A DNA stretch of 41,265 nt from a phage. The notes beneath the pieces are model-generated. The model did no database searches. It was given only the letters and a program-made list of their open reading frames with translations, and was not told the DNA's origin. Position numbers and translations under genes: made by a program. Of the stretch, positions 1 to 41,265 are shown one piece after another (positions within the stretch are counted from its first letter, which is position 1; the number at the start of each line of letters is the position of its first letter). The stretch lies in the sequence record NC_107013.1. One strand, written 5' to 3'.

Positions 1-127
1 GCGTGAAATCGCGGGCCTGGGCTTCATTATCGCTGTTCTCTGGATGCCTATCTATTCCCGCCTCTCCGGTATCGTCGCCGGAGAATACATCGCACGTCGA
101 GGAGGCCCGGATGAATGAATTATTCTG
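1..127. repeat. Terminal direct repeat: 1-127 is identical to 41139-41265 (wrap-around of a circular or terminally redundant genome); carries the 3' end of holin 1 and the start of holin 2
   Basis: Exact identity of the first 127 nt with the last 127 nt, read directly. Confidence 0.9.
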
Positions 128-383
128 GTTCGGCGGTATGCTGGCAATTGGGGGCACATCGCTGTTTAATGTATATCATCCCAGCGTGGACGACGGGCTA
201 TTTGGCCGGGTGCTCTATATCCTGACTGCTATAGTCTGCGCCGCCGGATGTATCCACCTGTTACAGGGCAGCATGTCACCGACGCTGCCTGAGACATTAA
301 TCACATTAGTCGCGCTGCGTCAGATTCGTCAGGCGTGGCTATCGTACGGAGGGCACAAGCGTGTCTCGAAACATTTCAGATAA
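111..383 (+). CDS. Holin-like small membrane protein (2 predicted TM segments, basic C-terminus); possible second holin or antiholin
   Basis: ATG at 111 overlaps the upstream holin stop (ATGAATGA); hydrophobic stretches LFWFGGMLAIGGTSLF and VLYILTAIVCAAGCIHLL; immediately precedes the endolysin. Confidence 0.6.
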   Translation: MNELFWFGGMLAIGGTSLFNVYHPSVDDGLFGRVLYILTAIVCAAGCIHLLQGSMSPTLPETLITLVALRQIRQAWLSYGGHKRVSKHFR

Positions 384-849
384 TGGATTGCATTTTACCG
401 CTGCATTTGAGGGATTCCGCGGAACTGCGTATCGTGCTACGCCGAACGAGAAGTACCTGACTATTGGCTATGGTCACTATGGGCCGGACGTAACACCCGG
501 CAAGACCATCACCCCCGGACAAGGCCTCCTGTTACTGAATCGCGATATGGCTAAGGCCGTAGCTGCGGTCGATGCAGCAGCACACCATTCGCTGACACAG
601 GCACAGTTCGACGCTGTGTGCGACTTGGTCTATAACGCAGGTGCTGGTGTGATAGCAGCTACTACCGGAACCGGTAAGGCGCTGCGTTCGGGTGATATTA
701 CGACGCTGCGGGCTAAGCTGGCGCTGTTCATCAACCAGAACGGCAAACCGTTACTTGGCCTGCGTCGCCGTACCGCAGGACGTCTGGCATTGTTCGACGG
801 TAAACCGTGGCAGGAGGCTGAGGCAATCGGGCGTGCGGTGAAAGGTTGA
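361..849 (+). CDS. Endolysin, T4-lysozyme-like (GH24) muramidase
   Basis: GTG start with GGAGGG RBS 8 nt upstream; N-terminal motif FEGFRGTAY...TIGYGH typical of GH24 lysozymes; overlaps holin 2. Confidence 0.8.
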   Translation: MSRNISDNGLHFTAAFEGFRGTAYRATPNEKYLTIGYGHYGPDVTPGKTITPGQGLLLLNRDMAKAVAAVDAAAHHSLTQAQFDAVCDLVYNAGAGVIAATTGTGKALRSGDITTLRAKLALFINQNGKPLLGLRRRTAGRLALFDGKPWQEAEAIGRAVKG

Positions 850-915
850 CACCTAAGACCAATCAGACGATACTTAAATCACCTCCTGTTCCATCCCTCT
901 GCTCTCCAGTTTTAT

Positions 916-945
916 CCCGGCCCTGACCCAGCCGGGATTTTTTTT
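916..945 (+). terminator. Rho-independent terminator after the lysis cassette
   Basis: CCCGGC...GCCGGG hairpin followed by a T8 run. Confidence 0.6.
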
Positions 946-967
946 ATCTGTTTTCTGTAATGGCTAG

Positions 968-996
968 TTGACTATTACCTTAGACCCTATTATATT
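968..996 (+). promoter_or_regulatory. Sigma70-like promoter (TTGACT-N17-TATATT)
   Basis: -35 and -10 hexamers with 17-bp spacer, upstream of the small-ORF cluster. Confidence 0.45.
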
Positions 997-1029
997 TACT
1001 CCATCGACAACGAGAACGGAGTAGAGAAA

Positions 1030-1179
1030 ATGAAAATCACAGACATCGAAGCATTCAAAGACGCACAACTGATGGCACGCATCGCCGTTAGTAACCTGAG
1101 CAACAGCATTCCAGCGGACGCGTTCTGGTTCGCTGCGATGCAGACACTTAAAGCAGCTTACGCAGGAGAGAAGAAATGA
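1030..1179 (+). CDS. Hypothetical small protein (49 aa)
   Basis: GGAG RBS, ATG start, stop overlaps next ATG (ATGA). Confidence 0.4.
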   Translation: MKITDIEAFKDAQLMARIAVSNLSNSIPADAFWFAAMQTLKAAYAGEKK

Positions 1180-1334
1180 GCGAGTCAGAAGGAAATATCA
1201 CGACACCATCCGCCGGGAAGAAAGTCAACCGCACCCCGTTCCCGACACGAGAGGAACTGATGAAACGTAACAGTTTCCCTGGGCCGGACAAGAACAAGTA
1301 TCTTAATCGCATGTGGGGAGAGCGTAAAGAATGA
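1176..1334 (+). CDS. Hypothetical small protein (52 aa)
   Basis: ATGA start/stop coupling on both sides. Confidence 0.4.
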   Translation: MSESEGNITTPSAGKKVNRTPFPTREELMKRNSFPGPDKNKYLNRMWGERKE

Positions 1335-1516
1335 CTGACCGCGAATACGAAAAGATGATGGTAGAGGCTGTTAACGGCGGCGTAGACATCGGACACGTGA
1401 TGCACGTCCTGAATACTAAAATCGCGGTAGCTGAGCAAATGGTTGAGTCGCTATACGAGACACGCCGTGAACTGATTAACCGCTTCAACCTGAACAAAGG
1501 TGACACCAATGCCTAA
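1331..1516 (+). CDS. Hypothetical protein (61 aa)
   Basis: ORF in a tightly coupled operon. Confidence 0.45.
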   Translation: MTDREYEKMMVEAVNGGVDIGHVMHVLNTKIAVAEQMVESLYETRRELINRFNLNKGDTNA

Positions 1517-1757
1517 AATCACAATCGCATCGCTCGAGCGCCGTATTCTGGTGCTTGAGTCGGAGAAACAGACGTTAGGCGGGCAACTGTCAATTAACGG
1601 TGAGTACCAGTTAGCCGCATTTAAGGTTCTTCTCATGTTGTTGAGAGGAGAAGAGGAAAAGATGAACGCCTGCGAGCATGATTACCGCCTGCATTTAGTT
1701 GATGGGGTGCATCGAGCCACATGCTTAAAATGCGGTAAAGCGTATGAAAGCGCCTGA
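1509..1757 (+). CDS. Hypothetical protein with C-terminal Cys/His cluster (possible zinc ribbon)
   Basis: ATG at 1509; C-terminal CEH...H...CLKCG. Confidence 0.45.
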   Translation: MPKITIASLERRILVLESEKQTLGGQLSINGEYQLAAFKVLLMLLRGEEEKMNACEHDYRLHLVDGVHRATCLKCGKAYESA

Positions 1758-1926
1758 ACCCGTAGTTATCGATGGCGTCCTGTGGAAACCCTACTCGGTT
1801 AACCATATCGACGCCGACGGGAAGAAGTTTAGTTTCTACATTTTTGCAATTAGCCGTGAGCACGCCGCTTGTGTGGTCGACGATATACGAGAAACGGCGT
1901 GGCTCGGTGATGAGATAGTGGGGTGA
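1744..1926 (+). CDS. Hypothetical protein (60 aa)
   Basis: ORF overlapping neighbours in the operon. Confidence 0.4.
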   Translation: MKAPEPVVIDGVLWKPYSVNHIDADGKKFSFYIFAISREHAACVVDDIRETAWLGDEIVG

Positions 1927-1928
1927 AT

Positions 1929-2099
1929 ATGTTCAGTGACATCAACGCAGCAATCGAAGAGGCAATCTGGCGTCGTTACAACGGCGAGCAACAACGGCAC
2001 TTTTGCCTGGTGCAACGCGGTAACATGGTTGCCGTAGTGCAGGACCGCGATAACAAATATCCGAATGCGATGTGGACAACGAGGAATTTCTTAGGATGA
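1929..2099 (+). CDS. Hypothetical small protein (56 aa)
   Basis: ATG at 1929; stop overlaps next start (ATGA). Confidence 0.4.
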   Translation: MFSDINAAIEEAIWRRYNGEQQRHFCLVQRGNMVAVVQDRDNKYPNAMWTTRNFLG

Positions 2100-2332
2100 T
2101 TACCAGCATTCCAAACCTGATTAAAGAATACGGCACGATGGCTGAGACATGCCGACAAACCGGCATCAACGAAATGACGATTGCCAAGTACAGCAAAGAC
2201 GTTAACTGCGAGCGCCATGTAATTTATAACAATCGTCTGATGACGCACGTTAAGACAAGCCCGGTGTTATTCACGCGCCGGGGTATTACTAAAACAGAGC
2301 AACGTATTGCTAAAGAGGGGAGTGGGGAATGA
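2096..2332 (+). CDS. Hypothetical protein with HTH-like segment
   Basis: ATG at 2096; segment ETCRQTGINEMTIAKYSK resembles a helix-turn-helix. Confidence 0.4.
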   Translation: MITSIPNLIKEYGTMAETCRQTGINEMTIAKYSKDVNCERHVIYNNRLMTHVKTSPVLFTRRGITKTEQRIAKEGSGE

Positions 2333-2487
2333 TTAGTATTCTGGAGTTCATCGACAACCAAGTTTGGTACGAGCCAGAGTTAAATAAGTATTCAGTTAAT
2401 GGGAAAATATTTCGGCGCAAAGGCCAGGCAGAGCGTTACGCAGCTAAACTATACCGTCAGCTTGTCAAGGATGGTTTCTTCAAATGA
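2329..2487 (+). CDS. Hypothetical small protein (52 aa)
   Basis: ATGA coupling on both sides. Confidence 0.35.
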   Translation: MISILEFIDNQVWYEPELNKYSVNGKIFRRKGQAERYAAKLYRQLVKDGFFK

Positions 2488-2590
2488 GACTACTAATCAT
2501 CCCTAACGCCCGGGCCATTCCCGTAGCTAACGACCATTACGGCGGCGACGGTAAAAGAGCACCACGCCACGGCCTATACAACTGATACAA

Positions 2591-2612
2591 GCCCTCTACC
2601 GAGGGCTTTTCT
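2591..2612 (+). terminator. Rho-independent terminator
   Basis: GCCCTC-TACCG-AGGGC hairpin followed by TTTT. Confidence 0.5.
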
Positions 2613-2706
2613 GTACATCCTGCCCAATCACCTTATATAATCCCTTTAGACGCGTAGGGCGCGTCTGATGCGCTCTGATGGTCAGACGCATATGCAAGGG
2701 GATTCT

Positions 2707-3252
2707 ATGAAGCTGAAACTCAAGCAGCCATCGCCAGAGGTGGTGCAAGCTGCACATGAAGAAGCTGTTAGTGCAAACCGCCGTCGTAAACGACCGCGCG
2801 GTAAACAGAGCCTTTATCAATCATCCAGTAATTCCGCCGCGCTGTGGGACCCGGATTATTGCGACGCGCTAATCGAGTTCTTCGACCGCACGTCGTGGGA
2901 ACTCGTGCCTACGTCTAAGGGTGACGAACGCCCGCTGATTCAGGATAAACCCCCGTCACTGGCCCGCTTCGCCCTGCACATCGGCGTCACTATCCCGATT
3001 ATTAAGCTGTGGTTGCGCGAGATTCCCGCATTTGCGGAAGCCTGGGAGACGGCGCAGGCACTGGAAGAGGCCTATTTCACTGAGACAGGGGCTGCTGGTA
3101 TTTCTGCTACGTTTGCTGCCGCGAAGCTGGGCCTCAGCAAAGAGAAACCGGTTGAGTCCACAGAAGAAACAGCACCGACTGAGATTATTTTTAGTGTTGC
3201 AGAGCCTGTAGGTAAAATTGTAACAACGAATATGGGTGAGGTAGAGGAATGA
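2707..3252 (+). CDS. terS: Terminase small subunit (putative)
   Basis: AAGGGG RBS before ATG 2707; basic N-terminus; directly upstream of and overlapping the large terminase; HTH-like segment. Confidence 0.55.
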   Translation: MKLKLKQPSPEVVQAAHEEAVSANRRRKRPRGKQSLYQSSSNSAALWDPDYCDALIEFFDRTSWELVPTSKGDERPLIQDKPPSLARFALHIGVTIPIIKLWLREIPAFAEAWETAQALEEAYFTETGAAGISATFAAAKLGLSKEKPVESTEETAPTEIIFSVAEPVGKIVTTNMGEVEE

Positions 3253-4499
3253 GTATTCAGCTATCCGCACCGCAGGCACTGTTCCTGAATTGCGATAACA
3301 AATACAAAGCCTATGTCGGCGGCTTCGGCAGCGGAAAGACATTTGTTGGCTGCCTTGACCTGCTTACGTTTATGCTCAAGCATCCAGGTACGCGCCTGGG
3401 TTACTTCGGCCCGACATACCCGGCTATCCGTGACATCTTCTACCCGACATTTGAGGAAGCCGCTAACCTGCTCGGCCTCGATGTGCTGGTTAAATCTGGC
3501 GACAAAGAAGTCGTGGTTACTCGCGGTAAGACGGTGCTCGGTACAGTTATCTGCCGTTCTATGGATAACCCAGGCTCGATAGTCGGCTTCAAAATCGCTG
3601 CTGCGGTCGTGGATGAGCTTGATGTATTGAGCCGTGAGAAAGCTGAGCTGGCGTGGAACAAAATAGTCGCCCGTATGCGTCTGGTTATCCCCGGCGTAAC
3701 TAACCACATCTCTGTCACCACGACACCGGAAGGGTTCAAGTTCGTCTACGCCAAGTTCAAAGAGAACCCGACGCCGAGTTACTCGATGGTGCAGGCTTCT
3801 ACACACGAGAACGCGCGATTCCTGCCGCCTGACTACATTAGCTCACTGACCGAGACTTACCCCGCGCAACTGATTAACGCGTACCTGAACGGTGAGTTCG
3901 TTAACCTGACATCCGGCAGCGTGTATTATGCGTATGACCGTCGCAAGCACCGCAGCAAAGAGACAATTCAACCGGGCGATACACTGTACATCGGGCAGGA
4001 CTTCAACGTTACGAAGAACGCCAGCGCCGTGTATGTGCAACGTAAAGACGGCTGGCACGCGGTGGCAGAACTGAAAGGTCTGTTTGATACGCCGGACACC
4101 GTGCGTGTAATTACTGAGAAGTGGAAGTCGCAGGGCCACCGCATAGTCGTTTACCCGGACGCCAGCGGCAAGAACCGCAAGACCAACTCGGCGTCAATCT
4201 CAGATATTGCGTTACTCCAGCAGGCCGGTTTCGATGTTCGCGCTAAATCCGCCAACCCTCCGGTTAAAGACCGTGTTTTAGCCGTGAATACCGCACTGGA
4301 AAAAGGTAAGCTGTGGGTTAATGACCACTTATGCCCTGAGATAGCGAAGACGCTGGAGCAGCAGGCATACGATGATAACGGAGAGCCAGCTAAAGACGGC
4401 ATCATTGACCATATGGCGGATGCTCTCGGCTATCCTGTAGTTTACGAGATGCCGGTGGTTAAACCAGTAATCAACATCCCGGTGACTTTCGCACTTTAA
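3249..4499 (+). CDS. terL: Terminase large subunit
   Basis: Walker A-like VGGFGSGKT near N-terminus; 416 aa; followed by portal. Confidence 0.8.
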   Translation: MSIQLSAPQALFLNCDNKYKAYVGGFGSGKTFVGCLDLLTFMLKHPGTRLGYFGPTYPAIRDIFYPTFEEAANLLGLDVLVKSGDKEVVVTRGKTVLGTVICRSMDNPGSIVGFKIAAAVVDELDVLSREKAELAWNKIVARMRLVIPGVTNHISVTTTPEGFKFVYAKFKENPTPSYSMVQASTHENARFLPPDYISSLTETYPAQLINAYLNGEFVNLTSGSVYYAYDRRKHRSKETIQPGDTLYIGQDFNVTKNASAVYVQRKDGWHAVAELKGLFDTPDTVRVITEKWKSQGHRIVVYPDASGKNRKTNSASISDIALLQQAGFDVRAKSANPPVKDRVLAVNTALEKGKLWVNDHLCPEIAKTLEQQAYDDNGEPAKDGIIDHMADALGYPVVYEMPVVKPVINIPVTFAL

Positions 4500-4510
4500 G
4501 AGGACAACAA

Positions 4511-6004
4511 ATGGTTTCCGCAAACATTAACGCAGGGCAAGGGCAGAACGTTAAAACCCGCCACCGCCAGTACGAAGAGTATTTCCCTAAGTGGCAGAAG
4601 GTGCGACATGCGCTTTCTGGCGACCTGACATCGTATCTACGTGACGTCAGTAAGAACGAGCCGGACCCGGTTTACGGTCGCCAGCGTCAGGCTGAATACG
4701 AAGCGGGGGCAATTTGCTACAACTTCACCAAGCGAACGCTTTCAGGCATGGTCGGCAGCGTAATGCGCAAAGACCCCGAGATGATTATTCCGTCTCAGAT
4801 GGAATACCTGACCACTAACTGTGACGGGTCGGGCGTTGGCCTGTGGCAGCACGCACAGGATACTCTGTATGAGATTGATGCTGTTGGTCGCGGTGGCTTG
4901 CTGGTTGACGCCCCCGCGGTAGAAGTAGCTACCATGGCAGAGCAAAACGAGGGTTTACTAAACCCAACAATCGCTTTCTACACCGCAGAGAATATCATCA
5001 ACTGGCGTCTCCAGCGCGTCGGGTCTGTTAATCGTGTGGTTATGGTTGTATTGCGTGAGGAATACGAGTACACCGATGGCGCGGATGAGTTCAGCCCCAA
5101 CTACGGCGAGCAATACCGCGTCCTTGATATTTTCGAAGGCCAGTATCGCCAGCGTCTGTACCGCTTTAACCAGAAAGGTGCACTGATGGAAGGTGGCTAT
5201 ATCGAAATATTCCCGAAACTCGGTAATATTCCGGTCGGGGTGATTCCGTTCACGTTCATCGGCGCGGGAAATAACGACTCAACCCCTGACGATGCACCTT
5301 TGCTGCCGTTGGCTGAACTTAATATTGGGCACTTCCGCAACAGCGCGGACAATGAGGAGTCCAGCTTCGTCGTAGGCCAGCCTACTCTGTTCATCGCCCC
5401 CGGTGAGAACATGAGCATGGGACAATGGAAAGAAGCCAACCCTCACGGAGTGCGTATGGGGTCACGTTCTGGCCATAACATCGGTTACGGCGGCAATGCG
5501 TTTCTGGTCCAGGCCGGTGAGAACAACCTAGCCAAGCAGAACATGTTGGATAAAGAGAACCAGGCAATCCAGATTGGTGCACAGCTTATTACCCCGACGC
5601 AGCAAATCACCGCGGAATCGGCACGCCTGCAACGCGGCGCTGATACGTCCGTTATGGCAACAATCGCACGTAACGTAAGCATGGCGTATACCGATGCGTT
5701 GCGCTGGGTCGCGGGTATGCTTGGGATTAGCGACAGCACTGAAATTGAGTTCAAACTGAACATGGAGTTCTTCCTGCAACCAATGACCGCTCAGGACCGC
5801 GCGCAGTGGATGGCGGATATTAACGCGGGCCTGTTACCGGCTACCGCTTACTATGCTGCGTTGCGTAAGGCGGGGGTAACTGACTGGACAGACGAGGACA
5901 TTCAGAACGCTATCGAGGATGCGCCTCTGCCATTAGGTGCTGTTGCTCAGGTGGCTGGGGAGATTCCGCAGTCGGCGCAGCAAAAAGACCCCACCCAGCA
6001 GTAA
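4511..6004 (+). CDS. Portal protein
   Basis: 497-aa ORF directly after the large terminase with strong RBS. Confidence 0.75.
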   Translation: MVSANINAGQGQNVKTRHRQYEEYFPKWQKVRHALSGDLTSYLRDVSKNEPDPVYGRQRQAEYEAGAICYNFTKRTLSGMVGSVMRKDPEMIIPSQMEYLTTNCDGSGVGLWQHAQDTLYEIDAVGRGGLLVDAPAVEVATMAEQNEGLLNPTIAFYTAENIINWRLQRVGSVNRVVMVVLREEYEYTDGADEFSPNYGEQYRVLDIFEGQYRQRLYRFNQKGALMEGGYIEIFPKLGNIPVGVIPFTFIGAGNNDSTPDDAPLLPLAELNIGHFRNSADNEESSFVVGQPTLFIAPGENMSMGQWKEANPHGVRMGSRSGHNIGYGGNAFLVQAGENNLAKQNMLDKENQAIQIGAQLITPTQQITAESARLQRGADTSVMATIARNVSMAYTDALRWVAGMLGISDSTEIEFKLNMEFFLQPMTAQDRAQWMADINAGLLPATAYYAALRKAGVTDWTDEDIQNAIEDAPLPLGAVAQVAGEIPQSAQQKDPTQQ

Positions 6005-6014
6005 GTTCACATAT

Positions 6015-6036
6015 AGCCCCGAAAGGGGCTTTCTTA
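6015..6036 (+). terminator. Internal hairpin terminator/attenuator between portal and head morphogenesis genes
   Basis: AGCCCC-GAAA-GGGGCT then TTCTT; same hairpin as at 7584-7604. Confidence 0.45.
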
Positions 6037-6073
6037 TAGTATGCTATTAACTTTAGCGCCACAGGGTTTATCT

Positions 6074-7117
6074 ATGAGCTTACTTACATCACTAATCAGC
6101 CACCAAATATGGCTGCAACGCACCGCATCCGGTGAGGTGAAAGACCTCGCGCCGTTCATTAAGGAGATGCGGGACGAAATCAAACGGCAGGTGCTGCTAT
6201 TCGGCGACGACGGTCGCAGCACTGCGCGACTGAATAAACTGTTACGTGACCTTGAAGAAGTACTGACAGGACTTACTGGTGACTGGCAAACAAAGCTGGC
6301 AGAAGACCTCAAGGAACTGGCGGTGTATGAAGCTGAGTGGAACGTAAAGACCCTGACCGCCAACGTAGATGCGGAATTTGTTACGCCCACCGCCGAACAG
6401 GTGTGGGCCGCTGCTGAGTTTCAGCCATTATCATTGAGTGGCAAGCCAGTTGATTTCACTAAACTGATGTCAGGTTGGGGTGAAACGGAAGTAGCACGTC
6501 TTGTAACCGGCGTTAAGATGGGCTTTGTACAAGGTCAAACAACACGGCAGATTGTTAAGAATGTAGTAGGCGCCGGTGGGCTGGCTGACATCTCTGAGCG
6601 TAACGCCGCTACCGTCATCCGCACCGCGCTGTCTCACGTGTCCAACGAAGCCCGTAACGAGACGTACCGCCAGAACGACGACATCATAGAGAAGTACGAG
6701 TGGGTGTCAACGCTTGACAGCCGCACCAGTACGATTTGCAGGGTCAGAGACGGGATGACGTGGGAAATTGGTAAGGGGCCGATGCCCCCTGCCCATCCGA
6801 ACTGCCGGTCGTGCACGGCTCCGGTAATCAGTTCCGAGTTCGACTTCCTCGATAAAGGCGCAAAACGCGCGGCTAAAGGCGCGGAAGGTGGCACTCAGGT
6901 AAGCGTAGACACCACTTACTACGAGTTCCTTAAACAACAACCGGCGTGGTTTCAGGACCAGGCGCTCGGCCCGGTGCGAGGTAAGATTTTCCGTAACAGC
7001 GGTATATCGCCGGAAGAGTTTCGCGTAATATCTGTAGATGGTTTCGGGAATCCGCTCACGCTTAAGCAGATGGCGGAACTCGATAAACGTGTTGCTGATT
7101 ATCTGAAAGGGGATTAA
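6074..7117 (+). CDS. Head morphogenesis / minor capsid protein (SPP1 gp7 / Mu F-like); start ambiguous (6041 or 6074)
   Basis: Position after portal and size. Confidence 0.6.
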   Translation: MSLLTSLISHQIWLQRTASGEVKDLAPFIKEMRDEIKRQVLLFGDDGRSTARLNKLLRDLEEVLTGLTGDWQTKLAEDLKELAVYEAEWNVKTLTANVDAEFVTPTAEQVWAAAEFQPLSLSGKPVDFTKLMSGWGETEVARLVTGVKMGFVQGQTTRQIVKNVVGAGGLADISERNAATVIRTALSHVSNEARNETYRQNDDIIEKYEWVSTLDSRTSTICRVRDGMTWEIGKGPMPPAHPNCRSCTAPVISSEFDFLDKGAKRAAKGAEGGTQVSVDTTYYEFLKQQPAWFQDQALGPVRGKIFRNSGISPEEFRVISVDGFGNPLTLKQMAELDKRVADYLKGD

Positions 7118-7578
7118 TGATGGGCTTTTTCAAAGTAACTGATGTACCGTCACGTCGCGTAGTCCAGTACGCCCGCGTGTCTGGCTCTGGTGAGAACGTG
7201 GTGTTTATTGATGATGAAAGTGTACTCGGTACACCCGAAGACGATATGCCGTTTGCAGATAAAACCGGTATTGCGTTACCCGCGGCGGGCATGCTTTATG
7301 AAATTCCGTATCTGGCGGATGCAGGTGACGTGTATTTCTCGGTGCAACCGAAAGACACCGAGCTGGTCGACGGTAGCGCCACCATCACCGTCGAAGTTAA
7401 GGCGGGTAAAGCGCCGTGTGTACTGACCTGGTACAAAGACGGCAAGGAAGTGGTAAACGCCCCAGAAGAGGCTTTGTCTCTGACGGTTAATGCTGTCGGT
7501 GAATACTTCGTTAAAGTCACCGATGCCGATGGGGTAGAGGCCGTAAGTAAAGCAGCGAAGGTTACTAAGCCAGAATAA
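7117..7578 (+). CDS. Virion-associated protein with Ig-like C-terminal domain (putative)
   Basis: TAATG coupling to upstream gene; beta-rich C-terminal segment. Confidence 0.4.
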   Translation: MMGFFKVTDVPSRRVVQYARVSGSGENVVFIDDESVLGTPEDDMPFADKTGIALPAAGMLYEIPYLADAGDVYFSVQPKDTELVDGSATITVEVKAGKAPCVLTWYKDGKEVVNAPEEALSLTVNAVGEYFVKVTDADGVEAVSKAAKVTKPE

Positions 7579-7583
7579 ACTGA

Positions 7584-7604
7584 AGCCCCGAAAGGGGCTT
7601 TTTA
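7584..7604 (+). terminator. Rho-independent terminator
   Basis: AGCCCC-GAAA-GGGGCT hairpin followed by TTTTT. Confidence 0.65.
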
Positions 7605-7667
7605 GTGCCTGTGATTATTCCAGTTATTCCACTCAATTGTAAATGTTGGAATAAACTATTCGAATAG

Positions 7668-7696
7668 TTGACTTTTCACCAAAAATGTGCTAAGCT
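7668..7696 (+). promoter_or_regulatory. Sigma70-like promoter TTGACT-N17-TAAGCT (TG-extended -10), copy 1; overlapped upstream by the 16-bp palindrome AACTATTCGAATAGTT
   Basis: Same -35, -10 and spacer length as the promoter at 38053-38081. Confidence 0.55.
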
Positions 7697-7699
7697 CCA

Positions 7700-7810
7700 C
7701 CTGAGCTTGTGAAGTATGAACAAGCGACCGCGGCGCGGGCAGGTAACGGAGCGGGACGTAAGTCCTGAGTGTAGTTACGCTGACGCGTTCGGAAGGGCCA
7801 TACTCTATTG
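7700..7810 (+). ncRNA. Conserved promoter-proximal element, copy 1 (candidate small RNA or cis-acting leader)
   Basis: 5' 34 nt identical and 3' ~33 nt nearly identical to 38085-38197; conserved GCUUGU/ACAAGC hairpin; no conserved reading frame. Confidence 0.4.
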
Positions 7811-7875
7811 CTTGTGTAAAAAGTAACTGGTTTACTGAGATTACGCCGTTTCTATGTTTAAATGATAAGGACTAG

Positions 7876-7905
7876 CGCCCCGCTTTAAGGCGGGGCTTTA
7901 CTTAT
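7876..7905 (+). terminator. Intrinsic terminator/attenuator downstream of element copy 1
   Basis: GCCCCGC-TTTAAG-GCGGGGC hairpin then TTTACTTAT. Confidence 0.45.
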
Positions 7906-7920
7906 CGAGAAAGGGGAAAC

Positions 7921-8307
7921 ATGAATCTTAAAGCAACTGTCGTAGCGGGAGCATGTTTCATCATCCTGGCTTACGCACACGGCATCTACCAGTATCGCAG
8001 CGGCTGGAACGGAGGCCGGGCGAATCTCGTTTCTCAGCAACAGCAGAAAGCACAGGCTGAGTTAGCTAAGAAAACACAACGGCAGCAGCAGGATGAATCG
8101 AAGGCCGCCGCCGCTGATAACGAAGGCAAGACGAAATCAGAGGTAATCACCCGTGAAGTCGTTAAGTACATTAAAACGCCTGGCCGCAGCGTGTGCACTT
8201 TTGACCCTGAGCGCGTGCAGCTCAAGTCCCGCGCCGTCGCAAACGCCAATTCCATCCCCGGATACGACGATGATGCAGCCGCCGTGCAAACTGGCACTGC
8301 CAAGTAA
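7921..8307 (+). CDS. i-spanin (Rz-like): N-terminal TM, Gln/Ala/Lys-rich predicted helix, periplasmic Cys
   Basis: GAAAGGGG RBS; TM VVAGACFIILAYAHGIY; Rz-like architecture; contains an overlapped lipoprotein gene. Confidence 0.6.
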   Translation: MNLKATVVAGACFIILAYAHGIYQYRSGWNGGRANLVSQQQQKAQAELAKKTQRQQQDESKAAAADNEGKTKSEVITREVVKYIKTPGRSVCTFDPERVQLKSRAVANANSIPGYDDDAAAVQTGTAK

Positions 8308-8416
8308 CGACGCGGACGAGGATTTAGCTATTGACGTCCAGAACGCAGAATGTGTACGGCAACTGAGACTTAAAGTGTTCATGTTGCAGGATTACGTGAG
8401 GAATATTCTGGAATAG
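8153..8416 (+). CDS. o-spanin (Rz1-like) outer-membrane lipoprotein, overlapped with the i-spanin in the +1 frame
   Basis: GTG start with AGAGG RBS; signal peptide with lipobox LTLSAC; proline-rich mature part. Confidence 0.55.
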   Translation: MKSLSTLKRLAAACALLTLSACSSSPAPSQTPIPSPDTTMMQPPCKLALPSNDADEDLAIDVQNAECVRQLRLKVFMLQDYVRNILE

Positions 8417-8427
8417 TTGCCTTGTAT

Positions 8428-8473
8428 GTTGGAATAATTTATTCTTGACATGTAAATCCGGGTGGCCCGGATT
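8428..8473 (+). promoter_or_regulatory. Regulatory region: palindrome GAATAATTTATTC, -35-like TTGACA, then perfect inverted repeat AATCCGGG-TGG-CCCGGATT
   Basis: Inverted repeats read directly; no good -10 at the expected spacing. Confidence 0.3.
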
Positions 8474-8495
8474 CCAACGTCCAGGGGACATACTG

Positions 8496-9122
8496 ATGAG
8501 CGAAGAAGTGAAAGACGAAACTATCGAACAACAAGAGACTAAGACCACGTTTACCAAAGAAGAAGTTGACGCGCTGGTATCCGGTCTTAAAGCTAACAAC
8601 GAGAAGCTCTTGTCTGAAAAGAAAGCTGCTGCCGCTGCTGCGAAAGAAGCCGCAGATGCGAAGCTGAAAGCCGAACAGGAACGCGCAAAACAGAACGGCG
8701 AACTTGAGGCATTCGAGAAAACGTTGCGCAGTCAGTATGAGCCAGTACTCGCCGAGAAAGACGGTAAGATTAGCAAAATGGCTGAGCGTATCCTCGGCGC
8801 AGAACGTAAATCAGTTATCAGCCAGTTGTCTGGCATGTTGATTGATGAGAGCGCAGCGGATATTATCGCTATGATGGTCAAGACCGAATTTGACGGCGAT
8901 GACGTTGTGACCAAGTTCACAGGTGCAGATGGTAATGTCATCACCACCGACGCAGAGCAATTTAAAAAGTATCTGCGTGAGCACAAAGCATTTTCGCATC
9001 TGATTAAAGCAGATGCAGCAACCGGCGGCGGGGCTTCCGGTAACAAAAATTCTACTGGCGGGGCCGGTGGTGCGGACGTAATCCAGCAAAAACTTAACGC
9101 CAAATACGGCAAACGAGGATAA
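8496..9122 (+). CDS. Scaffolding protein (putative)
   Basis: Acidic, Ala/Lys/Glu-rich ORF directly upstream of the major capsid gene. Confidence 0.55.
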   Translation: MSEEVKDETIEQQETKTTFTKEEVDALVSGLKANNEKLLSEKKAAAAAAKEAADAKLKAEQERAKQNGELEAFEKTLRSQYEPVLAEKDGKISKMAERILGAERKSVISQLSGMLIDESAADIIAMMVKTEFDGDDVVTKFTGADGNVITTDAEQFKKYLREHKAFSHLIKADAATGGGASGNKNSTGGAGGADVIQQKLNAKYGKRG

Positions 9123-9128
9123 CAGAAT

Positions 9129-10097
9129 ATGTCTCTGTCAGATATGAAGGTTTATAACGACGATATCGTCGGTACCACTATCGAACTGCTTGGTCAGAAA
9201 ACTGACCAGTTTAACGCAGCCTCCGGTGGCGCAATTGTACTGTCTACCGCTTCATGGCGCGGTGACTTCTCCCGTGAGTCTTTCTTTAACCAGATTGCCT
9301 CCGCTAAACGCCGCGTTGACCGTTACGCCGCTATCGCGTCTCAGGCAGCTACCGCGCTGACTCAGGGCGAGCGTGTAGGCGTTAAAGTCGCTGGCGGCTT
9401 CGGACCGGTACTGTTCGAGCCTGCGCAAATGACCTGGCTGAACGAAGACCCGGCGAGCGCGATTCGTGCTATCTCCGAAGGGTTCTCTGACGCACTGTTA
9501 GCTGACCAGCTTAACACCGCTGTTGGTGCCGCCGTTGCCGCGGTATCAGGTCAGACTGCACTGGTTAACGATGTATCCGCGACCGCTGGCTTGTCCCTGA
9601 ACGTGCTGAACAACAGCCACGCTAAATTCGGCGACCAGTCTCAGTTGTTGGTCACTGACATCATGACCGGTGCTGCTTATCACACGCTGGTAGATAAAGC
9701 GCTGACTAACGCGAACCAGCTGTTCGTTGCCGGTAACGTTATGGTTGTCGATGTTCTCGGCAAGCGTTACGTAATCTCTGACATTCCTGCGCTGTACGAG
9801 GCCGGTACTCCGAACAAGACTAAGGTTCTGTCCGTAGTTGCGAACGGCATCATCGTTGATAATGCTTCTGACATTATCAGCAACATTGACACCAGCAACG
9901 GTAACACCCGCATCCAGACCACCTGGCAGGCGGACTACAGCTTCGGCCTGAAACTGAAAGGCTACAGCTGGGACGTTACCAACGGCGGTAAATCTCCGCT
10001 GGACGCAGAACTGTTCACCGCGACTAACTGGGACAAAGCTGTTGCCGAGAACAAGCACACCCTCGGTACTCTGGCAATCGCCGACGCAGACCTGTAA
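9129..10097 (+). CDS. Major capsid protein
   Basis: 322-aa ORF after scaffold, followed by a strong terminator. Confidence 0.7.
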   Translation: MSLSDMKVYNDDIVGTTIELLGQKTDQFNAASGGAIVLSTASWRGDFSRESFFNQIASAKRRVDRYAAIASQAATALTQGERVGVKVAGGFGPVLFEPAQMTWLNEDPASAIRAISEGFSDALLADQLNTAVGAAVAAVSGQTALVNDVSATAGLSLNVLNNSHAKFGDQSQLLVTDIMTGAAYHTLVDKALTNANQLFVAGNVMVVDVLGKRYVISDIPALYEAGTPNKTKVLSVVANGIIVDNASDIISNIDTSNGNTRIQTTWQADYSFGLKLKGYSWDVTNGGKSPLDAELFTATNWDKAVAENKHTLGTLAIADADL

Positions 10098-10116
10098 CAC
10101 GGTTAGTAGTAAAAAC

Positions 10117-10139
10117 AAAGGGGCTTCGGCCCCTTTTTA
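10117..10139 (+). terminator. Strong rho-independent terminator after the capsid gene
   Basis: GGGGC-TTCG-GCCCC hairpin plus TTTTT. Confidence 0.7.
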
Positions 10140-10155
10140 CTAGGAGAAATTAAAG

Positions 10156-10323
10156 TGGAAATTAAATACGTACCAATGCCAATTACCATCGAGCAGAAGC
10201 GCGAGTATAACCGTCAGGGGTTCCGTGTGGTAGATGCTCGTTTCGCACCAGAAGGCACCGTGGTAGAATCGGCTAAAGAAGAGACACCACGCCGCCAGCG
10301 CCGGGCGAAATCAGAGGAATAAT
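10156..10323 (+). CDS. Hypothetical small basic protein
   Basis: AGGAG RBS then GTG; ORF below the 60-aa track cut-off. Confidence 0.3.
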
Positions 10324-10325
10324 TT

Positions 10326-10838
10326 ATGCCGCTAATCGTGGAAGATGGGTCGATAGTACCTGATGCCGACAGTTACGTTAGTCTGGCCGACGCCCGCGCG
10401 TTAGCGGCTAATTACGGTCTTGTGTTGCCGGCAGACGATACCGCCGCAGAGGTGGCCCTGCGCAACGGTGCTACTTATGTTGGGCTTGCAGAACCTCAGA
10501 TGTGCGGGCGTCGCGTATCCGCTGAACAGTCTCTGGCGTACCCACGTACAGGAACAACACTAAACGGCTTCACCGTAGCGGATAATGTTATCCCGTCGCA
10601 GTTAATCCGGGCACAAGTAATCGCTGCGGTTACGTATGGTGCGGGTACCGATGTTCGGGCTAACTCAGATGGGCGTTCCGTGCAGACTGAGCGTGTTGAG
10701 GGTGCTGTGACAGTGACATACTTCAACAACGGCAACAGTGGCGCCACAACCGCTATTACCGCTGCGGACGACGCATTACGCCCGTTACTGTGTGGTGGTC
10801 TTAACAATGGCTTCTCGTTTAACGTGTACCGGGGTTAA
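10326..10838 (+). CDS. Head-tail connector / head completion protein (putative)
   Basis: GAGGA RBS; position immediately after the capsid gene. Confidence 0.45.
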   Translation: MPLIVEDGSIVPDADSYVSLADARALAANYGLVLPADDTAAEVALRNGATYVGLAEPQMCGRRVSAEQSLAYPRTGTTLNGFTVADNVIPSQLIRAQVIAAVTYGAGTDVRANSDGRSVQTERVEGAVTVTYFNNGNSGATTAITAADDALRPLLCGGLNNGFSFNVYRG

Positions 10839-10840
10839 AA

Positions 10841-11455
10841 ATGGCGAAGACTAAAACAGAGATGTTCACCCTTATCGGGACAAATCTCGCCGATAATACA
10901 ACTGGCGCTATAACCCCTGAGTTGTTGCGCGAGGTAAATACCCAGTTAGCGGACTCCATGCTTTACGCTGCATCCGGTGTTAAAGAGGTAGAAGTTCTCC
11001 GTGCCACGTCAACCGTGGCGCAAGCGCCTACCGCAGTAGATACAGCGTTACAGTTAACTTTCGGGGCTGCGCAGGGAGGCGCGTCTAACCCGGTAATGAT
11101 TAATGCCGCAGGGCTTGTTACATTCAACACCGCGGGTAACTACGCCGTTCGCATCAAGTTACAGGCGAGGCGTACTGGCGCTAGTGGGACATCAATCCTG
11201 CTATCACGTATTTTAGTAAACGGTGCTCAGTACGGCTCTCCCGCAGCAACTAAGCTGGTAAGCGCCGACATAACAATTCCTATTGAGTCCCGCGTTGTTA
11301 TTAGCCCAACCGCAGGCCAGACGTTTGCCGTTCATATTATGCGGGATAGCTCCGGGGCTAACTTTGGTGGCGTATATCCGCAAGTTGCTACCGTAACCGC
11401 ATGGGGTACAGCACCATCCGCATTACTGGTTATTTCGAGACTGGAGGCCGCTTGA
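10841..11455 (+). CDS. Virion structural protein (unknown role)
   Basis: Coupled to the upstream gene in the structural operon. Confidence 0.4.
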   Translation: MAKTKTEMFTLIGTNLADNTTGAITPELLREVNTQLADSMLYAASGVKEVEVLRATSTVAQAPTAVDTALQLTFGAAQGGASNPVMINAAGLVTFNTAGNYAVRIKLQARRTGASGTSILLSRILVNGAQYGSPAATKLVSADITIPIESRVVISPTAGQTFAVHIMRDSSGANFGGVYPQVATVTAWGTAPSALLVISRLEAA

Positions 11456-11549
11456 TGAATAAGTTCACATGTGGTGTAGTTTTTGGTTTTCTTACCGCGG
11501 TAGTCTTGCACAGTTACGGTGTTCTTTTGACGCTGCAAGAGGTGCTAAA

Positions 11550-11909
11550 ATGAGCACCGCTTTCAGTAAACGTATGCAAGGCGTGGGTACGCGCCTGCTA
11601 ACCAAATTCGGTAGCACGGTATCTCTGATTCGCGCTGGTTCAAAAGTATGGGATGAAGTTCTCGGTGAGTACGTCTGGTCTGCGGATGAAGTGTTGCCGT
11701 TGAAGGCCGTTCCGGTTCCGGTAAACGCGGGACTGGTAAACGGTACGACGATTCAGGCTGGCGACATGATTGTTAAAGCCGATTACAGCGTCGTTCCGAA
11801 GATGGAAGACAAGGTGCAATTCGGCGGCGAGCAATGGTCCATCGTAGCTATTGAGAAGAAGATGGTTAACGATGACGTCGTGGCGTACTTTATTCAGGTG
11901 AGAAAATGA
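11550..11909 (+). CDS. Head-tail joining protein (putative)
   Basis: AAGAGG RBS before ATG 11550. Confidence 0.4.
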   Translation: MSTAFSKRMQGVGTRLLTKFGSTVSLIRAGSKVWDEVLGEYVWSADEVLPLKAVPVPVNAGLVNGTTIQAGDMIVKADYSVVPKMEDKVQFGGEQWSIVAIEKKMVNDDVVAYFIQVRK

Positions 11910-12301
11910 GTTTCGCGCTCGATGTCTCTAAGTTCGTGGAAAAGGCGAAGAAGAACCCTGAGAAGGTGATGCGTCGGGTGTCTATCAAGCTGTTTTCCGC
12001 TATTATAAAGGCGAGTCCGGTAGACACGGGCCGCTTTCGTATGAACTGGATGGCATCTGGCGGTACTCCTGCTTCCGGGATTACGGACGCTACGGATAAA
12101 TCAGGAAACACAGCAACCGGAAACGCTACGAGTTTCGTGCTGAAAGCCGCTGACTGGCATGAGTTCACGCTGACAAATAATCTGCCGTATGCGCAACGGC
12201 TGGAGTATGGTTGGTCGCAACAGGCGCCAGCCGGGGTTGTCAGGACTAATGTGTCTCGCTTCCAGCAACTCATTAACGAAGAAGCCAACAAGGTGAAATG
12301 A
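11906..12301 (+). CDS. HK97 gp10-like head-tail joining / tail completion protein
   Basis: Motif PVDTGRFRMNW resembles the HK97 gp10 family signature; ATGA coupling. Confidence 0.45.
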   Translation: MSFALDVSKFVEKAKKNPEKVMRRVSIKLFSAIIKASPVDTGRFRMNWMASGGTPASGITDATDKSGNTATGNATSFVLKAADWHEFTLTNNLPYAQRLEYGWSQQAPAGVVRTNVSRFQQLINEEANKVK

Positions 12302-12714
12302 TGGGCTACTTTGAGGACTTAACAAAAGCGTTCGATGTTCCGCTGGTAGCCTTCGGAACCGCCAACGGCATCAAGGTCGCGCTTGAAAACATCGACGCGC
12401 CGACGTCAACCGATACGCCATATCTGGCAAGTTACATGTTACTGGCGGATACCGAGCAAGCAGATTTGTTCTTCACGGAACAACGCGCGGGTGTTTATCA
12501 GGTCGACATTAACTACGCATCGGTGAAAGGTAGCGCGCCAATCAATAAAATGGCAGACTTACTTAACACGGCATTCAAAGCAGGTAAGTCATTTTCTCGT
12601 AACGACATCTGCGCCGAGGTTCAATCGGTTAGCCTGGGGCCGCTGATTGTAGAAAACGGATGGGCCAAACGACCATTGTCAATTAACTTTATTGCATTCA
12701 CCAAGAGGCTGTGA
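12298..12714 (+). CDS. Tail terminator / tail completion protein (putative)
   Basis: Position before the major tail gene. Confidence 0.4.
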   Translation: MMGYFEDLTKAFDVPLVAFGTANGIKVALENIDAPTSTDTPYLASYMLLADTEQADLFFTEQRAGVYQVDINYASVKGSAPINKMADLLNTAFKAGKSFSRNDICAEVQSVSLGPLIVENGWAKRPLSINFIAFTKRL

Positions 12715-12716
12715 AT

Positions 12717-13883
12717 ATGGCTACAACTCCTTTTAAGGGCGCGAATACTGCGCAATTCTATGTGGCAGAAACTACCCCCGGCGTAACACCGACTAACCCG
12801 GTCTGGTCGCCATTGCGTAACACAGGTGGCGTTCCTGCCATTACCCGCGACACGCTGACCTCCAACGAACTGGACGGCAGCCGTGAAACTACGTCAATCC
12901 GCACCGGTAACAAGCAGGTTAGCGGAGAATACGCTATTGAGCTTAGCTCGAAAAGCCAGGACGACTGGCTGGCGGGTGCTTTAGGCTCTACATGGCAATC
13001 CGGTAGTTCTCTGACCGGGCTATCAATTACCGTCGCGCCTGCAGGCAAGACCTTTACCCGTGCCGAAGGTAGCTTTATTTCTGACGGCGTTGAAGTGGGC
13101 GACCTGATTGCGTTTACCGACTTAACCGGTGACAACGCAAAACCGTTTATCGTAACTGCAGTAGAGGCGCTGGTAGTGACCGGGGCGGGTATCCAGCATA
13201 CCCTGACCACAGAGACAGTAACTACCGCCGCTAAGACAGGGGATAAACTGGAAACGGGAAGCCAGTGCAAGACGTTCTCTATTCTCACCTGGTACAAAGG
13301 CCAGTGCGGCGGGACTGACGCGTACACACTAACCAAAGGCGTGGAAGTTTCTGGTTTTACCATCGAACAGGCTGTTAACGCTATGGTAACTGGCAGCTTC
13401 CCGTTCATCGGTCGCAGTCAGGAGATTCTCACCACGCAGCCGTCTGGTTCTGATTTCTCCTCTGTTACGTTTGGTGACGAGCCATTCTCCTCGGTCGATG
13501 TTTCTGTGTTCGACGGTTCTACGCCGTTGCGTTGCGACAGCCTGACCATCACCAACGACAACAGCGCGTCCGCACAGTTCGAACTCGGCAACACTAACGT
13601 AGCGTTTGTGGAGCGTAGCCGAGCAGCTAACACCTTCTCCATCTCCGGTAAGCTGTACGACATGGCGATGATTCAGAAGTTTATCAACGAGCAGCAGGTG
13701 GAGATTAACTCTATTCTGGCTGGGGTAAACGGGGCTATGTCTTTCAGTTTGAAACGTGCAGAACTTACGGCGGTTACACCTGAGATTGGAGGACCTGAGT
13801 CAATCACTCAGTCTATTGAAGGTCAGGCTACTGGCAACCAGTACCAGTCGTCTATTGTTATTCAGCGTATCACATACGCATAA
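12717..13883 (+). CDS. Major tail protein (putative)
   Basis: AGAGG RBS before ATG 12717; Thr/Ser/Gly-rich 389-aa ORF at the expected position. Confidence 0.55.
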   Translation: MATTPFKGANTAQFYVAETTPGVTPTNPVWSPLRNTGGVPAITRDTLTSNELDGSRETTSIRTGNKQVSGEYAIELSSKSQDDWLAGALGSTWQSGSSLTGLSITVAPAGKTFTRAEGSFISDGVEVGDLIAFTDLTGDNAKPFIVTAVEALVVTGAGIQHTLTTETVTTAAKTGDKLETGSQCKTFSILTWYKGQCGGTDAYTLTKGVEVSGFTIEQAVNAMVTGSFPFIGRSQEILTTQPSGSDFSSVTFGDEPFSSVDVSVFDGSTPLRCDSLTITNDNSASAQFELGNTNVAFVERSRAANTFSISGKLYDMAMIQKFINEQQVEINSILAGVNGAMSFSLKRAELTAVTPEIGGPESITQSIEGQATGNQYQSSIVIQRITYA

Positions 13884-13887
13884 AACT

Positions 13888-13912
13888 AAGGCCCCGTTTG
13901 GGGCCTTTTTCT
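13888..13912. terminator. Bidirectional terminator at a convergent junction
   Basis: GGCCCC-GTTT-GGGGCC hairpin flanked by A-run upstream and T-run downstream; near-identical to 26459-26484. Confidence 0.65.
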
Positions 13913-14466
13913 TACAAACCTAATCTTAAAGCAATGCCTATAGCGTTCGATTTAACGTAACCCGGTATGATGTAGGTGTCATAATCTTTTACACCATTAA
14001 TATCGTACAGGTAACCGCGGCTGTCCCCTTCAAACGTATGGCCGTCTCTGTGCAAGCGGACGATTCTCACATCATGCCCCGCGGCAACGATAGGGGCTAC
14101 TTCGCTGGCGAACCCGCCATCAGACACCACAAAAACTTCGTCGCCGTCGGGCAAGTTTCCGGCAAGATACTTACCGAAATAATCATCACCGAATACCGGT
14201 TTAATGAATTGCTCGGAAATGGCAATCATGAACTGACGCCGAGACAACCCGTTAAGGAAACCCTCTGGCTTTTCTTTCCGCGCCCGGTCGTCGTAGCCGT
14301 CGAGAAACTCGCGGTAAGCATCCTGGCCTAACGCAGCCATAGCAATATTGAACATCGGATTCTTGAAACTGGCGACACCCTTCGCAAAGCCCATTTCTAC
14401 CAGCGCCCTAGCAAGTGTGTCTTTCCCGCAGCCCGCAGGACCATTAAGAATAATTACCTTAGCCAT
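13912..14466 (-). CDS. P-loop kinase, dNMP-kinase-like (T4 gp1-type GKDT motif)
   Basis: Walker A NGPAGCGKDT; TAATG coupling to upstream gene. Confidence 0.55.
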   Translation of the reverse strand: MAKVIILNGPAGCGKDTLARALVEMGFAKGVASFKNPMFNIAMAALGQDAYREFLDGYDDRARKEKPEGFLNGLSRRQFMIAISEQFIKPVFGDDYFGKYLAGNLPDGDEVFVVSDGGFASEVAPIVAAGHDVRIVRLHRDGHTFEGDSRGYLYDINGVKDYDTYIIPGYVKSNAIGIALRLGL

Positions 14467-14951
14467 TATTTATCACTCCCATGTGGTTTTAAGTGTGTAG
14501 AGTTCCCGTTACAGTCGTATTCAGTAACTGCGTGAGTGGTTATGCCGAGTTCGCGGAAATGCTTTATTACCGCTGGAGAGTCGTCGAATGCACACAAGAT
14601 TCTCTCCGGCCCAATAGCACGCAACACCTCTTCTTTAATTACGATGTCTTTTCTGTTGTCGTGTTTGCTGCGCATGATTAACTGATAAAATTCGACGCGG
14701 TGGCGCTGCAACCACATTCTGGTTTCTTTTTCCGCGTCATCACTACGGCCTGTTAAGATAATAACGGCATAGCGACGATTAAGGGCGTTACACAGTTCGA
14801 TGTTATCTTTAATGGGTGCATCGTCTTTGCACGCCATGTTAAATGGTTTCCACGCCCAGGTTTCGCCGTAGTTATCTTTCGGCAGCAGGTGTAAACGATG
14901 AGTACCATCTGCCAATGTCCCGTCTAAATCGAAAATCACAATATCTTTCAT
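14466..14951 (-). CDS. HAD-superfamily phosphatase
   Basis: N-terminal FDLDGTL motif; further HAD-like Asp motifs. Confidence 0.65.
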   Translation of the reverse strand: MKDIVIFDLDGTLADGTHRLHLLPKDNYGETWAWKPFNMACKDDAPIKDNIELCNALNRRYAVIILTGRSDDAEKETRMWLQRHRVEFYQLIMRSKHDNRKDIVIKEEVLRAIGPERILCAFDDSPAVIKHFRELGITTHAVTEYDCNGNSTHLKPHGSDK

Positions 14952-16078
14952 CCAAGCATCTCCGGTGAAATAGTTAAACGTGCGACCTCGCCATATTCGG
15001 CGCTATAAGTAATTACGTTTGCACTGCGGCCAGACATCCACCCACCGCGGGAGGCATATGCATCTTTAGCCGCGAGAGTGCGGTGTTGCTCAACAATCAT
15101 GTTACGGCTTTCTACAATCTTTTGGTGGTGCAGGTGACCCACGTGGGCGTAGCTGTAAACACTCTCGCCGAACGCTTTGCGGAACTTGGCGATCATAACC
15201 GGTTCGATAGCGTCGAATCGTGCTTTATGCCCATGATGGAAGAACAGCGTCGTTTTGCCGTGTTGCACCATCTTGTAAACATCCGGCGACGTATCGACGA
15301 ACACACGCGGCTCATTGTCGTACAGCGTACTAAACATCTCAGCTAACCAAATCATTCCGCTTTCGTCGTGGTTACCTTGCACGATAAGCAAGCGAACATT
15401 TTTATGTTTAACGAGAGCCATATCAATGACACGGCGGACCATACGAATCATGTAGCGTACAAGTTTCTGATAGCGGGTGTCAGCGTCAAGAACATGACCA
15501 CTGGCAGGTGTAACGGCGTCCAGACTATCGAAATGCGCAAGGTCGCCCAGCAGATTAATAACTCCTGTTCCGGCATCCGGTGCTTTCTGGAACGCTGCGT
15601 CGAACCAGCGGGAGAACAGGTCTTCCGCAATCTTCATGTCCCAGTCGTCTCCGCTCTCGTCAGCCCAGGCCAGCATACCGAGATGGAAATCAGACACAGT
15701 GTAAAGGTTGAGTAGATTGTCGTCTCGTTTGGCGCGAACGGCTTTAACAGGTGCAACTGGTGTAATCTCCGACTTCATGCCTTCGATTACGGCTTTCATC
15801 AATTCAACCTGACGTTCGGCATCGGTGTCGGTCTTAACCCATTGCAACTTGGTGTTGCCAAACTCATCCACCAGTGATGACGTTCCTTTAATCTTGTAGC
15901 CGTCCGGTACAAGGTAACTAACGTCACGCCCGTGGCCTACACCTTTCTTAGCCAGCTTCGCTTTACGGATACGAATAACGCGGTCGGAGATGCCGTATTT
16001 ACGGGCGATGTCGATATTCTTCATACCGGCGTTCAATTCTTCCTGTAACTGTTCGTCGGTTATTTTCTTCCTGGCCAT
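14948..16078 (-). CDS. Calcineurin-like metallophosphoesterase with N-terminal HTH
   Basis: Motifs DFH, GDLAHFD, GNHDE, HHGH, GHLHH; N-terminal NIDIARKYGISDRVIRIRK. Confidence 0.7.
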   Translation of the reverse strand: MARKKITDEQLQEELNAGMKNIDIARKYGISDRVIRIRKAKLAKKGVGHGRDVSYLVPDGYKIKGTSSLVDEFGNTKLQWVKTDTDAERQVELMKAVIEGMKSEITPVAPVKAVRAKRDDNLLNLYTVSDFHLGMLAWADESGDDWDMKIAEDLFSRWFDAAFQKAPDAGTGVINLLGDLAHFDSLDAVTPASGHVLDADTRYQKLVRYMIRMVRRVIDMALVKHKNVRLLIVQGNHDESGMIWLAEMFSTLYDNEPRVFVDTSPDVYKMVQHGKTTLFFHHGHKARFDAIEPVMIAKFRKAFGESVYSYAHVGHLHHQKIVESRNMIVEQHRTLAAKDAYASRGGWMSGRSANVITYSAEYGEVARLTISPEMLG

Positions 16079-16115
16079 GCTTATTCCTCGTGTTTAGGAT
16101 TTGTCCTATACTAGC

Positions 16116-16307
16116 TCACTTCTCTTTGACATTCGAGTTGCACGCCCAGATTAAGATAAATACCCACGGCAGCAGAACCCAACCAAGAAACAGATTAGCC
16201 ATGAATATCGCTAACTTCGCTTTATGGTTACGGAAGTACGCAACCAGGAAAGGCGCGAAATAAGCGAGCAGTGCAAACAGAATTAAGGAAACTGGTAAAC
16301 TGGACAT
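16116..16307 (-). CDS. Superinfection-immunity (Imm-like) small membrane protein
   Basis: Two TM segments with YF...N-LFLGW...LIWA pattern; AAGGGG RBS before internal ATG (16307). Confidence 0.55.
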   Translation of the reverse strand: MSSLPVSLILFALLAYFAPFLVAYFRNHKAKLAIFMANLFLGWVLLPWVFILIWACNSNVKEK

Positions 16308-16337
16308 TTTAAACCCCTTCATTGTTGGTGTAAGTGA

Positions 16338-16366
16338 ATAGTACCCTATTATATTGGGGTGTGCAA
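16338..16366 (-). promoter_or_regulatory. Class II promoter TTGCAC-N17-TACTAT with conserved spacer, upstream of the Imm-like gene
   Basis: 33-bp near-identity to the plus-strand promoter at 38351-38383. Confidence 0.5.
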
Positions 16367-16381
16367 GTAATGTGATAGAAT
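16354..16381 (+). promoter_or_regulatory. Putative promoter (TTGGGG-N16-TGaTAGAAT) for the tail operon, back-to-back with the minus promoter
   Basis: TG-extended -10; location upstream of the chaperone/tape-measure genes. Confidence 0.3.
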
Positions 16382-16474
16382 AAGTTTGCGCCTAGTGTCG
16401 CACACGAAAAGCGGGTGGTTCCCGTCTGGCGCATTTATCGTTAACCTGTAACCTCTTAACCAAAGGATTAAAGA

Positions 16475-16891
16475 ATGAAACTTTCTGATTTTTATTTCGA
16501 AGAGAAAGCACTGGTAGGCAAGAAGATGCCCATTCTGCTGCCAAACGGCGAAGACTCCGGTGAATGGCTTAACGTTGTAAGTCCCGATGCGGATGTCGCC
16601 GTTAAAGCGGGGCGTGCTTTCATTATTGCGTACCGTCGCGGACTGGCGCGTTTCGAAGAACTGGAAAAAGCCGCCAAAGAATCCGGCGACTATACTGAAT
16701 ATAACCTGGCTATTAACGAACTGGCGGAAGGCCTCAACCGGCAACTCGCGGCAGAAGTCGTAAACGGCTGGAGCTTTGATGAGCCTTTCTCTAAAGAAGC
16801 ATTTAACAAATTGCTGGACCAGTTCAAGGCATTAGGCACACAGGTAGCAGCGTTCCATAACGCTGAGCGCAAAGCATTACAGGAAAAGTAG
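16475..16891 (+). CDS. Tail assembly chaperone (putative, by position)
   Basis: AAAGGA RBS; acidic 138-aa protein two genes upstream of the tape measure. Confidence 0.4.
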   Translation: MKLSDFYFEEKALVGKKMPILLPNGEDSGEWLNVVSPDADVAVKAGRAFIIAYRRGLARFEELEKAAKESGDYTEYNLAINELAEGLNRQLAAEVVNGWSFDEPFSKEAFNKLLDQFKALGTQVAAFHNAERKALQEK

Positions 16892-16923
16892 ACGCGCTGT
16901 ACAGGTTCGCCACCTATGAGTTT

Positions 16924-17256
16924 GTGGATAAGCATAAAATCAGAGAGTTTGATTCTATAGCCGACGGACACGAACAGGCGCTTATCGCGATGGGTGTAAT
17001 CGATAAGAAAAAACGTGCAGCGCGACGGGGTGGGCCAGAATGCCCGCCCCTTTTTATATCCACCTTCGAGACGTACTGCGACATTAAGTTTACGCGACAC
17101 GTGCGCGAGGACGCTGTAGTATTGTTTGCAAGAGAATCCGTTACGTGGCAAGACCTGAAAGCCTATCTCGATGTTACGCAAAAACAGCTTAGCCTGTTCG
17201 AGATAGACATTATCATGGGCTTAGAAGCAATCTTTGAAGGTAGAAATCATGGCTGA
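16924..17256 (+). CDS. Hypothetical protein (possible second chaperone component); start uncertain
   Basis: ORF in -1 frame relative to 16475..16891; stop overlaps tape-measure start; no canonical slippery heptamer seen. Confidence 0.35.
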   Translation: MDKHKIREFDSIADGHEQALIAMGVIDKKKRAARRGGPECPPLFISTFETYCDIKFTRHVREDAVVLFARESVTWQDLKAYLDVTQKQLSLFEIDIIMGLEAIFEGRNHG

Positions 17257-19522
17257 TACCGCTAGCTTGATAGTACGAGTATCTTCGACCGGCGTCGATA
17301 AAACCACATCACAACTGAACGGGCTTACCAAAGCCGCAGGTGCTGCCGCGGCTGCCATTGTCAGTCTGGAAACCGCCAAACAGGTGTTCAGTGCGCTGGT
17401 GGACTCTCAGCGCAACTTCGATAAGCTGAATTCCGGCCTCATCACAATGACCGGAAGCGCCGAGAACGCGGCTAAGGCTTTCAGCGTCCTGCAACAGTTC
17501 GCAAAAGAAACCCCGTATGGCCTCAATCAGGCGGTAGAGGGTTTCACTAAACTTGTAGCCCTCGGCCTGAATCCCAGCAAAGAGGCGTTAATCTCCTACG
17601 GCAACACCGCGGCGGCTATGGGTAAAGACCTTAATCAGATGATTGAGGCTGTGGCTGACGCCAGTACCTTTGAGTTTGAGCGGCTGAAAGAGTTCGGCAT
17701 TAAGTCTTCCCAACAGGCAGATACCGTTTCGTTCACGTTCCGCGGCGTAACGACTACCGTTAAGAAGAACTCCGAAGAGATTCAGAAATACCTGCTAAAC
17801 ATCGGCAACACTGATTTCGCCGGAGCTATGGAGACGCGTTCGAAGACCTTAGATGGCCAGTTGTCGAGCCTCGCCGACTCCTTCGATGGTCTTGTTCTTG
17901 CGGTAGCGCAATCCGGTTTTGGTGACGCCGTAGGTGAGCAAGCCGCGAAGGCAGAAGACGCTATTTCGGCACTCACCGACGCCATTGCGTCTAATGAGAT
18001 AGCCGCCACGCTCCAGGATTGGGTGACACTGTTCAATGAGTCGTTCAAGTTTATTTCTGATGCCCTGAATGACCTGGCATACGACACCGAGGACAAATCC
18101 GTTGATATGTCAGACTCGCTGGGGGCTATACCTGATGCTATCCGTGAGTGGTTGCCTGACATTCAGCAGACGTTCCACGAGGTTATTGCGTGGTTCCAGC
18201 GCATTGACGATTACGCTGTAGCGTTAGGTCAGACCCTTGCTGATGTGTTTGACCCGAGCAAAACGGCAGCGCTCACATTTAAAAACCTGACCGCAGAGGC
18301 TGACGCCGCATACGCCGCCAGCATAAAACGCGCAGCGGCGGAATCCCAGGCCATTACCGACAGGTCTAAGCAGCGTAAGAAAGAAATTGAGGAACAGCGC
18401 AAGCAGTATGACGAGCGCAAGAAGCAAGAAATTGACTTAGCCAGCCTTGTTAATAAAAAGGGCGGAACTGGCGGCACCGGAAACGCCGACGATAAAGCGG
18501 CAAAAGCCGCCGCTAAGAAGGCGGAGCAATTGCGCAATCAGGCGCAAGATTACCTCGACACTTTGGCCCGTCAGAACAACGACGAGTTAAAGGCTATTGA
18601 CGCCCAGGAACAGCAGAAACTGGCTAAAGCAAAAGAGTTTTACAGCCAGGGCGCGTTGTCTCTGAAAGAATACGAGCAAGCAAAAACGGCTATTGTCCTT
18701 GAAGCAGGGCAAAAACGGCAAGATGAACTGGATAAACGTCAGAAAGAAGCCCAGGAAAAGCAGCAGAAAGGCGACGACTTCATGACTCAAATTATGGGCC
18801 AGAATGCCACTGAGCTTGAGCTTCTCGATATCCAGGAACAGCAGAAACTGGCGGTAGCTGATAAGTACCGCGAGCAGGGTCTGATTAAAGAGGAACAGTA
18901 TCAAGCGGCACTTAACGCCATCAACGAGCAATACGCCACCAAGCGTGCTGAGGCAACGGCAACGGCCTTTGGTAACATGGCCTCAAATATCGGGTCCGCG
19001 TTGGGCGAGGCTTCTGGCGCGTATAAGGCATTCGCTATCGTACAGGCCACTATCGCCACGTACACCGCAGCTATTGAAGCGTATAAGTCAACGGCCGCTA
19101 TCCCTGTTGTTGGTCCGTTCCTGGCACCTGTAGCCGCTGCTGCTGCCGTTGGGGCGGGTATGGCGCAGATTTCCGCTATCAGGTCCGCCCGTGAACAAGG
19201 CGGTCAGTTATCTGCGGGGCAGGCTTCTACTATCGCCGAACGTGGTAAACCAGAAGTTATCATGCCCGCGGGCGCATCGCGTGTTCGCACTGCACAGCAG
19301 ATGAAAGAAATTATGGGGCAAAACGGCGGCGGTACCGGGCCGGCCAATATCAGCATTATAAATAACACCAGCGCACAAATTGGCAACACCAGCGTTGAAC
19401 AGGACGAAGAAGGCCGTTTGCGTATCATCATAGAGGAGCAAGTTGCTGCTTCGCTGCAGAATAGTAACAGCAAAATATCGAAAGCTAGGAAGGCTACAAG
19501 AAACGCACCAGGCTTTAAGTGA
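17249..19522 (+). CDS. Tail tape measure protein
   Basis: 757 aa, Ala/Gln/Lys-rich predicted helical protein with Gly-rich C-terminus, upstream of distal tail genes. Confidence 0.8.
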   Translation: MADTASLIVRVSSTGVDKTTSQLNGLTKAAGAAAAAIVSLETAKQVFSALVDSQRNFDKLNSGLITMTGSAENAAKAFSVLQQFAKETPYGLNQAVEGFTKLVALGLNPSKEALISYGNTAAAMGKDLNQMIEAVADASTFEFERLKEFGIKSSQQADTVSFTFRGVTTTVKKNSEEIQKYLLNIGNTDFAGAMETRSKTLDGQLSSLADSFDGLVLAVAQSGFGDAVGEQAAKAEDAISALTDAIASNEIAATLQDWVTLFNESFKFISDALNDLAYDTEDKSVDMSDSLGAIPDAIREWLPDIQQTFHEVIAWFQRIDDYAVALGQTLADVFDPSKTAALTFKNLTAEADAAYAASIKRAAAESQAITDRSKQRKKEIEEQRKQYDERKKQEIDLASLVNKKGGTGGTGNADDKAAKAAAKKAEQLRNQAQDYLDTLARQNNDELKAIDAQEQQKLAKAKEFYSQGALSLKEYEQAKTAIVLEAGQKRQDELDKRQKEAQEKQQKGDDFMTQIMGQNATELELLDIQEQQKLAVADKYREQGLIKEEQYQAALNAINEQYATKRAEATATAFGNMASNIGSALGEASGAYKAFAIVQATIATYTAAIEAYKSTAAIPVVGPFLAPVAAAAAVGAGMAQISAIRSAREQGGQLSAGQASTIAERGKPEVIMPAGASRVRTAQQMKEIMGQNGGGTGPANISIINNTSAQIGNTSVEQDEEGRLRIIIEEQVAASLQNSNSKISKARKATRNAPGFK

Positions 19523-19567
19523 TAATATGGGTGTTAGGTTAACATCCAATCTATCGAGGTTCAAATA

Positions 19568-20068
19568 ATGAGCGACTTATATTTCCCACGTAGCCTTAAG
19601 CCGGTGGTGTCAAAAGGCTACTCAATGACCAGACGTAACAACGTCTGGAGCGTCGATTTAGCTGGCGGAGGTGTACGTCAGGGGCGCGACACGTATTACG
19701 ACGTGTTCCCGATAAGCGTAACCCTGATTACATCGGCGCTAGGACGGCAGGCGTTTCTGTCGTTCCTTGAGAAAGTCGATGGCGGTGCGTCAAGTTTCTG
19801 GATGGCACATGACTTCGGCATGGGTATCGAGGATTACCAGGTAACAATCACGTCAACCATCGCTGAGTCCACCGAAGACGGGATTAACTGGACAATTACT
19901 TTCACGGCAACCGCTGAGAAATCGCCGTTCCAGGATCTTGAGAACCAGTGCCTGATTAACAATCTGCCGGATTTGTACGGTTGCTATGGTGACGGGCTGG
20001 GGTGTTTCCTTAAAGCCTACGGAACTGCACAATCAACGTTTCCACGAATTTGGGACCCGATGCAATGA
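19568..20068 (+). CDS. Minor tail protein (putative distal tail component)
   Basis: Position immediately after the tape measure. Confidence 0.5.
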   Translation: MSDLYFPRSLKPVVSKGYSMTRRNNVWSVDLAGGGVRQGRDTYYDVFPISVTLITSALGRQAFLSFLEKVDGGASSFWMAHDFGMGIEDYQVTITSTIAESTEDGINWTITFTATAEKSPFQDLENQCLINNLPDLYGCYGDGLGCFLKAYGTAQSTFPRIWDPMQ

Positions 20069-20580
20069 GCCAGGAATCAGTAGAAGCAGCCTATCGCCGT
20101 AAGCTGGCGTCTAACCCGGACGGCGAGATGGACTACGTAACGTTGCAAATCAGCCACCCGTTGCTGTCGAAGACGTACTATCTTGTGCGCGGGCTGCAGG
20201 AACTTACGGCGACACTGGAAACCGGCGAAACTATCACATTCGAACCAACCCCGATGGAAGCGTCGGGGGCTTCTAACAACAGTGATATGGACCAGACTAC
20301 CACGTTTACTCTACCGGATATTCTCAATCAACTGGATGATGAGATGGATAAAATCCCGATGAGTAACACCGAGTTGCCGAAATTCGTCTTCCGCCGTTAT
20401 GTCAGTACCGACCTGTCTTATCCGGCGGACGGCCCTGTCGTGTACGAGTTACAGGCTATCAACCAGGAGAAAGGCGAGTTCTCCGCAGATGTCGGTACAC
20501 CTATGCTGAACCAACGGAGCACTGGTATACTGATGACACCTAAAGAGATACCGTTATTGCGCGGCCTGTTGACCACATGA
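20065..20580 (+). CDS. Minor tail protein (putative)
   Basis: ATGA coupling; position. Confidence 0.45.
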   Translation: MSQESVEAAYRRKLASNPDGEMDYVTLQISHPLLSKTYYLVRGLQELTATLETGETITFEPTPMEASGASNNSDMDQTTTFTLPDILNQLDDEMDKIPMSNTELPKFVFRRYVSTDLSYPADGPVVYELQAINQEKGEFSADVGTPMLNQRSTGILMTPKEIPLLRGLLTT

Positions 20581-20942
20581 ATATTAACGACTACACGGGA
20601 ATACCTTACGACTTTCGCAAACGTAATTGCTGGCACCATGTGCGCATTGTCCGCGCGGATGCCGGGTTAGAAACCCCGGCGTTCGACGTTACAAGCCCAA
20701 CGGCAATTAACGACGCGTTTGACGAAGGCCACCGCAACACGAAGGGGCTTACGAAAATTGATAAGCCTGAAAACTTCTGTGCGGTGCTTATGGGGTATCG
20801 CCGAGGCGGTCGTATTGTGTGGCACGCGGGAGTTTACTTCGACGGGATGGTTAGCCATTGCGAACTTGCTTCACGTCAGGTACGGCTGGACAGGCTGGCG
20901 GACCTCAGAGACACGTACACGGAGATTGAATTTTGGCGATAA
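20577..20942 (+). CDS. Tail assembly protein with NlpC/P60-like Cys/His motifs
   Basis: Candidate catalytic Cys in NCWHHV and His in HAGVYFDG. Confidence 0.55.
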   Translation: MNINDYTGIPYDFRKRNCWHHVRIVRADAGLETPAFDVTSPTAINDAFDEGHRNTKGLTKIDKPENFCAVLMGYRRGGRIVWHAGVYFDGMVSHCELASRQVRLDRLADLRDTYTEIEFWR

Positions 20943-20998
20943 TTCTGCACTACACGCGAAACGCTGATGGCGCTTTCGGCCGTACAAAACACGTCGGG

Positions 20999-23488
20999 AT
21001 GCCGATGGAGTTTGTCGTTAGTCGTATCCCTGACGGCGTGCCGGTGCGCGTCTACCTCGGTGAGATTGGCGATGATACAGACGTAACGGACGACTTCGAC
21101 GCGCTTAAAGATGAAGACGCTGTGTACCACATTATTGAGGGTGCGGGTAGCGGGGCGCTCGGTGCGGTTAGTAAGGTGTTTGGTTTTATCCTTAAGCCAA
21201 TCGCCAAGTTGTTTGGCCTGAACACGGCCGCCAACGCCAACTACACGGCGACTAACAACCAGACAACATCACCAAATAACAGCCTCACAGACCGCTCAAA
21301 CAAGCCACGCCCTTACGAGCGCTCCTATGACATCTGCGGGACTGTGCAGACAATCCCTAATGACCTGATGCAGACGTATAAGGCGTTCAACTCCACTGGT
21401 GCTTTGCTGGAGTATTCGTACTATGACGCAGGGCGCGGACATCTGCATATTGAGGCTGATGGCGTCACAGAGGGCGACACCCTGATAAGCGACATCACAG
21501 GTTCATCTGTTGCCGTATATGCGCCGTATACGTCACCGAACAACACCGCATCTCCGCAACTACAAATCGGCGACGTCATTGACCAGAAACTCTATGTGAC
21601 ATACTCCAACGACGACGTTGACGGTATTGTGCTGAAAGCGCCAAACGACATCGGAGCTAACCCAAGCGCCGACGGCACAGCTAAACGTATTTCAAACACT
21701 GGCTACATCTATGATCCGTCAGGCGACTCTGCTTTTTCTGAGTTTCTTAGTGTTGGTGATGTCGCAGTGTTGAGCAATTTCGACGTTAAGGACGTCACTA
21801 ACCTGAACGGCTCGTTTGAAGTTTTATACGTCGACGACTTTGAGGTTCGGTTGTACGTCGGGGATATAGGTAACTGGGGCAACCTTAATAACGGAGAGAC
21901 TTACGCACTTACAGAGCGTTCGGATACGTTTATAGGCCCAAGCAACACCTATGACGTATCTCTTACGGACTGGTATTACATGGTGCGCGGAGAGGTTGAC
22001 CAGGTACTTGCTAACGTTGCCGGGCAGAACGGCCTCTACAAATACGACGGAGGCTATAACCGCACCAGTGTAACGGTGGAACTCCAGTACCAGATGATTG
22101 ATTCTCAGCGTAACCCGTTGAGCGATATTTACACGGTACAGGCCACAATTACAGGCAACAATACGGATTACGTCGGTACGTCTATCTACGGGCAATTGCC
22201 GACCGCGTCCCGTTTCCGCGCCCGTATGCGTCGTGTAACGAATTTTGATAAAGACTACGACGGAACGGTAAGCGACGAGATAACCTTTATCAACCTGTAT
22301 GGGCAGTCACTGGACACTACCTCACATTACGGCAACAGGACAACGGTGCATTGCGCCCGTAAACAGACGCCGCGTGCCGCCAGCATAGACAACCCGGAAC
22401 TGCGCATGATTGCAACCGAGATGTGTTACAAATACCTCGGCAATGGAGTATTCGATACAGTAATGACACCGAACACGCAAGCCGTACAATCTCTAATTCG
22501 ACTGGCGCGCGACCCCGCAGTAGGCAATCTGGAACTGACAACGGCAAACATGGACAAGTTACTTGCTGTGCAAGAAGAGATTGAGTCCTATTTCGGAAGT
22601 GAATTAGCGGGGCAGTTCTGCTACACGTTCGACGACTACGACACCACGATGCAGGACATCGTTCAGACTATAGCGGAAGCCGTGTTCTGTACTGCGTACC
22701 GTAAAGGCGCGGACATTATGCTGCGTTTCGACCGTCCGGTTGCTGGGCCCGAGATGGTGTTCACCCACCGCAGCAAAACTACTGGTACAGAGAAATGGAC
22801 GCGCACATTCAACGATTCTACGACCTACGATAGCCTGTCGTTCTCATACATCGACCCGGATACTAACGTACAGGAAACGATTTATATCCCGGAAGAACTC
22901 GGTGCAAATACGGAGGAATACGAATCGAAGGGCGTGCGCAACTACCGGCAGGCGTACTGGCTTGCGTGGCGTCGATATCAGCGCAATGCGTTAAGTAAAG
23001 TTGTCGTAGAGTTCGAAGCTACTGAAGAAGGTGCGCTCGCTACACCCGGCGGCGTAATCAGCGTGGTTAAAGGTTCACGTATTGCTCCGCAGGATGGTTA
23101 TGTTGTTGCCGTTAATGGGCTTATGCTGACGCTGTCGCAGCCTGTTACGTTTACCCCTGGCGATGACCACTCCATCATTCTTAAGAAGCGCGACGGCTCT
23201 GTGCAGAGTATCTCTGTTATCAAAGGAAGCCACGACCGCGAAGTGATTATGCTTTCTGCCCCAGAGGAAGCAATCTACACAGGGAATAGCGCACTAAAAA
23301 CTGAGTTTTCATTCGGCAACGAAGCAAGGCATAATGCTCAGAAGATAGTTGTTTCTTCAATCGACCCTGGCGACGACCGCACGGTCAAGATTACTGGCTA
23401 CAACTATGACGACGGATTCTACAAATACGACGGCGTCGCGCCATACGGCAGCGGTTTCTCCGACGGATTCAGCAATGGTTTTAATTAA
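20999..23488 (+). CDS. Tail tip / host-specificity protein (J-like central fibre); start ambiguous (TTG 20933 or ATG 20999)
   Basis: ~830-aa ORF after the K-like gene. Confidence 0.6.
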   Translation: MPMEFVVSRIPDGVPVRVYLGEIGDDTDVTDDFDALKDEDAVYHIIEGAGSGALGAVSKVFGFILKPIAKLFGLNTAANANYTATNNQTTSPNNSLTDRSNKPRPYERSYDICGTVQTIPNDLMQTYKAFNSTGALLEYSYYDAGRGHLHIEADGVTEGDTLISDITGSSVAVYAPYTSPNNTASPQLQIGDVIDQKLYVTYSNDDVDGIVLKAPNDIGANPSADGTAKRISNTGYIYDPSGDSAFSEFLSVGDVAVLSNFDVKDVTNLNGSFEVLYVDDFEVRLYVGDIGNWGNLNNGETYALTERSDTFIGPSNTYDVSLTDWYYMVRGEVDQVLANVAGQNGLYKYDGGYNRTSVTVELQYQMIDSQRNPLSDIYTVQATITGNNTDYVGTSIYGQLPTASRFRARMRRVTNFDKDYDGTVSDEITFINLYGQSLDTTSHYGNRTTVHCARKQTPRAASIDNPELRMIATEMCYKYLGNGVFDTVMTPNTQAVQSLIRLARDPAVGNLELTTANMDKLLAVQEEIESYFGSELAGQFCYTFDDYDTTMQDIVQTIAEAVFCTAYRKGADIMLRFDRPVAGPEMVFTHRSKTTGTEKWTRTFNDSTTYDSLSFSYIDPDTNVQETIYIPEELGANTEEYESKGVRNYRQAYWLAWRRYQRNALSKVVVEFEATEEGALATPGGVISVVKGSRIAPQDGYVVAVNGLMLTLSQPVTFTPGDDHSIILKKRDGSVQSISVIKGSHDREVIMLSAPEEAIYTGNSALKTEFSFGNEARHNAQKIVVSSIDPGDDRTVKITGYNYDDGFYKYDGVAPYGSGFSDGFSNGFN

Positions 23489-23500
23489 AGAGGACTCTAT

Positions 23501-26455
23501 ATGTCAAGCGGATGCGGTGACGTTTTAAGCCTGGCGGATTTACAAACCGCCAAGAAACATCAGATTTTCGAGGCCGAGGTTATCACTGGCAAATCCGGCG
23601 GTGTCGCCGGTGGTGCCGATATTGATTACGCGACAAATCAGGTTACTGGACAGACGCAGAAGACACTCCCCGCCGTGTTGCGTGACGCAGGTTTTAAACT
23701 GGCAGATTTTGATTTCACGTCAGGCGGTACACTATCCGCTAACGACCGAAACACCGCAGTTTTGTGGCCGTCGTCCTCTGGCGGTGACGGGGATTGGTAC
23801 TATTGGTTGGGTGCTCTACCAAAAATTATCCCAGCGTCATCTTCTCCGCAGTCCACCGGTGGCGTGGCAGATGGGGCGTGGCAGCCTGTCGGGTCGGTCA
23901 TACTGCGGCAGCAAATATCTGATGTAAACGGCGCAATTCTGTACCCAGATTTACATGTGGCGCGATGGAAGGACGAATACGACCCGCGCGCATGGGGCGC
24001 CGTGGGCGACGGCGTAACTGATGATACTCAATCTATTTTTAATGTATTAGCAGCTTCCCCCAACAATTGGATTATAGACGGCAGGGGTTTGACTTATAAA
24101 GTTTCCCAATTACCTGACATTAGTAAATTTAAGAATGCTGCATTCGTTTACGAGCGCGTAGCCGGGCAACCGCTTACTTATGTAGCTGATGGCTTCTTTA
24201 ACGGCTCACTAACTAAGGTGACGGATACCCCGTTCTACAACGCATGGACGCAGGATAAAACTTTCGTCTACGACCATGTTATTTACGCCCCGTTTATGGC
24301 GGGCGAACGACATGGTGTTCAAAACTTACATGTAGCTTGGGTTCGCTCTGGAGACGACGGGCAGACTTGGTCAATGCCTGAGTGGTTGACTCCAATCCAT
24401 GCTGACTATAATGCTAGTGTTTCTACGGACAGAGTTAACTACCACTGCATGAGCATGGGTACGTGCGGCAACCGATTATATGCAGTTATAGAAACCCGCT
24501 ACTTATCTAATATGCGGATGAAGAAGGCAGAACTTTGGTCACGCCCAATGCCGTATTTTAGACACCCAACCGGCGGAATAACTATTAGTTCTGGCTCCAC
24601 TACTGCTACCATTGTCATAGAAAATCATGGCCTAAAAGCAGGAGATGCGGTTAACTTCTCTAATACATCGGCAACTGGCGTATCGGGTAATATGACGGTT
24701 TCGTCTATAATTAACCGAAATACGTTCACTGTTACGCTCTCAAGACCGGCGAGTTCCACCATAAACAATGCGGGTGTTACCTGGAACTTCGCAACGCGAT
24801 TCTGGGACAGCCCGTGGGAAATTACCGAATTGCCTGGGGTAGCATACTCCACTAACGCTGATTTGTGTGTCACGGAGACACATAGTTTTGCGGTTATAGA
24901 TGATGTTAACTACACTATCGCTGTCGGCTATCACAACGGCGATGTGTCCCCTAGGCGTCTCGGTGTCTTGTATTTTAGTAACGTGTATGACAATCCTGGC
25001 GTATTCGTTCGTCGCACTGTCGCTCAGGCATACGCTGATAACGCTTCTGAGCCGTGCGTGAAAAGCTATGGTGGTGTGTTATACCTTACCACACGCGGCA
25101 CATTACCTACTTCCCCTGGCTCTACACTGGCGATGAGCACCGATTCTGGGCAAAACTGGAGCTACTTGCGATTTCCGAACAATGTACATCACTCCAATCT
25201 TCCGTTCGCTAAAGTAGGTGACTATCTCTACATCTTTGGTACAGAACGTGCCTTTGGTGAGTGGGAAGGTGGCGAGCAGGACAGCCGCTATGAAGGTTCG
25301 TATCCGAGGACCTTTATGTGCAAAGTTAATGTGTCGTCATGGCCTTCATCTTTAGATGATGTTCAGTGGTTTAATATTACCGACCAAATATACCAGGGTC
25401 ATATCGTTAACTCTGCTGTCGGCGTCGGCTCGGTCTGTGTTAAAGATGGCTGGTTGTACTATATCTTTGGTGGGGAAGACTTCTTCTCTCCCTGGAGCAT
25501 AGGGGATAACAGTGCGAAGTTATGGTACAAACATGATGGGCATCCGGCTGACTTATATAGCTACCGGATAAAGATTGAAGACCACCCGTACGTATCACGT
25601 GATTTCAAATACGGAGCAACTCCTAACCGTACAATACCTGTCGCCATGGGGGTAGATGGTGTACGCCATGTAGAAGCACCTTTAACGTTTGACAATGATG
25701 TAAGCGTGTACTCCCTGCATGTAACGGGGCTGGAATACGATGGTACACAACAGTCTGCCGTGCGCGCACGGTTTGATGGTGATTACGGGCTGATTTCAAA
25801 AACAGTCCCCACTAAAACCCCATCGAGTCAAAGACTGATAGTTAGCGGTGGTGATGGTGCATCCAGTTCCGATGGTGCGTTGCTGCAACTGTACGGGGCA
25901 AACCATGCAAAGCCTAACATGGCTATTATGTATGCGTCAGGAGGCTTCTACTCATACAACAATTTTCTTCCTTACTTAGACTCGCAAGTGTCTTTAGGTT
26001 CGGCAGGTAATAGGTGGACTACGGTGTACGCGACCACCGGTACGATAAACACGTCTGATGGTACACTTAAGACGAACAAAGAGGAAATTGAGGGACAACT
26101 CCTTACCGCATGGGAGGATATACATGTAATATCTTTTAAGTGGCTTGAAAGCCTAGCAATCAAGGGTGACACTGCAAGGATACACTTCGGTGTGATAGCC
26201 CAAGATGTGCGAGACATCTTGGTCAACCATGGGCTTATGGAGAAAGATTCTACCGATTGTAAATATGCTTTCTTGTGCTACGACTCAATTGAAGCTGCGT
26301 ATGATATTGATGAAGATGGCCAGACTGTACAAGTATCCCCTCCCGGCGGCAGATGGGGGGTTAGGGCGGACCAGATGTTCTTCATAGAGATTGCCTATCA
26401 GCGTAAGAAGATGCGCGAGTTCGAGAAGAGGCTGGCAGCACTAGAAGATAAATAA
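23501..26455 (+). CDS. Tailspike: endo-N-acetylneuraminidase (endosialidase)-like with C-terminal intramolecular chaperone (peptidase S74) domain
   Basis: Two Asp-box motifs (SGDDGQTW, STDSGQNW); many segments matching my recollection of K1F endosialidase; C-terminal TSDGTLKTNK and ARIHFGVIAQ typical of S74 domains. Confidence 0.8.
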   Translation: MSSGCGDVLSLADLQTAKKHQIFEAEVITGKSGGVAGGADIDYATNQVTGQTQKTLPAVLRDAGFKLADFDFTSGGTLSANDRNTAVLWPSSSGGDGDWYYWLGALPKIIPASSSPQSTGGVADGAWQPVGSVILRQQISDVNGAILYPDLHVARWKDEYDPRAWGAVGDGVTDDTQSIFNVLAASPNNWIIDGRGLTYKVSQLPDISKFKNAAFVYERVAGQPLTYVADGFFNGSLTKVTDTPFYNAWTQDKTFVYDHVIYAPFMAGERHGVQNLHVAWVRSGDDGQTWSMPEWLTPIHADYNASVSTDRVNYHCMSMGTCGNRLYAVIETRYLSNMRMKKAELWSRPMPYFRHPTGGITISSGSTTATIVIENHGLKAGDAVNFSNTSATGVSGNMTVSSIINRNTFTVTLSRPASSTINNAGVTWNFATRFWDSPWEITELPGVAYSTNADLCVTETHSFAVIDDVNYTIAVGYHNGDVSPRRLGVLYFSNVYDNPGVFVRRTVAQAYADNASEPCVKSYGGVLYLTTRGTLPTSPGSTLAMSTDSGQNWSYLRFPNNVHHSNLPFAKVGDYLYIFGTERAFGEWEGGEQDSRYEGSYPRTFMCKVNVSSWPSSLDDVQWFNITDQIYQGHIVNSAVGVGSVCVKDGWLYYIFGGEDFFSPWSIGDNSAKLWYKHDGHPADLYSYRIKIEDHPYVSRDFKYGATPNRTIPVAMGVDGVRHVEAPLTFDNDVSVYSLHVTGLEYDGTQQSAVRARFDGDYGLISKTVPTKTPSSQRLIVSGGDGASSSDGALLQLYGANHAKPNMAIMYASGGFYSYNNFLPYLDSQVSLGSAGNRWTTVYATTGTINTSDGTLKTNKEEIEGQLLTAWEDIHVISFKWLESLAIKGDTARIHFGVIAQDVRDILVNHGLMEKDSTDCKYAFLCYDSIEAAYDIDEDGQTVQVSPPGGRWGVRADQMFFIEIAYQRKKMREFEKRLAALEDK

Positions 26456-26458
26456 AAC

Positions 26459-26484
26459 TAAGGCCCCAAACGGGGCCTTTTCTC
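26459..26484. terminator. Bidirectional terminator at a convergent junction
   Basis: AGGCCCC-AAAC-GGGGCCT hairpin; same stem as 13888-13912 with complementary loop. Confidence 0.65.
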
Positions 26485-26621
26485 TACTCTTCTGATAGCT
26501 TCTCCAGTACAAACGCCAGTTGTGCATTAGCGGCATCCCTCTGTTGTCGTAGTCGTAGAACCTCCTCTTCGAGTTCCTTGATACGTTTTTGCAATGCGGG
26601 AATCGGGGCTATGATGTTCAT
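26484..26621 (-). CDS. Hypothetical small predicted-helical protein (45 aa)
   Basis: ATGA coupling to the helicase stop; below the ORF-track cut-off. Confidence 0.3.
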   Translation of the reverse strand: MNIIAPIPALQKRIKELEEEVLRLRQQRDAANAQLAFVLEKLSEE

Positions 26622-28042
26622 TTCTTACCTCTTCTCTTCATATAATTAAGCAATTCTTCCTGGACCGATTTCTTCTCGTCTGTACGCGCGGCAACAACCT
26701 CGTCAAGAGTGTCTTTAGCGACTATGTGATAAAGGAACACCGGGCGCTCGTGGCCAGCCTGTTTCTGGCGGACCGGGCCTATACGCTCGACAACCTGCAA
26801 ATAGTGCTCAAGATTCCAGCCTTGCGAAATAAACGCCAGATGATGTCCGCCGTCCTGTAAATTCAAACCATGGCCGGCTGACGCGGGGTGCACGCATAGG
26901 ATTTCGATTTCGCCACGGTTCCACGCTTCCATCTGCTTATTGCCCTTCGCGCCTTTTGCAAAAGCCTGCGCCTGCGGGAAGCGCTTGAGGATGCGCTCCA
27001 GTTCGTGCTTGAACTGATAGGCGACTAGTAACGGCGCACCCTGCAACTCCTCGGCAATGGACTCCAGCGCGTCCAGTTTCGTGTCGTGTACTTTCTCCCA
27101 GTCTTTGGTTGCTTCGCCGTCTGGCCCCGATACATATACGGCACCGGACGCAATTTGCAAGCACTTCGACGTCTTCGCCGCAGCGTTAGCAGCTTCCACT
27201 TCCCCGCTCTCAAGTTCCGCGAATAACTTCTCCTCCATATCGATGTACGCCTGACGTGCTTTCTTCGGCAGGTCGATTTCAACCGTAACAATAATCGGCG
27301 CTTCACACCCGAACCACTCAGCGGCGTCAATAGTGAGGCTGATGTCCTTCATCTTCTGGTGAATTTCATTATCCGCGCCAGGACGGGCGTGGTATTCGCG
27401 CGCCATCGCCGACTTTCCTTTCTGTACCGAGTTAAACCAGCGGTCGGTGAATGCCGTGTACGACGACCCCAGGCGCTCACCCGCGTCGATAAACCAGTTC
27501 TGACCCCACAAGTCTTTGAGGCCGTTTGGCGAGGGCGTGCCGGTAAGGTTTATAAAACGCTTAACCTTTCCAAACGCCACCTTACTGAGCGCCTTTGCCC
27601 GCTTGCTACCACCCGAACGGCTGCGGAATGATTTCAGCTTCGTGCTCTCATCGGCAACGATAACCGTAAAAGGCCAGTCATCTTTGCCGTAGTAGTCGAT
27701 CAGCCACTCGATAACTTCGTAGTTCGTGCACACCACGTTAGCATCTGACTCCAGCGCCGCGATGCGGCGCTTCTCTGAACCTGTCGCGTCTACGACACGC
27801 AGACATGGGAAATTCCATTTCTCTTGCTCTGCCGGCCATGTGCCGGACGCAACACGTAAAGGAGCCAGAATTAACACCCGGTCGCCATCATTAAGTTGGC
27901 CGTTGCGGAACAGTCGGTTTAAGACCCACAGTACGCTGCCAGTCTTCCCGGCACCCATACTCGCCCAAATATTACAGCGATGGTGTTGCAACATGAACGA
28001 GGTCATGAGCTTCTGGTACTCGCGCCTTTGAAACTTACTCAT
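26618..28042 (-). CDS. SNF2/DEAD-like superfamily 2 helicase
   Basis: Walker A SMGAGKTGS; DExx box VIVADEST; helicase C-terminal motifs. Confidence 0.8.
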   Translation of the reverse strand: MSKFQRREYQKLMTSFMLQHHRCNIWASMGAGKTGSVLWVLNRLFRNGQLNDGDRVLILAPLRVASGTWPAEQEKWNFPCLRVVDATGSEKRRIAALESDANVVCTNYEVIEWLIDYYGKDDWPFTVIVADESTKLKSFRSRSGGSKRAKALSKVAFGKVKRFINLTGTPSPNGLKDLWGQNWFIDAGERLGSSYTAFTDRWFNSVQKGKSAMAREYHARPGADNEIHQKMKDISLTIDAAEWFGCEAPIIVTVEIDLPKKARQAYIDMEEKLFAELESGEVEAANAAAKTSKCLQIASGAVYVSGPDGEATKDWEKVHDTKLDALESIAEELQGAPLLVAYQFKHELERILKRFPQAQAFAKGAKGNKQMEAWNRGEIEILCVHPASAGHGLNLQDGGHHLAFISQGWNLEHYLQVVERIGPVRQKQAGHERPVFLYHIVAKDTLDEVVAARTDEKKSVQEELLNYMKRRGKK

Positions 28043-28859
28043 TTATGGTCCCCATAAACGCCTTTATAAATTCGGCGGCTACTTGCGGGACGATGGCATT
28101 GCCGTAACCGCGCAATCGTCCCACTCTTGCGGGTATCCCATTAGCCAGCGGGAATGCGCCGGGTTCAACCGGCCGGAACTTTCCATCACGGCATCCGAGC
28201 CAGTCAGCATCTGACCAGAAGCCGTGGTGCGGGTTGGTTGACTCGCTTTCAATCCCTGCTCTGTTGAGTAGTCCAGCCTGTCGAATGTTCTGTCCCTCCC
28301 GTCCGTGCGAATCACTGTCTCTCCGCTCCCTCTGAAGTCGTTCGCTGTCGGTGTAGGCCAGTTCGTGCGCGCCAAAGAAGAGTCGTTCTCTTTTGTGCGG
28401 TGCGCCGACGCTACAAGCTGGGAGTACAGCAAACCCGACGGCGTAGTCTTCTCCTTCCAGGTGAGCTTGTAAATCGCACATCCACGATTTTGCAATTGCT
28501 GCTGCAACCTGCTCCCCAAAGATGACCGGAGGGCGGCACTCGCTGATGATGTCGAGGAAGACCGGCGCGAGGTGTCTCGGGTCGAACTGTCCGAGTTGTT
28601 TTCCTGCCGTGCTAAACGGTTGGCAAGGCGGGCTTCCCGTCCAGAGAGGCGTATCCTCCGAAACTCCCGCAAGTCTGAGCGCGAGAGGCCAGCCGCCGAT
28701 ACCAGCGAAAAAATGACACTGGGTGAACCCGTCAAGGTCTTCTGGCTTAACTTCGGTAATGCTTCTTTCATCTACAACTCCAAAAGGTATGTGACCATGT
28801 TTTATTAATTCACGCAGCCACGCGGCTGCGCCTTTATCCCATTCGTTGTAATAGTTCAT
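28035..28859 (-). CDS. DNA (cytosine-5)-methyltransferase
   Basis: Motif I FFAGIGG, motif IV PPCQPFS; other C5-MTase blocks. Confidence 0.8.
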
Positions 28860-29047
28860 TTCGCCACCAGCACCAGCTCTTTACGCCCGAACGCCGTAAC
28901 GTTACCCGTTACATCTTCGATAACCAGTTTACCGTTCGACTCGACGAACACCGTATCAACGGCAACAGGTTGACGTGTCTTAACGTTGAAAATCATGTCA
29001 CCCGGTACGATGTCACGTGCTGGTTTGCGGTCATATTCGTGTTTCAT
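28856..29047 (-). CDS. Hypothetical protein (63 aa)
   Basis: AAGGA RBS; ATGA coupling to the methyltransferase. Confidence 0.5.
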   Translation of the reverse strand: MKHEYDRKPARDIVPGDMIFNVKTRQPVAVDTVFVESNGKLVIEDVTGNVTAFGRKELVLVAK

Positions 29048-29077
29048 TTCTCAATTCCTTATATTGTTGGTGTAGGA

Positions 29078-29362
29078 CTAACTATAATAGCTAGCTATTA
29101 GGTCGTCAACCTGTTTAAACGAACCAACGACAAAAACATTTGCACCGCGTTTACGCATACGCTCATGCTCTCGTAACTGGTGCGGGTCAGGCTTCGTGTT
29201 TTCGTCTTTCTTAACCTCGATAAACCAGACGATGCCGCCGGGGAGAATTACCAGTAGGTCTGGAGCGCCGGAACGCCCCTCATAAGACAGTTTACGAACG
29301 AGGCCGCCAATGGCCTCGAATCGCTCTTTCGCGTATTTCTGAATCTTGCCTTCCGGGGTCAT
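29078..29362 (-). CDS. VRR-NUC domain nuclease (PD-(D/E)xK)
   Basis: Motif PDLLVI...IEVK; ATG at 29362. Confidence 0.6.
   Translation of the reverse strand: MTPEGKIQKYAKERFEAIGGLVRKLSYEGRSGAPDLLVILPGGIVWFIEVKKDENTKPDPHQLREHERMRKRGANVFVVGSFKQVDDLIASYYS
29081..29109 (-). promoter_or_regulatory. Class I early promoter TTGACG-N17-TATAGT with palindromic operator AATAGCTAGCTATT in the spacer
   Basis: About 20-bp shared core with promoters at 32635-32663 and 34772-34801. Confidence 0.5.
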
Positions 29363-29511
29363 GAACGCAGAACCCAAGTTATAAACGCTCCGCCGAGAAT
29401 GGCAACGCCAACAAACTTAAGGAGCAGGCTGTAGCAGAACATCGCAACTATTCCCGCACCGAGTAACAGTGTGAGCATGGTTACTATCGTCCAAAATACA
29501 AACATTGTCAT
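29359..29511 (-). CDS. Hypothetical small membrane protein (50 aa)
   Basis: Hydrophobic ORF with ATGA coupling to VRR-NUC start. Confidence 0.3.
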   Translation of the reverse strand: MTMFVFWTIVTMLTLLLGAGIVAMFCYSLLLKFVGVAILGGAFITWVLRS

Positions 29512-29714
29512 AACACGCACCCCTCCCGTTTTGTATGCTCAATACCGCAGCGCGGGCAGATTCGGCAGTCTTCTTCATAGAACCAGTAAATTTTCATTCC
29601 AGCACCCACAGATAAATTGCGACTAACATACACAATACGGCGACCATCATGCCGTATTGCCCCTCATGACAGTAGACACCCGCGGCGAATCCCGCCAGTA
29701 CCGCGATAATCAGT

Positions 29715-31895
29715 TTACTTAGCATAACGCTTCATCTCCGCACCTTCTGCTACAAGAGGGAACCCCTCAGCCCATTCCGGTAATTCGCACATCAACCGCT
29801 CAAGCTCTGCAACATTGTATTCTGGTAAATCTGGTGTCTCGCAGATAATCTCATCGTGTACGTGAAGCACAATCGGATAGCCGTTTGCTTCTACGTTAAG
29901 CAGCGCATTAGCCAACAAATCACGGCACAGCGCCTGAGTGCAGTTTTCCACGAGTTTACCGGAATATGTGTACTGGAAGCCCCACTGCCGTGTTAACTGG
30001 TTTTCGCCCTGGTACTTGATGCGGACGTTAGTGGACACCTTCCCGTCTTCGTCTGTCTCTTTCGACACGCTTAGCCCAACACCCGGATAAGACATAACGC
30101 GGCCCGACGGCAACGTCATCCGCAACCACCAACCGGCGACTTTGTTGCCGTTGTTGTCCGTTTCTACGTTGCGCGAAAACTTAACTCCCCGCGGCCCTGC
30201 GGTGAACTCTTTGCCTGGATTGCGGATAGCTGCCATAGCTGCGTCTTCAATATCCCGCCAGAAAGCTACTGTTTCCGGGTGTGACTCACGCCACATACGC
30301 TTGATAGCGTCGCAGGTACGCCACACTTTCTTATCAAGAATATAAGATGGTCGGTCATCATTTTCACCTGGACGTGGTGGTCGCTTGGCTTCCTGAATAC
30401 GCGCCCACTCATATCCACGTGCGGTAGCAGCCCAGATGTGGTCGGGGAAAGTCCCGTCCATTGTTTTTGTCATATCAACAAGGTCAAGGCCGAGGTTCTT
30501 GGCGAACTGTACGAATGCGCCGACACCACCCGCGTAGCCAAGTCCAAGTTCGCATGCCTTACCAATCTGGCGTAAGTCTTTACGTTCTTTCTTAATGTAA
30601 TCCGGCTCCATGCCGAACATCTTGCCTGCGGTTACGCAGTAAATATCCAGCCCGGCACGGAACGTATCAAGCGCGGTTTCTTCGCCAGCCAGCCACGCCA
30701 AACCCCGGCCTTCAACGTTCGAGTAGTCGGCGACGACAAACTTATGTCCGGCTTCCGGGATAATGCAGCTGCGAACCGTAGATGCCGTTAGCTTGGCTAC
30801 ATCAAAACGGCGATGTGCTCGGCCCTTAAGTAATGCTGAAATACCTTTATCCAGTTCATCATCGTGATAGTACCCACGCGCCAGGTTCTGCGGCTGGAAG
30901 CCTTTACCCGCAAATCGTAACGTACGTTTAGCTCCACCATACTGGATGCAACCGCGACGGCGGTCGTCAGACGAGCGGCCTAACAGCAGCGGGTTATATT
31001 TCGTTGACGCAGTGGATGCCGCCCCGAGGCGCATTTCTATAATCGTGCGGGCGTCGTCCGGTAAATCATCGTCAGCAAGCAGGTCGTTAAGCGTAGACTT
31101 CTGCGCGTTGTGGATGCGATGCGCAGGCGCCAGTTCACGCAGAATCGGCAGGAAGTCCTTACCTGTAAGCGAGCCGCCGTATTTACGTTGGGCTTCTTCC
31201 TGTAACTGTGCCTTGTGTTTCTCCACAGCTTCAATTGCGGCTTCCGCCAGCGCAACGTCGACCTTAAACCCGCGGTCGTTAATTAACTGGTCCAGTTCCA
31301 GTACACGGTCTTCGAACTCGGAGTTACCCCAACGCGGCAACTTATGGAACACTTCACGCATCGCGGTGATGTCGCTAACGGCGTACTTGATGAACAGCGC
31401 CCACTCATCCGGGTGCGTTTCAGCAGTGTAGCGGCGAATTTTGTAGTTCTTCGGCGTCGGTTTAGAGAAACGCTGAATAAGCGCTTTGCCTCGTTTGTCT
31501 TTCGCGTTGTCTGCAGACACGCCAAGCACTTCGCACAATGCGTCGAGTGAACCCGGCAGCGCGTGACGAAACGCCCAAATCATCGTATCAATGGTGTTGC
31601 TTACGGGAATATCAAAACCCCAGCAGTGCTTCATGATGAGTCTGTCGAACATTGAGCCGTTGTGCCACACCATCTTAATACGGCTGTTTGGTTTCACCAG
31701 ACGGCGTAACGCGCGGTGCAAATCACCCGGCATGTCGCTGCCGTTGGTGCAATCCCATACCTGCACAGGCTCGTCGTCAAAAGCATATGTGCAGATTAGA
31801 ACTTCGGTGGTTGGATGTTCGGCGTAAGCGTAGGAGCCGACTTTCTTCAAATCGGCTTCGGAGAATGTTTCAAAGTCTAAGAACAGGTAACTCAT
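29715..31895 (-). CDS. DNA polymerase, family A, with 3'-5' exonuclease domain
   Basis: N-terminal DFETFS (Exo I); C-terminal VHDEI (motif C). Confidence 0.85.
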   Translation of the reverse strand: MSYLFLDFETFSEADLKKVGSYAYAEHPTTEVLICTYAFDDEPVQVWDCTNGSDMPGDLHRALRRLVKPNSRIKMVWHNGSMFDRLIMKHCWGFDIPVSNTIDTMIWAFRHALPGSLDALCEVLGVSADNAKDKRGKALIQRFSKPTPKNYKIRRYTAETHPDEWALFIKYAVSDITAMREVFHKLPRWGNSEFEDRVLELDQLINDRGFKVDVALAEAAIEAVEKHKAQLQEEAQRKYGGSLTGKDFLPILRELAPAHRIHNAQKSTLNDLLADDDLPDDARTIIEMRLGAASTASTKYNPLLLGRSSDDRRRGCIQYGGAKRTLRFAGKGFQPQNLARGYYHDDELDKGISALLKGRAHRRFDVAKLTASTVRSCIIPEAGHKFVVADYSNVEGRGLAWLAGEETALDTFRAGLDIYCVTAGKMFGMEPDYIKKERKDLRQIGKACELGLGYAGGVGAFVQFAKNLGLDLVDMTKTMDGTFPDHIWAATARGYEWARIQEAKRPPRPGENDDRPSYILDKKVWRTCDAIKRMWRESHPETVAFWRDIEDAAMAAIRNPGKEFTAGPRGVKFSRNVETDNNGNKVAGWWLRMTLPSGRVMSYPGVGLSVSKETDEDGKVSTNVRIKYQGENQLTRQWGFQYTYSGKLVENCTQALCRDLLANALLNVEANGYPIVLHVHDEIICETPDLPEYNVAELERLMCELPEWAEGFPLVAEGAEMKRYAK

Positions 31896-31897
31896 TA

Positions 31898-31928
31898 TTT
31901 TTGACCCTTAGTAAAAAGGCCCAATGAA
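31898..31928 (-). terminator. Terminator on minus strand between the DUF2815-like gene and the polymerase gene
   Basis: AGGCCC-TTCATT-GGGCCT hairpin followed by TTTTT on the minus strand. Confidence 0.5.
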
Positions 31929-31954
31929 GGGCCTTAGTTAAATTGATTCAGATA

Positions 31955-32581
31955 TTAGCGACGACGACGCTCGCGGCGCGGTGCTTCATCTTCTTCGTCG
32001 TCTTCCAGGTCATTTACGCTGGCAGCGACTTTAGAACCGCCAAACGCTTTGCCTTCGCCAATGTATTTAATCGCCAGCAGGTTAACGCCGAGGACTTTAT
32101 ATTTCTGACTGAACCAGATTTCAACGCTTACGTTAGCGACGCAGCCGCTGTAAACCTGTTCACCTTCAATCTGTTCGCCGTCTACATTGAAGTCCTGTTC
32201 TACCTGAGTCTCGCCTTTTTTAGAGGTTACAATCAGTGGCTGTTTCTGTGCCTTCGCCTTGAAGTAGAAGCCTTCCGGGAAGTCTTCAAACGGATTGTCG
32301 CGCTCGGCAATGTCTTTAATCGCACATTTATCCATGTGCTTACCTTCGCCGTAGTTGGACTTCATCCACTTCTCAGCGGCAGCTGCGCCCAACGCTTCTT
32401 CAACCACAGCGTAAACGGTGTCGTAGAGCGCGTCGATTTGTGCGTGGTCAGACGGCAGGATGATAGTCGCGCTGTACTGGCCTTTAGTGATTGAGCCATC
32501 ATCGTTTTCACGGTCTTTTTCGCGTTCGAATACGTTAACCCATGCAGTGTTTACTTTACGCAGATTCAGTTTAATACCCAT
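31955..32581 (-). CDS. DUF2815-like protein (putative ssDNA-binding); acidic C-terminus
   Basis: Paired with DUF2800-like gene upstream; C-terminal DDEEDE. Confidence 0.45.
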   Translation of the reverse strand: MGIKLNLRKVNTAWVNVFEREKDRENDDGSITKGQYSATIILPSDHAQIDALYDTVYAVVEEALGAAAAEKWMKSNYGEGKHMDKCAIKDIAERDNPFEDFPEGFYFKAKAQKQPLIVTSKKGETQVEQDFNVDGEQIEGEQVYSGCVANVSVEIWFSQKYKVLGVNLLAIKYIGEGKAFGGSKVAASVNDLEDDEEDEAPRRERRRR

Positions 32582-32634
32582 CGTGATTTCTCGCTTTTCA
32601 GTTTACTCCGGGAACTGCCCGGCCAGTGATTAGA

Positions 32635-32663
32635 ACTATAATAGCTAACTATTCAGGTGTCAA
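32635..32663 (-). promoter_or_regulatory. Class I early promoter TTGACA-N17-TATAGT with AATAG-N4-CTATT operator
   Basis: Core AACTATAATAGCTAACTATT identical to 34772-34791. Confidence 0.5.
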
Positions 32664-32667
32664 CACT

Positions 32668-33918
32668 TTATTCCGAATCTTCTTCACTAACCTGATTCCA
32701 CTCAGGACGTTTGTCGTCTGCCGTTGCGACACATGGTGCGCCTGGCTTACGGGTAATAAACGGCTCAAGCGCTGCCATCTCATCCGCCGAAAGAACTTTT
32801 GCTGCCTCCGTAGGGGTCATCAATACCTCTTTTTTGAGAATGTCGCCGTGTGACACTTCAATCGCATCGGCATCTTTCCACGCACGATTACCCTGGCGGC
32901 CTTCTACCAGTTTGTACCCTGGCACTTTCTTACCGGAATGCAATGCGGCGGACATCGCTTTCTCAACCTTGTCGATGTGCTGGCGCAACAGCGGCAACTT
33001 CTCATACTCAACTACGAGTTGCTCCGTCGTCAGTTCCAGCACAAAGTCGTCTTCAAGTTCTTCCGCCAGTACAGAATTAACCGTCTTTGTACGCGCGGCA
33101 CACTGTTCAGAGAACCGGCACCACTGGCAACCATCTACTGACGGCTTAAAGTCTGACGCTTTCAGGTTCTTCTTACCGCGGAAATATGCATCAAGTGCTA
33201 ACAGTGCTCGTTTTTGTGCGAACTTAGCGAACAGTTCCAGGCCTTCAACCGAGATATCCCACTCCGACGCACCCCCAGCGTACGGCTGGAAGATGACCAG
33301 ACGAACAGTTGTTATGTTATAACGTCTCTTGAGTCGGCGATAGACACCGAGCGCGTAAAGCATAAGCTGCTTGTTTTCTTTCGCTTCGACGCGATGCCGT
33401 CCTGTTTTCAGGTCACCAATAATGAGCATGTGCTCGTCGGTGTTTGCCAGTTCCTGTACGGCAACAAGGTCAGCAGTTCCGAACGTTTCAACGCCTTCGT
33501 AGCCTGGGTGCAACACCTCAGTAAGATTGACGCGCATTTCCAGCTTAGCGTAAGTCGCTACATCAATAATCGCTTTGCAGTAGTCGGTGTACTTGCGCAC
33601 CTGCTCAATCATGTCCGCCGTAATCAGTACCGCGCCTTTCATCGGGCTGATTAGCGCCTTAATCTGGCCTTTACCCTCATCCAGCACATAAGCGCCAACT
33701 TCACGCTCTAATGGCAGAGCAGTGCCTTTGATGTACTGGTTAAGGTGCATCTCCGCTATGGTGTGGCATGCAGTCCCTGTAACGGCGGCTTTACCAGACG
33801 TGTTGGGAATATCTTTCTCACAGGCCAGTGACGCACTGCACGCCAGCCACTTTTTAGCGCCAGACGGCGACAGTAAGGCGTGCACATCGTTATTGCCGCC
33901 GCGTTCCTTTAAAATCAT
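32668..33918 (-). CDS. DUF2800-like PD-(D/E)xK (Cas4/RecB-like) nuclease
   Basis: N-terminal LLSPSGAKKW...C motif; C-terminal Cys cluster; GGAG RBS before ATG 33918. Confidence 0.55.
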   Translation of the reverse strand: MILKERGGNNDVHALLSPSGAKKWLACSASLACEKDIPNTSGKAAVTGTACHTIAEMHLNQYIKGTALPLEREVGAYVLDEGKGQIKALISPMKGAVLITADMIEQVRKYTDYCKAIIDVATYAKLEMRVNLTEVLHPGYEGVETFGTADLVAVQELANTDEHMLIIGDLKTGRHRVEAKENKQLMLYALGVYRRLKRRYNITTVRLVIFQPYAGGASEWDISVEGLELFAKFAQKRALLALDAYFRGKKNLKASDFKPSVDGCQWCRFSEQCAARTKTVNSVLAEELEDDFVLELTTEQLVVEYEKLPLLRQHIDKVEKAMSAALHSGKKVPGYKLVEGRQGNRAWKDADAIEVSHGDILKKEVLMTPTEAAKVLSADEMAALEPFITRKPGAPCVATADDKRPEWNQVSEEDSE

Positions 33919-34187
33919 ACCCTGCTCTCCCACTGGTCAATTAAATGTCGTGTCTTATGGTCGCAGTGCATAGCCCAGCCATACATCGACTCGAAGACGT
34001 AAAAGTCCGGTTTGGCGAAAGTCGTGCGCTTAATATGTGACACGTGGCGGCCTATGTCTTTAGGCCGTGGCACTTTGCCTAAGTACGCCATATCTTCCAT
34101 CTGGTGCGAGCCAGACGGCGCACGTAACAGCCATAGCGCCTCTGTGCTATCCCGCCTGTCTACGGCGCGGTAGAGTTGGTAAATCAT
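33915..34187 (-). CDS. Hypothetical protein (90 aa)
   Basis: ATGA coupling with the downstream gene. Confidence 0.45.
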   Translation of the reverse strand: MIYQLYRAVDRRDSTEALWLLRAPSGSHQMEDMAYLGKVPRPKDIGRHVSHIKRTTFAKPDFYVFESMYGWAMHCDHKTRHLIDQWESRV

Positions 34188-34202
34188 AATTCCGACCCTC
34201 AG

Positions 34203-34230
34203 TTAAAGCGGCCCGAAGGCCGCGGGATAG
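34203..34230 (-). terminator. Terminator on minus strand
   Basis: GCGGCC-TTCG-GGCCGC hairpin then T-rich tail on the minus strand. Confidence 0.45.
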
Positions 34231-34740
34231 TTATTCTTCTTCGAAATACTTGTTCTTGATTGCTGTCAGGCGCTCCAGATACTCAGCCAGGTCTTCGTCT
34301 TTAATCGCTGCAATCTTCATCTTCTTACCGGTAAACTCTTCCAGCAGTTCGTCAGAATCGTCGCACGCGGCATCGCTTGGGCCTTCGTTAATCGCATCGT
34401 CGATAGCCTGAATCTGGTCGCGCAGAGACTGGTAATCGACTTCTTCTTTCTCTTCTTCCGGCTCTGGCGTTGGTTCCTCTACTTTGTCCTTACGCGGCTT
34501 GCGCTTCGGCTTCTCTTCTTCTGCGGGTTTAGTGTCAACGGTGTCTTCACCTTCTACCGGGATTTCTTTCCCGACGCCAGTGCCTGGGTCGACTTCAAGT
34601 ACCTCTCCCGTAGCCGACACGTCTACAAGCATTTCACCTGCGCGCTCAGCCGGCGGCACCTGTCGTTTCACACTATTTGCGGCAATCAGTTCATGTGCAA
34701 CTACGAAACGTTCCAGTAATTTTAAAAATTGGTCTAACAT
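34231..34740 (-). CDS. Hypothetical acidic protein (first gene of an early transcript)
   Basis: 169-aa Glu/Asp-rich ORF directly downstream of a class I promoter. Confidence 0.5.
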   Translation of the reverse strand: MLDQFLKLLERFVVAHELIAANSVKRQVPPAERAGEMLVDVSATGEVLEVDPGTGVGKEIPVEGEDTVDTKPAEEEKPKRKPRKDKVEEPTPEPEEEKEEVDYQSLRDQIQAIDDAINEGPSDAACDDSDELLEEFTGKKMKIAAIKDEDLAEYLERLTAIKNKYFEEE

Positions 34741-34771
34741 TTGTTTCTCTCCTCTCGTTTGGTATATGCTA

Positions 34772-34801
34772 ACTATAATAGCTAACTATTCATGTTGTCA
34801 A
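34772..34801 (-). promoter_or_regulatory. Class I early promoter with AATAG-N4-CTATT operator (18-bp spacer variant)
   Basis: Core AACTATAATAGCTAACTATT identical to 32636-32655. Confidence 0.5.
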
Positions 34802-34805
34802 TGGG

Positions 34806-34834
34806 CTTTTCTAAAATAATTAATATGGTACTAT
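34806..34834 (+). promoter_or_regulatory. Extended -10 promoter (TGgTACTAT) for the XRE-family gene, divergent from the class I promoter
   Basis: TG-extended -10 with weak -35, upstream of 34866. Confidence 0.35.
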
Positions 34835-34865
34835 TCACATATCAACTGACTAAGGAGTAATTGGC

Positions 34866-35081
34866 ATGCAACCATCTGAACTAGGTATCCGTGTAGAGCA
34901 ACGCCGTAAAGAACTCGGTATCTCCCAGCGCCATCTGGCTGTCCTGGCCGGTGTTTCCCAAGGCGCGATTAACCAGCTGGCACTTGGGGTAACTCAGGAC
35001 GTCCGCCCAGCGACGCTGTTTAAACTGGCGGAAGTGCTGCAAGTAGACGCCAAGTGGCTGGCGTTGGGTGAAGGGGCTTAA
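34866..35081 (+). CDS. XRE-family (Cro/CI-like) HTH transcriptional regulator
   Basis: LGISQRHLAVLAGVSQGAINQL helix-turn-helix; AAGGAG RBS; own terminator. Confidence 0.7.
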   Translation: MQPSELGIRVEQRRKELGISQRHLAVLAGVSQGAINQLALGVTQDVRPATLFKLAEVLQVDAKWLALGEGA

Positions 35082-35097
35082 CGCCCCTTTATTTTTA
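35072..35097 (+). terminator. Rho-independent terminator ending the single-gene XRE transcript
   Basis: GGGGC-TTAAC-GCCCC hairpin then TTTATTTTT. Confidence 0.6.
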
Positions 35098-35098
35098 C

Positions 35099-37360
35099 CT
35101 ATTCCAAATCCTCCTCTGTCACTGTCAGCATTTCATTCGGTTCGTATATTGTCTTAGGAATTTTGTTGTCGTTTATACCCCACGGCAACCTGTATTGCTT
35201 AGGGATGGGCCTGTTGTTGTTATCCAGCCCAGAGACGATAACCCCCGCCTCGTGCATCTCTTCCAGTTTCTTTCGAAGGTCGTTATTAGCGTTAATCGGT
35301 ACGCCGTAACTATCTTCTTTCGCCGCTTTGACGATAGCTGACATAGAGAACCCTCGCTTGTCGTCGCCTTGCTCCTGCAATTTACCTAATGCGTAAATAA
35401 CCGTAGCCTCTTTGGAATCCAGTTTCTCGAACTGGCCTACCTTTTCTTTAACGGCTTCCTTCTGTTCGTCAGTCATACCTTCTACTTTCTTCACAAAGAC
35501 AGAGAAGGCGTTGAAGTTGACAAAGACATCAATATGCGGATTTCCCGCGTCAAAATCGCGCACATCATCACTGCTATACCCTTCCGGAAGCCCCATGAAG
35601 TTGTGAGTTGGTTCTTTCTTTTCCGGCGGCTCCGCTATCTGAATCTTCTGTATTACGAATCCTCTGGCTTTCTGCCGTTCTCCATTTCGGTTCTTTATGT
35701 GATACAGGTTTATCTCTAAGTTATTGTCGTTGTCTGGTTTATGCAGGAACATCCCGTTATCGATGGAGTTGTGAAAATCACTTCCACCCTTCGGCATCAT
35801 GCCGTTTTCAGACGGCACAGTTTCGTCGATGTTTTTAGTCGGGTGCACCATAGCGCCTACCGCAGCGTTAAGCGTCGACGCTATTTCGTTAAGCGCCTGC
35901 GCCGCTTCTTTCATAGACCGGTTGTCGTTCTCGTCGAAGCCCGGTATGCAAGTTTGTAGAGTATCAAACGTAACCTTTACAATTTTCTCTTCACCGGCGA
36001 CACGGCGCATCATTCTCACCGCCTGGCGGCGCCATGCTTCATCAAGTAAATTACACCCATCCGCAACACAATCGATAATGTGCAAGCGGTCGAGGCTATC
36101 GCCAAGTGCAATCTGCAAAGATTTTTTATGTCTCTCGAACGACTGCGCACCTTCGCCCGCGAAGATAAATGCATGACCTTCTGCGACCTCAGCACCACCG
36201 AACGCATATCTTTTTTCGGCGGCGATAGCAGCGTCAATCGCCATACTAAATGTTGACTTACCAGTGTGGGACTTTGCGCAAATGTAGAACGATTCGTTGG
36301 TCTGCATAAGGCCGTCTACTACGGGGTAAGCAGGTTCTTTTTCTACTTCCGGCTCGTCTTCGAGGTCTTCAAGCGTACAAGTTACAGGCTCCTCGTTCTC
36401 TGTGCGGTGCAGTTCTTCAATCTCTTCGTCCGGTAAGTCAGGCAAAGCCGCACGAATGCTGTTAATACTGATAGGTTGCTTGTCTATGTTAAGCTCGTCG
36501 GGCAGGCCGCACATACGCAAGGCCAAATGTTGCCGACGGTTAAGCTCGGTACAAGCGCCGTTGTTTGTGTGCTGGCACACGAAGCGCACCTCTTTACCGT
36601 CAAGCATGATGCTGGTGGAGCCTTTGCCTGTATGCAGATGTTCGTTCGGACATGGTACTTCGTACCCACGACCTGACGACAGCGCATCAAGACCCAACTC
36701 CGCTTCGCAAAAATACGCTATGTCGGCATTCAGCCCACGCTCATCGGCGGCAAGTGTCTTAGCTTCACGTTTACGCAGACCCATCTCTTCGGCTTTCTTG
36801 ATGTACCGCTCAGCACGGATAACACGCCCTTCTGTGACCGTTATCTTCGACTCTTTATGGGGAAGGTAGATAAGACGGTTGCCGTCTTCCGTGCAGTGGT
36901 CGCGCAATGCTTCGTCTATTTCCAACTCTGCGCAAATAGCACGTTGTACCATCCACGCATCGTTAGAGTTGAACGGAGTGCGGGCCGGAACCAGAACGCG
37001 GAATGCGTAATCGCCGTTTTTACACGCATGCTGATGCGACGCCGTTGTGTGCAGGATATTGAAGAACGGCGCGTTCTTGAATTTGCGTGTCAGGTCGCGG
37101 TACTGAGTACGGTTGAGATGGTCGAAGTCGAACTTAACCACACTGTCTTCCAGAATAGCGTTTTTACGGCGACCGCCAACAGGTGCGATAGCCTTCTGCT
37201 TAATCTTGGCAGCGTCGTACTCTTCCTTAGTCCACGACGGGTCTACGGATAAACGCTTCGATGTATCGCACACAAACTCGACAAACTGTTCCAGCGGCAT
37301 CTCACGAGCCACAGGATTTTTATCGAATGTGTTACGCAGCGTTGCAAAAACAATATTCAT
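35099..37360 (-). CDS. Bifunctional primase-polymerase / helicase
   Basis: N-terminal FDFDHL acidic motif; Cys/His zinc-binding segment; Walker A SHTGKST. Confidence 0.75.
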   Translation of the reverse strand: MNIVFATLRNTFDKNPVAREMPLEQFVEFVCDTSKRLSVDPSWTKEEYDAAKIKQKAIAPVGGRRKNAILEDSVVKFDFDHLNRTQYRDLTRKFKNAPFFNILHTTASHQHACKNGDYAFRVLVPARTPFNSNDAWMVQRAICAELEIDEALRDHCTEDGNRLIYLPHKESKITVTEGRVIRAERYIKKAEEMGLRKREAKTLAADERGLNADIAYFCEAELGLDALSSGRGYEVPCPNEHLHTGKGSTSIMLDGKEVRFVCQHTNNGACTELNRRQHLALRMCGLPDELNIDKQPISINSIRAALPDLPDEEIEELHRTENEEPVTCTLEDLEDEPEVEKEPAYPVVDGLMQTNESFYICAKSHTGKSTFSMAIDAAIAAEKRYAFGGAEVAEGHAFIFAGEGAQSFERHKKSLQIALGDSLDRLHIIDCVADGCNLLDEAWRRQAVRMMRRVAGEEKIVKVTFDTLQTCIPGFDENDNRSMKEAAQALNEIASTLNAAVGAMVHPTKNIDETVPSENGMMPKGGSDFHNSIDNGMFLHKPDNDNNLEINLYHIKNRNGERQKARGFVIQKIQIAEPPEKKEPTHNFMGLPEGYSSDDVRDFDAGNPHIDVFVNFNAFSVFVKKVEGMTDEQKEAVKEKVGQFEKLDSKEATVIYALGKLQEQGDDKRGFSMSAIVKAAKEDSYGVPINANNDLRKKLEEMHEAGVIVSGLDNNNRPIPKQYRLPWGINDNKIPKTIYEPNEMLTVTEEDLE

Positions 37361-37485
37361 TTCTTTTTCTCCGCACGTTCTAAGGCTTCCTGCATACGAC
37401 GCATTGCGCGGTTCATCTTTACCTGTGCGAAGAAATCAGCGCCGTGTTTCTGTCGGCGTAGCTGTGGAACTATTAACTTCGTCAT
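37357..37485 (-). CDS. Hypothetical small basic protein (42 aa)
   Basis: AAGGA RBS; ATGA coupling to primase start. Confidence 0.35.
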   Translation of the reverse strand: MTKLIVPQLRRQKHGADFFAQVKMNRAMRRMQEALERAEKKK

Positions 37486-37553
37486 TGTATAATCCTTGTG
37501 CTTACTTTGATGATTTGTACCTTAGCCCCGACGTTCTGGCGTTGGGGTTTCTT

Positions 37554-37766
37554 TTATTTACAACCAGAAAACCACGCGCGCTCGGAATCATAGAAACGGC
37601 ATTTACTTAACACATCTACTGGCATCTTAATAATGCGCGTCGGTTCCGACAAATGGTTAGGCTTACATATTTCTGCATAGAATCCGCTGTCAGTAATTTC
37701 TGACGCAAACTTAAACCAGTATTTAACTTTACCGTTTTCAAAGTAACAACCCATACGCCCAATCAT
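37554..37766 (-). CDS. Hypothetical protein (70 aa)
   Basis: ATGA coupling to the upstream HTH gene. Confidence 0.45.
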   Translation of the reverse strand: MIGRMGCYFENGKVKYWFKFASEITDSGFYAEICKPNHLSEPTRIIKMPVDVLSKCRFYDSERAWFSGCK

Positions 37767-37945
37767 TTCACGTTCTCCTTAATCCACTCTTCAACTTTAT
37801 TACGGTCAAATGTTCCAGGCAAACGGCGGCCCATAACCTTAATACAACAATCCGGGAATTTACCACTGCGCAACCAGTTATTAATTGTCTGACGTGTCAC
37901 CCCGATACGCTCGGCTACTTCATTCTGGGTCATGTAATGTTGCAT
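37763..37945 (-). CDS. Small HTH DNA-binding protein (first gene of the leftward early operon)
   Basis: AGGAGA RBS before ATG 37945; motif EVAERIGVTRQTINNW. Confidence 0.6.
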   Translation of the reverse strand: MQHYMTQNEVAERIGVTRQTINNWLRSGKFPDCCIKVMGRRLPGTFDRNKVEEWIKENVK

Positions 37946-37976
37946 TTTTAAATCTCCTGTTTGTTTGGTGAAGCCA

Positions 37977-38005
37977 AGTATAGGATAGCGGGAATGTAAA
38001 AGCAA
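37977..38005 (-). promoter_or_regulatory. Sigma70-like promoter TTGCTT-N17-TATACT for the leftward early operon
   Basis: Hexamers and 17-bp spacer on the minus strand, divergent from 38053-38081. Confidence 0.45.
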
Positions 38006-38052
38006 CCAAAACACCACACAAAGTTACTAAGATGCAAAAGATGCTACTGGTA

Positions 38053-38081
38053 TTGACTTTTACTGAGAAATATGGTAAGCT
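38053..38081 (+). promoter_or_regulatory. Sigma70-like promoter TTGACT-N17-TAAGCT (TG-extended -10), copy 2
   Basis: Same -35/-10/spacer as 7668-7696. Confidence 0.55.
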
Positions 38082-38084
38082 CGT

Positions 38085-38197
38085 CCTGAGCTTGTGAAGT
38101 ATGAACAAGCGACCGCGGTGCGCGGCAGGCGAAACGAGCACGTCTCGACGTGTGGAGTGAGTCTCGCTGACGCATTCGGAAGGGCCATAGTCTATTG
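38085..38197 (+). ncRNA. Conserved promoter-proximal element, copy 2 (candidate small RNA or cis-acting leader)
   Basis: Paralogue of 7700-7810 with identical 5' 34 nt and conserved 3' block. Confidence 0.4.
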
Positions 38198-38268
38198 TAA
38201 TTCCCGCCTAAATATCTAAGTTACTGATTTGCCGTGGGTTATATCCGCAAGCTCACTCACTCACTCTT

Positions 38269-38302
38269 GGTGCCTTCGGCACCACGTTCGTTTCGTTTCG
38301 CT
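38269..38302 (+). terminator. Intrinsic terminator downstream of element copy 2
   Basis: GGTGCC-TTCG-GGCACC tetraloop hairpin then T-rich tract. Confidence 0.45.
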
Positions 38303-38350
38303 CGCTATCCCATTAAACTAAAGAACCACAACGGCAACGTAACTAATCTC

Positions 38351-38379
38351 TTGCACGCCCCAACATAATAGGATACTAT
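38351..38379 (+). promoter_or_regulatory. Class II promoter TTGCAC-N17-TACTAT with conserved spacer
   Basis: 33-bp near-identity with minus-strand promoter at 16338-16366. Confidence 0.5.
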
Positions 38380-38413
38380 TCACTTATCGAAACGAGACAG
38401 AGGAGTGAGGGTT

Positions 38414-38602
38414 ATGTTTAAGAATGGTCAGTTGGTTAAAGCTGTAAATAGCTATTATTGTGTTGTTGAAAGAGAGTCTGTCGTTTTTCTCGGAACTTAT
38501 AGGGTGCGTTTTCTCGGGAAAAGATTAGGCGCGGTAGATTGGTTCCGTGAAGACGAGCTAACACTCATCGGCAACAATTTTAAATTCAAAGGGGCGAAGT
38601 GA
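38414..38602 (+). CDS. Hypothetical protein (62 aa)
   Basis: GAGG RBS before ATG 38414. Confidence 0.5.
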   Translation: MFKNGQLVKAVNSYYCVVERESVVFLGTYRVRFLGKRLGAVDWFREDELTLIGNNFKFKGAK

Positions 38603-38802
38603 TGGAAGAATTATTTGAAGAACTGAAACATCATGATTTCGAGGAAATATATTTCGTAGCTGAACGCTACGAGGTGCATTTATCGGACGGGATTACAATT
38701 ATTACGATGGATAGCCAGCAAATGCTAAATAGCTTACAGGCAATCAAAACGGCATCGAATCGTGATGCTTGTGCCGACGACTCTGAGGGAGGTTGCCGTT
38801 AA
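38602..38802 (+). CDS. Hypothetical acidic protein (66 aa)
   Basis: TGATG coupling; AAGGGG RBS. Confidence 0.45.
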   Translation: MEELFEELKHHDFEEIYFVAERYEVHLSDGITIITMDSQQMLNSLQAIKTASNRDACADDSEGGCR

Positions 38803-38981
38803 TGCGAATCCGTATAACTGACCGCAGGCTTGTCCGTATAACTGACCGCAGGCTTATAGATTTCGGTATCTCGGTAGGTGATGTTTTTCCGGCGTTCAGC
38901 ATCAACCATTATGGTTTTATGATTGAGTACAAAGGGTCGTTATTGTTCGTGTATCGGGATGAATGTGAGGTTCTGGTATGA
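38802..38981 (+). CDS. Hypothetical protein containing an in-frame 8-aa duplication (RITDRRLV / RITDRRLI)
   Basis: TAATG coupling; ORF spans the 24-bp tandem repeat. Confidence 0.4.
   Translation: MRIRITDRRLVRITDRRLIDFGISVGDVFPAFSINHYGFMIEYKGSLLFVYRDECEVLV
38809..38856 (+). repeat. Tandem direct repeat, 2 x 24 bp (TCCGTATAACTGACCGCAGGCTT[G/A])
   Basis: Two adjacent copies differing at one position. Confidence 0.85.
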
Positions 38982-39133
38982 GAGAAGCATTTGAACGGTG
39001 GGCTGTGGTCGAGGGTCTGCCGGTTAACAAGGGTTCAAAGAAAGAGTACCTGAACGTTAAGACGCGTCTCGCGTGGCGGGCGTGGAAAGCTGGTGTGCAA
39101 TCCTTGATTGAAAGAGGTGTGAGGTATGGGTGA
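38978..39133 (+). CDS. Hypothetical small protein (51 aa)
   Basis: ATG 38978 overlapping the upstream stop. Confidence 0.35.
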   Translation: MREAFERWAVVEGLPVNKGSKKEYLNVKTRLAWRAWKAGVQSLIERGVRYG

Positions 39134-39326
39134 GTGGATTAAGTGTAGTGAGATGCTGCCGGGTAATGGGTATACGGATAAAGAGTTCCTGGTGTATGAA
39201 ACGTTAAATAACGCAGTTCAGCACGATTATTACATAGTTCCTGATGACGGGAGAAAGCCTTTCTGGAATCACTACGATAAGTACGTGACGCACTGGATGC
39301 CGTTACCCGAGCCGCCAGAAGTGTGA
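39126..39326 (+). CDS. DUF551-like phage protein
   Basis: Pattern W-KCSEMLPG...THWMPLPEPP resembles the DUF551 family. Confidence 0.5.
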   Translation: MGEWIKCSEMLPGNGYTDKEFLVYETLNNAVQHDYYIVPDDGRKPFWNHYDKYVTHWMPLPEPPEV

Positions 39327-39460
39327 TGTTCAATAGTTTGGGATTTTACTGAGTGACTTACGCTGCTACACAGCAGCGTACAACTTTAACTTAGTGTCGT
39401 CAAAAGGCGACACTTTCATCAAACGCAACAATCGAAGCGACTATTGCAGGAGATGCAACA

Positions 39461-39634
39461 ATGATTACTAAAGAACAGGCTGAACGACTAATCACGTTAA
39501 TCGACACGATGATTGACGTAAAAACCGATTTAGCAACGGCAACAGAGGAATCCGCTACCTGGTCGCTTGAAGAAAGAGAAGCAGAAGCGGAAAGGGGGTT
39601 ACTGGCGTTCATCGACTCCATAACACACCAATAA
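39461..39634 (+). CDS. Hypothetical small acidic protein (57 aa)
   Basis: AGGAG RBS before ATG. Confidence 0.4.
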   Translation: MITKEQAERLITLIDTMIDVKTDLATATEESATWSLEEREAEAERGLLAFIDSITHQ

Positions 39635-39641
39635 AATTTAC

Positions 39642-39670
39642 TTGCACACTAAGATAGAATAAGCTACTAT
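39642..39670 (+). promoter_or_regulatory. Promoter TTGCAC-N17-TACTAT (class II-like hexamers, divergent spacer)
   Basis: Hexamers and spacing. Confidence 0.4.
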
Positions 39671-39700
39671 TCATTTACACAAGCGAGAGGAGAGACAGAG

Positions 39701-39838
39701 ATGGGCTGGTACGGTAGCTGGACTTTAGGCGAACCGGTAGACGCTTACGAAATAATTAGTAGCACTTCGGTGTGTGACGGCGACACTAAATCGCTGCTAG
39801 TCGGGGTGGATGAGAAAAGGGGTGAAGCTGATGAGTAA
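39701..39838 (+). CDS. Hypothetical small protein (45 aa)
   Basis: GAGAGGAG RBS; stop overlaps next start. Confidence 0.4.
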   Translation: MGWYGSWTLGEPVDAYEIISSTSVCDGDTKSLLVGVDEKRGEADE

Positions 39839-40376
39839 CAAAAACGAAATATTCGAGTACCTGATCGACCAGCTACGGCAGCAGGTAAATAACAGCCGGA
39901 GCGAAGACCCGGCGCATGAGGTGCAGTCACTTAAGAATCAGTTACGTGATGCGTCGGCGCAGATTAAGGAGTTGCGGGAAGACAACATTAAGAAATCTGA
40001 GCACATATCGCACCTGACAGGGCAAGTTAAGGAGTTGCATCTGGCATTGGTCGAGGCTACTGGTGACGTGGAGGCATACAAACTTATCCGCAAAGGTGCG
40101 TACGGTTCGGAGCAATCTGGTTGCCGAAAAGAAGATACGCAGGAATGTGACCACAATTGGATTATCGCTCCAGGATTGTTTATTGCCGAAGGCCACAAGG
40201 ACAACGTGCCCGGTAGCCGGTTTTGCTGCGAATGTGGCAAGCGTGAGTGGGACGGACTTGAGTATGGGCCAACAGCCTGTACACGGGAGTGCAAACACAG
40301 TTTCTATTATGTAATAACAGATGGCTCCGCGCCGTTCGGTACGAAAGTATGTAAAACGTGCGGGGAATACTTCTGA
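39831..40376 (+). CDS. Predicted helical N-terminus plus Cys-rich zinc-ribbon-like C-terminus; candidate regulator
   Basis: C-terminal CCECG...C...C...CKTCG clusters. Confidence 0.5.
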   Translation: MSNKNEIFEYLIDQLRQQVNNSRSEDPAHEVQSLKNQLRDASAQIKELREDNIKKSEHISHLTGQVKELHLALVEATGDVEAYKLIRKGAYGSEQSGCRKEDTQECDHNWIIAPGLFIAEGHKDNVPGSRFCCECGKREWDGLEYGPTACTRECKHSFYYVITDGSAPFGTKVCKTCGEYF

Positions 40377-40579
40377 TGACCAGCATCTTATTTATCTGGG
40401 TACTGTCGGCGGGCCAGATGCAACTAGCGGCATCGGAAACGTTTTATTCGACGGAGGCGTGCCAGTCCGCGGCACGCGCCGCAGAGAACGCACACTTCCT
40501 GTTTCAGGGCGACAAGCCCAACGATTCAGAGGTACGCGCTATCTGCTCACCTAAGCGACTTGGCAATCAGGAGAAATAA
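40376..40579 (+). CDS. Small protein with N-terminal signal-peptide-like segment
   Basis: N-terminal hydrophobic MTSILFIWVLSAGQMQLAAS; TGATG coupling. Confidence 0.45.
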   Translation: MTSILFIWVLSAGQMQLAASETFYSTEACQSAARAAENAHFLFQGDKPNDSEVRAICSPKRLGNQEK

Positions 40580-40872
40580 TGTCGTTAGCAACTGACATCC
40601 TGAAACGAAGCGGCCTTGCGCCGCTGTCGCCGAGAGCGAATACGCGTATACACAAGCGCCGCCGTAACGCGCTGTACCCTGAGATTCAGGCCCGACGCAA
40701 AGCTATCCGCGCCTGTGGCTTCCAGAACGGGAAGGCCGTTAATCTCGGTGAGTTCAAAACACAGGAACGTGCAGCTATAGCTAATCGGTTATTTAATTAC
40801 TGGAAATCGCTTGGATACGATGATATTCCAACGAAACCCCAGAGACGACAATACATCTGGAGACATAAATAA
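40579..40872 (+). CDS. Hypothetical basic protein (97 aa)
   Basis: AGGAG RBS; Arg/Lys-rich. Confidence 0.5.
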   Translation: MSLATDILKRSGLAPLSPRANTRIHKRRRNALYPEIQARRKAIRACGFQNGKAVNLGEFKTQERAAIANRLFNYWKSLGYDDIPTKPQRRQYIWRHK

Positions 40873-40947
40873 ACCGTTATTAGGATAATTCCTAACCGTG
40901 CTATCCTCCAGTTACTGCATACTTAATACGCACCTGGAGGATTCATC

Positions 40948-41256
40948 TTGGATAAATTTACTGAAACAGTGACAGGCTGGCTTCTCGCTGCCGCACTAGC
41001 CGGAGGGGTCATCGGCCTACGACAACATAAGTCCGTTATTTCTGGCCCTATCGACGGCTTTTGCTTCATTGCAACTGGCTTCACTTGCGCCGTATTTGGT
41101 GCGCCTCTCGCGGCTCAATGGTTCGGTATTACCGGTGAGCGTGAAATCGCGGGCCTGGGCTTCATTATCGCTGTTCTCTGGATGCCTATCTATTCCCGCC
41201 TCTCCGGTATCGTCGCCGGAGAATACATCGCACGTCGAGGAGGCCCGGATGAATGA
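40948..41256 (+). CDS. Holin (about 3 predicted TM segments), TTG start
   Basis: GGAGG RBS 7 nt before TTG; three hydrophobic segments; immediately upstream of holin 2 and endolysin across the wrap-around. Confidence 0.6.
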   Translation: MDKFTETVTGWLLAAALAGGVIGLRQHKSVISGPIDGFCFIATGFTCAVFGAPLAAQWFGITGEREIAGLGFIIAVLWMPIYSRLSGIVAGEYIARRGGPDE

Positions 41257-41265
41257 ATTATTCTG

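Follow-up and report, generated by a model that had tools for sequence, protein, structure and literature searches.

Conserved heptad repeat arrays at two predicted internal promoters of Guernseyvirinae phages as candidate operator sites

The window, meaning the whole 41,265-nt stretch of DNA analysed here (NC_107013.1), is the complete genome of a K1H-like Kagunavirus (Guernseyvirinae). Between a terminator-like hairpin behind a Hoc-like head-decoration gene and the start of the scaffold gene, it holds a structured RNA, two spanin genes, two predicted rightward promoters (P1 and P2) and two arrays of short repeats (Table 1). Guernseyvirinae commonly infect Salmonella and E. coli and are applied in therapy and biocontrol. 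To our knowledge, nothing is known of the timing of their late genes, no late activator has been recognised, and they possess no RNA polymerase of their own. A literature search returned nothing relevant on the repeat motif or on Guernseyvirinae promoters, and the sole RNA-seq paper on a Kagunavirus came without transcription start sites. A previous sequence-only reading of this DNA had described GGAATAA/TTATTCC inverted repeats and palindromes at the two sites as possible binding sites of a dimeric regulator; all of its strings were present, with coordinates 1-5 nt off.

Table 1. Features of the two repeat arrays and their surroundings (positions in the window; promoter starts, and all distances from them, are predicted from the -10 hexamers).
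Feature	Position	Strand	Details	Sequence-only reading
Terminator-like hairpin, Hoc-like head-decoration gene	7583-7600	+	upstream edge of intergenic region 1	
7-2-7 direct heptad pair TTATTCC-AG-TTATTCC	7615-7630	-	core centres -85, -76 from predicted P1 start	
TTATTCC, first of direct pair	7615-7621			overlooked
TTATTCC, second of direct pair	7624-7630			7622-7628
ATGTTGGAATAA, site 1 copy	7643-7654			
GGAATAA at P1	7648-7654			7646-7652
7-1-7 inverted pair GGAATAA-A-CTATTCG (GAATA-N3-TATTC)	7648-7662	.	core centres -52, -44	
Perfect 16-bp palindrome AACTATTCGAATAGTT	7654-7669	.		7653-7668
Promoter P1	7668-7696	+	TTGACT (7668-7673), 17-nt spacer, extended -10 TGcTAAGCT (7688-7696)	
Structured RNA, ~200 nt	7703-7900	+	ends at terminator hairpin 7877-7896	
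Spanin genes	7921-8307, 8153-8416		after structured RNA	
GGAATATTC	8400-8408		inside end of Rz1 (outer-membrane spanin) gene	overlooked
GGAATAG	8410-8416		inside end of Rz1 gene	overlooked
GGAATATTC + GGAATAG	8400-8416	.	three cores, centres -49, -46, -39 from predicted P2 start	
Promoter P2	8417-8445	+	-35 TTGCCT (8417-8422), 17-nt spacer, -10 TATTCT (8440-8445)	
ATGTTGGAATAA, site 2 copy	8426-8437			8421-8434
7-1-7 inverted pair GGAATAA-T-TTATTCT	8431-8445	.	dyad GAATAATTTATTC 8432-8444; core centres -18, -10	
TTGACA hexamer	8445-8450	+	28 bp downstream of complete conserved promoter P2	
Inverted repeat AATCCGGG-TGG-CCCGGATT	8455-8473	+		8453-8471

The repeat unit was found to be a heptad, (T)GGAATA(A/G), with the core GAATA, which occurs in direct 7-2-7 and inverted 7-1-7 pairs. 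Five GAATA/TATTC cores fell within 60 bp at 7616-7666 and another five at 8401-8444, whereas no other 60-bp window of the genome held more than two, and five cores per window were never attained in 300 second-order Markov genomes. All four genomic copies of TGGAATAA and both copies of GAATA-N3-TATTC were confined to the two sites. Heptad pairs (at least 6/7 bases, 7-10 bp apart) numbered four in the genome, three of them at these sites, against a simulated mean of 1.0. GAATA(A/G) was the sole constant part when copies and lineages were compared; the first base was T, A or C and the ninth T, C, A or G. At each promoter the heptad pairs were 32-33 bp apart, which is about three helical turns and would therefore place them on one face of the helix. 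A motif search through the genome and its relatives, as the sequence-only reading had proposed, returned these two sites as the top clusters, conserved across Guernseyvirinae lineages; the repeats are real, non-random and deeply conserved, as judged by the clustering simulations and the between-lineage comparison.

At the first site, with a predicted P1 start at ~7703, the heptad pairs were centred at about -80 and -48. The inverted repeat with a 17-nt gap that had been drawn between the heptads at 7624 and 7648 dissolved on inspection, because it joined members of two separate pairs, the direct one and the inverted one. The 16-bp palindrome AACTATTCGAATAGTT was indeed perfect; it overlapped the -35 TTGACT by 2 nt and supplied a fifth core (GAATAG, 7662-7667) right against that hexamer. 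It was, however, confined to Kagunavirus, with Jerseyvirus and Cornellvirus reading TTTATTCAAAAAGTAG or similar, and the heptad rather than the palindrome was the conserved unit. The string GAATAGTTG(A/C)CT at this palindrome was also present at P2. The P1 core promoter recurred as a second copy at 38053, where no heptads were found, which points to the heptads as an add-on control. The predicted product of P1 is the ~200-nt structured RNA, and read-through at the RNA's terminator should carry transcription on into the spanin genes. A search of Rfam with the whole window gave no covariance-model match at gathering score, and positions 7560-8520 gave chance-level matches only.

In many relatives an inserted leftward gene stood in place of the 7583-7600 hairpin, and homology resumed exactly at 7616; homology blocks began exactly at the first heptad, regardless of the upstream content. 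A leftward promoter, TTTACA-18-TGgAATAAT (7643-7614), was considered as the cause of this conservation and rejected, as relatives with the leftward gene lose its final -10 T (AATAAG, AATACG) and its transcript in the window would meet a terminator at once.

At the second site, P2 has a predicted start at ~8452 and heptad pairs at about -47 and -14. Its hexamers, TTGCCT and TATTCT at 17-nt spacing, each agreed with the sigma-70 consensus at 4/6. P1 and P2 both scored 8/12, and a promoter scan with a threshold of 9/12 listed neither of them, P2 being passed over because it fell below that threshold. The upstream array at 8400-8416 overlapped the final codons of Rz1 (RNILE-stop). The dyad GAATAATTTATTC overlapped the promoter spacer and the -10, so that the TATTCT hexamer itself formed its right arm.

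The inverted repeat at 8455-8473, previously counted among the protein binding sites, had the signature of an RNA structure. As RNA, AAUCCGGG-UGG-CCCGGAUU began 3 nt past the predicted P2 start. Pairing was retained in 96.9% of alignment cells (at most 49% in slid controls), compensatory changes on both sides occurred in five of eight pairs, the covariation score was reached by 0 of 500 shuffles, and the U-G wobbles were consistent with the plus strand. The structure did not resemble an intrinsic terminator, since it has no U-run, is followed by CCAACG and was absent from the terminator scan. On this comparative evidence it is a conserved RNA hairpin, located where the scaffold mRNA is predicted to begin, and no protein operator. 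Downstream of it lie a ribosome-binding site and the ATG at 8496, which, given the corrected P2 and the 5' hairpin, is the likely start of the scaffold gene. The scaffold CDS of the K1H RefSeq record has the length of the ORF from TTG at 8445. Stabilising hairpins at mRNA 5' ends are known, for example in ompA. Like the ompA-type hairpins, that of 8455-8473 starts 2-4 nt from the 5' end, here a predicted one, of a strongly expressed mRNA, and compensatory changes have preserved it. Alternatively, it could serve the scaffold protein as a translational operator.

Since Kagunavirus sequences were 95-99% identical in the array region, weight was placed only on comparisons between genera. Both heptad clusters were retained in four Guernseyvirinae lineages, in genera whose spanin proteins are just 47-64% identical, and the top GAATA clusters were the same two sites in all four complete genomes (the window, SE2, FSL SP-031 and TS33). 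At P1, core centres at -85/-84, -76/-75, -52 and -44 were kept in five lineages. In Hafnia phage TS33 (centres -83, -75, -51 and -42) the positions were retained while direct and inverted pair types were exchanged, an inverted pair occupying the position of the 7615-7630 direct pair. Such fixed positions with exchangeable pair types are easier to reconcile with a bound protein than with a promoter element. The 7615-7630 pair was identical in Kagunavirus and Jerseyvirus and held the same positions in Cornellvirus and phiEap-2, and at 7648-7662 the dyad arms were constant around a variable 3-nt centre (AAC, CTT, AAT). The substitutions seen among 46-47 relatives were located in the promoter spacers and in the DNA that separates the repeats. 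The 8400-8416 array was near-invariant in Kagunavirus and Jerseyvirus (single differences at 8397 and 8407), with GGAATATTCTGGAATAG nearly constant at synonymous sites of Rz1 while adjacent codons varied synonymously. At P2, both GTTGC plus GAATAATTTATTCTT and the promoter TTGC(C/T)T-17-TATTCT were invariant in all six lineages; within the spacer only the 5' half varied, the 3' half being formed by the left arm of the heptad dyad, which is invariant. The heptad centres at -18 and -10 were likewise retained at P2 in the four lineages that keep both clusters.

The layout of dyads and direct pairs beside rightward promoters would suit sites for an oligomeric DNA-binding protein, which bears out the core of the sequence-only reading. 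We consider it probable that the heptads are operator-type control sites for a sequence-specific oligomeric protein that sets the timing and strength of P1 and P2. In this mechanism, (T)GGAATA(A/G) would be the 7-bp recognition unit of a putative protein binding as a dimer or higher oligomer, and the arrays would surround two sigma-70-type promoters within the rightward structural-gene region, P2 giving rise to a scaffold and capsid mRNA with the conserved hairpin at its 5' end. If a protein does bind, we infer, with little more than even confidence, that net repression is the likeliest effect at P2, because the dyad covers the -10 and half of the spacer; the same overlap makes a block of RNA polymerase more likely at the scaffold site than the activation proposed before. 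In the main alternative, the upstream pair at -47/-48 helps to recruit polymerase, and one protein might do both. The sign is ambiguous in the positions themselves, -80 and -48 resembling activator positions and -14 a repressor position. A reading of the TGGAATAAT repeats as extended -10 elements (TGnTATAAT) was discarded, since the critical bases vary among copies and lineages; the would-be -7T position is T, C, A or G, and the repeats are therefore not -10 hexamers.

Two other readings keep the arrays within transcription. UP-element-like docking of the alpha-CTD, or intrinsically bent DNA, might strengthen two weak promoters without a separate regulator. The promoter-proximal pair indeed lies in the UP-element zone, from -55 to -41 at P1 and from -52 to -36 at P2; heptad centres at -52 and -44 lie where alpha-CTDs bind UP elements, so that some of the array could function with no factor of its own, and the core centres -52/-44 and -51/-42 match the two alpha-CTD subsites. 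Use in either orientation, invariance in host-sharing phages and recurrence in unrelated phages would fit an invariant host polymerase, and both promoters are sub-consensus (8/12). The UP consensus NNAAAWWTWTTTTNNNAAANNN for -59 to -38 was nevertheless matched at only 2/14 specified positions in the canonical register at both promoters (10/14 at best when shifted), and invariant G/C with exact 7-mer repetition is unexpected for minor-groove reading of A/T tracts. Furthermore, polymerase has two alpha-CTDs only, yet P1 carries a second pair at -80; at P2 the dyad pair (-18/-10) falls inside the core promoter itself, out of reach of alpha; and the P1 core promoter copy at 38053 does without heptads. 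We regard this explanation as unlikely. Very unlikely, in our judgement, is the model of the sequence-only reading, in which a dimeric activator acts on the palindromes to serve a TTGACA promoter without a -10, and likewise on the 16-bp palindrome at copy 1. The TTGACA at 8445 was lost in two of five lineages (TTGTTA in Jerseyvirus, TTATAT in TS33) while all sequence 5' of it was invariant, no -10 followed it in any lineage, the 17-nt window entering the covarying hairpin, and the complete conserved P2 upstream makes it needless. ATGTTG was not conserved either (Jerseyvirus reads TTCAGG and GTAAGT), and the palindrome is absent outside Kagunavirus. These losses stand against the retention of TTGACA in Kagunavirus, Cornellvirus and phiEap-2-like phages, the succession of ATGTTGGAATAA, a TATTC arm and a TTGAC(T/A) hexamer at both sites, and a palindrome centre (7661.5) at -41.5 from the predicted start, a classic activator position.

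A role outside transcription, as replication-origin iterons, a packaging or architectural site, or recombination linkers between gene modules, is quite unlikely. The fixed register to -35 and -10 in all Guernseyvirinae lineages is not required by a pure origin or packaging site, and both arrays lie in the head-gene region, remote from the replication and terminase genes, with no DnaA boxes beside them in the window. In one unrelated phage group, by contrast, a four-heptad array has three DnaA-box-like TGTGGATAA repeats and an A/T-rich (TA)n tract as its neighbours, a layout reminiscent of an origin; P1 transcription might also serve to prime or activate an origin, and the foreign leftward genes of relatives are inserted exactly at the array edge at both sites, as for recombination junctions. 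That the repeats have no function, and reflect kinship and A/T-rich intergenic DNA, is hardly credible: the high identity within Kagunavirus would suit it, but the positions are kept in genera with strongly diverged spanins, flanking non-coding and synonymous sites vary, and the clustering was never reproduced in simulations.

As for the binder, the leading candidate among the phage's own products is a small AP2-like protein (40579-40872), which is conserved throughout the subfamily and present in four of four lineages. The window protein itself gave no Pfam match and its small homologues were below the PF00847 threshold, while one large homologue matched at 7e-33; against the PDB, the family profile found the AP2 domains of WRI1 (4e-4) and TEM1 (7e-3). 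The Kagunavirus protein is without the first strand, and the DNA-contacting sheet of the family is poorly conserved, which weakens it as a reader of an invariant heptad. Two other proteins were set aside. An HTH_17 (excisionase-like) protein (37766-37945) was found in Kagunavirus and Jerseyvirus only, with no tblastn homologue in Cornellvirus or TS33; of ten other proteins of FSL SP-031, TS33 and SE2, some of them encoded by ORFs near the equivalent region, the SE2 homologue alone gave an HTH_17 match. In the XRE helix-turn-helix protein (34866-35081) the recognition helix has diverged, and a more plausible partner for this protein is a lineage-specific palindrome of the early promoter, AATAG-N4-CTATT (motif A), which occurred in Kagunavirus and Jerseyvirus only and has already been published as a PHIRE 'phage promoter' (PMC9825357). 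Overall, a host-encoded binder is slightly preferred, because the heptad is invariant across genera with diverged DNA-binding proteins and because arrays recur in unrelated enterobacterial phages without a shared phage regulator.

Four-heptad arrays were also found in Hanrivervirus and in one further phage group. A comparison of this phage with the other array-bearing phages revealed no shared regulator; all they had in common was a polynucleotide kinase, an exonuclease and an ATPase, besides HTH or AP2 similarity of a generic kind in unrelated proteins. An array scan of 185,579 species genomes gave 117 matches, and among the 80 listed there was no enterobacterial chromosomal copy; these 80 were non-enterobacterial, many of them A/T-rich, with the exception of one insect endosymbiont of Enterobacterales. 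None of ten consensuses (Lrp, NanR, RcsB, ArgR, IclR, Fis, IHF, CRP, DnaA and the UP element) fitted the arrays, the best matches being RcsB 6/8, ArgR 12/16, IclR 9/14, Fis 5/7, IHF 7/9, CRP 6/10 and DnaA 6/8.

Several known systems share parts of this architecture. NarL/NarP at 7-2-7 sites and the pSM19035 omega repressor read heptad arrays in either orientation. Their 7-bp units, 0-2 bp apart, direct or inverted, at or upstream of promoters and cooperatively occupied by two or more at a time, resemble the arrays described here, but their sequences are unrelated (TACYYMT; WATCACW), and the phage proteins included none of NarL type and none of the ribbon-helix-helix type that could be found. 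Mor/C of Mu and Ogr of P2 act at phage late-promoter activator sites. There, too, a dyad lies just upstream of or overlaps the -35 of weak sigma-70 structural-gene promoters; those sites avoid the -10, however, whereas the best dyad here overlaps it, and no Mor/C or Ogr homologue was detected in the phage. The NanR operator of E. coli consists of (GGTATA)2-3 repeats bound cooperatively by several dimers, with at least two close repeats needed (PMC8012715). Short GGnATA units with a period of 8-9 bp and an operator overlapping the promoter region are common to both, and the direct pair GGAATAACTGGAATAA agreed with NanR GGTATANNNGGTATA at 10 of 12 specified positions. In every heptad copy, however, the third base is A and not T (GGAATA), so that the spacing alone matches, and the heptad arrays combine both pair types, direct and inverted, and lie for the most part upstream of the promoter. 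NanR may thus serve as an analogy and a lead, with no claim of membership. For Lrp, the consensus is quoted as AGAATwwwATTCT or yAGhAwATTwTdCTr (PMC5554404). The half-sites (A/G)GAAT...ATTC(T/C) are the same, TS33 having exactly AGAAT and ATTCT, but the centre of the heptad dyad is 5 nt (5-5-5) as against 3 nt in Lrp sites (5-3-5). In a test for Lrp sites the arrays scored 11-12/15, while four other 15-mers of the genome scored 13 and many equalled 12. Lrp binds several sites about three helical turns apart, and it is a highly conserved enterobacterial protein able to activate or repress.

It is a tentative idea, and to us a rather doubtful one, that the array forms a portable module on which one conserved protein of the enterobacterial host, or RNA polymerase itself, docks, and that it was acquired independently by Guernseyvirinae, Hanrivervirus and the third group. 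Such a module would have the bound protein read heptads in either orientation, at fixed positions and on one helix face, and would make the promoters of structural or packaging genes responsive to host state. What is pinned down here is two conserved, predicted internal promoters with a precisely placed repeat array, which are open to direct reporter and pull-down tests. If the binder is a host protein common to T1-like phages, it would represent a host dependency acting on phage yield, and could account for condition-dependent infection.

The DNA constitutes a complete phage genome of 41,265 bp sharing 98% identity with K1H-like Kagunavirus phages (subfamily Guernseyvirinae); the 127-nt repeat common to both ends is an assembly overlap. 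The spanin genes were flanked by two repeat-bearing intergenic regions (see the table). All strings quoted in the sequence-only reading were found, displaced by 1-5 nt. The recurring unit was a heptad, (T)GGAATA(A/G) with the core GAATA, arranged in two layouts: a 7-2-7 direct pair (TTATTCC-AG-TTATTCC) and 7-1-7 inverted pairs (GGAATAA-A-CTATTCG and GGAATAA-T-TTATTCT). The long inverted repeat proposed earlier from the strings at 7624 and 7648 joined members of separate pairs. Five GAATA/TATTC cores lay within 60 bp at each of the two sites, against two in the genome's next best window; five was never attained in 300 second-order Markov genomes. All four genomic copies of TGGAATAA and both GAATA-N3-TATTC dyads fell within the two sites, as did three of the genome's four close-spaced near-perfect heptad pairs (simulated mean, one). 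The repeats and their significance are established, and their clustering is not due to chance. At 10316-10330, where a 55-residue ORF stops and the head-tail adaptor gene starts, GGAATAATTTATGCC was one mismatch away from a perfect 7-1-7 dyad; a ribosome-binding site with stop and start codons (GAGGAATAATTTATG) may be all that it represents.

Repeats, promoters and RNA features, with heptad arrays of other phages (window coordinates unless a phage is named)
Feature	Position	Strand	Remarks
Region 1, intergenic	7579-7920		between Hoc-like head-decoration gene and spanin gene Rz
TTATTCC, second direct copy	7615-7621		overlooked in the sequence-only reading
TTATTCC	7624-7630		
ATGTTGGAATAA	7643 and 8426		
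GGAATAA	7648-7654		
16-bp palindrome	7654-7669		
P1 (site 1 promoter)	-35 TTGACT 7668; TGcTAAGCT 7688-7696	+	17-nt spacer
Structured RNA, copy 1	~7703-7900	+	~200 nt; predicted to be P1-driven
GGAATATTC	8400		within final Rz1 codons
GGAATAG	8410		within final Rz1 codons
Region 2, intergenic	8417-8495		between 3' end of embedded outer-membrane spanin gene Rz1 and scaffold gene
P2 (site 2 promoter)	-35 TTGCCT 8417; -10 TATTCT 8440-8445	+	17-nt spacer
GAATAATTTATTC	8432-8444		
TTGACA	8445-8450		
GC-rich inverted repeat	8455-8473		
Structured RNA, copy 2	38088-~38290		directly after matching sigma-70-type promoter
TGAATAG-N4-CTATTAT	16337, 29086, 32640, 34777, 38367		second palindrome family
Hanrivervirus four-heptad array	3365-3405 of L091		Shigella phage pSf-1
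~41-kb phage group four-heptad array	1289-1327 of L052		

Among 46-47 distinct relatives from IMG/VR, the repeats were almost unchanged, substitutions falling in the promoter spacers and in the stretches that separate the repeats. Conservation in relatives had been suggested as a check, and the heptads were kept throughout the Guernseyvirinae lineages compared. Synonymous sites of GGAATATTCTGGAATAG were almost unchanged while the adjoining Rz1 codons varied. In Jerseyvirus, with a spanin 64% identical to that of the window, site 1 retained ATTATTCCAGTTATTCC, GGAATA and TATTC and lacked ATGTTG and the right-hand arm of the 16-bp palindrome. The strongest GAATA clusters in complete genomes of four lineages were these same two sites. 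Counted from the -10, the core centres at P1 were located at -85/-84, -76/-75, -52 and -44 in five lineages, and at -83, -75, -51 and -42 in Hafnia phage TS33, where the direct and inverted pairs were swapped. P2 had cores at -18 and -10 in all lineages and upstream cores at -39/-40 in four of five lineages (-43 in phiEap-2), with additional ones between -46 and -51 in Kagunavirus, Jerseyvirus and phiEap-2. At each promoter, 32-33 bp separated the pair centres (P1, -80 and -48; P2, -47 and -14). This established register, with fixed positions and interchangeable pair types, is what a bound protein would predict, rather than a promoter core element. The repeats were ruled out as -10 elements because the would-be -7T and upstream TG differed among copies.

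The 7601-7615 junction was an insertion hot spot (relatives L001-L036 and L092). In most relatives, foreign DNA with a gene pointing leftward (for an endonuclease or a PAPS reductase, or small ORFs) stood in place of the Hoc-like gene's terminator, and homology to the window restarted precisely at the first heptad (7616). A similar leftward insert in Cornellvirus ended at the GGAATAG of site 2.

The TTGACA before the scaffold gene indeed lacked a -10, as noted earlier, but the predicted promoter P2 lies 28 bp upstream of it. TTGACA was substituted in Jerseyvirus and TS33. The -35 context of P2 resembled that of P1 (GAATAGTTGCCT versus GAATAGTTGACT). Six lineages were anchored on the P2 -10 (two Kagunavirus scaffold types, Jerseyvirus, Cornellvirus, phiEap-2-like and TS33); GTTGC (-36 to -32) and GAATAATTTATTCTT (-21 to -6) were unchanged in all six, establishing the conservation of the hexamers, and the 5' half of the spacer was freely variable. 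The predicted P2 start (~8452) was 3 nt 5' of the hairpin at 8455-8473. Across 12 distinct sequences, 96.9% of its pairs were kept, with compensatory changes in five of eight pairs, compared with pairing of at most 49% in slid controls, which establishes it as covarying. It was ruled out as a terminator because no U-run follows. In the K1H RefSeq record, the scaffold CDS is as long as the ORF opening at TTG 8445, a start that would put this hairpin within the translated part of the gene. That ATG 8496, not TTG 8445, is the true start is indicated by the codon itself, by the ribosome-binding site AGGGGA and by many K1G-type relatives, whose homology to the window breaks off precisely at 8496.

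The P1 core recurred at 38053, without heptads upstream, before another copy of the sequence predicted to be transcribed from P1. Both structured RNAs were directly 3' of TTGACT-17-TGnTAAGCT, and the 5' ~140 nt of copy 1 were duplicated at 38088 (86-89% identity between copies). Copy 1 ended at a terminator whose stem showed compensatory changes in relatives. Covariation was seen in several helices when Kagunavirus, Jerseyvirus and copy-2 sequences were compared, one outer-helix pair being UA in seven sequences, CG in five and AU in two. No Rfam family matched the P1 RNA. The spanin genes would be reachable only through read-through of its terminator. Both copies head long terminator-containing operons, an arrangement that may be likened to that of the HK022 phage putL/putR antitermination RNAs or of the 6S RNA from lambda PR'-tR'. 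Within the small ORF 38793-38981, 23 bp (TCCGTATAACTGACCGCAGGCTT) were perfectly duplicated in tandem at 38809-38855, with 1 nt between the copies.

We infer that P1 and P2 fire at the predicted places and that a protein binds the heptads. Operator-type negative control is the most likely effect at P2, since the dyad spans the -10 and half of the spacer, and certain Cornellvirus and phiEap-2 relatives have heptads within the P1 spacer too. For the pair at -47/-48, a role in aiding polymerase binding is equally possible, and one protein could both repress and help polymerase. The main rival is an UP-element-like role, in keeping with the core positions -52/-44, which match the subsites of the alpha C-terminal domain; however, the arrays agreed with the UP consensus at only 2 of 14 positions, and such a role would not account for the pairs centred on -80 and -14. 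The earlier model of protein-binding sites by rightward promoters is partly right, in that binding is probable, but it misjudged the relevant palindromes, the promoter and the likely sign.

Viral contigs searched for exact matches to the array yielded all Guernseyvirinae lineages and three further groups. In Hanrivervirus (T1-like, Drexlerviridae), four heptads formed two direct pairs facing outward, in an early intergenic region with divergent flanking genes. In a ~41-kb phage group, the array stopped 3 nt short of a TTGCGG-16-TGgTATACT promoter that precedes the terminase operon; a (TA)n tract and three TGTGGATAA repeats resembling DnaA boxes adjoined the array. The third match lay in apparent coding sequence and was treated as chance, since about one random match is expected. 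No regulator shared between these phages and the present one was found. Among 80 listed matches of a reference bacterial genome scan, none was an enterobacterial chromosomal array, except in one insect endosymbiont of Enterobacterales.

The best phage-encoded candidate binder is a 97-residue protein (40579-40872, directly upstream of the holin genes), because homologues exist in each of the four Guernseyvirinae lineages and its family profile matches AP2/ERF DNA-binding domains. It has a conserved N-terminal MSLATDILK peptide and is listed in PHROGs as of unknown function (phrog_9632 and phrog_4947). Its DNA-contacting sheet was poorly conserved, the Kagunavirus version lacked the first beta-strand, and no homologue was present in T1-like phages. 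An HTH_17 protein was limited to Kagunavirus and Jerseyvirus. A phage-encoded XRE-type helix-turn-helix protein occurred in all four lineages with a diverged recognition helix; it probably pairs with the palindrome AATAG-N4-CTATT rather than the heptads, since that palindrome was found only in Kagunavirus and Jerseyvirus, being absent in Cornellvirus and TS33. It occurred five times (~0.04 expected), overlapping early-type promoters of near-consensus sequence at their spacer and -10, and probably serves the early XRE protein as operator. It has been published as a predicted PHIRE 'phage promoter' consensus (PMC9825357), wrongly attributed to a phage RNA polymerase. The first gene of a leftward early operon (34231-34740) encodes a very acidic 169-residue protein (phrog_3127) present in all four lineages, with no known domain; a DNA-mimic or host-takeover role is conceivable.

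Overall, the evidence tilts slightly towards a host protein as the binder, because the heptad is constant across genera whose proteins have diverged and recurs in unrelated phages. None of the host-factor consensus sequences compared fitted the arrays, the nearest being Lrp and NanR. Lrp shares the AGAAT/ATTCT half-sites, but its centre is 3 nt long instead of 5 nt (PMC5554404); NanR matches the repeat period, but its units are GGTATA (PMC8012715). The observation is real and significant, and the heptads add a case to a well-known class, the operator or activator repeats found at promoters of phages. The finding would gain interest if the binder were a host factor common to unrelated phages.

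Follow-up and report, generated by a model that had tools for sequence, protein, structure and literature searches.

The put RNA of phage HK022 acts in cis on RNA polymerase, through the beta' zinc-binding domain, and reduces pausing and termination with no help from phage proteins. The putL and putR sites consist of two adjacent stem-loops, 1-2 nt apart, and are located directly behind the promoters of two operons (PMC9378689). Bacillus EAR, Tn916 canT and conAn2 (Gram-positive conjugative elements) are reported as further cis-acting antiterminator RNAs (PMC11658703, PMC8191782).

The window analysed here, NC_107013.1, is the complete 41,265-nt genome of a Kagunavirus (Guernseyvirinae), a virulent E. 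coli phage. Similar to putL and putR, its leader element (Table 1) lies as a candidate cis element right after operon promoters, in two copies, and folds into adjacent irregular stem-loops with bulges and internal loops, as does the putL-like RNA of HK639. It also shares with put a self-contained design and a place at the head of operons that hold terminators. However, the element is about 110 nt long compared with about 70 nt for put, its first stem-loop (SL1) is short and, unlike put, it ends in a conserved single-stranded tail (CGGAAGGGCC). Moreover, it is found in virulent siphophages and its function is only predicted, whereas put belongs to lambdoid temperate phages.

Members of the put family carry GAACGGCGCG..UAAACCAUGCGUCGG..GGCGGGYUCAGGRNGARCGGCAAU and two stems. 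A put model built from six putL-type sequences (R2) gave scores of 99 bits for putL, 93 bits for HK639 and 36 bits (E 3e-7) for the unseeded putR, yet at E <= 10 it matched nothing in NC_107013.1, nor the element in Jersey, SP-031 and phiEap-2. Conversely, the model of the element (R1) gave no match in HK022. Membership of the put family was rejected, as R2 recovers an unseeded member and finds nothing in this genome. The resemblance to HK022 put suggested by the sequence-only reading thus stands for the layout, two stem-loops from about +3 behind each of two operon promoters, which is a likeness of layout only, and fails for family membership. EAR, canT and conAn2 are likewise structured leader RNAs that start long operons with internal terminators. 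Their hosts are unrelated, however, and the element matches neither EAR nor another Rfam family.

The promoter-leader cassette and its two copies

The cassette occurs twice, at 7668-7812 (copy 1) and 38053-38199 (copy 2), in the order TTGACT, a 17-bp spacer ending in TGn, TAAGCT, SL1, a second stem-loop (SL2) and a conserved purine-rich tail starting with CGGAAGGGCC. The sequence-only reading had placed a TTGACT-N17-TAAGCT promoter at 7668-7696, and its letters and positions were confirmed. The TGn immediately 5' of the -10 hexamer in both copies assigns the promoter to the extended -10 class; TAAGCT agrees with TATAAT at only 3/6 positions, and a consensus scanner therefore did not list it. 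Across genera the layout of -35, N14, TGn and TA(A/C)(G/C)CT is constant and the spacer sequence varies. Transcription probably starts at about 7703 (G7703 or A7704) in copy 1 and at about 38088 in copy 2. The earlier suggestion that the element begins at about +1 is supported, the promoter being of a conserved sigma-70 type.

Comparison of the two copies bore out the proposed pattern of an identical 5' block, a divergent centre and a second conserved block. Positions 7700-7733 are 100% identical to 38085-38118, and the 3' block 7773-7810 is 89% identical to 38160-38197. What the copies have in common runs exactly from the -35 through the tail (7812 and 38199), and the sequences downstream are unrelated. 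Phage K1G has copy 1 only and a different early leader, which indicates that copy 2 is a transplanted cassette, with promoter and RNA copied as a unit. Such modular duplication fits an element that needs no specific downstream partner. The covariance model of the element found exactly two matches in the 41-kb genome (137.7 and 101.1 bits) and no third copy; the E-values exclude chance at both sites.

Table 1. Positions of promoters, leader elements and hairpins in NC_107013.1.
Feature	Position	Strand	Description
Terminator in copy-2-promoter operon	6015..6030	+	Separates portal gene from head-morphogenesis gene; too little space behind it for a promoter
Intrinsic terminator	7583..7601	+	AAGCCCCGAAAGGGGCUU + UUUAG; -15.5 kcal/mol; closes upstream operon just 5' of copy-1 promoter
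TTATTCC direct repeat and inverted GGAATAA	7615-7621, 7624-7630; 7648-7654	.	Upstream of copy-1 -35
Copy-1 promoter	7668..7696	+	-35 TTGACT 7668-7673; 17-bp spacer ending TGC 7688-7690; -10 TAAGCT 7691-7696
Leader RNA element, copy 1	7700..7812	+	Full covariance-model match; 137.7 bits, E 4e-35
SL1	7705..7725	+	GCUUGU / loop GAAGUAUGA / ACAAGC; about 2-3 nt past probable start
SL2	7728..7792	+	Long irregular hairpin: CCG:CGG, GGCGCG:CGCGUU, CAG:CUG, GUAAC:GUUAC, internal loop, apical stem
3' tail	7793..7812	+	AAGGGCCAUACUCUAUUGCU; predicted unpaired; with preceding CGG forms motif CGGAAGGGCC
GC hairpin and tail	7877..7905	+	Hairpin 7877-7896 + UUUACUUAU; 16 nt 5' of Rz start codon (7921)
Terminator after major capsid gene	10117..10136	+	-13.6 kcal/mol; tail UUUUUAC; within copy-1-promoter operon
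Bidirectional terminator	13888..13907	+	After major tail protein gene
Copy-2 promoter	38053..38081	+	TTGACT 38053-38058; 17-bp spacer ending TGG 38073-38075; TAAGCT 38076-38081
Leader RNA element, copy 2	38085..38199	+	SL1 38090-38110; SL2 38113-38179; tail 38180-38199; 101.1 bits, E 5e-25
Hairpin downstream of copy 2	38268..38284	+	UGGUGCC-UUC-GGCACCA; then CGUUCGUUUCGUUUCG, a poor U tract

The TTATTCC/GGAATAA arrangement is also found in Jersey, phiEap-2 and SP-031 and is absent upstream of copy 2; it probably binds a protein and is specific to the copy-1 (late) promoter. Overlapping the start is a -10-like hexamer, with TGAGCT (7702-7707) following TAAGCT here and TACGCT following TACGCT in Jersey. 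It is missing from the Cornellvirus/phiEap-2 type and was dropped as a general feature, being a lead only.

The leader RNA is conserved among related phages, in roughly 480 database records, and lies 5' of Rz in phages of the Kaguna, Jersey and Cornellvirus types. Two BLAST-detectable places are present in 42/180 Kaguna-type records, one in K1G and, by the covariance model, one in Jersey; among more distant relatives, Serratia phage Smarc3 and phages of Vibrio breoganii have either no such intergenic region or no element in it. The structure of the tail-operon leader (about 16.4 kb) differs from the element. Scanning the entire genome against Rfam 15 at the gathering threshold returned no match to a known family, and at E <= 10 the best sub-threshold hits in 7560-7960 (12-17 bits) belonged to unrelated families. 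No tRNA or tmRNA was found, and a host or prophage origin was rejected, blastn against 5,426 complete E. coli genomes having given no match. The literature found on promoters, antitermination and transcriptomes of Kagunavirus, Jerseyvirus and Guernseyvirinae does not cover the element. As judged from covariation, it is an RNA family recorded neither in Rfam nor in that literature.

Fold of the leader RNA

Two hairpins named by the sequence-only reading, GCUUGU-N9-ACAAGC (7705-7725) and GGAC-GUAA-GUCC (7754-7765 of copy 1), were both confirmed. The SL1 stem is preserved in variants via U.G wobble, and in other lineages a wholly different sequence still forms a hairpin, ACGCU-UUC-AGCGU in Jersey and UUCGU-UCU-ACGAA in the Cornellvirus/phiEap-2 type. 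SL1 is also a palindrome at the DNA level and could be an operator, and a start 7 nt past the -10 would truncate it in Jersey and the Cornellvirus/phiEap-2 type; both observations count against the put-like reading discussed below. SL1 and SL2 are spaced by GA. Towards its tip, SL2 opens into an internal loop (GGA/GUA), continues with two base pairs (GC:GU) and ends in the apical GGGAC-GUAA-GUCCU; this apical hairpin is swapped wholesale in other variants. When Kaguna-, Jersey- and Cornellvirus/phiEap-2-type elements are compared, no stretch is better conserved than the CGGAAGGGCC tail.

In a sequence-only MAFFT alignment 89.1% of the positions expected to pair do so, against 26-40% with the partners slid as a control. 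An alignment of 41 distinct sequences fitted to the model reaches 93.6%, and here the search for compensatory changes found both sides altered in 13/30 pairs. The pair 7734/7787 (in GGNGCG/CGCNUU), for example, is C-G in 17 sequences, U-A in 17 and A-U in 3. Invariant G-U pairs would become A-C mismatches on the opposite strand, which identifies the + strand as the RNA strand. Single-sequence folds give the same SL2 in most divergent variants, and the minimum-free-energy fold of copy 2 contains SL1 and SL2 directly. RNAalifold returned partial structures only, P2a/P2b on the A2 alignment and, on the A3 alignment, P2c with the apical stem and a local hairpin that competes with them. The full structure is based on a structure specified by the author, on counts of paired positions and on folds of single sequences. 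The helices covary, and the conserved non-helical parts (internal loop, A-containing bulge and tail) are kept. Taken from these alignments, the two-stem-loop fold is real and belongs to the + strand. In copy 1, AGUAUG of the SL1 loop can pair without mismatch with CAUACU of the tail, and this pairing dominates the minimum-free-energy fold of that copy. The pairing is not conserved, and we rejected it because the partner base varies among C, G, A and U and because the 3-nt loop of Jersey makes it impossible.

An alternative source of conservation is a small protein, encoded by the open reading frame from ATG 7716. Some records carry this frame as a CDS, as CPT_Shashou_007 for the 36-aa form, and Jersey gp08 overlaps the same region. 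However, the common ATG opens a frame of 36 codons in copy 1 but of 19 in copy 2, and across variants 9, 17, 19, 22, 34, 36 or more; it is missing in copy 2 of the phiEc3 type, in L040 and in all Jersey-type elements. The conserved flanks lie in different reading frames between the copies, and no Shine-Dalgarno sequence precedes ATG 7716. The frame shift and missing Shine-Dalgarno had been pointed out before and hold true, and homologues conserve neither the frame nor its length. A protein-coding role has thus next to no chance of being right, and the alignments support conservation at the level of RNA structure rather than protein. In several records the element is now mis-annotated as a hypothetical protein.

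Terminators in the two operons and a proposed role of the leader

The terminator at 7583..7601 is annotated as such in phage Shashou and has a counterpart at the same place in Jersey. The GC hairpin with a U-rich tail (UUUACUUAUC) that had been noticed ahead of the Rz start is present, has a free energy of -17.2 kcal/mol and passes the terminator scan. It follows copy 1 after a 64-nt AU-rich spacer, and the pre-Rz hairpins of Jersey, SP-031 and phiEap-2 retain its stem but not its U tract; it is a weak or possible terminator outside the repeated cassette. The terminators at 10117 and 13888 have syntenic counterparts in Jersey, and no promoter-like site is listed after those at 6015, 10117 and 13888. 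A strong internal terminator (17027-17050) is also found in the tail operon from about 16.4 kb, which has no copy of the element. The 20 small early proteins fall into PHROGs of unknown function except for one HTH protein, and an HTH protein gene adjoins copy 2 divergently. No N- or Q-type antiterminator was recognised among these 20 proteins or in Jersey and K1G as annotated in RefSeq.

With promoter architecture, fold, strand, conservation, modular duplication and terminators observed, we tentatively propose, as the leading explanation, that the element may be a put-like antiterminator RNA, self-contained and acting in cis, that serves operons with internal terminators. The sigma-70 extended -10 promoter would start the transcript at about 7703 or 38088, and its first 110 nt or so would fold into SL1 and the long irregular SL2, followed by the single-stranded purine-rich tail. 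The nascent leader would act in cis on the RNA polymerase that made it, as the HK022 put RNA does, and turn the elongation complex resistant to pausing and termination. Polymerases from both promoters would then pass the embedded terminators 6015, 10117, 13888 and perhaps 7877, and read-through from upstream would be halted at 7583-7601. We infer that the leader RNA binds the elongation complex and suppresses termination with no phage protein needed. Slightly more doubtful is the further claim that the element is a new class of self-acting antiterminator RNA, unrelated to put in sequence, which virulent Guernseyvirinae siphophages carry as a portable cassette with its own extended -10 promoter and which would make the RNA polymerase of E. 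coli or Salmonella terminator-resistant with no phage protein involved.

Several observations support the antitermination reading. The element lies 2-3 nt past the probable start of a promoter conserved across genera, the operons that it heads hold good terminators (6015, 10117) upstream of essential genes, and its layout resembles that of putL and putR, with two stem-loops behind two operon promoters. It is also favoured by the lack of a recognisable N- or Q-type protein among the small early proteins and in the annotations of Jersey and K1G. On the other hand, terminators after capsid genes are often just leaky, in which case antitermination is not required. The put-like reading is also weakened by the absence of sequence or structure homology to put, by the early-right operons of K1G and Jersey, which run without the element, by the strong terminator in the tail operon, which lacks it, by the partial recovery of the structure with RNAalifold, and by the 20 early proteins of unknown function, any of which is a possible protein partner.

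Such a partner is central to a nut-like alternative, in which a protein of the phage or the host recognises SL1, the conserved internal loop of SL2 (G-N-A/G-U-A) or the tail CGGAAGGGCC, and either loads onto RNA polymerase for N-type antitermination or jointly regulates both operons. Conserved non-helical features amid covarying helices are typical of protein-contact sites, and as with lambda nutL and nutR the RNA signal, a hairpin with a conserved single-stranded motif, is found twice, in the leaders of two operons that would need terminator read-through. The uncharacterised early proteins and the HTH gene next to copy 2 are candidates. However, the element is three times longer than nut, abuts the promoter directly and spans genera with differing early gene sets, and no arginine-rich N-like or Q-like protein was recognised. 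It has no boxB-type 15-nt hairpin, the SL1 loop being 9 nt or 3 nt against the boxB 15-mer. A search for boxA (CGCUCUUA or GCUCUUUAACAA-like, up to 3 mismatches) gave no + strand match in 7700-7920 or 38085-38410, the genome-wide count being at chance level. We consider the nut-like alternative unlikely. The RfaH/ops (JUMPstart) sequence GGCGGTAGnnTG also has no + strand site in either leader; only minus-strand matches with 2 mismatches lie inside the elements (7721-7732, 38106-38117), and a 10/12 ops-like match in Jersey (GCGGTCGCGTG) was discarded, as other Jersey-type variants do not conserve it. About as improbable as the nut-like site is a role in mRNA processing or stability, with the 5'-terminal SL1 shielding the mRNA from 5'-end-dependent decay, or with RNase III cutting within SL2, a duplex of about 24 bp interrupted by internal loops, and thereby determining where the operon mRNAs begin and how long they last. 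T7 R1.1-type RNase III sites are long interrupted duplexes with an asymmetric internal loop; SL2 resembles these, as it does the lambda N leader, in being such a duplex in a phage mRNA leader. SL1 lies within 2-3 nt of the probable start, and a self-contained function fits the modular duplication. Nevertheless, a simple hairpin suffices for a stabiliser, which leaves the near-invariance of basal stem, internal loop and tail between genera unexplained; RNase III sites are usually conserved in shape, not sequence, and the data hold no sign of a processing site.

The sequence-only reading had also drawn on lambda PR'/6S/tR'. In a system of this type, a constitutive promoter would yield a discrete RNA of about 200 nt ending at 7896-7905 until a Q-like DNA-binding protein engages the polymerase paused close to the promoter and allows it to continue. 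The likenesses are a promoter-proximal conserved region (compare qut) ahead of lysis and structural genes, the -10-like hexamer at the start in the Kaguna and Jersey types, which could cause a sigma-dependent pause, and, in copy 1, a hairpin some 175-200 nt downstream that passes the terminator scan. This picture, with its gate at 7876-7905, proved weak, since copy 2, Jersey, SP-031 and phiEap-2 do not conserve the U tract, the Cornellvirus/phiEap-2 type has no -10-like repeat, and the element conserves RNA structure instead of a DNA site, including a covarying hairpin at +26 to +90 for which Q systems have no need. No Q homologue is annotated or recognised, Q families being diverse, and the PR'-type explanation appears highly unlikely. 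Still less probable is a ligand-sensing riboswitch or attenuator governing the downstream hairpin, despite the structured 5' leader with its conserved internal loops and the terminator-like hairpin after copy 1. Beyond the tail, the two copies have unrelated sequences and hairpins, a finding that speaks against both an attenuator and a discrete 200-nt sRNA. In addition, the AU-rich spacer precedes 7877, no alternative pairing is common to the copies, neither a conserved expression platform nor exclusive pairings were found, the cassette boundary in K1G is the tail, and no Rfam riboswitch matched even at E <= 10.

To our knowledge, put of HK022 and its close relatives are the main known cases in which RNA alone reprograms a bacterial RNA polymerase. 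If the put-like reading is true, the element would be a second, unrelated RNA of put-like action, and the strategy would have arisen more than once; the promoter with its 110-nt leader would also be a compact new part for expression in E. coli that is proof against terminators. Independent of mechanism, the RNA family heads the lysis/structural operon in roughly 480 Kaguna-, Jersey- and Cornellvirus-type records, many of them from candidates for phage therapy and biocontrol, and is a ready candidate for Rfam.

Structure and covariation of the leader RNA

Independent folding of the two copies in the window (copy 1, 7700-7812; copy 2, 38085-38199) revealed one architecture despite their differing centres, with two adjacent stem-loops, SL1 and SL2, followed by a conserved tail. 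SL2 contains in order CCG:CGG, a C bulge, GGCGCG:CGCGUU, CAG:CUG and GUAAC:GUUAC, beyond which come the internal loop GGA/GUA and a 2-bp step, then a GA bulge, and a tetraloop hairpin at the apex. IMG/VR contigs and GenBank phages supplied 36 distinct variants, which we aligned by MAFFT without structural information. In this alignment the named structure is 89.1% paired, dropping to 26-40% when the partners are slid by 1-3 columns, and none of 500 column shuffles matched the observed pairing or covariation score. The covariance model R1 was built from it, and 72 matches (41 distinct sequences) were re-aligned. The re-alignment showed 93.6% pairing and changes on both sides in 13 of 30 pairs, values that lean towards the model because the alignment was fitted to it.

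The clearest pair, N in GGNGCG with N in CGCNUU, is found as C-G (17), U-A (17) and A-U (3). Double changes at this pair fall on centres of different type (compare window copy 2 with variant L067), with at least three independent change events counted. The apical hairpin is swapped wholesale (GGGAC-GUAA-GUCCU, GGUGC-GUUA-GCACU, GUGCC-AUUA-GGCAC, CACGU-CUCG-ACGUG, GGGCGU-CUCA-ACGCCC). Constant across the variants are the internal loop (5' G-N-A, 3' G-U-A), the A before the 2-bp step and the CGGAAGGGCC tail. Two G-U pairs in helix P2b of SL2 are invariant and two more positions are G-U in most sequences; on the opposite strand each of these would become an A-C mismatch, indicating that the RNA is the plus-strand transcript. 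The sequence of SL1 differs wholly between genera with the hairpin kept (GCUUGU..ACAAGC, ACGCU-UUC-AGCGU, UUCGU-UCU-ACGAA), and within Kagunavirus a U.G is tolerated and then a G-C pair extends the stem. This variation favours an RNA over a DNA palindrome, although SL1 may still act as an operator.

RNAalifold recovered only P2a/P2b from the MAFFT alignment; from the fitted one it gave no more than P2c, the apical stem and a local hairpin that competes with the structure. A local hairpin, CCGC-GGN-GCGG or, in the Cornellvirus/phiEap-2 type, CGCC-GCAA-GGCG, is able to compete with P2a/P2b. The Cornellvirus/phiEap-2 type scores only 16-17 bits against R1, and its putative homology to the element rests mainly on synteny, promoter and tail.

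Promoter and limits of the cassette

All sequence statements of the sequence-only reading proved correct on re-check. The promoter TTGACT-N17-TAAGCT is present at 7668-7696 and likewise at 38053-38081; 7700-7733 and 38085-38118 are identical, the centre is divergent, and 7773-7810 shares 89% identity with 38160-38197. Also confirmed were both small hairpins (GCUUGU-N9-ACAAGC; GGAC-GUAA-GUCC), the frame shift of the ORF between the copies (36 codons in copy 1, 19 in copy 2) and the GC hairpin 7877-7896 with its tail UUUACUUAUC. In addition, both promoters carry a TGn directly 5' of the -10 hexamer, unmentioned before. TAAGCT agrees with TATAAT at just three of six positions, so a consensus scan missed the promoter. 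All three element types share the architecture of -35, 14 nt, TGn and then TAAGCT, TACGCT or TAACCT, and its retention while the spacer sequence changes is good evidence that the promoter is real and that transcription starts near G7703. A direct repeat of TTATTCC (two copies) with an inverted GGAATAA lies immediately 5' of the copy-1 -35 (7615-7654); it is kept in Jersey, phiEap-2 and SP-031 and absent at copy 2. At 8426-8450, just 5' of the scaffold gene, there is a related ATGTTGGAATAATTTATTC with TTGACA after it. These repeats probably bind a regulator of the late genes.

With R1 the window gives two matches, and K1G (the type species) and Jersey only one each; by BLAST, two places were detected in 42 of 180 Kaguna-type records. 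The early-right leader of K1G has another promoter (TTGACA-N16-TAAAAT) and other hairpins; it becomes alike to the copy-2-type leader again near GUCUAUU, the end of the element tail. Promoter and leader alone were thus copied from the late to the early-right position in some of the Kagunaviruses, and copy 2 is a transplanted cassette. What lies 3' of the two copies is unrelated. The element is therefore self-contained, without need of a particular downstream partner, which counts against a riboswitch or attenuator, and the hairpin 7877-7905 falls outside it. In relatives this pre-Rz hairpin is kept as a hairpin, always about 24 nt 5' of the Rz start, with an unconserved U tract (UUAGCGUAU in Jersey; UGUUACG in SP-031 and phiEap-2), and a terminator scan of Jersey did not flag it. 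The hairpin after copy 2 (38268-38284) is followed by CGUUCGUUUCG. A discrete conserved RNA of about 200 nt is therefore doubtful.

Jersey (38860-39090) and K1G (36684-36920) have early-right leaders without the element but with their own promoter-proximal hairpins: GUAAC-UUCAA-GUUAC and a long hairpin in Jersey, CUUAAGAAU..AUUCUUAAG and GCCCCGC..GCGGGGC in K1G. Both share the motifs CUAAGUUUC and ACUGA..UGCCG with the window leader 3' of copy 2, and may represent a second, older leader type.

Genome setting and distribution

The window spans an entire phage genome of 41,265 bp, carries an exact direct terminal repeat of 127 bp (1-127 = 41139-41265) and includes the physical ends. Tested regions are 97-100% identical to Escherichia phage vB_EcoS_fKuEco01 and other records of Kagunavirus (Guernseyvirinae), which are virulent siphophages; no RNA polymerase gene was found among the annotations of relatives. 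Gene order was taken from the window and annotated relatives.

Features of the leader element, operons and terminators in the window
Feature	Position	Strand	Basis or content
SL1	7705-7725	+	fold
GA linker	between SL1 and SL2	+	fold
SL2, long irregular hairpin	7728-7792	+	fold
Tail AAGGGCCAUACUCUAUUGCU	directly 3' of SL2	+	predicted unpaired
Rightward operon 1	start ~38.05 kb, to terminator 7583-7601	+	early small genes, holin, endolysin, terminase, portal, head-morphogenesis, Hoc-like
Rightward operon 2	start ~7.67 kb	+	Rz/Rz1, scaffold, capsid, adaptor, tail genes
Replication genes		leftward	three canonical promoters, TTGACA-N17/18-TATAGT
Terminator	6015-6030	+	between portal and head-morphogenesis genes; only 36 nt intergenic
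Terminator	7583-7601	+	immediately 5' of copy-1 promoter
Terminator	10117-10136	+	after capsid gene; -13.6 kcal/mol, UUUUUAC
Terminator	13888-13907		after major tail protein gene

The terminators after the capsid and major tail protein genes are syntenic in Jersey. The operon-end terminators 7574-7603, 13880-13909 and 26452-26481 form a sequence family ATAAAACTAAGGCCCC..GGGGCCTTTT, and an identical 18-mer occurs in two terminators (6015-6032 = 7584-7601). The strongest plus-strand terminator in the scanned 1-20000 (17027-17050; 9 pairs, -20.6 kcal/mol, UUUUUAU) lies inside a reading frame in the tail assembly chaperone/tape-measure interval, 5' of all distal tail genes. A possible third rightward promoter TGATAGAAT (extended -10) and its own leader lie within 16345-16475; the leader has a long hairpin UGCGCC...GGCGCA (16386-16432) and a lambda-boxA-like CCUCUUAAC (16452-16460) just 5' of the tail chaperone gene; R1 gave no match to this leader. 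The three strong leftward promoters (TTGACA/G-N17/18-TATAGT, ahead of replication gene blocks) lie in a family of 25-31-nt repeats (29080-29110, 32634-32664 and 34771-34795, minus strand), and none carries the element. The early gene region contains a tandem exact 23-nt repeat TCCGTATAACTGACCGCAGGCTT with a 1-nt gap (38809-38855). Short-repeat arrays 3' of the helicase-primase gene in phiEap-2 (5540-5720; CGGACAA/CGGACAC) and Smarc3 (6780-6850; TGTGCGGAA/TTCCGCACA) may be origin or operator iterons.

Kagunavirus and allied phages of Escherichia, Salmonella, Raoultella and Shigella (180 records) carry the copy-1 region with 95-100% identity, in every case in the Hoc-like gene/Rz interval. A diverged element occupies the equivalent position in Jersey and about 270 Jerseyvirus-type records, and 13 records (Cornellvirus SP-031, GRNsp27, SenTO17, phiEap-2, 'pink' and Hafnia phage TS33) have a third type that has diverged further. 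The family as a whole is present in about 480 database records, from the three genera of Guernseyvirinae and from unclassified phages related to them. No match was obtained in 5,426 complete E. coli genomes. Identity of the major capsid gene (9129-10097) is at least 95% in only 18 phage records, and amounts to 93% with Enterobacter phage phiEap-2, 78% with Serratia phage Smarc3 and about 62% with Vibrio breoganii phages; most Kagunaviruses thus seemingly have another capsid module (mosaicism). The element is absent from Smarc3 and the V. breoganii phages, though the capsid module is shared.

Possible function of the element

The HK022 put RNA has two adjacent irregular stem-loops directly after operon promoters (PMC9378689), and the element has the same layout. 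The likeness to put proposed by the sequence-only reading stands as layout and leading hypothesis, and fails as family membership. A put covariance model from six putL-type sequences (HK022, phiEt88, UPF_BP1, CobraSix, S9-5, HK639) recovered putL, HK639 and the unseeded HK022 putR (36 bits, E 3e-7), but had no hit in the window, nor at the element of Jersey, SP-031 or phiEap-2; R1 gave no match in the HK022 early region. The element is therefore outside the put family. Put-like antitermination, in which the RNA would modify the polymerase and let it pass operon-internal terminators, is a tentative reading, somewhat ahead of the others. The operons headed by the element hold good intrinsic terminators, mostly 5' of genes requiring expression, and the terminator just upstream of copy 1 would restrict the structural operon to polymerases that initiated at the copy-1 promoter and hence made the RNA. 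In addition, a self-contained, promoter-coupled, portable RNA with conserved non-helical features is the expected look of a put-like polymerase-modifying RNA. However, phage structural operons commonly have leaky terminators, the early-right operon of K1G and Jersey runs without the element, and the tail operon from about 16.4 kb has the strong terminator 17027-17050 and no element copy.

A nut-like site recognized by a protein is rather unlikely, and an RNase III or 5'-stability element is equally so. Neither an ops site nor boxA is present in the two leaders, and no N- or Q-like protein was recognizable among 20 small early proteins, all PHROGs of unknown function but one, an HTH/excisionase-like protein encoded divergently beside copy 2, or in the RefSeq annotations of Jersey and K1G. 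The lambda PR'/Q model is improbable; the suggested 6S/tR' analogy is weak, as the downstream hairpin is outside the cassette and its U tract is unconserved. A riboswitch is still less probable, given the independence from a downstream partner. A small protein is hardly conceivable: the ORF from the shared ATG has 9, 17, 19, 22, 34, 36 or more codons by variant, the ATG is missing in phiEc3-type copy 2, variant L040 and all Jersey-type elements, and the conserved flanks are in differing frames between the window copies, as the sequence-only reading held in calling the conservation non-coding. The 'hypothetical protein' CDS overlying promoter and element, CPT_Shashou_007 (Shashou, 357-467) and Jersey gp08 (7265-7456), are therefore probably mis-annotations.

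The element matched no family in Rfam 15, at gathering thresholds or at E <= 10, and no description of it was found in the literature searched. The analysis confirms a real RNA family that has covariation behind it, is linked to an extended -10 promoter, and is new to Rfam and to that literature.

Follow-up and report, generated by a model that had tools for sequence, protein, structure and literature searches.

Two overlapping genes lie on the plus strand at positions 7921 to 8416 of the window, by which we mean the whole stretch of phage DNA that was analysed (NC_107013.1, 41,265 nt). The outer gene (7921..8307) starts with ATG and encodes a protein of 128 aa, the putative i-spanin. The inner gene (8153..8416) starts with GTG in the +1 frame and encodes a protein of 87 aa, the putative o-spanin. 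The two genes share 155 nt, 8153..8307 on the plus strand, which are read in two frames and specify residues 78-128 of the i-spanin and residues 1-52 of the o-spanin. In the inner frame this overlap zone encodes the o-spanin signal peptide and a disordered linker. The ORF list places the end of the o-spanin ORF 109 nt beyond the i-spanin stop codon, in agreement with the original prediction.

The inner frame is closed upstream by a TAA at 8144-8146, two codons before the GTG at 8153, so that this GTG is the earliest possible o-spanin start; it is also the sole start codon that leaves the protein with a signal peptide. Reading of the sequence placed a Shine-Dalgarno-like AGAGGT (8139..8144, plus strand) 8 nt before the GTG, and (A/G)GAGG is kept there in 38 of 47 relatives (34 with GAGAGG and 4 with CGGAGG). 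The ATG of the outer gene at 7921 has AAAGGGG ahead of it, and the Shine-Dalgarno-like AGAAAGGGG (7908..7916, plus strand) before this start is the ribosome-binding site given in Table S1 of Kongari et al. (2018; PMC6139136). In GC content the pair does not stand out and gives no sign of foreign origin.

The original prediction took the product of 7921..8307 for a type II membrane protein with a transmembrane segment and a helix, and both were recovered. Residues 5-23 form the only hydrophobic stretch (mean Kyte-Doolittle value 1.72 over 19 residues), and an AlphaFold model contains an unbroken helix from residue 3 to residue 69 (pLDDT 71-90), giving a single N-terminal transmembrane domain followed by a largely helical periplasmic part. 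The C-terminal half, beyond residue 69, was modelled at low confidence (pLDDT below 50), from a shallow input alignment of sequences of at least 87% identity. The periplasmic domain is Gln-rich, with a polyQ-rich helix, and contains the single Cys outside the membrane stretch, C92, which is invariant among relatives. Positive charges flank the membrane helix and do not alone fix its orientation; by analogy with characterised spanins, we infer that the N-terminus is inside and the C-terminus outside.

The N-terminus might instead be read as a Sec signal peptide cleaved after A-Y-A at 17-19, before H20, which would release a soluble periplasmic protein, and the pair could then not bridge two membranes as Rz/Rz1 does. 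The short n-region (MNLK), the moderate hydrophobicity of the core and the AXA-like motif are compatible with such cleavage. However, the motif is not conserved, relatives having LWLYG, VFAYG or LTYGYG, and the modelled helix runs through the site without interruption. A published spanin census, moreover, scored the K1H i-spanin as TMD TRUE, with a periplasmic domain from Q24 and a coiled coil at 33-66 (PMC6139136). Cleavage is therefore very improbable, and we regard the N-terminus as a membrane anchor.

The inner ORF has the properties of the proline-rich, GTG-initiated lipoprotein that had been proposed in the +1 frame. The PROSITE lipoprotein pattern PS51257 is matched at residues 12-22, with a lipobox LTLSA/C22 at the end of a 21-aa lipoprotein signal; the residue at +2 of this signal peptidase II site is Ser rather than Asp. 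The predicted mature protein has 66 aa, eight of the first 30 being Pro, and consists of a disordered Pro-rich tether and a charged amphipathic C-terminal helix. A single-sequence model shows residues 15-52 as disordered and a confident helix at 53-86 (pLDDT 84-94). Two further Cys residues, Cys45 and Cys67, are both invariant, so that each of the two proteins has periplasmic Cys from which disulfides are predicted. A unimolecular spanin of the T1 gp11 type was considered for the inner ORF and rejected, its only hydrophobic stretch being the signal peptide.

Earlier records and genomic setting of the pair

Over the 901 nt from 7700 to 8600 the window is 99.6% identical to Escherichia phage K1H (Kagunavirus, Guernseyvirinae). 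The i-spanin and o-spanin are 100% identical at the protein level to K1H ORF5 and ORF6, and the 496 nt of the pair differ from K1H at four nucleotides, all synonymous. In GenBank (GU196278) the K1H pair is labelled ‘putative spanin’ and in RefSeq (NC_027994) ‘Rz-like spanin’, with coordinates 4838..5224 and 5070..5333 in both. PHROGs searches assigned the i-spanin to phrog_2536 (E=1e-56) and the o-spanin to phrog_5672 (E=7e-30) and phrog_1267 (E=6e-20), all labelled ‘Rz-like spanin’. By tblastn, 666 phage records had a match to the i-spanin and 664 to the o-spanin, with co-occurrence in about 665; most are from Salmonella phages (Jerseyvirus) or Escherichia phages (Kagunavirus, Dhillonvirus), and i-spanin/o-spanin annotations are numerous among them. 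A large protein search gave close relatives only, among the matches listed.

The K1H pair was placed in the overlapped ‘Jersey’ family in the spanin census of Kongari et al. (2018; BMC Bioinformatics 19:326, PMC6139136), and both proteins of the window are similar over their full length to the i-spanins and o-spanins of that family. Jersey is the largest overlapped family of the census, with 27 members that include K1G, K1H and K1ind1-3 as well as phages Jersey and SETP3 (PMC6139136). The description given there is of i-spanins with two helices, two polyQ stretches and a linker that contains beta structure, and of o-spanins whose C-terminal helix is conserved and whose Cys45 and Cys67 are constant, with an overlap of 155 bp; ‘separated’ variants (FSL_SP-031) have the C-terminal part of the o-spanin alone in common (PMC6139136). 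The census tables enter the K1H pair as ‘ovl’, at 4837..5224 and 5069..5333 with an overlap of 155, and give the same i-spanin sequence and an o-spanin of class OOS with 87 aa, 66 of them mature (PMC6139136).

The window begins and ends with an exact 127-bp duplication (1-127 = 41139-41265). It is thus a complete genome of 41,138 bp in circularly permuted form, and the lysis cassette spans the window junction: a first holin lies at 40948..41256, a second holin or antiholin at 108..383 and an endolysin of the soluble lysozyme type at 361..849, all on the plus strand. The two holins and the endolysin make up a holin-endolysin system, and the close relative K1H, a phage of E. coli K1, places this phage among those of Gram-negative hosts. 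An ORF at 3..383 (from 41141 in the duplicated end), read in the frame of the second holin, has a lipobox-pattern extension, MKSRAWASLSLFSGC/LSIPASP…, which overlaps the first holin gene at its 3′ end. Its interpretation as a lipoprotein-extended holin was rejected because, of nine distinct relatives, five have stop codons within the extension, and this lipobox is therefore a chance alternate-frame feature. A scan of lipobox ORFs, together with comparison of relatives, revealed no other conserved lipoprotein or spanin candidate in the genome.

The i-spanin start lies 7,071 nt from the endolysin stop, as expected from the predicted distance of about 7 kb to the holin-endolysin cassette. Packaging genes do stand between them, TerS at 2668..3252, TerL at 3249..4499 and the portal gene at 4511..6004, and eight small ORFs lie between the endolysin and TerS. 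These are followed by genes for a head-morphogenesis protein (6041..7117) and a Hoc-like decoration protein (7117..7578), while the scaffold (8496..9122) and major capsid protein (9129..10097) genes lie downstream of the pair. The pair had been thought to sit between the head-morphogenesis and scaffold genes. This was right on the scaffold side, whereas its immediate upstream neighbour is the Hoc-like gene and not 6041..7117. All 46 loci with sufficient flanking sequence have the same order, Hoc-like gene, spanins, scaffold.

Several other features of the surroundings were recorded. Mosaic junctions flank the spanin module at 7579-7667 and 8417-8495 of the window (loci L003-L049); among relatives the spacer from the Hoc-like gene to the RNA element described below varies by about 600 nt, and the scaffold that starts directly after the o-spanin stop occurs as two alleles (about 100% and about 67% identical). 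A terminator-like GC-rich hairpin after the Hoc-like gene (7583..7600) belongs to a three-copy family, AAGGCCCC-loop-GGGGCCTT with T runs, whose members at 7574-7603, 13880-13909 and 26452-26481 stand at the ends of gene blocks. An AT-rich, partly palindromic repeat of 25-31 nt, AACTATAATAGCTAACTATT…, occurs at 29080-29110, 32634-32664 and 34771-34795 in the minus-strand gene block; two of the three copies are intergenic, and the repeats may serve that block as promoters or operators. No tRNA or tmRNA gene is present.

The pair does lie far from the holin-endolysin cassette, but such a location has been described before and is not exceptional. In T4, the textbook example, the spanin genes are likewise unlinked to those for holin and endolysin (PMC6139136), and the genome announcement of the related phage Schulenberg notes spanins apart from the holin and endolysin (PMC6763661). 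Since the K1H annotation, the spanin census and the Schulenberg announcement between them cover all elements of the finding, its distant location included, the pair is not novel. The pair is therefore of little weight as a discovery, and its practical value is for annotation. In many phage records one or both spanin genes are labelled ‘hypothetical protein’. The phrog_5672 profile, of 47 positions, spans only residues 41-87 of the o-spanin (8270-8416 of the window), which suggests that in many database entries the gene was called from an internal ATG-ATG and so lost the signal peptide. The o-spanin being often missed or begun at an internal ATG, the locus offers a clean example of how an o-spanin is to be called. 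Engineering of Kagunaviruses into small chassis for synthetic biology would likewise have to allow for lysis genes in two places and for 155 nt that are read in two frames.

Coding capacity of the two frames

We compared 48 related loci, with i-spanin identities from 63% to 100%; 47 of them contain the full region, in 45 distinct sequences. Both the i-spanin and the o-spanin frames are open in all 47. A GTG or ATG stands at the position of the o-spanin start in 38 of the 47, the remainder being served by the same GTG position, and the lipobox Cys is present in all relatives. Among the 45 distinct sequences, polymorphic sites in the zone that encodes the i-spanin alone number 40, 28 and 61 at positions 1, 2 and 3 of the i-spanin frame, respectively.

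The alternative that the inner ORF is an untranslated chance frame, with the 128-aa protein as sole product, has to be weighed here. ORFs with a lipobox pattern do arise by chance: there are nine in the window, as compared with 3.4 ± 1.7 in shuffled sequence. Many records, furthermore, omit the inner ORF or start it internally, and within the overlap zone variation tracks the i-spanin frame, the o-spanin frame being weakly constrained there. The last of these observations would also fit a translated inner frame, because the o-spanin signal peptide and disordered tether that are encoded in the overlap tolerate change; the structured helix is encoded outside it. The 35 inner-frame codons beyond the outer stop vary mostly at their third positions (13, 6 and 27 polymorphic sites at positions 1, 2 and 3 of the o-spanin frame among the 45 distinct sequences, p = 6e-4). 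The 35 residues concerned, the last of the o-spanin, are 80-86% identical in divergent phages where the DNA is 69-72% identical; in the same phages the i-spanin membrane segment is 33-46% identical. The frame is open throughout the relatives, as noted above, and the lipobox survives both a shift of register and, in locus L038, replacement of the whole signal peptide. The probability that the inner frame is a chance one is thus very small. A lipobox-pattern ORF alone is weak evidence, whereas the comparative evidence for the inner frame is strong: to judge by the distribution of polymorphism, comparison of the 45 distinct relatives shows both frames to be maintained as protein-coding, with an o-spanin gene overlapping the i-spanin gene on the same strand.

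The lipobox moves by one residue among close relatives (LTLSAC/SSS versus TMLASC/SS) and is still a lipobox. Where it shifts (8195-8225 of the window, and in loci L016-L032), FDPERVQL in the i-spanin frame is replaced by FDDARVLL. The register shift thus couples changes in both frames and leaves a lipobox in place. In L038 (positions 1501-2086) the pair is nearly separated, with an i-spanin of 118 aa and an overlap of about 14 nt; the signal peptide and linker of its o-spanin are unrelated to those of the window and its lipobox is ITGC, while the C-terminal domain is unchanged. This arrangement matches the FSL_SP-031 type of Kongari et al. (2018; PMC6139136).

A candidate leader RNA upstream of the pair

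The original prediction placed the pair directly downstream of the first copy of a conserved element, and a repeat is indeed found there: 7668-7810 recurs at 38053-38197. Each copy begins with a promoter-like TTGACT-17 nt-TAAGCT with a TGn (extended -10), at 7668..7696 on the plus strand for the first copy; it is kept in both copies and scores below the threshold of a consensus scan. The sequence that follows is a structured element of about 120 nt, delimited by a covariance model at 7697..7816 (copy 1) and 38082-38203 (copy 2), both on the plus strand. Copy 2 is at the head of the operon that runs rightward towards the lysis cassette. About 70 nt past each copy, a GC hairpin is followed by a weak U tract; the hairpin after copy 1 (7877..7896, plus strand) has 8 bp and a weak T tract and separates the leader from the ribosome-binding site of the i-spanin gene. 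Two short ORFs within the element are not conserved, a 2-nt indel between the copies shifting their frame, which rules out a conserved ORF.

Kagunavirus-like viral contigs contained the element motif in 42 stretches, with two copies in a typical genome. RNAalifold, applied to 18 distinct sequences, gave 28 base pairs, five of them with compensatory double changes. The covariance model had exactly two matches in the window, and in Salmonella Jersey-like loci (L039-L048, at about 1302-1407; E 1e-7 to 1e-10) it also recovered a single copy, some 95 nt ahead of the i-spanin gene. In the alignment fitted to the model, 97% of cells pair, as against 33-44% when the partners were slid, nine pairs change on both sides, and the observed covariation score was reached by none of 500 shuffles; because a model-fitted alignment leans towards structure, we consider this test supportive and not conclusive. 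Rfam gave nothing credible within 7500-8550, and no description of the element was found in the searchable literature. It resembles a leader RNA or an sRNA.

One idea, by analogy, is that the leader RNA may be a put-like cis antiterminator. The promoter-like site at 7668, the structured leader, the spanins, the scaffold and the major capsid protein would form one transcription unit, in which the spanins appear to be the first cistrons. As such they would accumulate with the structural proteins, harmlessly, since spanins are inert until endolysin acts. That the spanins are the first cistrons of a late unit controlled by the leader RNA, perhaps through antitermination like that of HK022 put, is a speculative proposal that we consider unlikely. 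Were it correct, the spanins would be more than lysis genes out of place, and supply of the outer-membrane disruptor would be set by the morphogenesis programme via RNA-mediated read-through, a regulatory link not described for spanins. The leader RNA is not part of the spanin finding, yet it is the less ordinary feature of the locus.

Predicted lysis function and relation to characterised spanins

Assessed by the two-component spanin criteria of Summer (2007) and Kongari et al. (2018), the pair has every sequence-level feature of an overlapped spanin, the architecture that had been proposed for it, and PHROGs, GenBank/RefSeq and the census (PMC6139136) concur. The description as ‘Rz/Rz1-like’ holds for architecture and presumed function; it does not extend to sequence, where homology to lambda Rz/Rz1 or T4 PseT.3/PseT.2 is undetectable. 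A Pfam search with either protein gave no match to the lambda-type Rz or Rz1 families at E≤1. Against the lambda proteins hhalign returned probabilities of 0.3% (Rz) and 12.6% (Rz1), the Rz1 alignment being limited to the lipobox and a Pro-rich ‘MQPP’ stretch. Against those of T4 it returned 0.7% (PseT.3) and 3.6% (PseT.2), aligned over the transmembrane or signal segment only. Neither protein had a match above the curated cut-offs in Pfam and NCBIfam; P2 LysC (NCBIfam NF038368, P2_Rz1; 13.7 bits, cut-off 27) and DUF2514 (PF10721; 15.7 bits, cut-off 26) were rejected on this ground. Profile searches against PDB sequences gave no relative of known structure for either spanin.

The undetected homology to experimentally characterised spanins, together with a literature search that found no experiment on the Jersey-type family, leaves room for a different role, in which the pair would be envelope proteins unconnected with lysis, for example a lipoprotein that excludes superinfecting phages or masks a receptor, as T5 Llp or Cor does, together with a membrane partner. 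Such a role would account for the absence of the pair from the lysis cassette and for its position within the head-gene cluster. As set out above, however, unlinked spanins are on record for T4 and for a related phage, and spanins are defined by just this pairing of a type II membrane protein with an overlapped lipoprotein gene. Both genes occur together in hundreds of phage records, with periplasmic Cys invariant in both products, and the genome holds no other spanin candidate though its holin-endolysin system is canonical. We consider an envelope role outside lysis improbable. None of the three alternatives, namely cleavage of the i-spanin, a chance inner frame and an envelope role, has positive support beyond the absence of experiments.

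We conclude that the pair is very probably the two-component spanin of a K1H-like Kagunavirus and belongs to the overlapped Jersey family. Its architecture, the co-occurrence of the two genes and the lack of another candidate beside a canonical holin-endolysin system are the grounds on which we infer, by analogy, a lysis function for this family. In the mechanism that we propose on the model of Rz/Rz1 and PseT.3/PseT.2, the i-spanin would be anchored in the inner membrane, N-in and C-out, and the o-spanin would be lipidated and delivered through the Lol pathway to the outer membrane, in whose inner leaflet it would sit and bind the i-spanin across the periplasm. The complexes would be stabilized by intermolecular disulfides and kept inactive by the peptidoglycan mesh. 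Removal of the mesh by holin and endolysin would allow them to collapse and so to fuse the inner and outer membranes, which would clear the last barrier to release.

The pair is predicted to be a functional analogue of lambda Rz/Rz1, without detectable homology to it. As in lambda, a type II inner-membrane protein and an outer-membrane lipoprotein in the +1 frame would be made from the same DNA, and the two systems have in common the Pro-rich lipoprotein, the periplasmic Cys and the presumed role in membrane fusion. They differ in that lambda Rz1 is fully embedded in Rz, whereas the o-spanin gene here continues past the i-spanin stop. The lambda pair is the last part of its lysis cassette, whereas the Kagunavirus pair is 7 kb away. 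Lambda Rz1, moreover, has been described as unstructured (PMC6139136), whereas the o-spanin here has a long C-terminal helix. T4 PseT.3/PseT.2 are of similar size (117 and 83 aa in T4) and their genes too are unlinked to holin and endolysin; the T4 o-spanin, like that of the window, has helical content. The T4 genes, in contrast, overlap by 4 nt only and were classed as separated in the census (PMC6139136). From the K1H members of the Jersey family nothing of substance differs. The FSL_SP-031-type locus L038 has the same i-spanin core and the same o-spanin C-terminal domain, and the window represents the overlapped form of this arrangement.

Follow-up and report, generated by a model that had tools for sequence, protein, structure and literature searches.

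The closest described relatives of the genes considered here come from Rao1, T4, T5 and the family Drexlerviridae. R1DNK, the dNMP kinase (DNK) of phage Rao1, phosphorylates dAMP, dGMP, dCMP and dTMP and is inactivated by the K15A substitution; dATP falls during infection when its gene is deleted, and deletion of dnk has no measurable fitness cost, so that salvage is dispensable in the laboratory (bioRxiv 10.1101/2024.12.20.629578). DNKs of this family, from Rao1 and from the siphophage vB_KpnS-VAC2, are triggers of Kongming (bioRxiv 10.1101/2024.12.20.629578). T4 gp1 differs from R1DNK in that dAMP and dCMP, both substrates of the latter, are not used according to its record. T5, which also has a DNK, encodes Dmp, a deoxyribonucleotide 5'-monophosphatase with proven anti-Kongming action. 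In Drexlerviridae, an "exonuclease" gene persists in 508 of 522 genomes, often followed by genes for a "PNK" and a dNMP kinase (PMC13164509).

The window, i.e., the whole stretch of 41,265 nucleotides that was analysed (NC_107013.1), is by sequence comparison the complete genome of a Kagunavirus, a K1G-like coliphage. It is 99% collinear with the genome of phage fKuEco01, 749 bp of the window having no counterpart there. Its plus-strand tail operon is split at 13912-16322 by four minus-strand genes, with open reading frames exactly where the original prediction had placed them (Table 1). This region is 99.5% identical to fKuEco01, whose record already carries the same four products. The four are real genes, as indicated by matches to protein families, by a shift of GC skew, which is negative over 14-16 kb, by overlapping start and stop codons of the ATGA and TAATG types (translational coupling) together with a GAGGAA Shine-Dalgarno sequence preceding the metallophosphoesterase gene, and by hundreds of syntenic relatives. 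Phosphatase and kinase are separate reading frames, the phosphatase coming first, with an overlap of 1 nt. According to the fKuEco01 annotation, the cassette shares its orientation with the replication genes of the phage, which supplies a polymerase and helicases of its own as well as a Cas4-like nuclease and a VRR-NUC protein. NCBIfam and PADLOC gave no useful match. An annotated 41-aa reading frame (16309-16434) was rejected as a fifth cassette gene, because it overlaps the promoter and the intergenic element in a region that is conserved at the DNA level.

Table 1. Genes and signals of the cassette and of its flanks; positions are those of the window.
Feature	Positions	Strand	Remarks
Tail tube gene	12711-13883	+	PF18906, 141 bits
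G+C-rich hairpin	13888-13907		Between the convergent tail tube and kinase genes
dNMP kinase (DNK), T4 gp1/Rao1 R1DNK family	13912-14466	-	184 aa
Stand-alone HAD phosphatase, PNKP/Dmp clade	14466-14951	-	161 aa; stop overlaps kinase start
HTH-fused calcineurin-like metallophosphoesterase (MPE)	14948-16078	-	376 aa; Mre11/SbcD/PolD-DP1-like fold
Imm-family membrane protein, two transmembrane helices	16116-16307	-	63 aa; 68-aa reading frame extends to 16322
Cassette promoter	16341-16376	-	-35-like ATCACA, 17 nt, -10 TATAAT
Conserved intergenic element	16380-16440		Inverted repeat TGCGCC...GGCGCA; between cassette promoter and tail-chaperone gene
Tail chaperone genes	16475-16891, 16924-17256	+	Flank the cassette; tape measure gene next

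The four domain assignments made originally all stand, with profile matches to phrog_139, phrog_415, phrog_704 and PF14373 and with the expected motifs in place. By profile, fold and identity to an assayed enzyme, the kinase is a member of the dNMP-kinase family of T4 gp1 and the Rao1 DNK. It scores 158.9 bits against phrog_139 (profile positions 82-241), the same profile that T4 gp1 matches with 222.6 bits (positions 83-261); fold search places it closest to dNMP/NMP kinases, and it is 50% identical to R1DNK. Its P-loop, GPAGCGKDT, fits the pattern GxxxxGKD[TS] and occupies residues 9-17 (GCGKDT, 12-17), with G14, K15, D16 and T17 invariant in 67 homologues, the catalytic lysine K15 being the counterpart of K15 in R1DNK. 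The remark that this P-loop fits a dNMP kinase better was correct, and the enzyme is predicted to convert dNMPs to dNDPs with ATP, the measurements themselves being those of R1DNK. T4 gp1 (PDB: 1DEK) is longer, 241 aa, and only 20% identical to the cassette kinase. Comparison with PDB, by single sequence and by a 4-sequence profile, returned generic P-loop matches only, and hhalign aligned the P-loop alone with T4 gp1, so the family was assigned from the PHROG profile, from the fold search and from the comparison with R1DNK. There was no match to phrog_505 or phrog_2071, the families of Pnk kinases. The original prediction had named beforehand, as an outcome that would count against it, an ordinary dNTP-metabolism family with syntenic homologues, and for the kinase this is largely what we found.

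The HAD protein is, on the evidence of profiles and residues, a stand-alone phosphatase domain of the PNKP type, within the PNKP/Dmp clade. It matches PF25109 (HAD_PNKP) with 72.1 bits (cut-off 27.6) and phrog_415 with 226 bits, and in PDB it matches Pnkp1 (4xrp) and T4 Pnk (1ltq). DLDGT is found at residues 8-12, and all seven residues essential for the phosphatase of T4 Pnkp (D165, D167, R176, R213, D254, D277, D278) are kept as D8, D10, R19, R69, D102, D123 and D124, all with a conservation of 95% or more among 72 members of the family. The phosphatase domain and the DxDGT motif are common to the HAD, T4 Pnkp (PseT) and the Pnkp1 of bacterial Pnkp1-Rnl-Hen1 RNA repair. Unlike those two, the HAD forms a polypeptide of its own, the kinase beside it has no Pnk-type 5'-OH kinase domain, the order is phosphatase-kinase, and no ligase appears in the fKuEco01 annotation. 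The substrate of the HAD would be of the 3'-phosphate or the 5'-dNMP type.

The MPE matches phrog_704 with 557 bits. The five motifs (DxH, GD, GNH[DE], H, GHxH) are all intact, and D130, H132, G178, D179, N236, H237, H282, G314 and H317 do not vary across 91 sequences; a first protein search gave only relatives of at least 97% identity, and a search of representatives was used for this alignment instead. Scores fall below the Pfam gathering thresholds (PF12850, 21.6 against 27; PF00149, 18.9 against 21.5), but by fold and motifs the protein belongs to the calcineurin-like superfamily. The best fold matches are nucleases, namely the PolD DP1 proofreading exonuclease, Mre11 and SbcD, while the MPE profile finds in PDB marginal matches only, to GerE and to Mre11/SbcD (the latter at E about 0.2). 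From fold and catalytic motifs, the MPE is probably a DNA nuclease. It has the two-metal calcineurin-like fold and five motifs of Mre11/SbcD and archaeal PolD DP1, but where these have a region that binds Rad50/SbcC or DP2, the phage protein has an N-terminal module of HTH and β-hairpin; no Rad50/SbcC ATPase partner is present in the fKuEco01 annotation. Guernseyvirinae, Dhillonvirus and Drexlerviridae all carry the gene as a constant part of their core genome.

The fourth protein exceeds the PF14373 cut-off (48.3 bits against 27.9), also belongs to phrog_1039, and has hydrophobic segments at approximately residues 3-25 and 32-57. The start of its gene is most likely ATG 16307, which is preceded by the Shine-Dalgarno sequence AAGGGG and agrees with the fKuEco01 annotation, and not, as first called, ATG 16322, which has no such sequence. 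T4 Imm is likewise a small protein with two transmembrane helices and a PF14373 match above cut-off, though the cassette protein is shorter (63-68 aa). It probably keeps the DNA of superinfecting phage from entering. This slot is variable: 5 of 16 Kagunavirus loci lack Imm, and in about one-third of Kagunavirus loci, as well as in some Jerseyviruses, its place is taken by phrog_14165, a secreted protein of 108-109 aa that is unrelated to it.

The claimed boundaries of the cassette were confirmed, with the hairpin at 13888-13907 on one side and a TATAAT promoter on the other. The hairpin, AAGGCCCC-GTTT-GGGGCCTT, has an 8-bp stem with 6 G-C pairs, is detected on both strands, and folds at -15.5 kcal/mol on the plus and -19.0 kcal/mol on the minus strand; the plus strand has a good T-run (TTTTCTT), the minus strand a weaker one. 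It is a probable bidirectional intrinsic terminator. At the other end, ATCACA-17 nt-TATAAT at 16376-16348 (minus strand) agrees with the promoter consensus at 10 of 12 positions. A promoter scan alone does not rise above shuffled controls (7 sites against 4.2 +/- 1.8), and the call is supported, beyond that scan, by two further observations. The -10 element and its surroundings are almost invariant in 13 relatives, and the 26-nt motif TTGCACACCCCAATATAATAGGGTAC at 16366-16341, which contains the -10 element, recurs with 3 mismatches at 38351-38376 (plus strand), upstream of a rightward cluster of small genes. This recurrence fits the notion that the cassette has its own promoter, belonging to a class. 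The similarity of the two promoters and the orientation of the genes suggest that the cassette is expressed early. The adjoining intergenic element is near-invariant across the 13 relatives and has a folding energy of -18 to -19 kcal/mol whichever strand is taken; it may be an operator, or the point at which late transcription starts anew.

In Rao1, the trio gp56-gp57-gp58 has the same order as in the cassette, with identities of 45% (MPE), 50% (HAD) and 50% (kinase). Of 80 viral loci, 73 have the HAD gene upstream of the kinase gene and on its strand, with the MPE gene directly upstream in 22 of them, and the complete order is also found in Webervirus and other Drexlerviridae. The MPE gene has replication or lysis genes close by in T1, Webervirus and Dhillonvirus; in T1, HAD and kinase are together, about 35 kb away from it. 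Jerseyvirus records that we examined have no HAD and kinase and keep the MPE, which is therefore independent of the other two; a 76-aa gene that follows the MPE in Jerseyvirus was considered as a remnant of HAD or kinase and rejected as unrelated. The Drexlerviridae trio sits among replication genes, just before the lysis genes and on the same strand as its neighbours, whereas here it is inverted within the tail module, comes after an Imm gene, and is provided with a promoter and a terminator of its own. The description of the cassette as a moron-like island is apt in part: the Imm/phrog_14165 slot and the HAD-kinase pair vary, but the MPE is constant across the subfamily and beyond. A search on host-DNA degradation genes of T1 found nothing in the literature collection used, and the papers on retron Eco2 and on ApeA mention these phage groups and are silent on the cassette genes.

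We interpret the cassette as an early leftward operon for dNMP salvage and DNA metabolism combined with superinfection exclusion, and consider this reading somewhat more probable than not. A leftward transcript of early type, embedded in a rightward late tail module, would begin at the conserved promoter, near 16350, and end at the hairpin. The Imm-type protein would sit in the inner membrane and bar the DNA of superinfecting phage; the two-metal MPE, tethered by its HTH, would cut or trim DNA, damaged or from the host, to yield 5'-dNMPs; the HAD would clear blocking phosphates (3'-phosphate ends, 3'-dNMPs) or unwanted dNMPs; and the kinase, of broad specificity, would turn 5'-dNMPs into dNDPs, from which host Ndk would make dNTPs for phage replication. 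Of this, the identity of the genes, their intact active sites and their conserved order are shown here, and the dNMP-to-dNDP step is published for R1DNK, which comes from the same three-gene arrangement; the substrates of nuclease and HAD, the early timing and the coupling of the steps are inferred. Three points tell against the reading: salvage is dispensable for Rao1 in the laboratory, Jerseyviruses keep the MPE without HAD and kinase, and a HAD that acted on 5'-dNMPs, as its PHROG-mate T5 Dmp does, would work against the kinase. A base-hypermodification pathway is rejected, as the fKuEco01 annotation has no such genes.

A rather unlikely alternative is that the cassette serves counter-defence. 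The HAD would then act like Dmp and clear dAMP, dIMP or m6-dAMP, so that the kinase and the breakdown of host DNA would not trigger nucleotide-sensing defences (Kongming, PUA-Cal-HAD, ApeA). T5 Dmp belongs to the same PHROG as the HAD, phrog_415 (194.6 bits for Dmp), and has a similar N-terminal DLDGT...HR motif; homologues of Dmp are reported to be found together with DNKs (bioRxiv 10.1101/2024.12.20.629578), and the near-universal adjacency of HAD and kinase and the ability of family DNKs to trigger Kongming point the same way. Guernseyvirinae are, moreover, sensitive to Ec2ApeA, a sensor of dinucleotides from DNA breakdown. However, Rao1, with an orthologue of the HAD (gp57) beside its DNK, remains Kongming-sensitive, and its escapers map to dnk. 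Beyond the shared PHROG, BLASTP aligns only 48 residues of the two phosphatases, the HMM of the HAD family gives T5 Dmp 14.4 bits as against 43.8 bits for T4-type PseT, and Dmp has no Pfam match where the HAD matches HAD_PNKP. If the HAD were a 5'-dNMPase like T5 Dmp, its co-expression with the dNMP kinase would amount to an apparent futile cycle, in which co-translated enzymes using the same 5'-dNMPs waste ATP; T5 Dmp, by comparison, is pre-early and separated in time from T5 dnk, while the cassette HAD and kinase are translationally coupled.

A distinctly unlikely variant of the salvage reading joins it with the one just described. MPE, HAD and DNK would form one coupled pathway that recycles the breakdown products of host DNA and also hides them from nucleotide-sensing immunity, with the HAD selective for dAMP or dIMP (precursors of the dITP of Kongming), for m6-dAMP, which PUA-Cal-HAD senses, or for the 5'-phosphorylated dinucleotides that ApeA senses, and with the kinase rescuing canonical dNMPs. 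The recurring MPE-HAD-DNK order in Kagunavirus and Drexlerviridae would in that case reflect selection for coupling.

We think it improbable, too, that the cassette is for cleaning of DNA ends in replication, recombination or repair, with the HTH-MPE and a 3'-phosphatase working on damaged or blocked ends of phage DNA, so that the phage polymerase or host LigA would find a 3'-OH there, and the kinase a mere neighbour. The fold matches of the MPE to DNA-end nucleases, its status in T1, Webervirus and Dhillonvirus as a core gene close to replication or lysis genes, the intact PNKP-type phosphatase residues, and the polymerase, helicases, Cas4-like nuclease and VRR-NUC protein of the phage all agree with such a role. 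Against it, a Rad50/SbcC partner is not annotated, the HAD tracks the kinase and not the MPE, as the distance between them in T1 illustrates, and Jerseyviruses have the MPE without the HAD.

The original prediction also raised a split polynucleotide kinase-phosphatase that counters anticodon nucleases. In such a system the kinase would act on 5'-OH ends, the HAD, maybe with the MPE, would remove 3'-P or 2',3'-cyclic-P, and a ligase would reseal tRNA or DNA. Clostridium thermocellum Pnkp has a kinase/phosphatase/MPE set loosely like the cassette trio, as T4 Pnkp also loosely recalls it, and host RtcB joins 3'-P/5'-OH ends directly. Despite this likeness, and despite a true PNKP-type phosphatase domain whose family HMM matches T4-type PseT with 43.8 bits, the proposal is highly improbable, and tRNA repair is rejected: the kinase is of the wrong class, belonging to phrog_139 with R1DNK, which makes dNDPs from dNMPs; no RNA or DNA ligase is found in the fKuEco01 annotation, with which the window is collinear except for those 749 bp; and healed ends would be useless to RtcB.

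The cassette looks like an ordinary set for DNA and nucleotide metabolism, annotated before in fKuEco01, and not like an RNA-repair system. In thousands of phage genomes, phrog_415 proteins bear the label "polynucleotide kinase", which misleads: the family includes stand-alone phosphatases, T5 Dmp among them, and in these siphoviruses the kinase that goes with them is a dNMP kinase and not one for RNA or DNA ends. Kongming is known to respond to kinases of this family, from which one would predict that the K1-specific therapeutic phages of the genus are sensitive to it.

The window covers essentially the whole genome of a K1G-like siphovirus (Kagunavirus, Guernseyvirinae). Its region 13500-16800, with the four-gene cassette, matches 309 phage records and shares 99.5% identity with Escherichia phage vB_EcoS_fKuEco01 (MT711525, hereafter fKuEco01) and 98.4% with K1G; altogether, 40,516 of 41,265 bp are collinear with MT711525 at 94-98% identity. 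The sole sizeable stretch without a fKuEco01 counterpart is a 489-bp segment of the head-tail connector region (10880-11368). The fKuEco01 annotation joins the chaperone pair (16475-16891 and 16924-17256, plus strand) into a programmed-frameshift product, and has a second frameshift product in its own head-tail connector region (KE1_013/014). The four cassette products already carry the same names in this near-identical GenBank record, the kinase family has been characterised experimentally, and the trio of HTH-fused metallophosphoesterase (MPE), HAD phosphatase and kinase has been noted in Drexlerviridae.

As the original prediction had it, the four minus-strand ORFs lie inside the plus-strand tail module, between the tail tube gene and the chaperone and tape measure genes; GC skew is negative over 14-16 kb. 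The genes lie close together: the MPE stop and HAD start overlap as ATGA, the HAD stop and kinase start as TAATG, and a Shine-Dalgarno sequence, GAGGAA, precedes the MPE gene. Imm probably starts at ATG 16307, because AAGGGG lies just upstream and the same start is annotated in fKuEco01. T4 gene 1, coding for dNMP kinase (2150-2875 in compared locus L091), is likewise surrounded by late structural genes (57A, 3, 2, 4), a placement that parallels that of the cassette.

Features of the cassette region, and related genes in compared phage loci (handles beginning with L; positions after a handle are within that locus)
Feature	Position	Strand	Remark
Tail tube gene	12711-13883	+	flanks cassette, convergent with kinase gene
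Hairpin	13888-13907		between convergent tube and kinase genes; 8-bp stem, 6 G-C pairs
Kinase ORF	13912-14466	-	
HAD ORF	14466-14951	-	
MPE ORF	14948-16078	-	
Imm ORF	16116-16322	-	
TATAAT promoter-like site	16376-16348	-	
Tail-assembly chaperones, then tape measure gene	16475 onward	+	other flank of cassette
phrog_14165 gene, Kagunavirus	L012:2997-3323		also in L015, L019, L022, L024
phrog_14165 gene, Jerseyvirus	L006:2609-2938		
HNH gene	L009:3004-3498		T1
HNH gene	L003:5207-5689		T1
HNH gene	L007:4671-5171		Salmonella phage horsemountain
HNH gene	L005:5241-5750		Vibrio phage K174

The kinase is predicted to act on dNMPs rather than on polynucleotides. Pfam recognises only its P-loop. It matches phrog_139 with 159 bits, at the same profile positions as T4 gp1 (223 bits), and shares 50% identity with the Rao1 dNMP kinase R1DNK (gp58) over 172 residues; both results bear out the earlier view that the P-loop is better suited to a dNMP kinase. 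A PHROG profile search found no match of this kinase to phrog_505 or phrog_2071, the two families to which T4-type PseT belongs. In the study of Kongming, the KomABC nucleotide-sensing defence (bioRxiv 10.1101/2024.12.20.629578), R1DNK phosphorylated dAMP, dGMP, dCMP and dTMP, its K15A mutant was inactive, dnk deletion moderately lowered dATP during infection, and KomABC was triggered by R1DNK.

The HAD protein is a predicted phosphatase of the PNKP/Dmp clade, matching phrog_415 with 226 bits and Pfam HAD_PNKP with 72.1 (cut-off 27.6). Among proteins of solved structure it comes closest to Pnkp1 (4xrp) and to the phosphatase domain of T4 Pnk. Work by Wang and Shuman in 2002 reportedly identified D165, D167, R176, R213, D254, D277 and D278 as essential for the T4 3'-phosphatase. 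We checked these positions in a T4-type PseT sequence, and alignment with it gave HAD equivalents for all seven (D8, D10, R19, R69, D102, D123 and D124), each with a conservation of 95% or more among 72 family members. T5 Dmp, which has been shown to dephosphorylate 5'-dNMPs and to counter Kongming (sequence from the supplement of bioRxiv 10.1101/2024.12.20.629578), matches phrog_415 over the whole profile length with 194.6 bits. The PHROG label "polynucleotide kinase" is thus a misnomer, clade members can act on mononucleotides, and many stand-alone HAD genes of phage genomes bear a misleading name. This shared family, together with the reported co-occurrence of Dmp and DNK, makes for the more interesting rival reading, in which HAD would be a Dmp-like partner shielding the phage from nucleotide-sensing defences; yet Rao1 carries an orthologous HAD and is Kongming-sensitive. 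Moreover, the HAD family HMM gives 43.8 bits for PseT versus 14.4 for T5 Dmp, and Dmp has no match in Pfam, so that the window HAD appears closer to PNKP phosphatases.

MPE matches phrog_704 with 557 bits and belongs to a family of 4,633 clusters (50% identity, E < 0.001), in which five calcineurin-type motifs (D130, H132, G178, D179, N236, H237, H282, G314, H317) are invariant across 91 diverse members. The AlphaFold model (pLDDT 93.2) consists of a three-helix N-terminal domain, weakly resembling GerE/LuxR or sigma region 4, followed by a β-hairpin, a long helix and the phosphoesterase core. Its fold class and DNA-binding domain suggest that MPE is most likely a DNA nuclease.

Phage records with a match number 2,053 for the HTH-MPE, 1,543 for the kinase and 2,994 for HAD. 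In the Jerseyvirus records examined, MPE (55-89% identity) occupies the same inverted slot; HAD and kinase are absent next to it, and the following gene codes for a 76-aa protein, an HNH endonuclease or an Ant-like protein. In Dhillonvirus and T1 MPE stands by itself, T1 also having an HNH gene inserted between HAD and kinase; Webervirus and Rao1 share the MPE-HAD-kinase order. A 2026 pangenome study (PMC13164509) found MPE persistent in 508 of 522 Drexlerviridae, often with a "polynucleotide kinase" and dNMP kinase downstream, and guessed at a nucleotide-supply role. HNH homing-endonuclease genes recur beside MPE, or between HAD and kinase, in different phage lineages, and the neighbourhood appears to be a frequent homing target. 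DNA-end repair by MPE and HAD together is possible; against it, HAD goes with the kinase rather than with MPE. In 73 of 80 viral contigs carrying the kinase, HAD is upstream of it on the same strand, with MPE directly upstream in 22 (16 Kagunavirus loci and six others).

The fourth protein is a member of the Imm family (PF14373, 48.3 bits, cut-off 27.9; phrog_1039) with two hydrophobic helices. Its slot, the first downstream of the conserved promoter, is exchangeable: five of 16 Kagunavirus loci, as well as Jerseyvirus ER9, have in precisely this place a phrog_14165 protein of 108-109 aa with a signal-peptide-like N-terminus, a candidate alternative superinfection-exclusion protein, instead of Imm. 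The order of parts is therefore promoter, swappable membrane or secreted protein, constant MPE, genus-specific tail (HAD and kinase in Kagunavirus) and terminator. Variation of the first slot and the tail agrees with the proposed moron-like island; the constancy of MPE does not.

The boundary hairpin claimed at the tube-gene end was found; its folding energy is -15.5 kcal/mol for the plus strand and -19.0 kcal/mol for the minus strand. The cassette is also predicted to own a promoter of a recurring class, as proposed. A promoter consensus scan by itself gave no excess over shuffled controls; support comes from the -10 element and the sequence around it, which hardly vary among 13 relatives, and from recurrence of the 26-nt motif TTGCACACCCCAATATAATAGGGTAC. 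A second copy with three mismatches, TTGCACGCCCCAACATAATAGGATAC (38351-38376, plus strand), lies between divergent genes, directly ahead of the rightward small-gene cluster, and a weaker third has seven mismatches (39642-39667, plus strand), which points to a phage promoter class or to a common regulator site. Block 16380-16440, nearly invariant in the 13 relatives, contains an inverted repeat (TGCGCC...GGCGCA) and an inner hairpin (CGGG-N5-CCCG) followed by CTTTTCG, has a folding energy of -18 to -19 kcal/mol for each strand, and could be an operator, or a restart or antitermination site of the late tail operon. The 41-aa ORF at 16309-16434, annotated in relatives, overlaps with both the promoter and this block, and is unlikely to be a gene.

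The idea of a split PNKP healing anticodon-nuclease damage fails, since the kinase is of the wrong class and no ligase is found in the annotation of fKuEco01, with which the window is collinear over nearly its whole length. The evidence best supports an early-type operon, oriented like the replication genes, that would join superinfection exclusion to DNA and nucleotide metabolism. The nuclease-like MPE, the phosphatase and the dNMP kinase would feed dNDPs into replication; the kinase step draws on biochemical work published on a close homologue, which belongs to the corresponding Rao1 trio, and the other steps we infer. Such a supply would resemble the recycling of host DNA by T4 and T7.

Follow-up and report, generated by a model that had tools for sequence, protein, structure and literature searches.

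Two copies of one promoter-like sequence lie on opposite strands of the same phage genome, and the question that they raise is why the 33 bp of each copy, spacer included, should have stayed so nearly the same. The window, by which we mean the whole stretch of 41,265 nucleotides that was analyzed (NC_107013.1), is nearly the whole genome (~41 kb) of a Kagunavirus, a K1G-like siphovirus of the Guernseyvirinae. The closest match to the 3-kb regions at both sites was Escherichia phage vB_EcoS_fKuEco01, hereafter fKuEco01, with 97.7% identity, and an Rfam scan of the whole window returned zero matches. The gene layout and the sites discussed below are collected in Table 1. The answer that we favor, to which we give a probability of roughly 0.5, is that the repeats belong to a set of host-RNA-polymerase promoters that may each carry an operator for the phage's own Cro-like repressor, HTH1.

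Two near-identical copies of a putative sigma-70-like promoter

The sequence TTGCACACCCCAATATAATAGGGTACTATTCAC is found exactly at site 1, on the minus strand, and TTGCACGCCCCAACATAATAGGATACTATTCAC, at site 2 on the plus strand, agrees with it at 30 of 33 positions, where 100 dinucleotide-preserving shuffles gave an expectation of 0.00 matches for a second copy. The near-identical 33-bp pair with three differences that had been pointed out from the sequence alone is thus confirmed, and the sequence does lie at the 16338-16366 reported for the first copy, although that range covers just the part from TTGCAC to TACTAT and the full 33-mer occupies 16334-16366. On alignment, the identity between the two regions ran to ~37 bp, from one base before TTGCAC through the TTA that follows TCAC, which corresponds roughly to promoter positions -36 to +1, while the flanks on either side were unrelated. 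Since the identity is limited to this interval, the conserved block has the size and shape of a core promoter.

Both copies are placed as promoters would be: the Imm ORF begins 12 bp past site 1, which is directed toward it, and site 2 lies 22 bp upstream of the ORF starting at 38405 and is directed toward the small-gene block. Sites 1 and 2, together with a third member, site 3, share a sigma-70-like frame of TTGCAC, 17 bases and TACTAT; at site 3, the ATG of a short ORF follows 27 bp on, at 39701. These hexamers match the consensus at 7 of 12 positions, which is below the threshold of the promoter scan, with TTG, A(-11) and T(-7) present, and the promoters of the replication class match at 10-11 of 12. 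Transcription would probably start ~7 nt beyond TACTAT, within TCAC(T)T. From this anatomy, we take both 33-mers to be copies of a single promoter module for host RNA polymerase (sigma-70-type) and infer that they are active as such. We also considered an alternative promoter at site 1, ATCACA-17-TATAAT (16376-16348, 10/12 consensus positions), but its -35 is missing at sites 2 and 3 and variable in the orthologs of site 1, and we kept it only as a possible secondary start.

Table 1. Gene layout of the window and positions of the sites; every promoter call is a consensus match, and positions are those of the window.
Feature	Position	Strand	Palindrome	Elements or basis
Lysis tail-end, small genes, terminase, head, tail tube	1-13883	+		Window layout
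dNMP kinase, PNK/HAD phosphatase, metallophosphoesterase, Imm	13912-16322	-		Window layout
Tail module	16475-26455	+		Window layout
Replication module	26618-34740	-		Window layout
HTH1, 71-aa helix-turn-helix (HTH_3) protein, candidate operator-binding repressor (434 Cro-like)	34866-35081	+		Window layout; Pfam HTH_3, E = 9.7e-12
Primase-helicase, small genes, HTH2 as end gene	35099 to about 37951	-		Window layout
Small-gene block	38405 onward	+		Window layout
Imm_superinfect gene, first gene downstream of site 1	16116-16322	-		Pfam PF14373, E = 8.9e-13
HTH2, 62-aa HTH_17 protein, rival candidate binder	37763-37951	-		Pfam HTH_17, E = 1.3e-8
Site 1, putative promoter of the leftward Imm / metallophosphoesterase / PNK-HAD / dNMP-kinase cassette	16334-16366	-	AATAGGGTACTATT, 16350-16337	Exact match; -35 TTGCAC 16366-16361, 17-nt spacer, -10 TACTAT 16343-16338
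Site 2, putative promoter of the rightward small-gene block (first ORF 38405-38602)	38351-38383	+	AATAGGATACTATT, 38367-38380	33-mer match; -35 TTGCAC 38351-38356, -10 TACTAT 38374-38379
Site 3, third same-frame member, TTGCACACTAAGATAGAATAAGCTACTATTCAT	39642-39674	+	39658-39671, 1 arm mismatch	TTGCAC-N17-TACTATTCA frame; 25/33 positions match
OR-like site TAATATGGTACTATTCAC before the Cro-like gene	34821-34838	+	34822-34835, 1 mismatch	-10 TACTAT 34829-34834, TGG 34826-34828 ahead (extended -10); no -35 match
OL-like putative leftward replication-module promoter	34772-34801	-	AATAGCTAACTATT, 34777-34790	TTGACA-18-TATAGT; palindrome fills the spacer and abuts the -10
Putative internal replication-module promoter	32635-32663	-	32640-32653	TTGACA-17-TATAGT; Jersey ortholog annotated as a promoter
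Putative internal replication-module promoter	29081-29109	-	29086-29099	TTGACG-17-TATAGT; Jersey ortholog annotated as a promoter
Weaker member TTATAGTATGCTATTAAC	6034-6051	+	6035-6048, 1 mismatch	
Further palindrome of the same family			7663 (start)	

The sequence-only reading had called the repeats class II promoters. Its promoter anatomy stands, as does the placement of the copies upstream of and facing the named gene blocks, but the label does not apply, because it is a T7 term that requires a phage RNA polymerase and no such gene is annotated in the close relatives fKuEco01 (49/72 features), Golestan or Jersey. T7-like promoters served by a phage RNA polymerase are what the label implies and what the fBC-Eco01 paper states, and two observations agree with them: PHIRE flags the motif as a repeated 20-mer, and the fBC-Eco01 paper gives seven "phage RNAP promoters" whose consensus, tgAATAGTa-ccTATTat-T, is our core in reverse complement. 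Against these, each window ORF longer than 400 aa matches by position an annotated fKuEco01 gene of another function (terminase, portal, tape measure, tail protein, tailspike, helicase, DNA polymerase, nuclease or primase), and the motif sits within a standard -35/17/-10 frame, its conservation reaching a -35 TTGCAC 17 bp upstream of the -10, unlike the T7-like 23-bp consensus, which has no -35. The Jersey RefSeq record, moreover, annotates the orthologous replication-class and rightward sites as host promoters of the TTGACA(N15-18)TATAAT type. We find recognition by a phage RNA polymerase hardly credible, and the attribution of seven motif copies to a "phage-encoded RNA polymerase" in the fBC-Eco01 paper (PMC9825357) is contradicted by gene content.

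A palindrome that recurs in predicted promoters across the genome

At sites 1 and 2, the downstream half of the spacer and the -10 element together form a 14-bp palindrome, AATAG-N4-CTATT. The core TAATAGnnTACTATTCAC occurred eight times at up to three mismatches, against 0.2 expected, and the palindrome itself, at up to one mismatch, was present nine times in the window against 1.1 expected, a number reached in 0 of 100 shuffles. A de novo count placed it as the top 5-N-5 palindrome, GC-rich terminator hairpins aside, in the window and in Golestan alike. All nine copies fall within predicted promoter regions, eight of them intergenic and one at the extreme end of an ORF just before the next gene. 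Besides sites 1 to 3, three replication-module promoters contain a copy, one of them (29081-29109) at the 3′ terminus of the VRR-NUC ORF, as do the regulator gene's own promoter and a region preceding a head gene; the head-gene copy (6034-6051) lies directly past the portal-gene terminator, upstream of the head-morphogenesis gene, and is PHIRE site 1 in Golestan. The sequence-only reading had proposed co-regulation of the Imm cassette with the small-gene block; a link confined to these two units is not supported, given that the palindrome is also in these other promoters, and any co-regulation through it would be genome-wide.

The palindrome does not keep one position relative to the polymerase contacts. 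It begins 10 nt after the -35 at sites 1-3, where TACTAT lies within the dyad, whereas in the three replication promoters its start lies 5-6 nt beyond the -35 and its final base is the first T of the -10. In the Jersey ortholog of site 1, TTGCAT-N7-AATAGTGGCCTATT-AT, with the -10 read as TATTAT, it begins 7 nt after the -35. With its internal geometry fixed, the dyad shifts by as much as 6 bp against the polymerase contacts and, because its register to the -35 and -10 varies, it appears to act as an element distinct from them. A sliding dyad of this kind would fit an independent protein-binding site over the -10 region, and not a spacer feature read by sigma-70. A tandem -10 reading, TATAAT-N4-TACTAT, was rejected, as the three bases before AATAG are unconserved (TAT, CAT, TAG, ATT, GTT, GTC).

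To avoid selecting on the palindrome itself, we placed orthologous sites by their flanking sequence alone and then read off the 14-mer, using 37 Kagunavirus contigs gathered around HTH1 and 73 contigs gathered around the metallophosphoesterase gene, which gave seven orthologous classes. Site 1 had orthologs in 25 flank-anchored loci, site 2 was kept in 34 flank-anchored Kagunavirus loci, and site 3 had orthologs in 29 loci with differing genes downstream; the OR-like site was unchanged in 36 of 38 loci, and sites orthologous to the OL-like one were found in other loci. Among ~195 flank-anchored Kagunavirus sites, 7 showed a change in an arm, while 47 differed from the commonest 14-mer of their class in the centre only. 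The variable columns of the 14-mer were positions 6-9, narrowed to positions 6-7 at sites 1-3 because positions 8-9 are there the TA of TACTAT. At sites 1-3, where the right arm overlaps the -10, promoter function by itself would lead one to expect that arm to be conserved. The two arms of the replication class fall within the spacer, where sigma-70 puts little constraint on the sequence, yet they are as conserved as the hexamers. The sequence-only reading had taken the conserved spacer to imply recognition by a factor beyond sigma-70, and it was probably right that something else reads the spacer. The argument holds for the half that belongs to the palindrome, with its nine promoter-associated sites, kept arms and drifting centre, but not for the upstream half, ACCCCAAYAT.

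This upstream half is common to sites 1 and 2 only and is missing from site 3, and common descent, with exchange of sequence among the copies, offers the better explanation for it. Two linked differences between sites 1 and 2 (T/C at -3 of the dyad and G/A in its centre) travel together across contigs, and six loci had the site-2 haplotype (CAACAT...GGATA) at site 1, while one locus had the site-1 haplotype at site 2. Each of the three sites has a conserved promoter and 5′UTR, and the first gene downstream varies among otherwise collinear contigs; in Golestan, a third copy matching at 31/33 positions drives an extra minus-strand cassette of two genes. Because of these four observations, the near-identity of the full 33-mer appears best explained by shared ancestry and the exchange of portable modules, atop constraint on the hexamers and the dyad.

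The same four observations would also suit a plainer account, in which the sites are duplicated sigma-70 promoters with no extra factor, their identity comes from descent and recombination or gene conversion, the copies are portable cassette junctions, and AT-rich, -10-like sequence yields the palindrome as a by-product. Such an account leaves unexplained the fixed 4-bp gap between AATAG and CTATT across differing spacers and registers, the TTGACA-type replication promoters included, and it accounts neither for a centre that drifts between stable arms nor for the different palindrome that Cornellvirus carries in equivalent regions (see below). We consider it unlikely.

The dyad could instead be the core of a bidirectional promoter, with -10-like hexamers on both strands and no dedicated regulator; from site 1, transcription would then run leftward through the Imm cassette and rightward through the tail operon. 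Since the minus-strand cassette and a strong bidirectional terminator (13888-13907) precede the tail operon, which begins at 16475, that operon requires a promoter of its own somewhere within 16323-16474, and a plus-strand TTGGTG (16325-16330), 16 bases and TATTAT (16347-16352) can indeed be read across the site 1 palindrome. However, this putative rightward -35 is unconserved in loci with another first leftward gene, most of the other sites have no gene to transcribe on the opposite strand, and the replication-class sites lack a plus-strand -35. A bidirectional core thus strikes us as very unlikely, and we return to the reading in which the palindrome is a protein-binding site.

Candidate binders of the palindrome

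The best solved relative of HTH1 was the Cro protein of phage 434 (E = 1.8e-6, with residues 6-68 of 71 aligned), followed by the 434 repressor and then P22 C2. Its recognition helix reads SQGAINQLALG in 36 of 37 Kagunavirus loci, with SQSAINQ in the remaining one, and the same helix is present in all the more distant HTH1 homologs seen, which are 74-77% identical overall. The homolog search returned only relatives with at least 74% identity, on Guernseyvirinae-like contigs of 30-45 kb. The divergent control region of HTH1 (34741-34865) contains two palindromes 45 bp apart, one over the extended -10 of HTH1 and the other inside the opposing TTGACA-18-TATAGT promoter. In the former, the left arm is AATAT, which yields the TGG-TACTAT extended -10. 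To judge from its sequence, this arrangement has the look of a Cro-like autoregulatory layout.

We propose a mechanism in which the module of TTGCAC, 17 bases and TACTAT would carry the twofold-symmetric 14-bp operator AATAG-N4-CTATT embedded at -19 to -6, with the same operator in at least seven other promoter regions, lying at -25 to -12 in the three replication-module promoters. We infer that these promoters are active and that a protein, for which HTH1 is our candidate, binds the palindrome with repression as the effect. An HTH1 dimer would bind the conserved 5-bp arms, leave the central 4 bp uncontacted and, once bound, keep RNA polymerase off the -10 region; as HTH1 accumulated, it would turn down the genome-wide promoter set, its own promoter included.

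We compared three genera to see whether protein and site change together. Jersey (Jerseyvirus) has seven matches to AATAG-N4-CTATT at up to one mismatch (1.1 expected), and SP-031 (Cornellvirus) has one (0.85 expected); AATAG dyads numbered zero in three further Cornellvirus-type contigs. SP-031 has nine matches, at up to two mismatches, to a different palindrome, ATATTA-N6-TAATAT (1.25 expected), whose copies lie in regions equivalent to the Kagunavirus sites, namely the divergent gap before the tail chaperone gene, internal replication promoters, and the region after the portal gene. The window has three matches to this palindrome (1.14 expected), all intragenic and without excess. When centre-aligned, the half-sites of the two palindromes are related (ATAATAG versus ATATTAn). 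A diverged HTH1 and a different palindrome go together in Cornellvirus. The Jersey helix, by comparison, reads SQSLITH against the SQGAINQ of Kagunavirus, yet the arms are the same, and it is closer to the TQSAISH of SP-031, which pairs with the different palindrome; in SP-031, there is no good copy of its own palindrome beside the HTH1 gene. Because this covariation is imperfect, HTH1 is graded here as the leading candidate binder and not as an established one.

A host factor is disfavored as the binder: Jersey and SP-031 both infect Salmonella and carry different palindromes, which favors a phage-encoded protein. This protein could be one other than HTH1, either HTH2 or an unrecognised small early protein, and it might serve either to repress or, as AlpA or Q does, to load RNA polymerase or bring about antitermination, which would suit the many intrinsic terminators between the genes of this genome. 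HTH2 is present in the palindrome-bearing Kagunavirus and Jerseyvirus loci and missing from four Cornellvirus loci without the palindrome, and its identity across these two arm-sharing genera is 78-82%, versus ~50% for HTH1. In the K1B4 time course, HTH2 (gene 008) is also one of four early genes and the sole annotated one (PMC12645636). The case for HTH2 is weakened by two Kagunavirus loci, L005 and L019, which keep all palindromes without it, HTH2 and its neighbor gene being swapped there for a 47-aa CxxC protein and a 149-aa protein. Excisionase-like domains of the HTH_17 type usually bind DNA as monomers, unlike what a 5-N4-5 palindrome calls for, and a palindrome whose register to the -35 and -10 varies fits badly with a factor that docks on RNA polymerase. 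A phage protein other than HTH1 is, in our estimation, a distinctly unlikely binder.

The published motif and comparison with known systems

The core motif has been published before, and the element would be a phage switch of an ordinary kind, with nothing new in principle. Overlap between repressor operators and sigma-70 promoters belongs to textbook phage biology. Supplementary Table S4 of the Golestan paper lists seven PHIRE "conserved promoter sequences," among them TAATAGCGTACTATTCACTT (the ortholog of site 1), TAATAGGATACTATTCACTT (site 2) and GAATAGGCTACTATTCATTT (site 3), along with two copies before a DicA-like gene, which are HTH1-proximal, and two more (PMC7203180). That list has no entry corresponding to the replication-class sites at 29086 and 32640. 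The motif of the Golestan and fBC-Eco01 papers is the same as the one described here, but it is treated there as a promoter 20-mer, and the palindrome, the -35 element, the members in replication promoters and the link to a Cro-like gene go unmentioned.

A full-text literature search for the core motif string gave nothing relevant among the top matches listed, and in the literature we did not find experimental start-site mapping or binding for this motif. The sole time-course RNA-seq from a Kagunavirus, that of K1B4, gives gene-level timing classes, in which Imm (045) is "late" along with methylases and DNA polymerase; synchrony of the infection was poor in that study, and phage reads peaked at 8.9% (PMC12645636).

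The Guernseyvirinae, both K1G-like and Jersey-like, are widely isolated for therapy and biocontrol. If our reading is true, the published assignment of the motif to a "phage RNA polymerase" would be corrected, the genome would have a compact regulatory map of about nine operator-bearing promoters and one candidate regulator, and the short conserved promoter/5′UTR modules could be used as insertion points or parts in phage engineering. More tentatively, and as a possibility that we would not yet lean on, a subfamily of strictly virulent siphoviruses may run most of its transcription through one 71-aa 434-Cro-like protein, with genus-specific operators in nearly every promoter and with operator-bearing promoter cassettes doubling as portable junctions for accessory genes, where copies homogenise.

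Set beside known systems, the sites resemble the class II and III promoters of T7 merely in the concept of a repeated promoter of ~20-30 bp; the T7 promoters depend on a single-subunit phage RNA polymerase and on a consensus of 23 bp that spans -17 to +6, neither of which is present here. With the T4 early, T5 and T7 A1-A3 sigma-70 promoters, they have in common that several near-identical host-polymerase promoters are conserved past both hexamers. In those promoters, the extra conservation consists of UP-like or extended -10 features that raise promoter strength, whereas here it consists of a dyad in shifting register to the hexamers.

The comparison with phage 434 bears on both the protein and its putative site. 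Of the 14 bp in a 434 operator, the outer 5+5 bases are contacted and the outer 4+4 are conserved, whereas the central 4 lack contacts (PMC1636474), and the candidate operator described here likewise measures 14 bp and has twofold symmetry, its outer 5+5 bases being conserved and its central 4 free. HTH1 has the same length as 434 Cro, 71 aa, and keeps the first glutamine of the recognition helix, and its candidate operators overlap core promoters, two of them in the regulator's own divergent control region. The differences are that the half-site is AATAG here and ACAAG in 434; that this phage is virulent, with neither a CI partner nor an integrase annotated; that its control region has two candidate operators 45 bp apart in place of three adjacent ones; and that the candidate operators lie over at least nine promoters genome-wide, where those of 434 are confined to OL and OR.

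Promoter modules as sites of gene exchange

At the positions in comparison contigs L003-L114 that are orthologous to 16334, 38383 and 39674 of the window, the promoter and 5′UTR were kept, and the first gene downstream varied among these otherwise collinear Kagunavirus genomes; behind site 1, the minus-strand 33-mer promoter, other ORFs stood in place of Imm in some contigs. The haplotypes of site 1 and of site 2, its plus-strand counterpart, were also found swapped between positions. The combination of conserved promoters, variable first genes and exchanged haplotypes indicates that Kagunavirus promoter modules behave as mosaic junctions.

In L005 and L019 the gene for the HTH_17 protein is gone together with the neighbouring 77-aa gene, and the locus encodes in their place a zinc-ribbon-like CxxC...CxxC protein of 47 aa and a second protein, of 149 aa, without assigned function. 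Both convergent strand-switch junctions of the window carry the hairpin AAGGCCCCGTTTGGGGCCTT, and the copy at 13888-13907 received a terminator score in both directions. The two hairpins are likely bidirectional terminators insulating the modules.

Further candidate promoters

The tail genes require a promoter within 16323-16474, because a minus-strand cassette and a terminator stand before them. TTGGTG-16-TATTAT, which spans the site 1 palindrome, is a possible rightward promoter of this operon; its putative -35 was not kept in contigs whose leftward first gene differs. The post-endolysin promoter lies immediately after a terminator, with its -35 embedded in a degenerate dyad, GCTAGTTGACTATT, where most relatives read ACTAGTTGACTATT. 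This dyad may be a weak operator, or else a coincidence.

Coordinates of features in the window and in comparison contigs
Feature	Location	Strand	Remark
Candidate rightward promoter, tail operon	window 16325-16352	+	TTGGTG-16-TATTAT
Post-endolysin promoter	window 961-996	+	TTGACT-17-TATATT
20-base hairpin	window 13888-13907, 26460-26479	opposite strands	identical sequence
340-bp stretch, almost no coding sequence	window 7579-7920		flanked by two terminators
Perfect 16-bp palindrome	window 7654-7669		AACTATTCGAATAGTT
Direct repeats	window ~7616-7632		TTATTCC
Third 33-mer copy	L002 (Golestan) 4879-4911		31/33 positions
HTH_17-replacing region	L005 12559-13144; L019 3624-4209		corresponds to window ~37554-37951
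Extra dyad	L002 38971		AATAGGTTACTATT; orthologs in L005, L006, L011, L017, L025, L034
Cornellvirus palindrome	L041 3831, 7539, 14065, 14680, 17747, 22693, 25391, 26543, 33279		ATATTA-N6-TAATAT

Operator-like elements in the window, Golestan and Cornellvirus

The near-non-coding stretch contains direct repeats and a perfect palindrome made of the arms of the operator (AATAG-N4-CTATT, a putative Cro-like repressor site) in swapped order. At the equivalent position, Golestan has a minus-strand two-gene cassette, driven by the third 33-mer copy. Golestan and six relatives also carry an extra AATAGGTTACTATT dyad, of which the window has no ortholog; it lacks a TTGCAC element. Two direct repeats of GGTGTAACAGGT stand in front of it and may represent a different regulatory input to the same operator.

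The Kagunavirus motif AATAG-N4-CTATT is missing as an enriched element from the Cornellvirus Salmonella phage FSL SP-031, contig L041 (1 site vs 0.85 expected). This phage has its own 18-bp palindrome, ATATTA-N6-TAATAT (9 sites vs 1.25 expected), positioned in promoter regions that match those of the Kagunavirus motif.

Follow-up and report, generated by a model that had tools for sequence, protein, structure and literature searches.

The endosialidase of the podophage K1F, gp17 (endoNF; PDB 1V0E, 3GVL and 3GW6), has been described as having H350, R549, E581, R596 and R647 as key catalytic residues and a Ser-Lys dyad for autocleavage, a step for which R897 is also needed. The phi92 enzyme, gp143, whose structure (4HIZ) comprises three chains, was reported to be bifunctional, i.e. 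to hydrolyse alpha-2,8 and alpha-2,9 linkages. Related enzymes are encoded by phages K1G, K1H and 63D, whose recorded hosts are O18:K1:H7, and K1G ORF27 is annotated in GenBank as 'tailspike 63D sialidase'. The recombinant K1H depolymerase was reported as a protein of 93 kDa 'after proteolysis', mostly trimeric by size-exclusion chromatography, that degraded purified K1 capsule. The ORF40 protein of JSSK01 strips the capsule from K1 cells, agglutinates K1 E. coli only, and was detected at distal tail ends by immunogold labelling. Such phages and depolymerases have already been studied for therapy of K1 E. coli (neonatal meningitis, sepsis, APEC).

In this work, we focused on the tailspike gene of the phage record NC_107013.1, the window being the whole stretch of 41,265 nucleotides. 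This window shows 93-97% nucleotide identity over 76-99% of its length to P AB-2017, fTaEco01/03, fKuEco01, K1H and K1G and, judged from sequence, is a whole Kagunavirus (Guernseyvirinae) genome of the K1-dependent group. The gene is almost certainly the tailspike gene of a K1-dependent Kagunavirus, i.e. a siphophage of the K1G/K1H/63D type, and its product an endosialidase acting on the K1 capsule; no feature of the sequence speaks against this. The open reading frame had been delimited exactly in the original prediction (Table 1), and its product matches PHROG 1171 'tail spike protein' (E=1.5e-290). A large tail-tip protein gene stands directly before it and a putative terminator after it. 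The ribosome-binding site shares bases with the TAA stop codon (23486-23488) of the 851-aa tail protein gene that precedes the tailspike gene, and it stops 6 nt short of the ATG. The neighbourhood follows the gene order of K1G, and in K1G, K1H and 63D alike the tailspike locus lies, as here, after a large tail protein and before a converging helicase operon; downstream, a 45-aa ORF is found here versus ORF28 in K1G. The GC-rich hairpin, separated from the stop codon by 4 nt, is probably an intrinsic terminator that works in both directions, separating the tail operon from the helicase operon that converges on it. A hairpin of the same family recurs at 13880-13909.

Table 1. Coordinates of the tailspike gene, its domains and motifs, and flanking signals in the window
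Feature	Position	Strand	Basis
Tailspike endosialidase (endo-N-acetylneuraminidase) gene	23501..26455	+	ATG start, 984 aa, TAA stop; ORF list
Ribosome-binding site AAAGAGGA	23487..23494	+	Read from sequence; 63D record annotates RBS at equivalent place
N-terminal virion-anchor module, aa 1-~138	23501..23914	+	BLASTP to Guernseyvirinae tailspikes with unrelated enzymatic heads
Tail_spike_N domain, aa 97-131	23789-23893	+	Pfam PF18668, E=1e-13; within anchor module
Endosialidase N-terminal extension domain, aa 167-233	23999..24199	+	Pfam PF12218, E=1e-37; aligned to 4HIZ and K1F structures
Catalytic six-bladed beta-propeller, aa 234-693	24200..25579	+	Pfam PF12217 (End_beta_propel), E=2.3e-223
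Asp-box SGDDGQTW, aa 283-290	24347-24370	+	Aligns with K1F box at 362
Beta-barrel inserted in propeller, aa 351-433	24551-24799	+	Pfam PF12195, E=1.2e-40
Asp-box STDSGQNW, aa 546-553	25136-25159	+	Aligns with K1F box at 610
Stalk (tailspike) domain, aa 694-851	25580..26053	+	Pfam PF12219, E=1.5e-73
Predicted autocleavage centre SDGTLK, S852 to K857	26054..26071	+	Alignment to K1F S911 and K916
C-terminal intramolecular chaperone domain, aa 853-984, ~15 kDa	26057..26452	+	Pfam Peptidase_S74 (PF13884), E=8e-13
GC-rich hairpin AAGGCCCC-AAAC-GGGGCCTT	26460..26479	.	Terminator scan and sequence

The sequence and domain architecture of the protein, the conservation of its residues and its near-identity to characterised proteins were established directly. 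The GH58 domain set is complete (PF12218, PF12217, PF12195 and PF12219, all far above cut-offs), and the Peptidase_S74 match spans aa 852-912. A phmmer search against PDB chains, an alignment to known endosialidases of the kind suggested as a check with the original prediction, aligned the tailspike end to end with the 4HIZ (E=0) and K1F (3GVL, E=1.3e-228) structures, and the K1F C-terminal domain (3GW6) matched over aa 756-984 (E=8e-55). At sequence level, this similarity to endosialidases is far beyond chance. The chaperone domain also matches those of the GA-1 neck appendage and the T5 L-shaped tail fibre, and the 4HIZ chain stops at the residue aligned to T851.

Compared with K1F gp17, the tailspike shows the same fold and predicted mechanism, with 51% identity overall and about 55-58% in the catalytic region; by sequence, its closest relatives are 63D, K1G, K1H and phi92, K1F being distant. 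The five key residues of K1F listed above are all conserved, aligning in the same order to H271, R485, E517, R532 and R583, as are both Asp-boxes (the sialidase pattern S-x-D-x-G-x-x-W occurs twice in the protein) and the Ser-Lys dyad. These residues, the four Pfam domains and the 79% identity to the phi92 enzyme bear out the endosialidase-like nature that had been proposed. The proposal had quoted eight strings as matching K1F, and all eight are present in the protein (ILYPDLHVARW at aa 146, GDGVTDD at 169, TYKVSQLPDIS at 198, SGDDGQTW at 283, STDSGQNW at 546, NITDQIYQG at 625, SDGTLK at 852 and ARIHFGVIAQ at 892); the match to K1F is exact for SGDDGQTW, GDGVTDD, NITDQIYQG and ARIHFGVIAQ and near for the other four (e.g. 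SRDIGQTW, SNGERK). Inactive endosialidase mutants retain binding. A catalytically inactive protein that only adsorbs to polysialic acid as its receptor is nonetheless extremely improbable here, all five catalytic residues being conserved and both the K1H enzyme (97% identical) and the JSSK01 orthologue (gene 96.1% identical at the nucleotide level) being active.

The nearest solved structure is that of phi92 gp143 (4HIZ), with 79.2% identity over 682 aligned residues (aa 166-851), a part that covers the N-terminal extension, propeller, barrel and stalk of the tailspike; with PNJ1809-36, a phi92-like phage, the alignment extends from aa 133 up to the C-terminus (74%). The N-terminal attachment region of phi92 gp143 is short, differs from that of the tailspike and is suited to a myovirus baseplate. 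As the catalytic region is this much closer to phi92 than to K1F, and as the phi92 enzyme hydrolyses both linkage types, the tailspike could be a bifunctional, non-processive endosialidase of the same kind, cleaving both alpha-2,8 and alpha-2,9 linkages, in which case the K92 capsule would be usable and the host range not strictly K1. In the stalk, R778 and S789 correspond to K1F R837 and S848, and L794 stands at the binding site where K1F has Q853. The leucine is shared with phi92 and fits such bifunctionality, whereas the serine does not, phi92 having T at this position. Moreover, 79% identity leaves space for a different regioselectivity, and the near-identical phages were all isolated on K1 hosts and described as K1-dependent, so that we regard a phi92-like dual activity as unlikely. 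By analogy, the 63D/K1G-type enzyme may in general act non-processively and show measurable activity on alpha-2,9 linkages, with K1-dependent Kagunaviruses also attacking K92-type capsules, a proposal to which we give slightly less credence again.

An endosialidase directed at the K1 capsule remains the preferred reading, and it agrees with the closest orthologues. The tailspike is 99.5% identical in amino acids to K1G ORF27, 97.8% to the 63D endo-N-acetylneuraminidase (BAA32990) and 97.3% to K1H ORF24, which are likewise 984 aa long with the same domain order, 5-27 scattered substitutions being the sole differences. The five that separate it from K1G ORF27 (R415S, S776A, K804T, M807R and D919S) include none at catalytic or cleavage residues. 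Stalk positions 776, 804 and 807 differ from K1G, K1H and 63D alike and, adjoining R778, might tune substrate binding. The K1 specificity announced in the original prediction is upheld by these relatives: orthologues at 96-99.5% identity belong to phages that were recovered on O18:K1:H7 or K1 hosts, and the proteins of K1H and JSSK01 degrade or strip the K1 capsule. The self-cleaving C-terminal chaperone proposed there likewise found support, in the Peptidase_S74 domain and in S852, K857 and R838, which align to K1F S911, K916 and R897 and are all conserved. S852 is the predicted nucleophile and last residue of the mature spike, and K857 the predicted general base. The mass calculated for residues 1-852 is 93.0 kDa (108.2 kDa for the full length), equal to that observed for the K1H enzyme, which supports the self-cleavage and release of the chaperone predicted from the alignment.

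The tailspike carries an N-terminal anchor of the Guernseyvirinae type. By BLASTP, the tailspike of Salmonella Jerseyvirus Ent2 has 72% identity to aa 1-138, and that of K1ind3, whose C-terminus is annotated as HK620-Tsp-like, has 68% identity to aa 1-147, with no similarity beyond these segments. K1ind3 and the Salmonella Jerseyviruses (e.g. Ent2) thus have the locus and the anchor in common with this tailspike but are unrelated to it after ~aa 140, which shows cassette exchange of the receptor-destroying domain. The GC content of the cassette is 0.458-0.479, that of the anchor 0.548 and that of the rest of the genome 0.511; since 2.5-kb windows elsewhere in the genome range from 0.447 to 0.540 (sd 0.019), the low value is only suggestive of horizontal acquisition. 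The N-terminus of K1F is of the T7-gp17 type, and its first ~170 residues are without counterpart in the tailspike. The full-length BLASTP HSP against K1F runs from aa 6 to 984. When aa 1-89 alone were compared with K1F by BLASTP, they gave no meaningful alignment (an 18-residue out-of-register match, E=0.007), and an entirely K1F-like N-terminus was therefore rejected. The original prediction of a distinct N-terminus adapted to a siphovirus tail held for the difference from K1F and, through the JSSK01 immunogold labelling, for the tail location, but not for the size: ~230 residues is too many, because two of the K1F-like strings that it quoted (aa 146 and 169) fall within that stretch and K1F-type homology begins at ~aa 88. 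The module unlike K1F measures ~88 residues and the anchor ~138.

From homology with these proteins, we infer the activity, cleavage, trimeric state and tail location of the spike as follows. Three chains would fold into a trimer under the guidance of the C-terminal chaperone domain. When the stalk has reached its correct fold, the S852-K857 dyad would, with the aid of R838, cut after S852 and release the ~15 kDa chaperone, leaving a stable mature subunit of ~93 kDa. A homotetrameric mature spike, as first reported for 63D (Machida et al. 2000 characterised that enzyme as a tetramer, according to a citing paper), is very unlikely beside the canonical trimer, given the size-exclusion result for the K1H enzyme and the trimeric phi92 (4HIZ) and K1F structures and S74 chaperone mechanism. 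The N-terminal ~138 residues of the trimer would dock the spike onto a distal tail structure common to Guernseyvirinae, and the beta-propeller, through its five catalytic residues, would hydrolyse the alpha-2,8-linked polysialic acid of the E. coli K1 capsule. The virion could in this way tunnel to the outer membrane, which would make productive infection dependent on the K1 capsule.

For near-identical orthologues, the protein has already been described together with its fold, processing and specificity, and current understanding is unchanged. The practical value lies in the identification of the phage as a K1-capsule-dependent Kagunavirus and in exact coordinates for the domains, the catalytic residues and the cleavage site. 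Additionally, the subfamily anchor of ~138 aa with its swappable enzymatic head offers a template for host-range engineering, a modular picture that is also established.

The genome also holds two copies of an ultraconserved element made of a promoter and a structured RNA. Rfam gave 0 matches across the window at the gathering threshold and, at E<=1 on copy A of the structured RNA, one weak below-threshold match at chance level; no tRNAs were found in the window. A covariance model of the element matched only its two copies in the window, with no match at the HK022 put sites, for which reason it was not classed as a put RNA. This element may merit more attention than the tailspike.

The tailspike gene lies exactly where the original prediction had placed it, as a plus-strand ORF of 984 aa (23501..26455) that begins with ATG. 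It starts 12 nt after the stop codon of the gene for an 851-aa tail protein, and its Shine-Dalgarno sequence, AAAGAGGA, ends 6 nt upstream of the ORF. All eight peptide strings quoted from it earlier were recovered (aa 146, 169, 198, 283, 546, 625, 852 and 892), and a search with the sialidase Asp-box pattern S-x-D-x-G-x-x-W returned exactly the two boxes named, both of which align with the two boxes of the K1F podophage endosialidase gp17. Gene order is that of the Kagunavirus K1G, i.e. tape measure, small tail proteins, large tail protein, tailspike and a converging helicase operon. A GC-rich hairpin (26460-26479), plausibly a bidirectional terminator, begins 5 nt after the tailspike stop codon. 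Between it and the helicase gene lies a 45-aa ORF (26484-26621, minus strand; MNIIAPIPALQKRIKELEEEVLRLRQQRDAANAQLAFVLEKLSEE) overlapping the helicase stop by 4 nt. In its place K1G has a different ORF of 61 aa (ORF28), and the window is shorter there by about 182 nt.

The protein was compared with the Protein Data Bank by sequence search. The phage phi92 endosialidase (gp143, 4HIZ), the nearest solved structure, matched aa 166-851 with E=0 (79.2 % identity over 682 aligned residues), K1F endosialidase structures (3GVL, 1V0E and others) matched with E about 1e-228, and the K1F C-terminal chaperone structure 3GW6 matched aa 756-984 (E=8e-55); the endosialidase-like fold proposed from the sequence is thus borne out by significant matches to known structures. 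The Pfam architecture is given in the table.

Domains of the tailspike and structured RNA candidates in the window
Feature	Location	Strand	Support
Tail_spike_N	tailspike aa 97-131		Pfam, E 1e-13
End_N_terminal	tailspike aa 167-233		Pfam, E 1e-37
End_beta_propel	tailspike aa 234-693		Pfam, E 2.3e-223
End_beta_barrel	tailspike aa 351-433		Pfam, E 1.2e-40
End_tail_spike	tailspike aa 694-851		Pfam, E 1.5e-73
Peptidase_S74	tailspike aa 852-912		Pfam, E 8e-13
Structured RNA candidate, copy A	7700-7811	+	predicted fold
Structured RNA candidate, copy B	38085-38198	+	predicted fold

Residues were mapped by alignment with full-length K1F gp17. The five catalytic residues H350, R549, E581, R596 and R647 of K1F, described as key and highly substitution-intolerant in a deep-mutational-scanning preprint, are all conserved (H271, R485, E517, R532 and R583, respectively). 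The predicted S74 chaperone domain is likewise present, with the K1F autocleavage dyad S911/K916 retained as S852/K857 and the stalk arginine R897 as R838. Some alpha-2,9 activity, and hence reach to K92 capsules, would be compatible with this assignment: phi92 gp143 is reported to hydrolyse both alpha-2,8 and alpha-2,9 polysialic acid, and L794, at the position of K1F stalk Q853, is the residue found in phi92, but S789 stays K1F-like. We regard such activity as unlikely, although it is the only rival reading with real probability.

Queried by megablast against GenBank phages, the gene retrieved 20 records with at least 80 % coverage (95.5-99.2 % nucleotide identity), all of them E. coli siphophages of the genus Kagunavirus, including K1G, K1H, 'Phage #D' (63D endo-N-acetylneuraminidase gene, AB015437), JSSK01, ULINTec2 and the Smith-and-Huggins K1 phages L, P and G. 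At the protein level, the tailspike is near-identical to K1G ORF27 (99.5 %, five substitutions), the 63D enzyme (97.8 %) and the K1H enzyme (97.3 %). The resemblance to K1F originally put forward reflects real homology, but K1F is only a distant relative (51.2 %) and the true family is the 63D/K1G/K1H clade. Our finding is a correct annotation and not a discovery, because K1G ORF27 is already annotated as 'tailspike 63D sialidase'; in addition, the 63D enzyme is attributed to Machida et al. 2000, the K1H enzyme has been purified and used therapeutically in mice, and the JSSK01 study made the same domain analysis. At three stalk positions (window 25826-25921, aa 776-807) the tailspike has a residue found in none of the three close orthologues (S776 vs A/G/R, K804 vs T/M/T and M807 vs R/R/R); these positions flank R778, which corresponds to R837 in the K1F stalk.

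Judging from the homologous endoNF, the K1F enzyme, aa 853-984 would act as an intramolecular chaperone that nucleates trimerisation and stalk folding and would then be cut off by Ser-Lys autoproteolysis after S852; this mechanism and the roles of S911, K916 and R897 come from published endoNF work. The precursor is predicted to have a mass of 108.2 kDa, the released domain 15.1 kDa and the remaining spike (residues 1-852) 93.0 kDa, the last matching the recombinant K1H depolymerase, described as 93 kDa 'after proteolysis' and mostly trimeric in size-exclusion chromatography. A tetramer, as reported for the 63D enzyme according to a citing paper, conflicts with the trimeric K1H enzyme, the trimeric structures and the trimeric mechanism. 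The K1H enzyme degrades purified K1 capsule with a specific activity close to those of the K1E and K1F enzymes. The JSSK01 orthologue (gene 96.1 % identical at the nucleotide level) strips the capsule from K1 cells, agglutinates K1 E. coli only and was located by immunogold labelling to the distal tail ends of the phage. For the tailspike, the present data directly show the sequence, the architecture, the conserved residues and the near-identity to these proteins; from this we infer that it would share their activity, cleavage, trimeric state and tail location. For practical purposes, conservation of the catalytic residues and orthologue activity exclude an inactive spike that only binds. Phages nearly identical to this one were obtained on O18:K1:H7 hosts, and the literature holds the endosialidase to be the determinant of their K1 dependence.

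The N-terminus had been described as distinct over about 230 residues and as adapting the enzyme to a siphovirus tail. The proposed role was right in kind, aa 1-~138 being lineage-specific, but the size was overstated. Homology of the K1F type is seen from about aa 88 onwards (LW..DGD.Y.W.G.LPK..), aa 88-165 are matched by a K1F-like tail spike (PDB 9VVR; E=2.8e-21), and only aa 1-~88 gave no meaningful alignment to K1F. The siphophage-lineage module is 72 % identical to the tailspike N-terminus of the Salmonella Jerseyvirus Ent2 and 68 % identical to that of K1ind3, where the C-terminal part of the protein carries an HK620-tailspike-like annotation. Since both similarities end at aa 138-147 and the alignment with a phi92-like myophage enzyme runs onward from aa 133, the exchange junction falls at about aa 133-147, immediately following the widely shared Tail_spike_N domain. 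The enzymatic cassette has a GC content of 0.46-0.48, compared with 0.548 in the anchor and 0.511 in the remaining genome, which hints only weakly at a foreign origin. Of the 27 differences between the K1H enzyme and the tailspike, 8 cluster within aa 109-142, close to the module junction.

The window matches the genomes of Kagunavirus relatives at 93-97 % in both halves. Positions 1-127 are repeated exactly and directly at 41139-41265, and the window is therefore a complete Kagunavirus genome assembled as a circle; the simplest explanation of the repeat is that the assembler left overlapping ends on a circular or circularly permuted genome with a unit length of 41138 bp.

Potentially of more interest than the tailspike is an ultraconserved non-coding element present twice on the plus strand, upstream of the spanin, scaffold and capsid genes (copy A, about 7668-7925) and of a rightward small-gene cluster (copy B, about 38053-38330). 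Each copy comprises an extended -10 sigma-70-type promoter (TTGACT, 17 nt, TGnTAAGCT), a sequence of about 110 nt predicted to fold into a conserved hairpin and a long irregular hairpin, and a terminator-like hairpin ahead of the next genes. In 179 Guernseyvirinae records, Salmonella Jerseyviruses among them, copy A is conserved at 95-100 % identity; with Salmonella phage S102 it shares 99-100 % identity, the flanking genes showing 74-77 % or no alignment. Compensatory changes across four sequence types of the element (one pair C-G, U-A or A-U, others A-U/G-C and G-C/C-G) support the predicted long hairpin. Tiny ORFs are placed on the element inconsistently by annotators. Such a succession of promoter, structured RNA, terminator and operon, found twice in the genome, recalls processive antiterminator RNAs such as HK022 putL/putR. 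Rfam returned no family above chance level (one weak below-threshold match, E<=1), a covariance model built from the element found nothing at the HK022 put sites, and a put-type processive antiterminator RNA is not supported. The element could act as a leader resembling processive antiterminators or as a phage small RNA, a stand-alone small RNA being equally possible.

Other repeats were also noted. Near-identical GC-rich hairpins (AAGGCCCC-loop-GGGGCCTT, then a T-run) at 7574-7603, 13880-13909 and 26452-26481, probably intrinsic or bidirectional terminators, mark where blocks of structural genes end; the copy after the tailspike shares its stem with that at 13880 but has an inverted loop. A partly palindromic motif of 25-31 nt, AACTATAATAGCTA(A/G)CTATT..., occurs three times in the leftward replication module (29080-29110, 32634-32664 and 34771-34795) and could represent promoters or operator sites for minus-strand genes. 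Three copies of an element of about 40 nt with TTGCAC-17-TACTAT, judged by eye to be sigma-70-like promoters, comprise one leftward copy (16328-16370) before the minus-strand genes 13912-16078 and two rightward copies (38350-38386 and 39638-39680) in the small-gene region. Finally, two long minus-strand ORFs, 28035-28859 and 28079-28771, overlap in different frames; K1G annotates both ('C-specific methylase' and 'Mte8-like protein'), and one of them is probably spurious.
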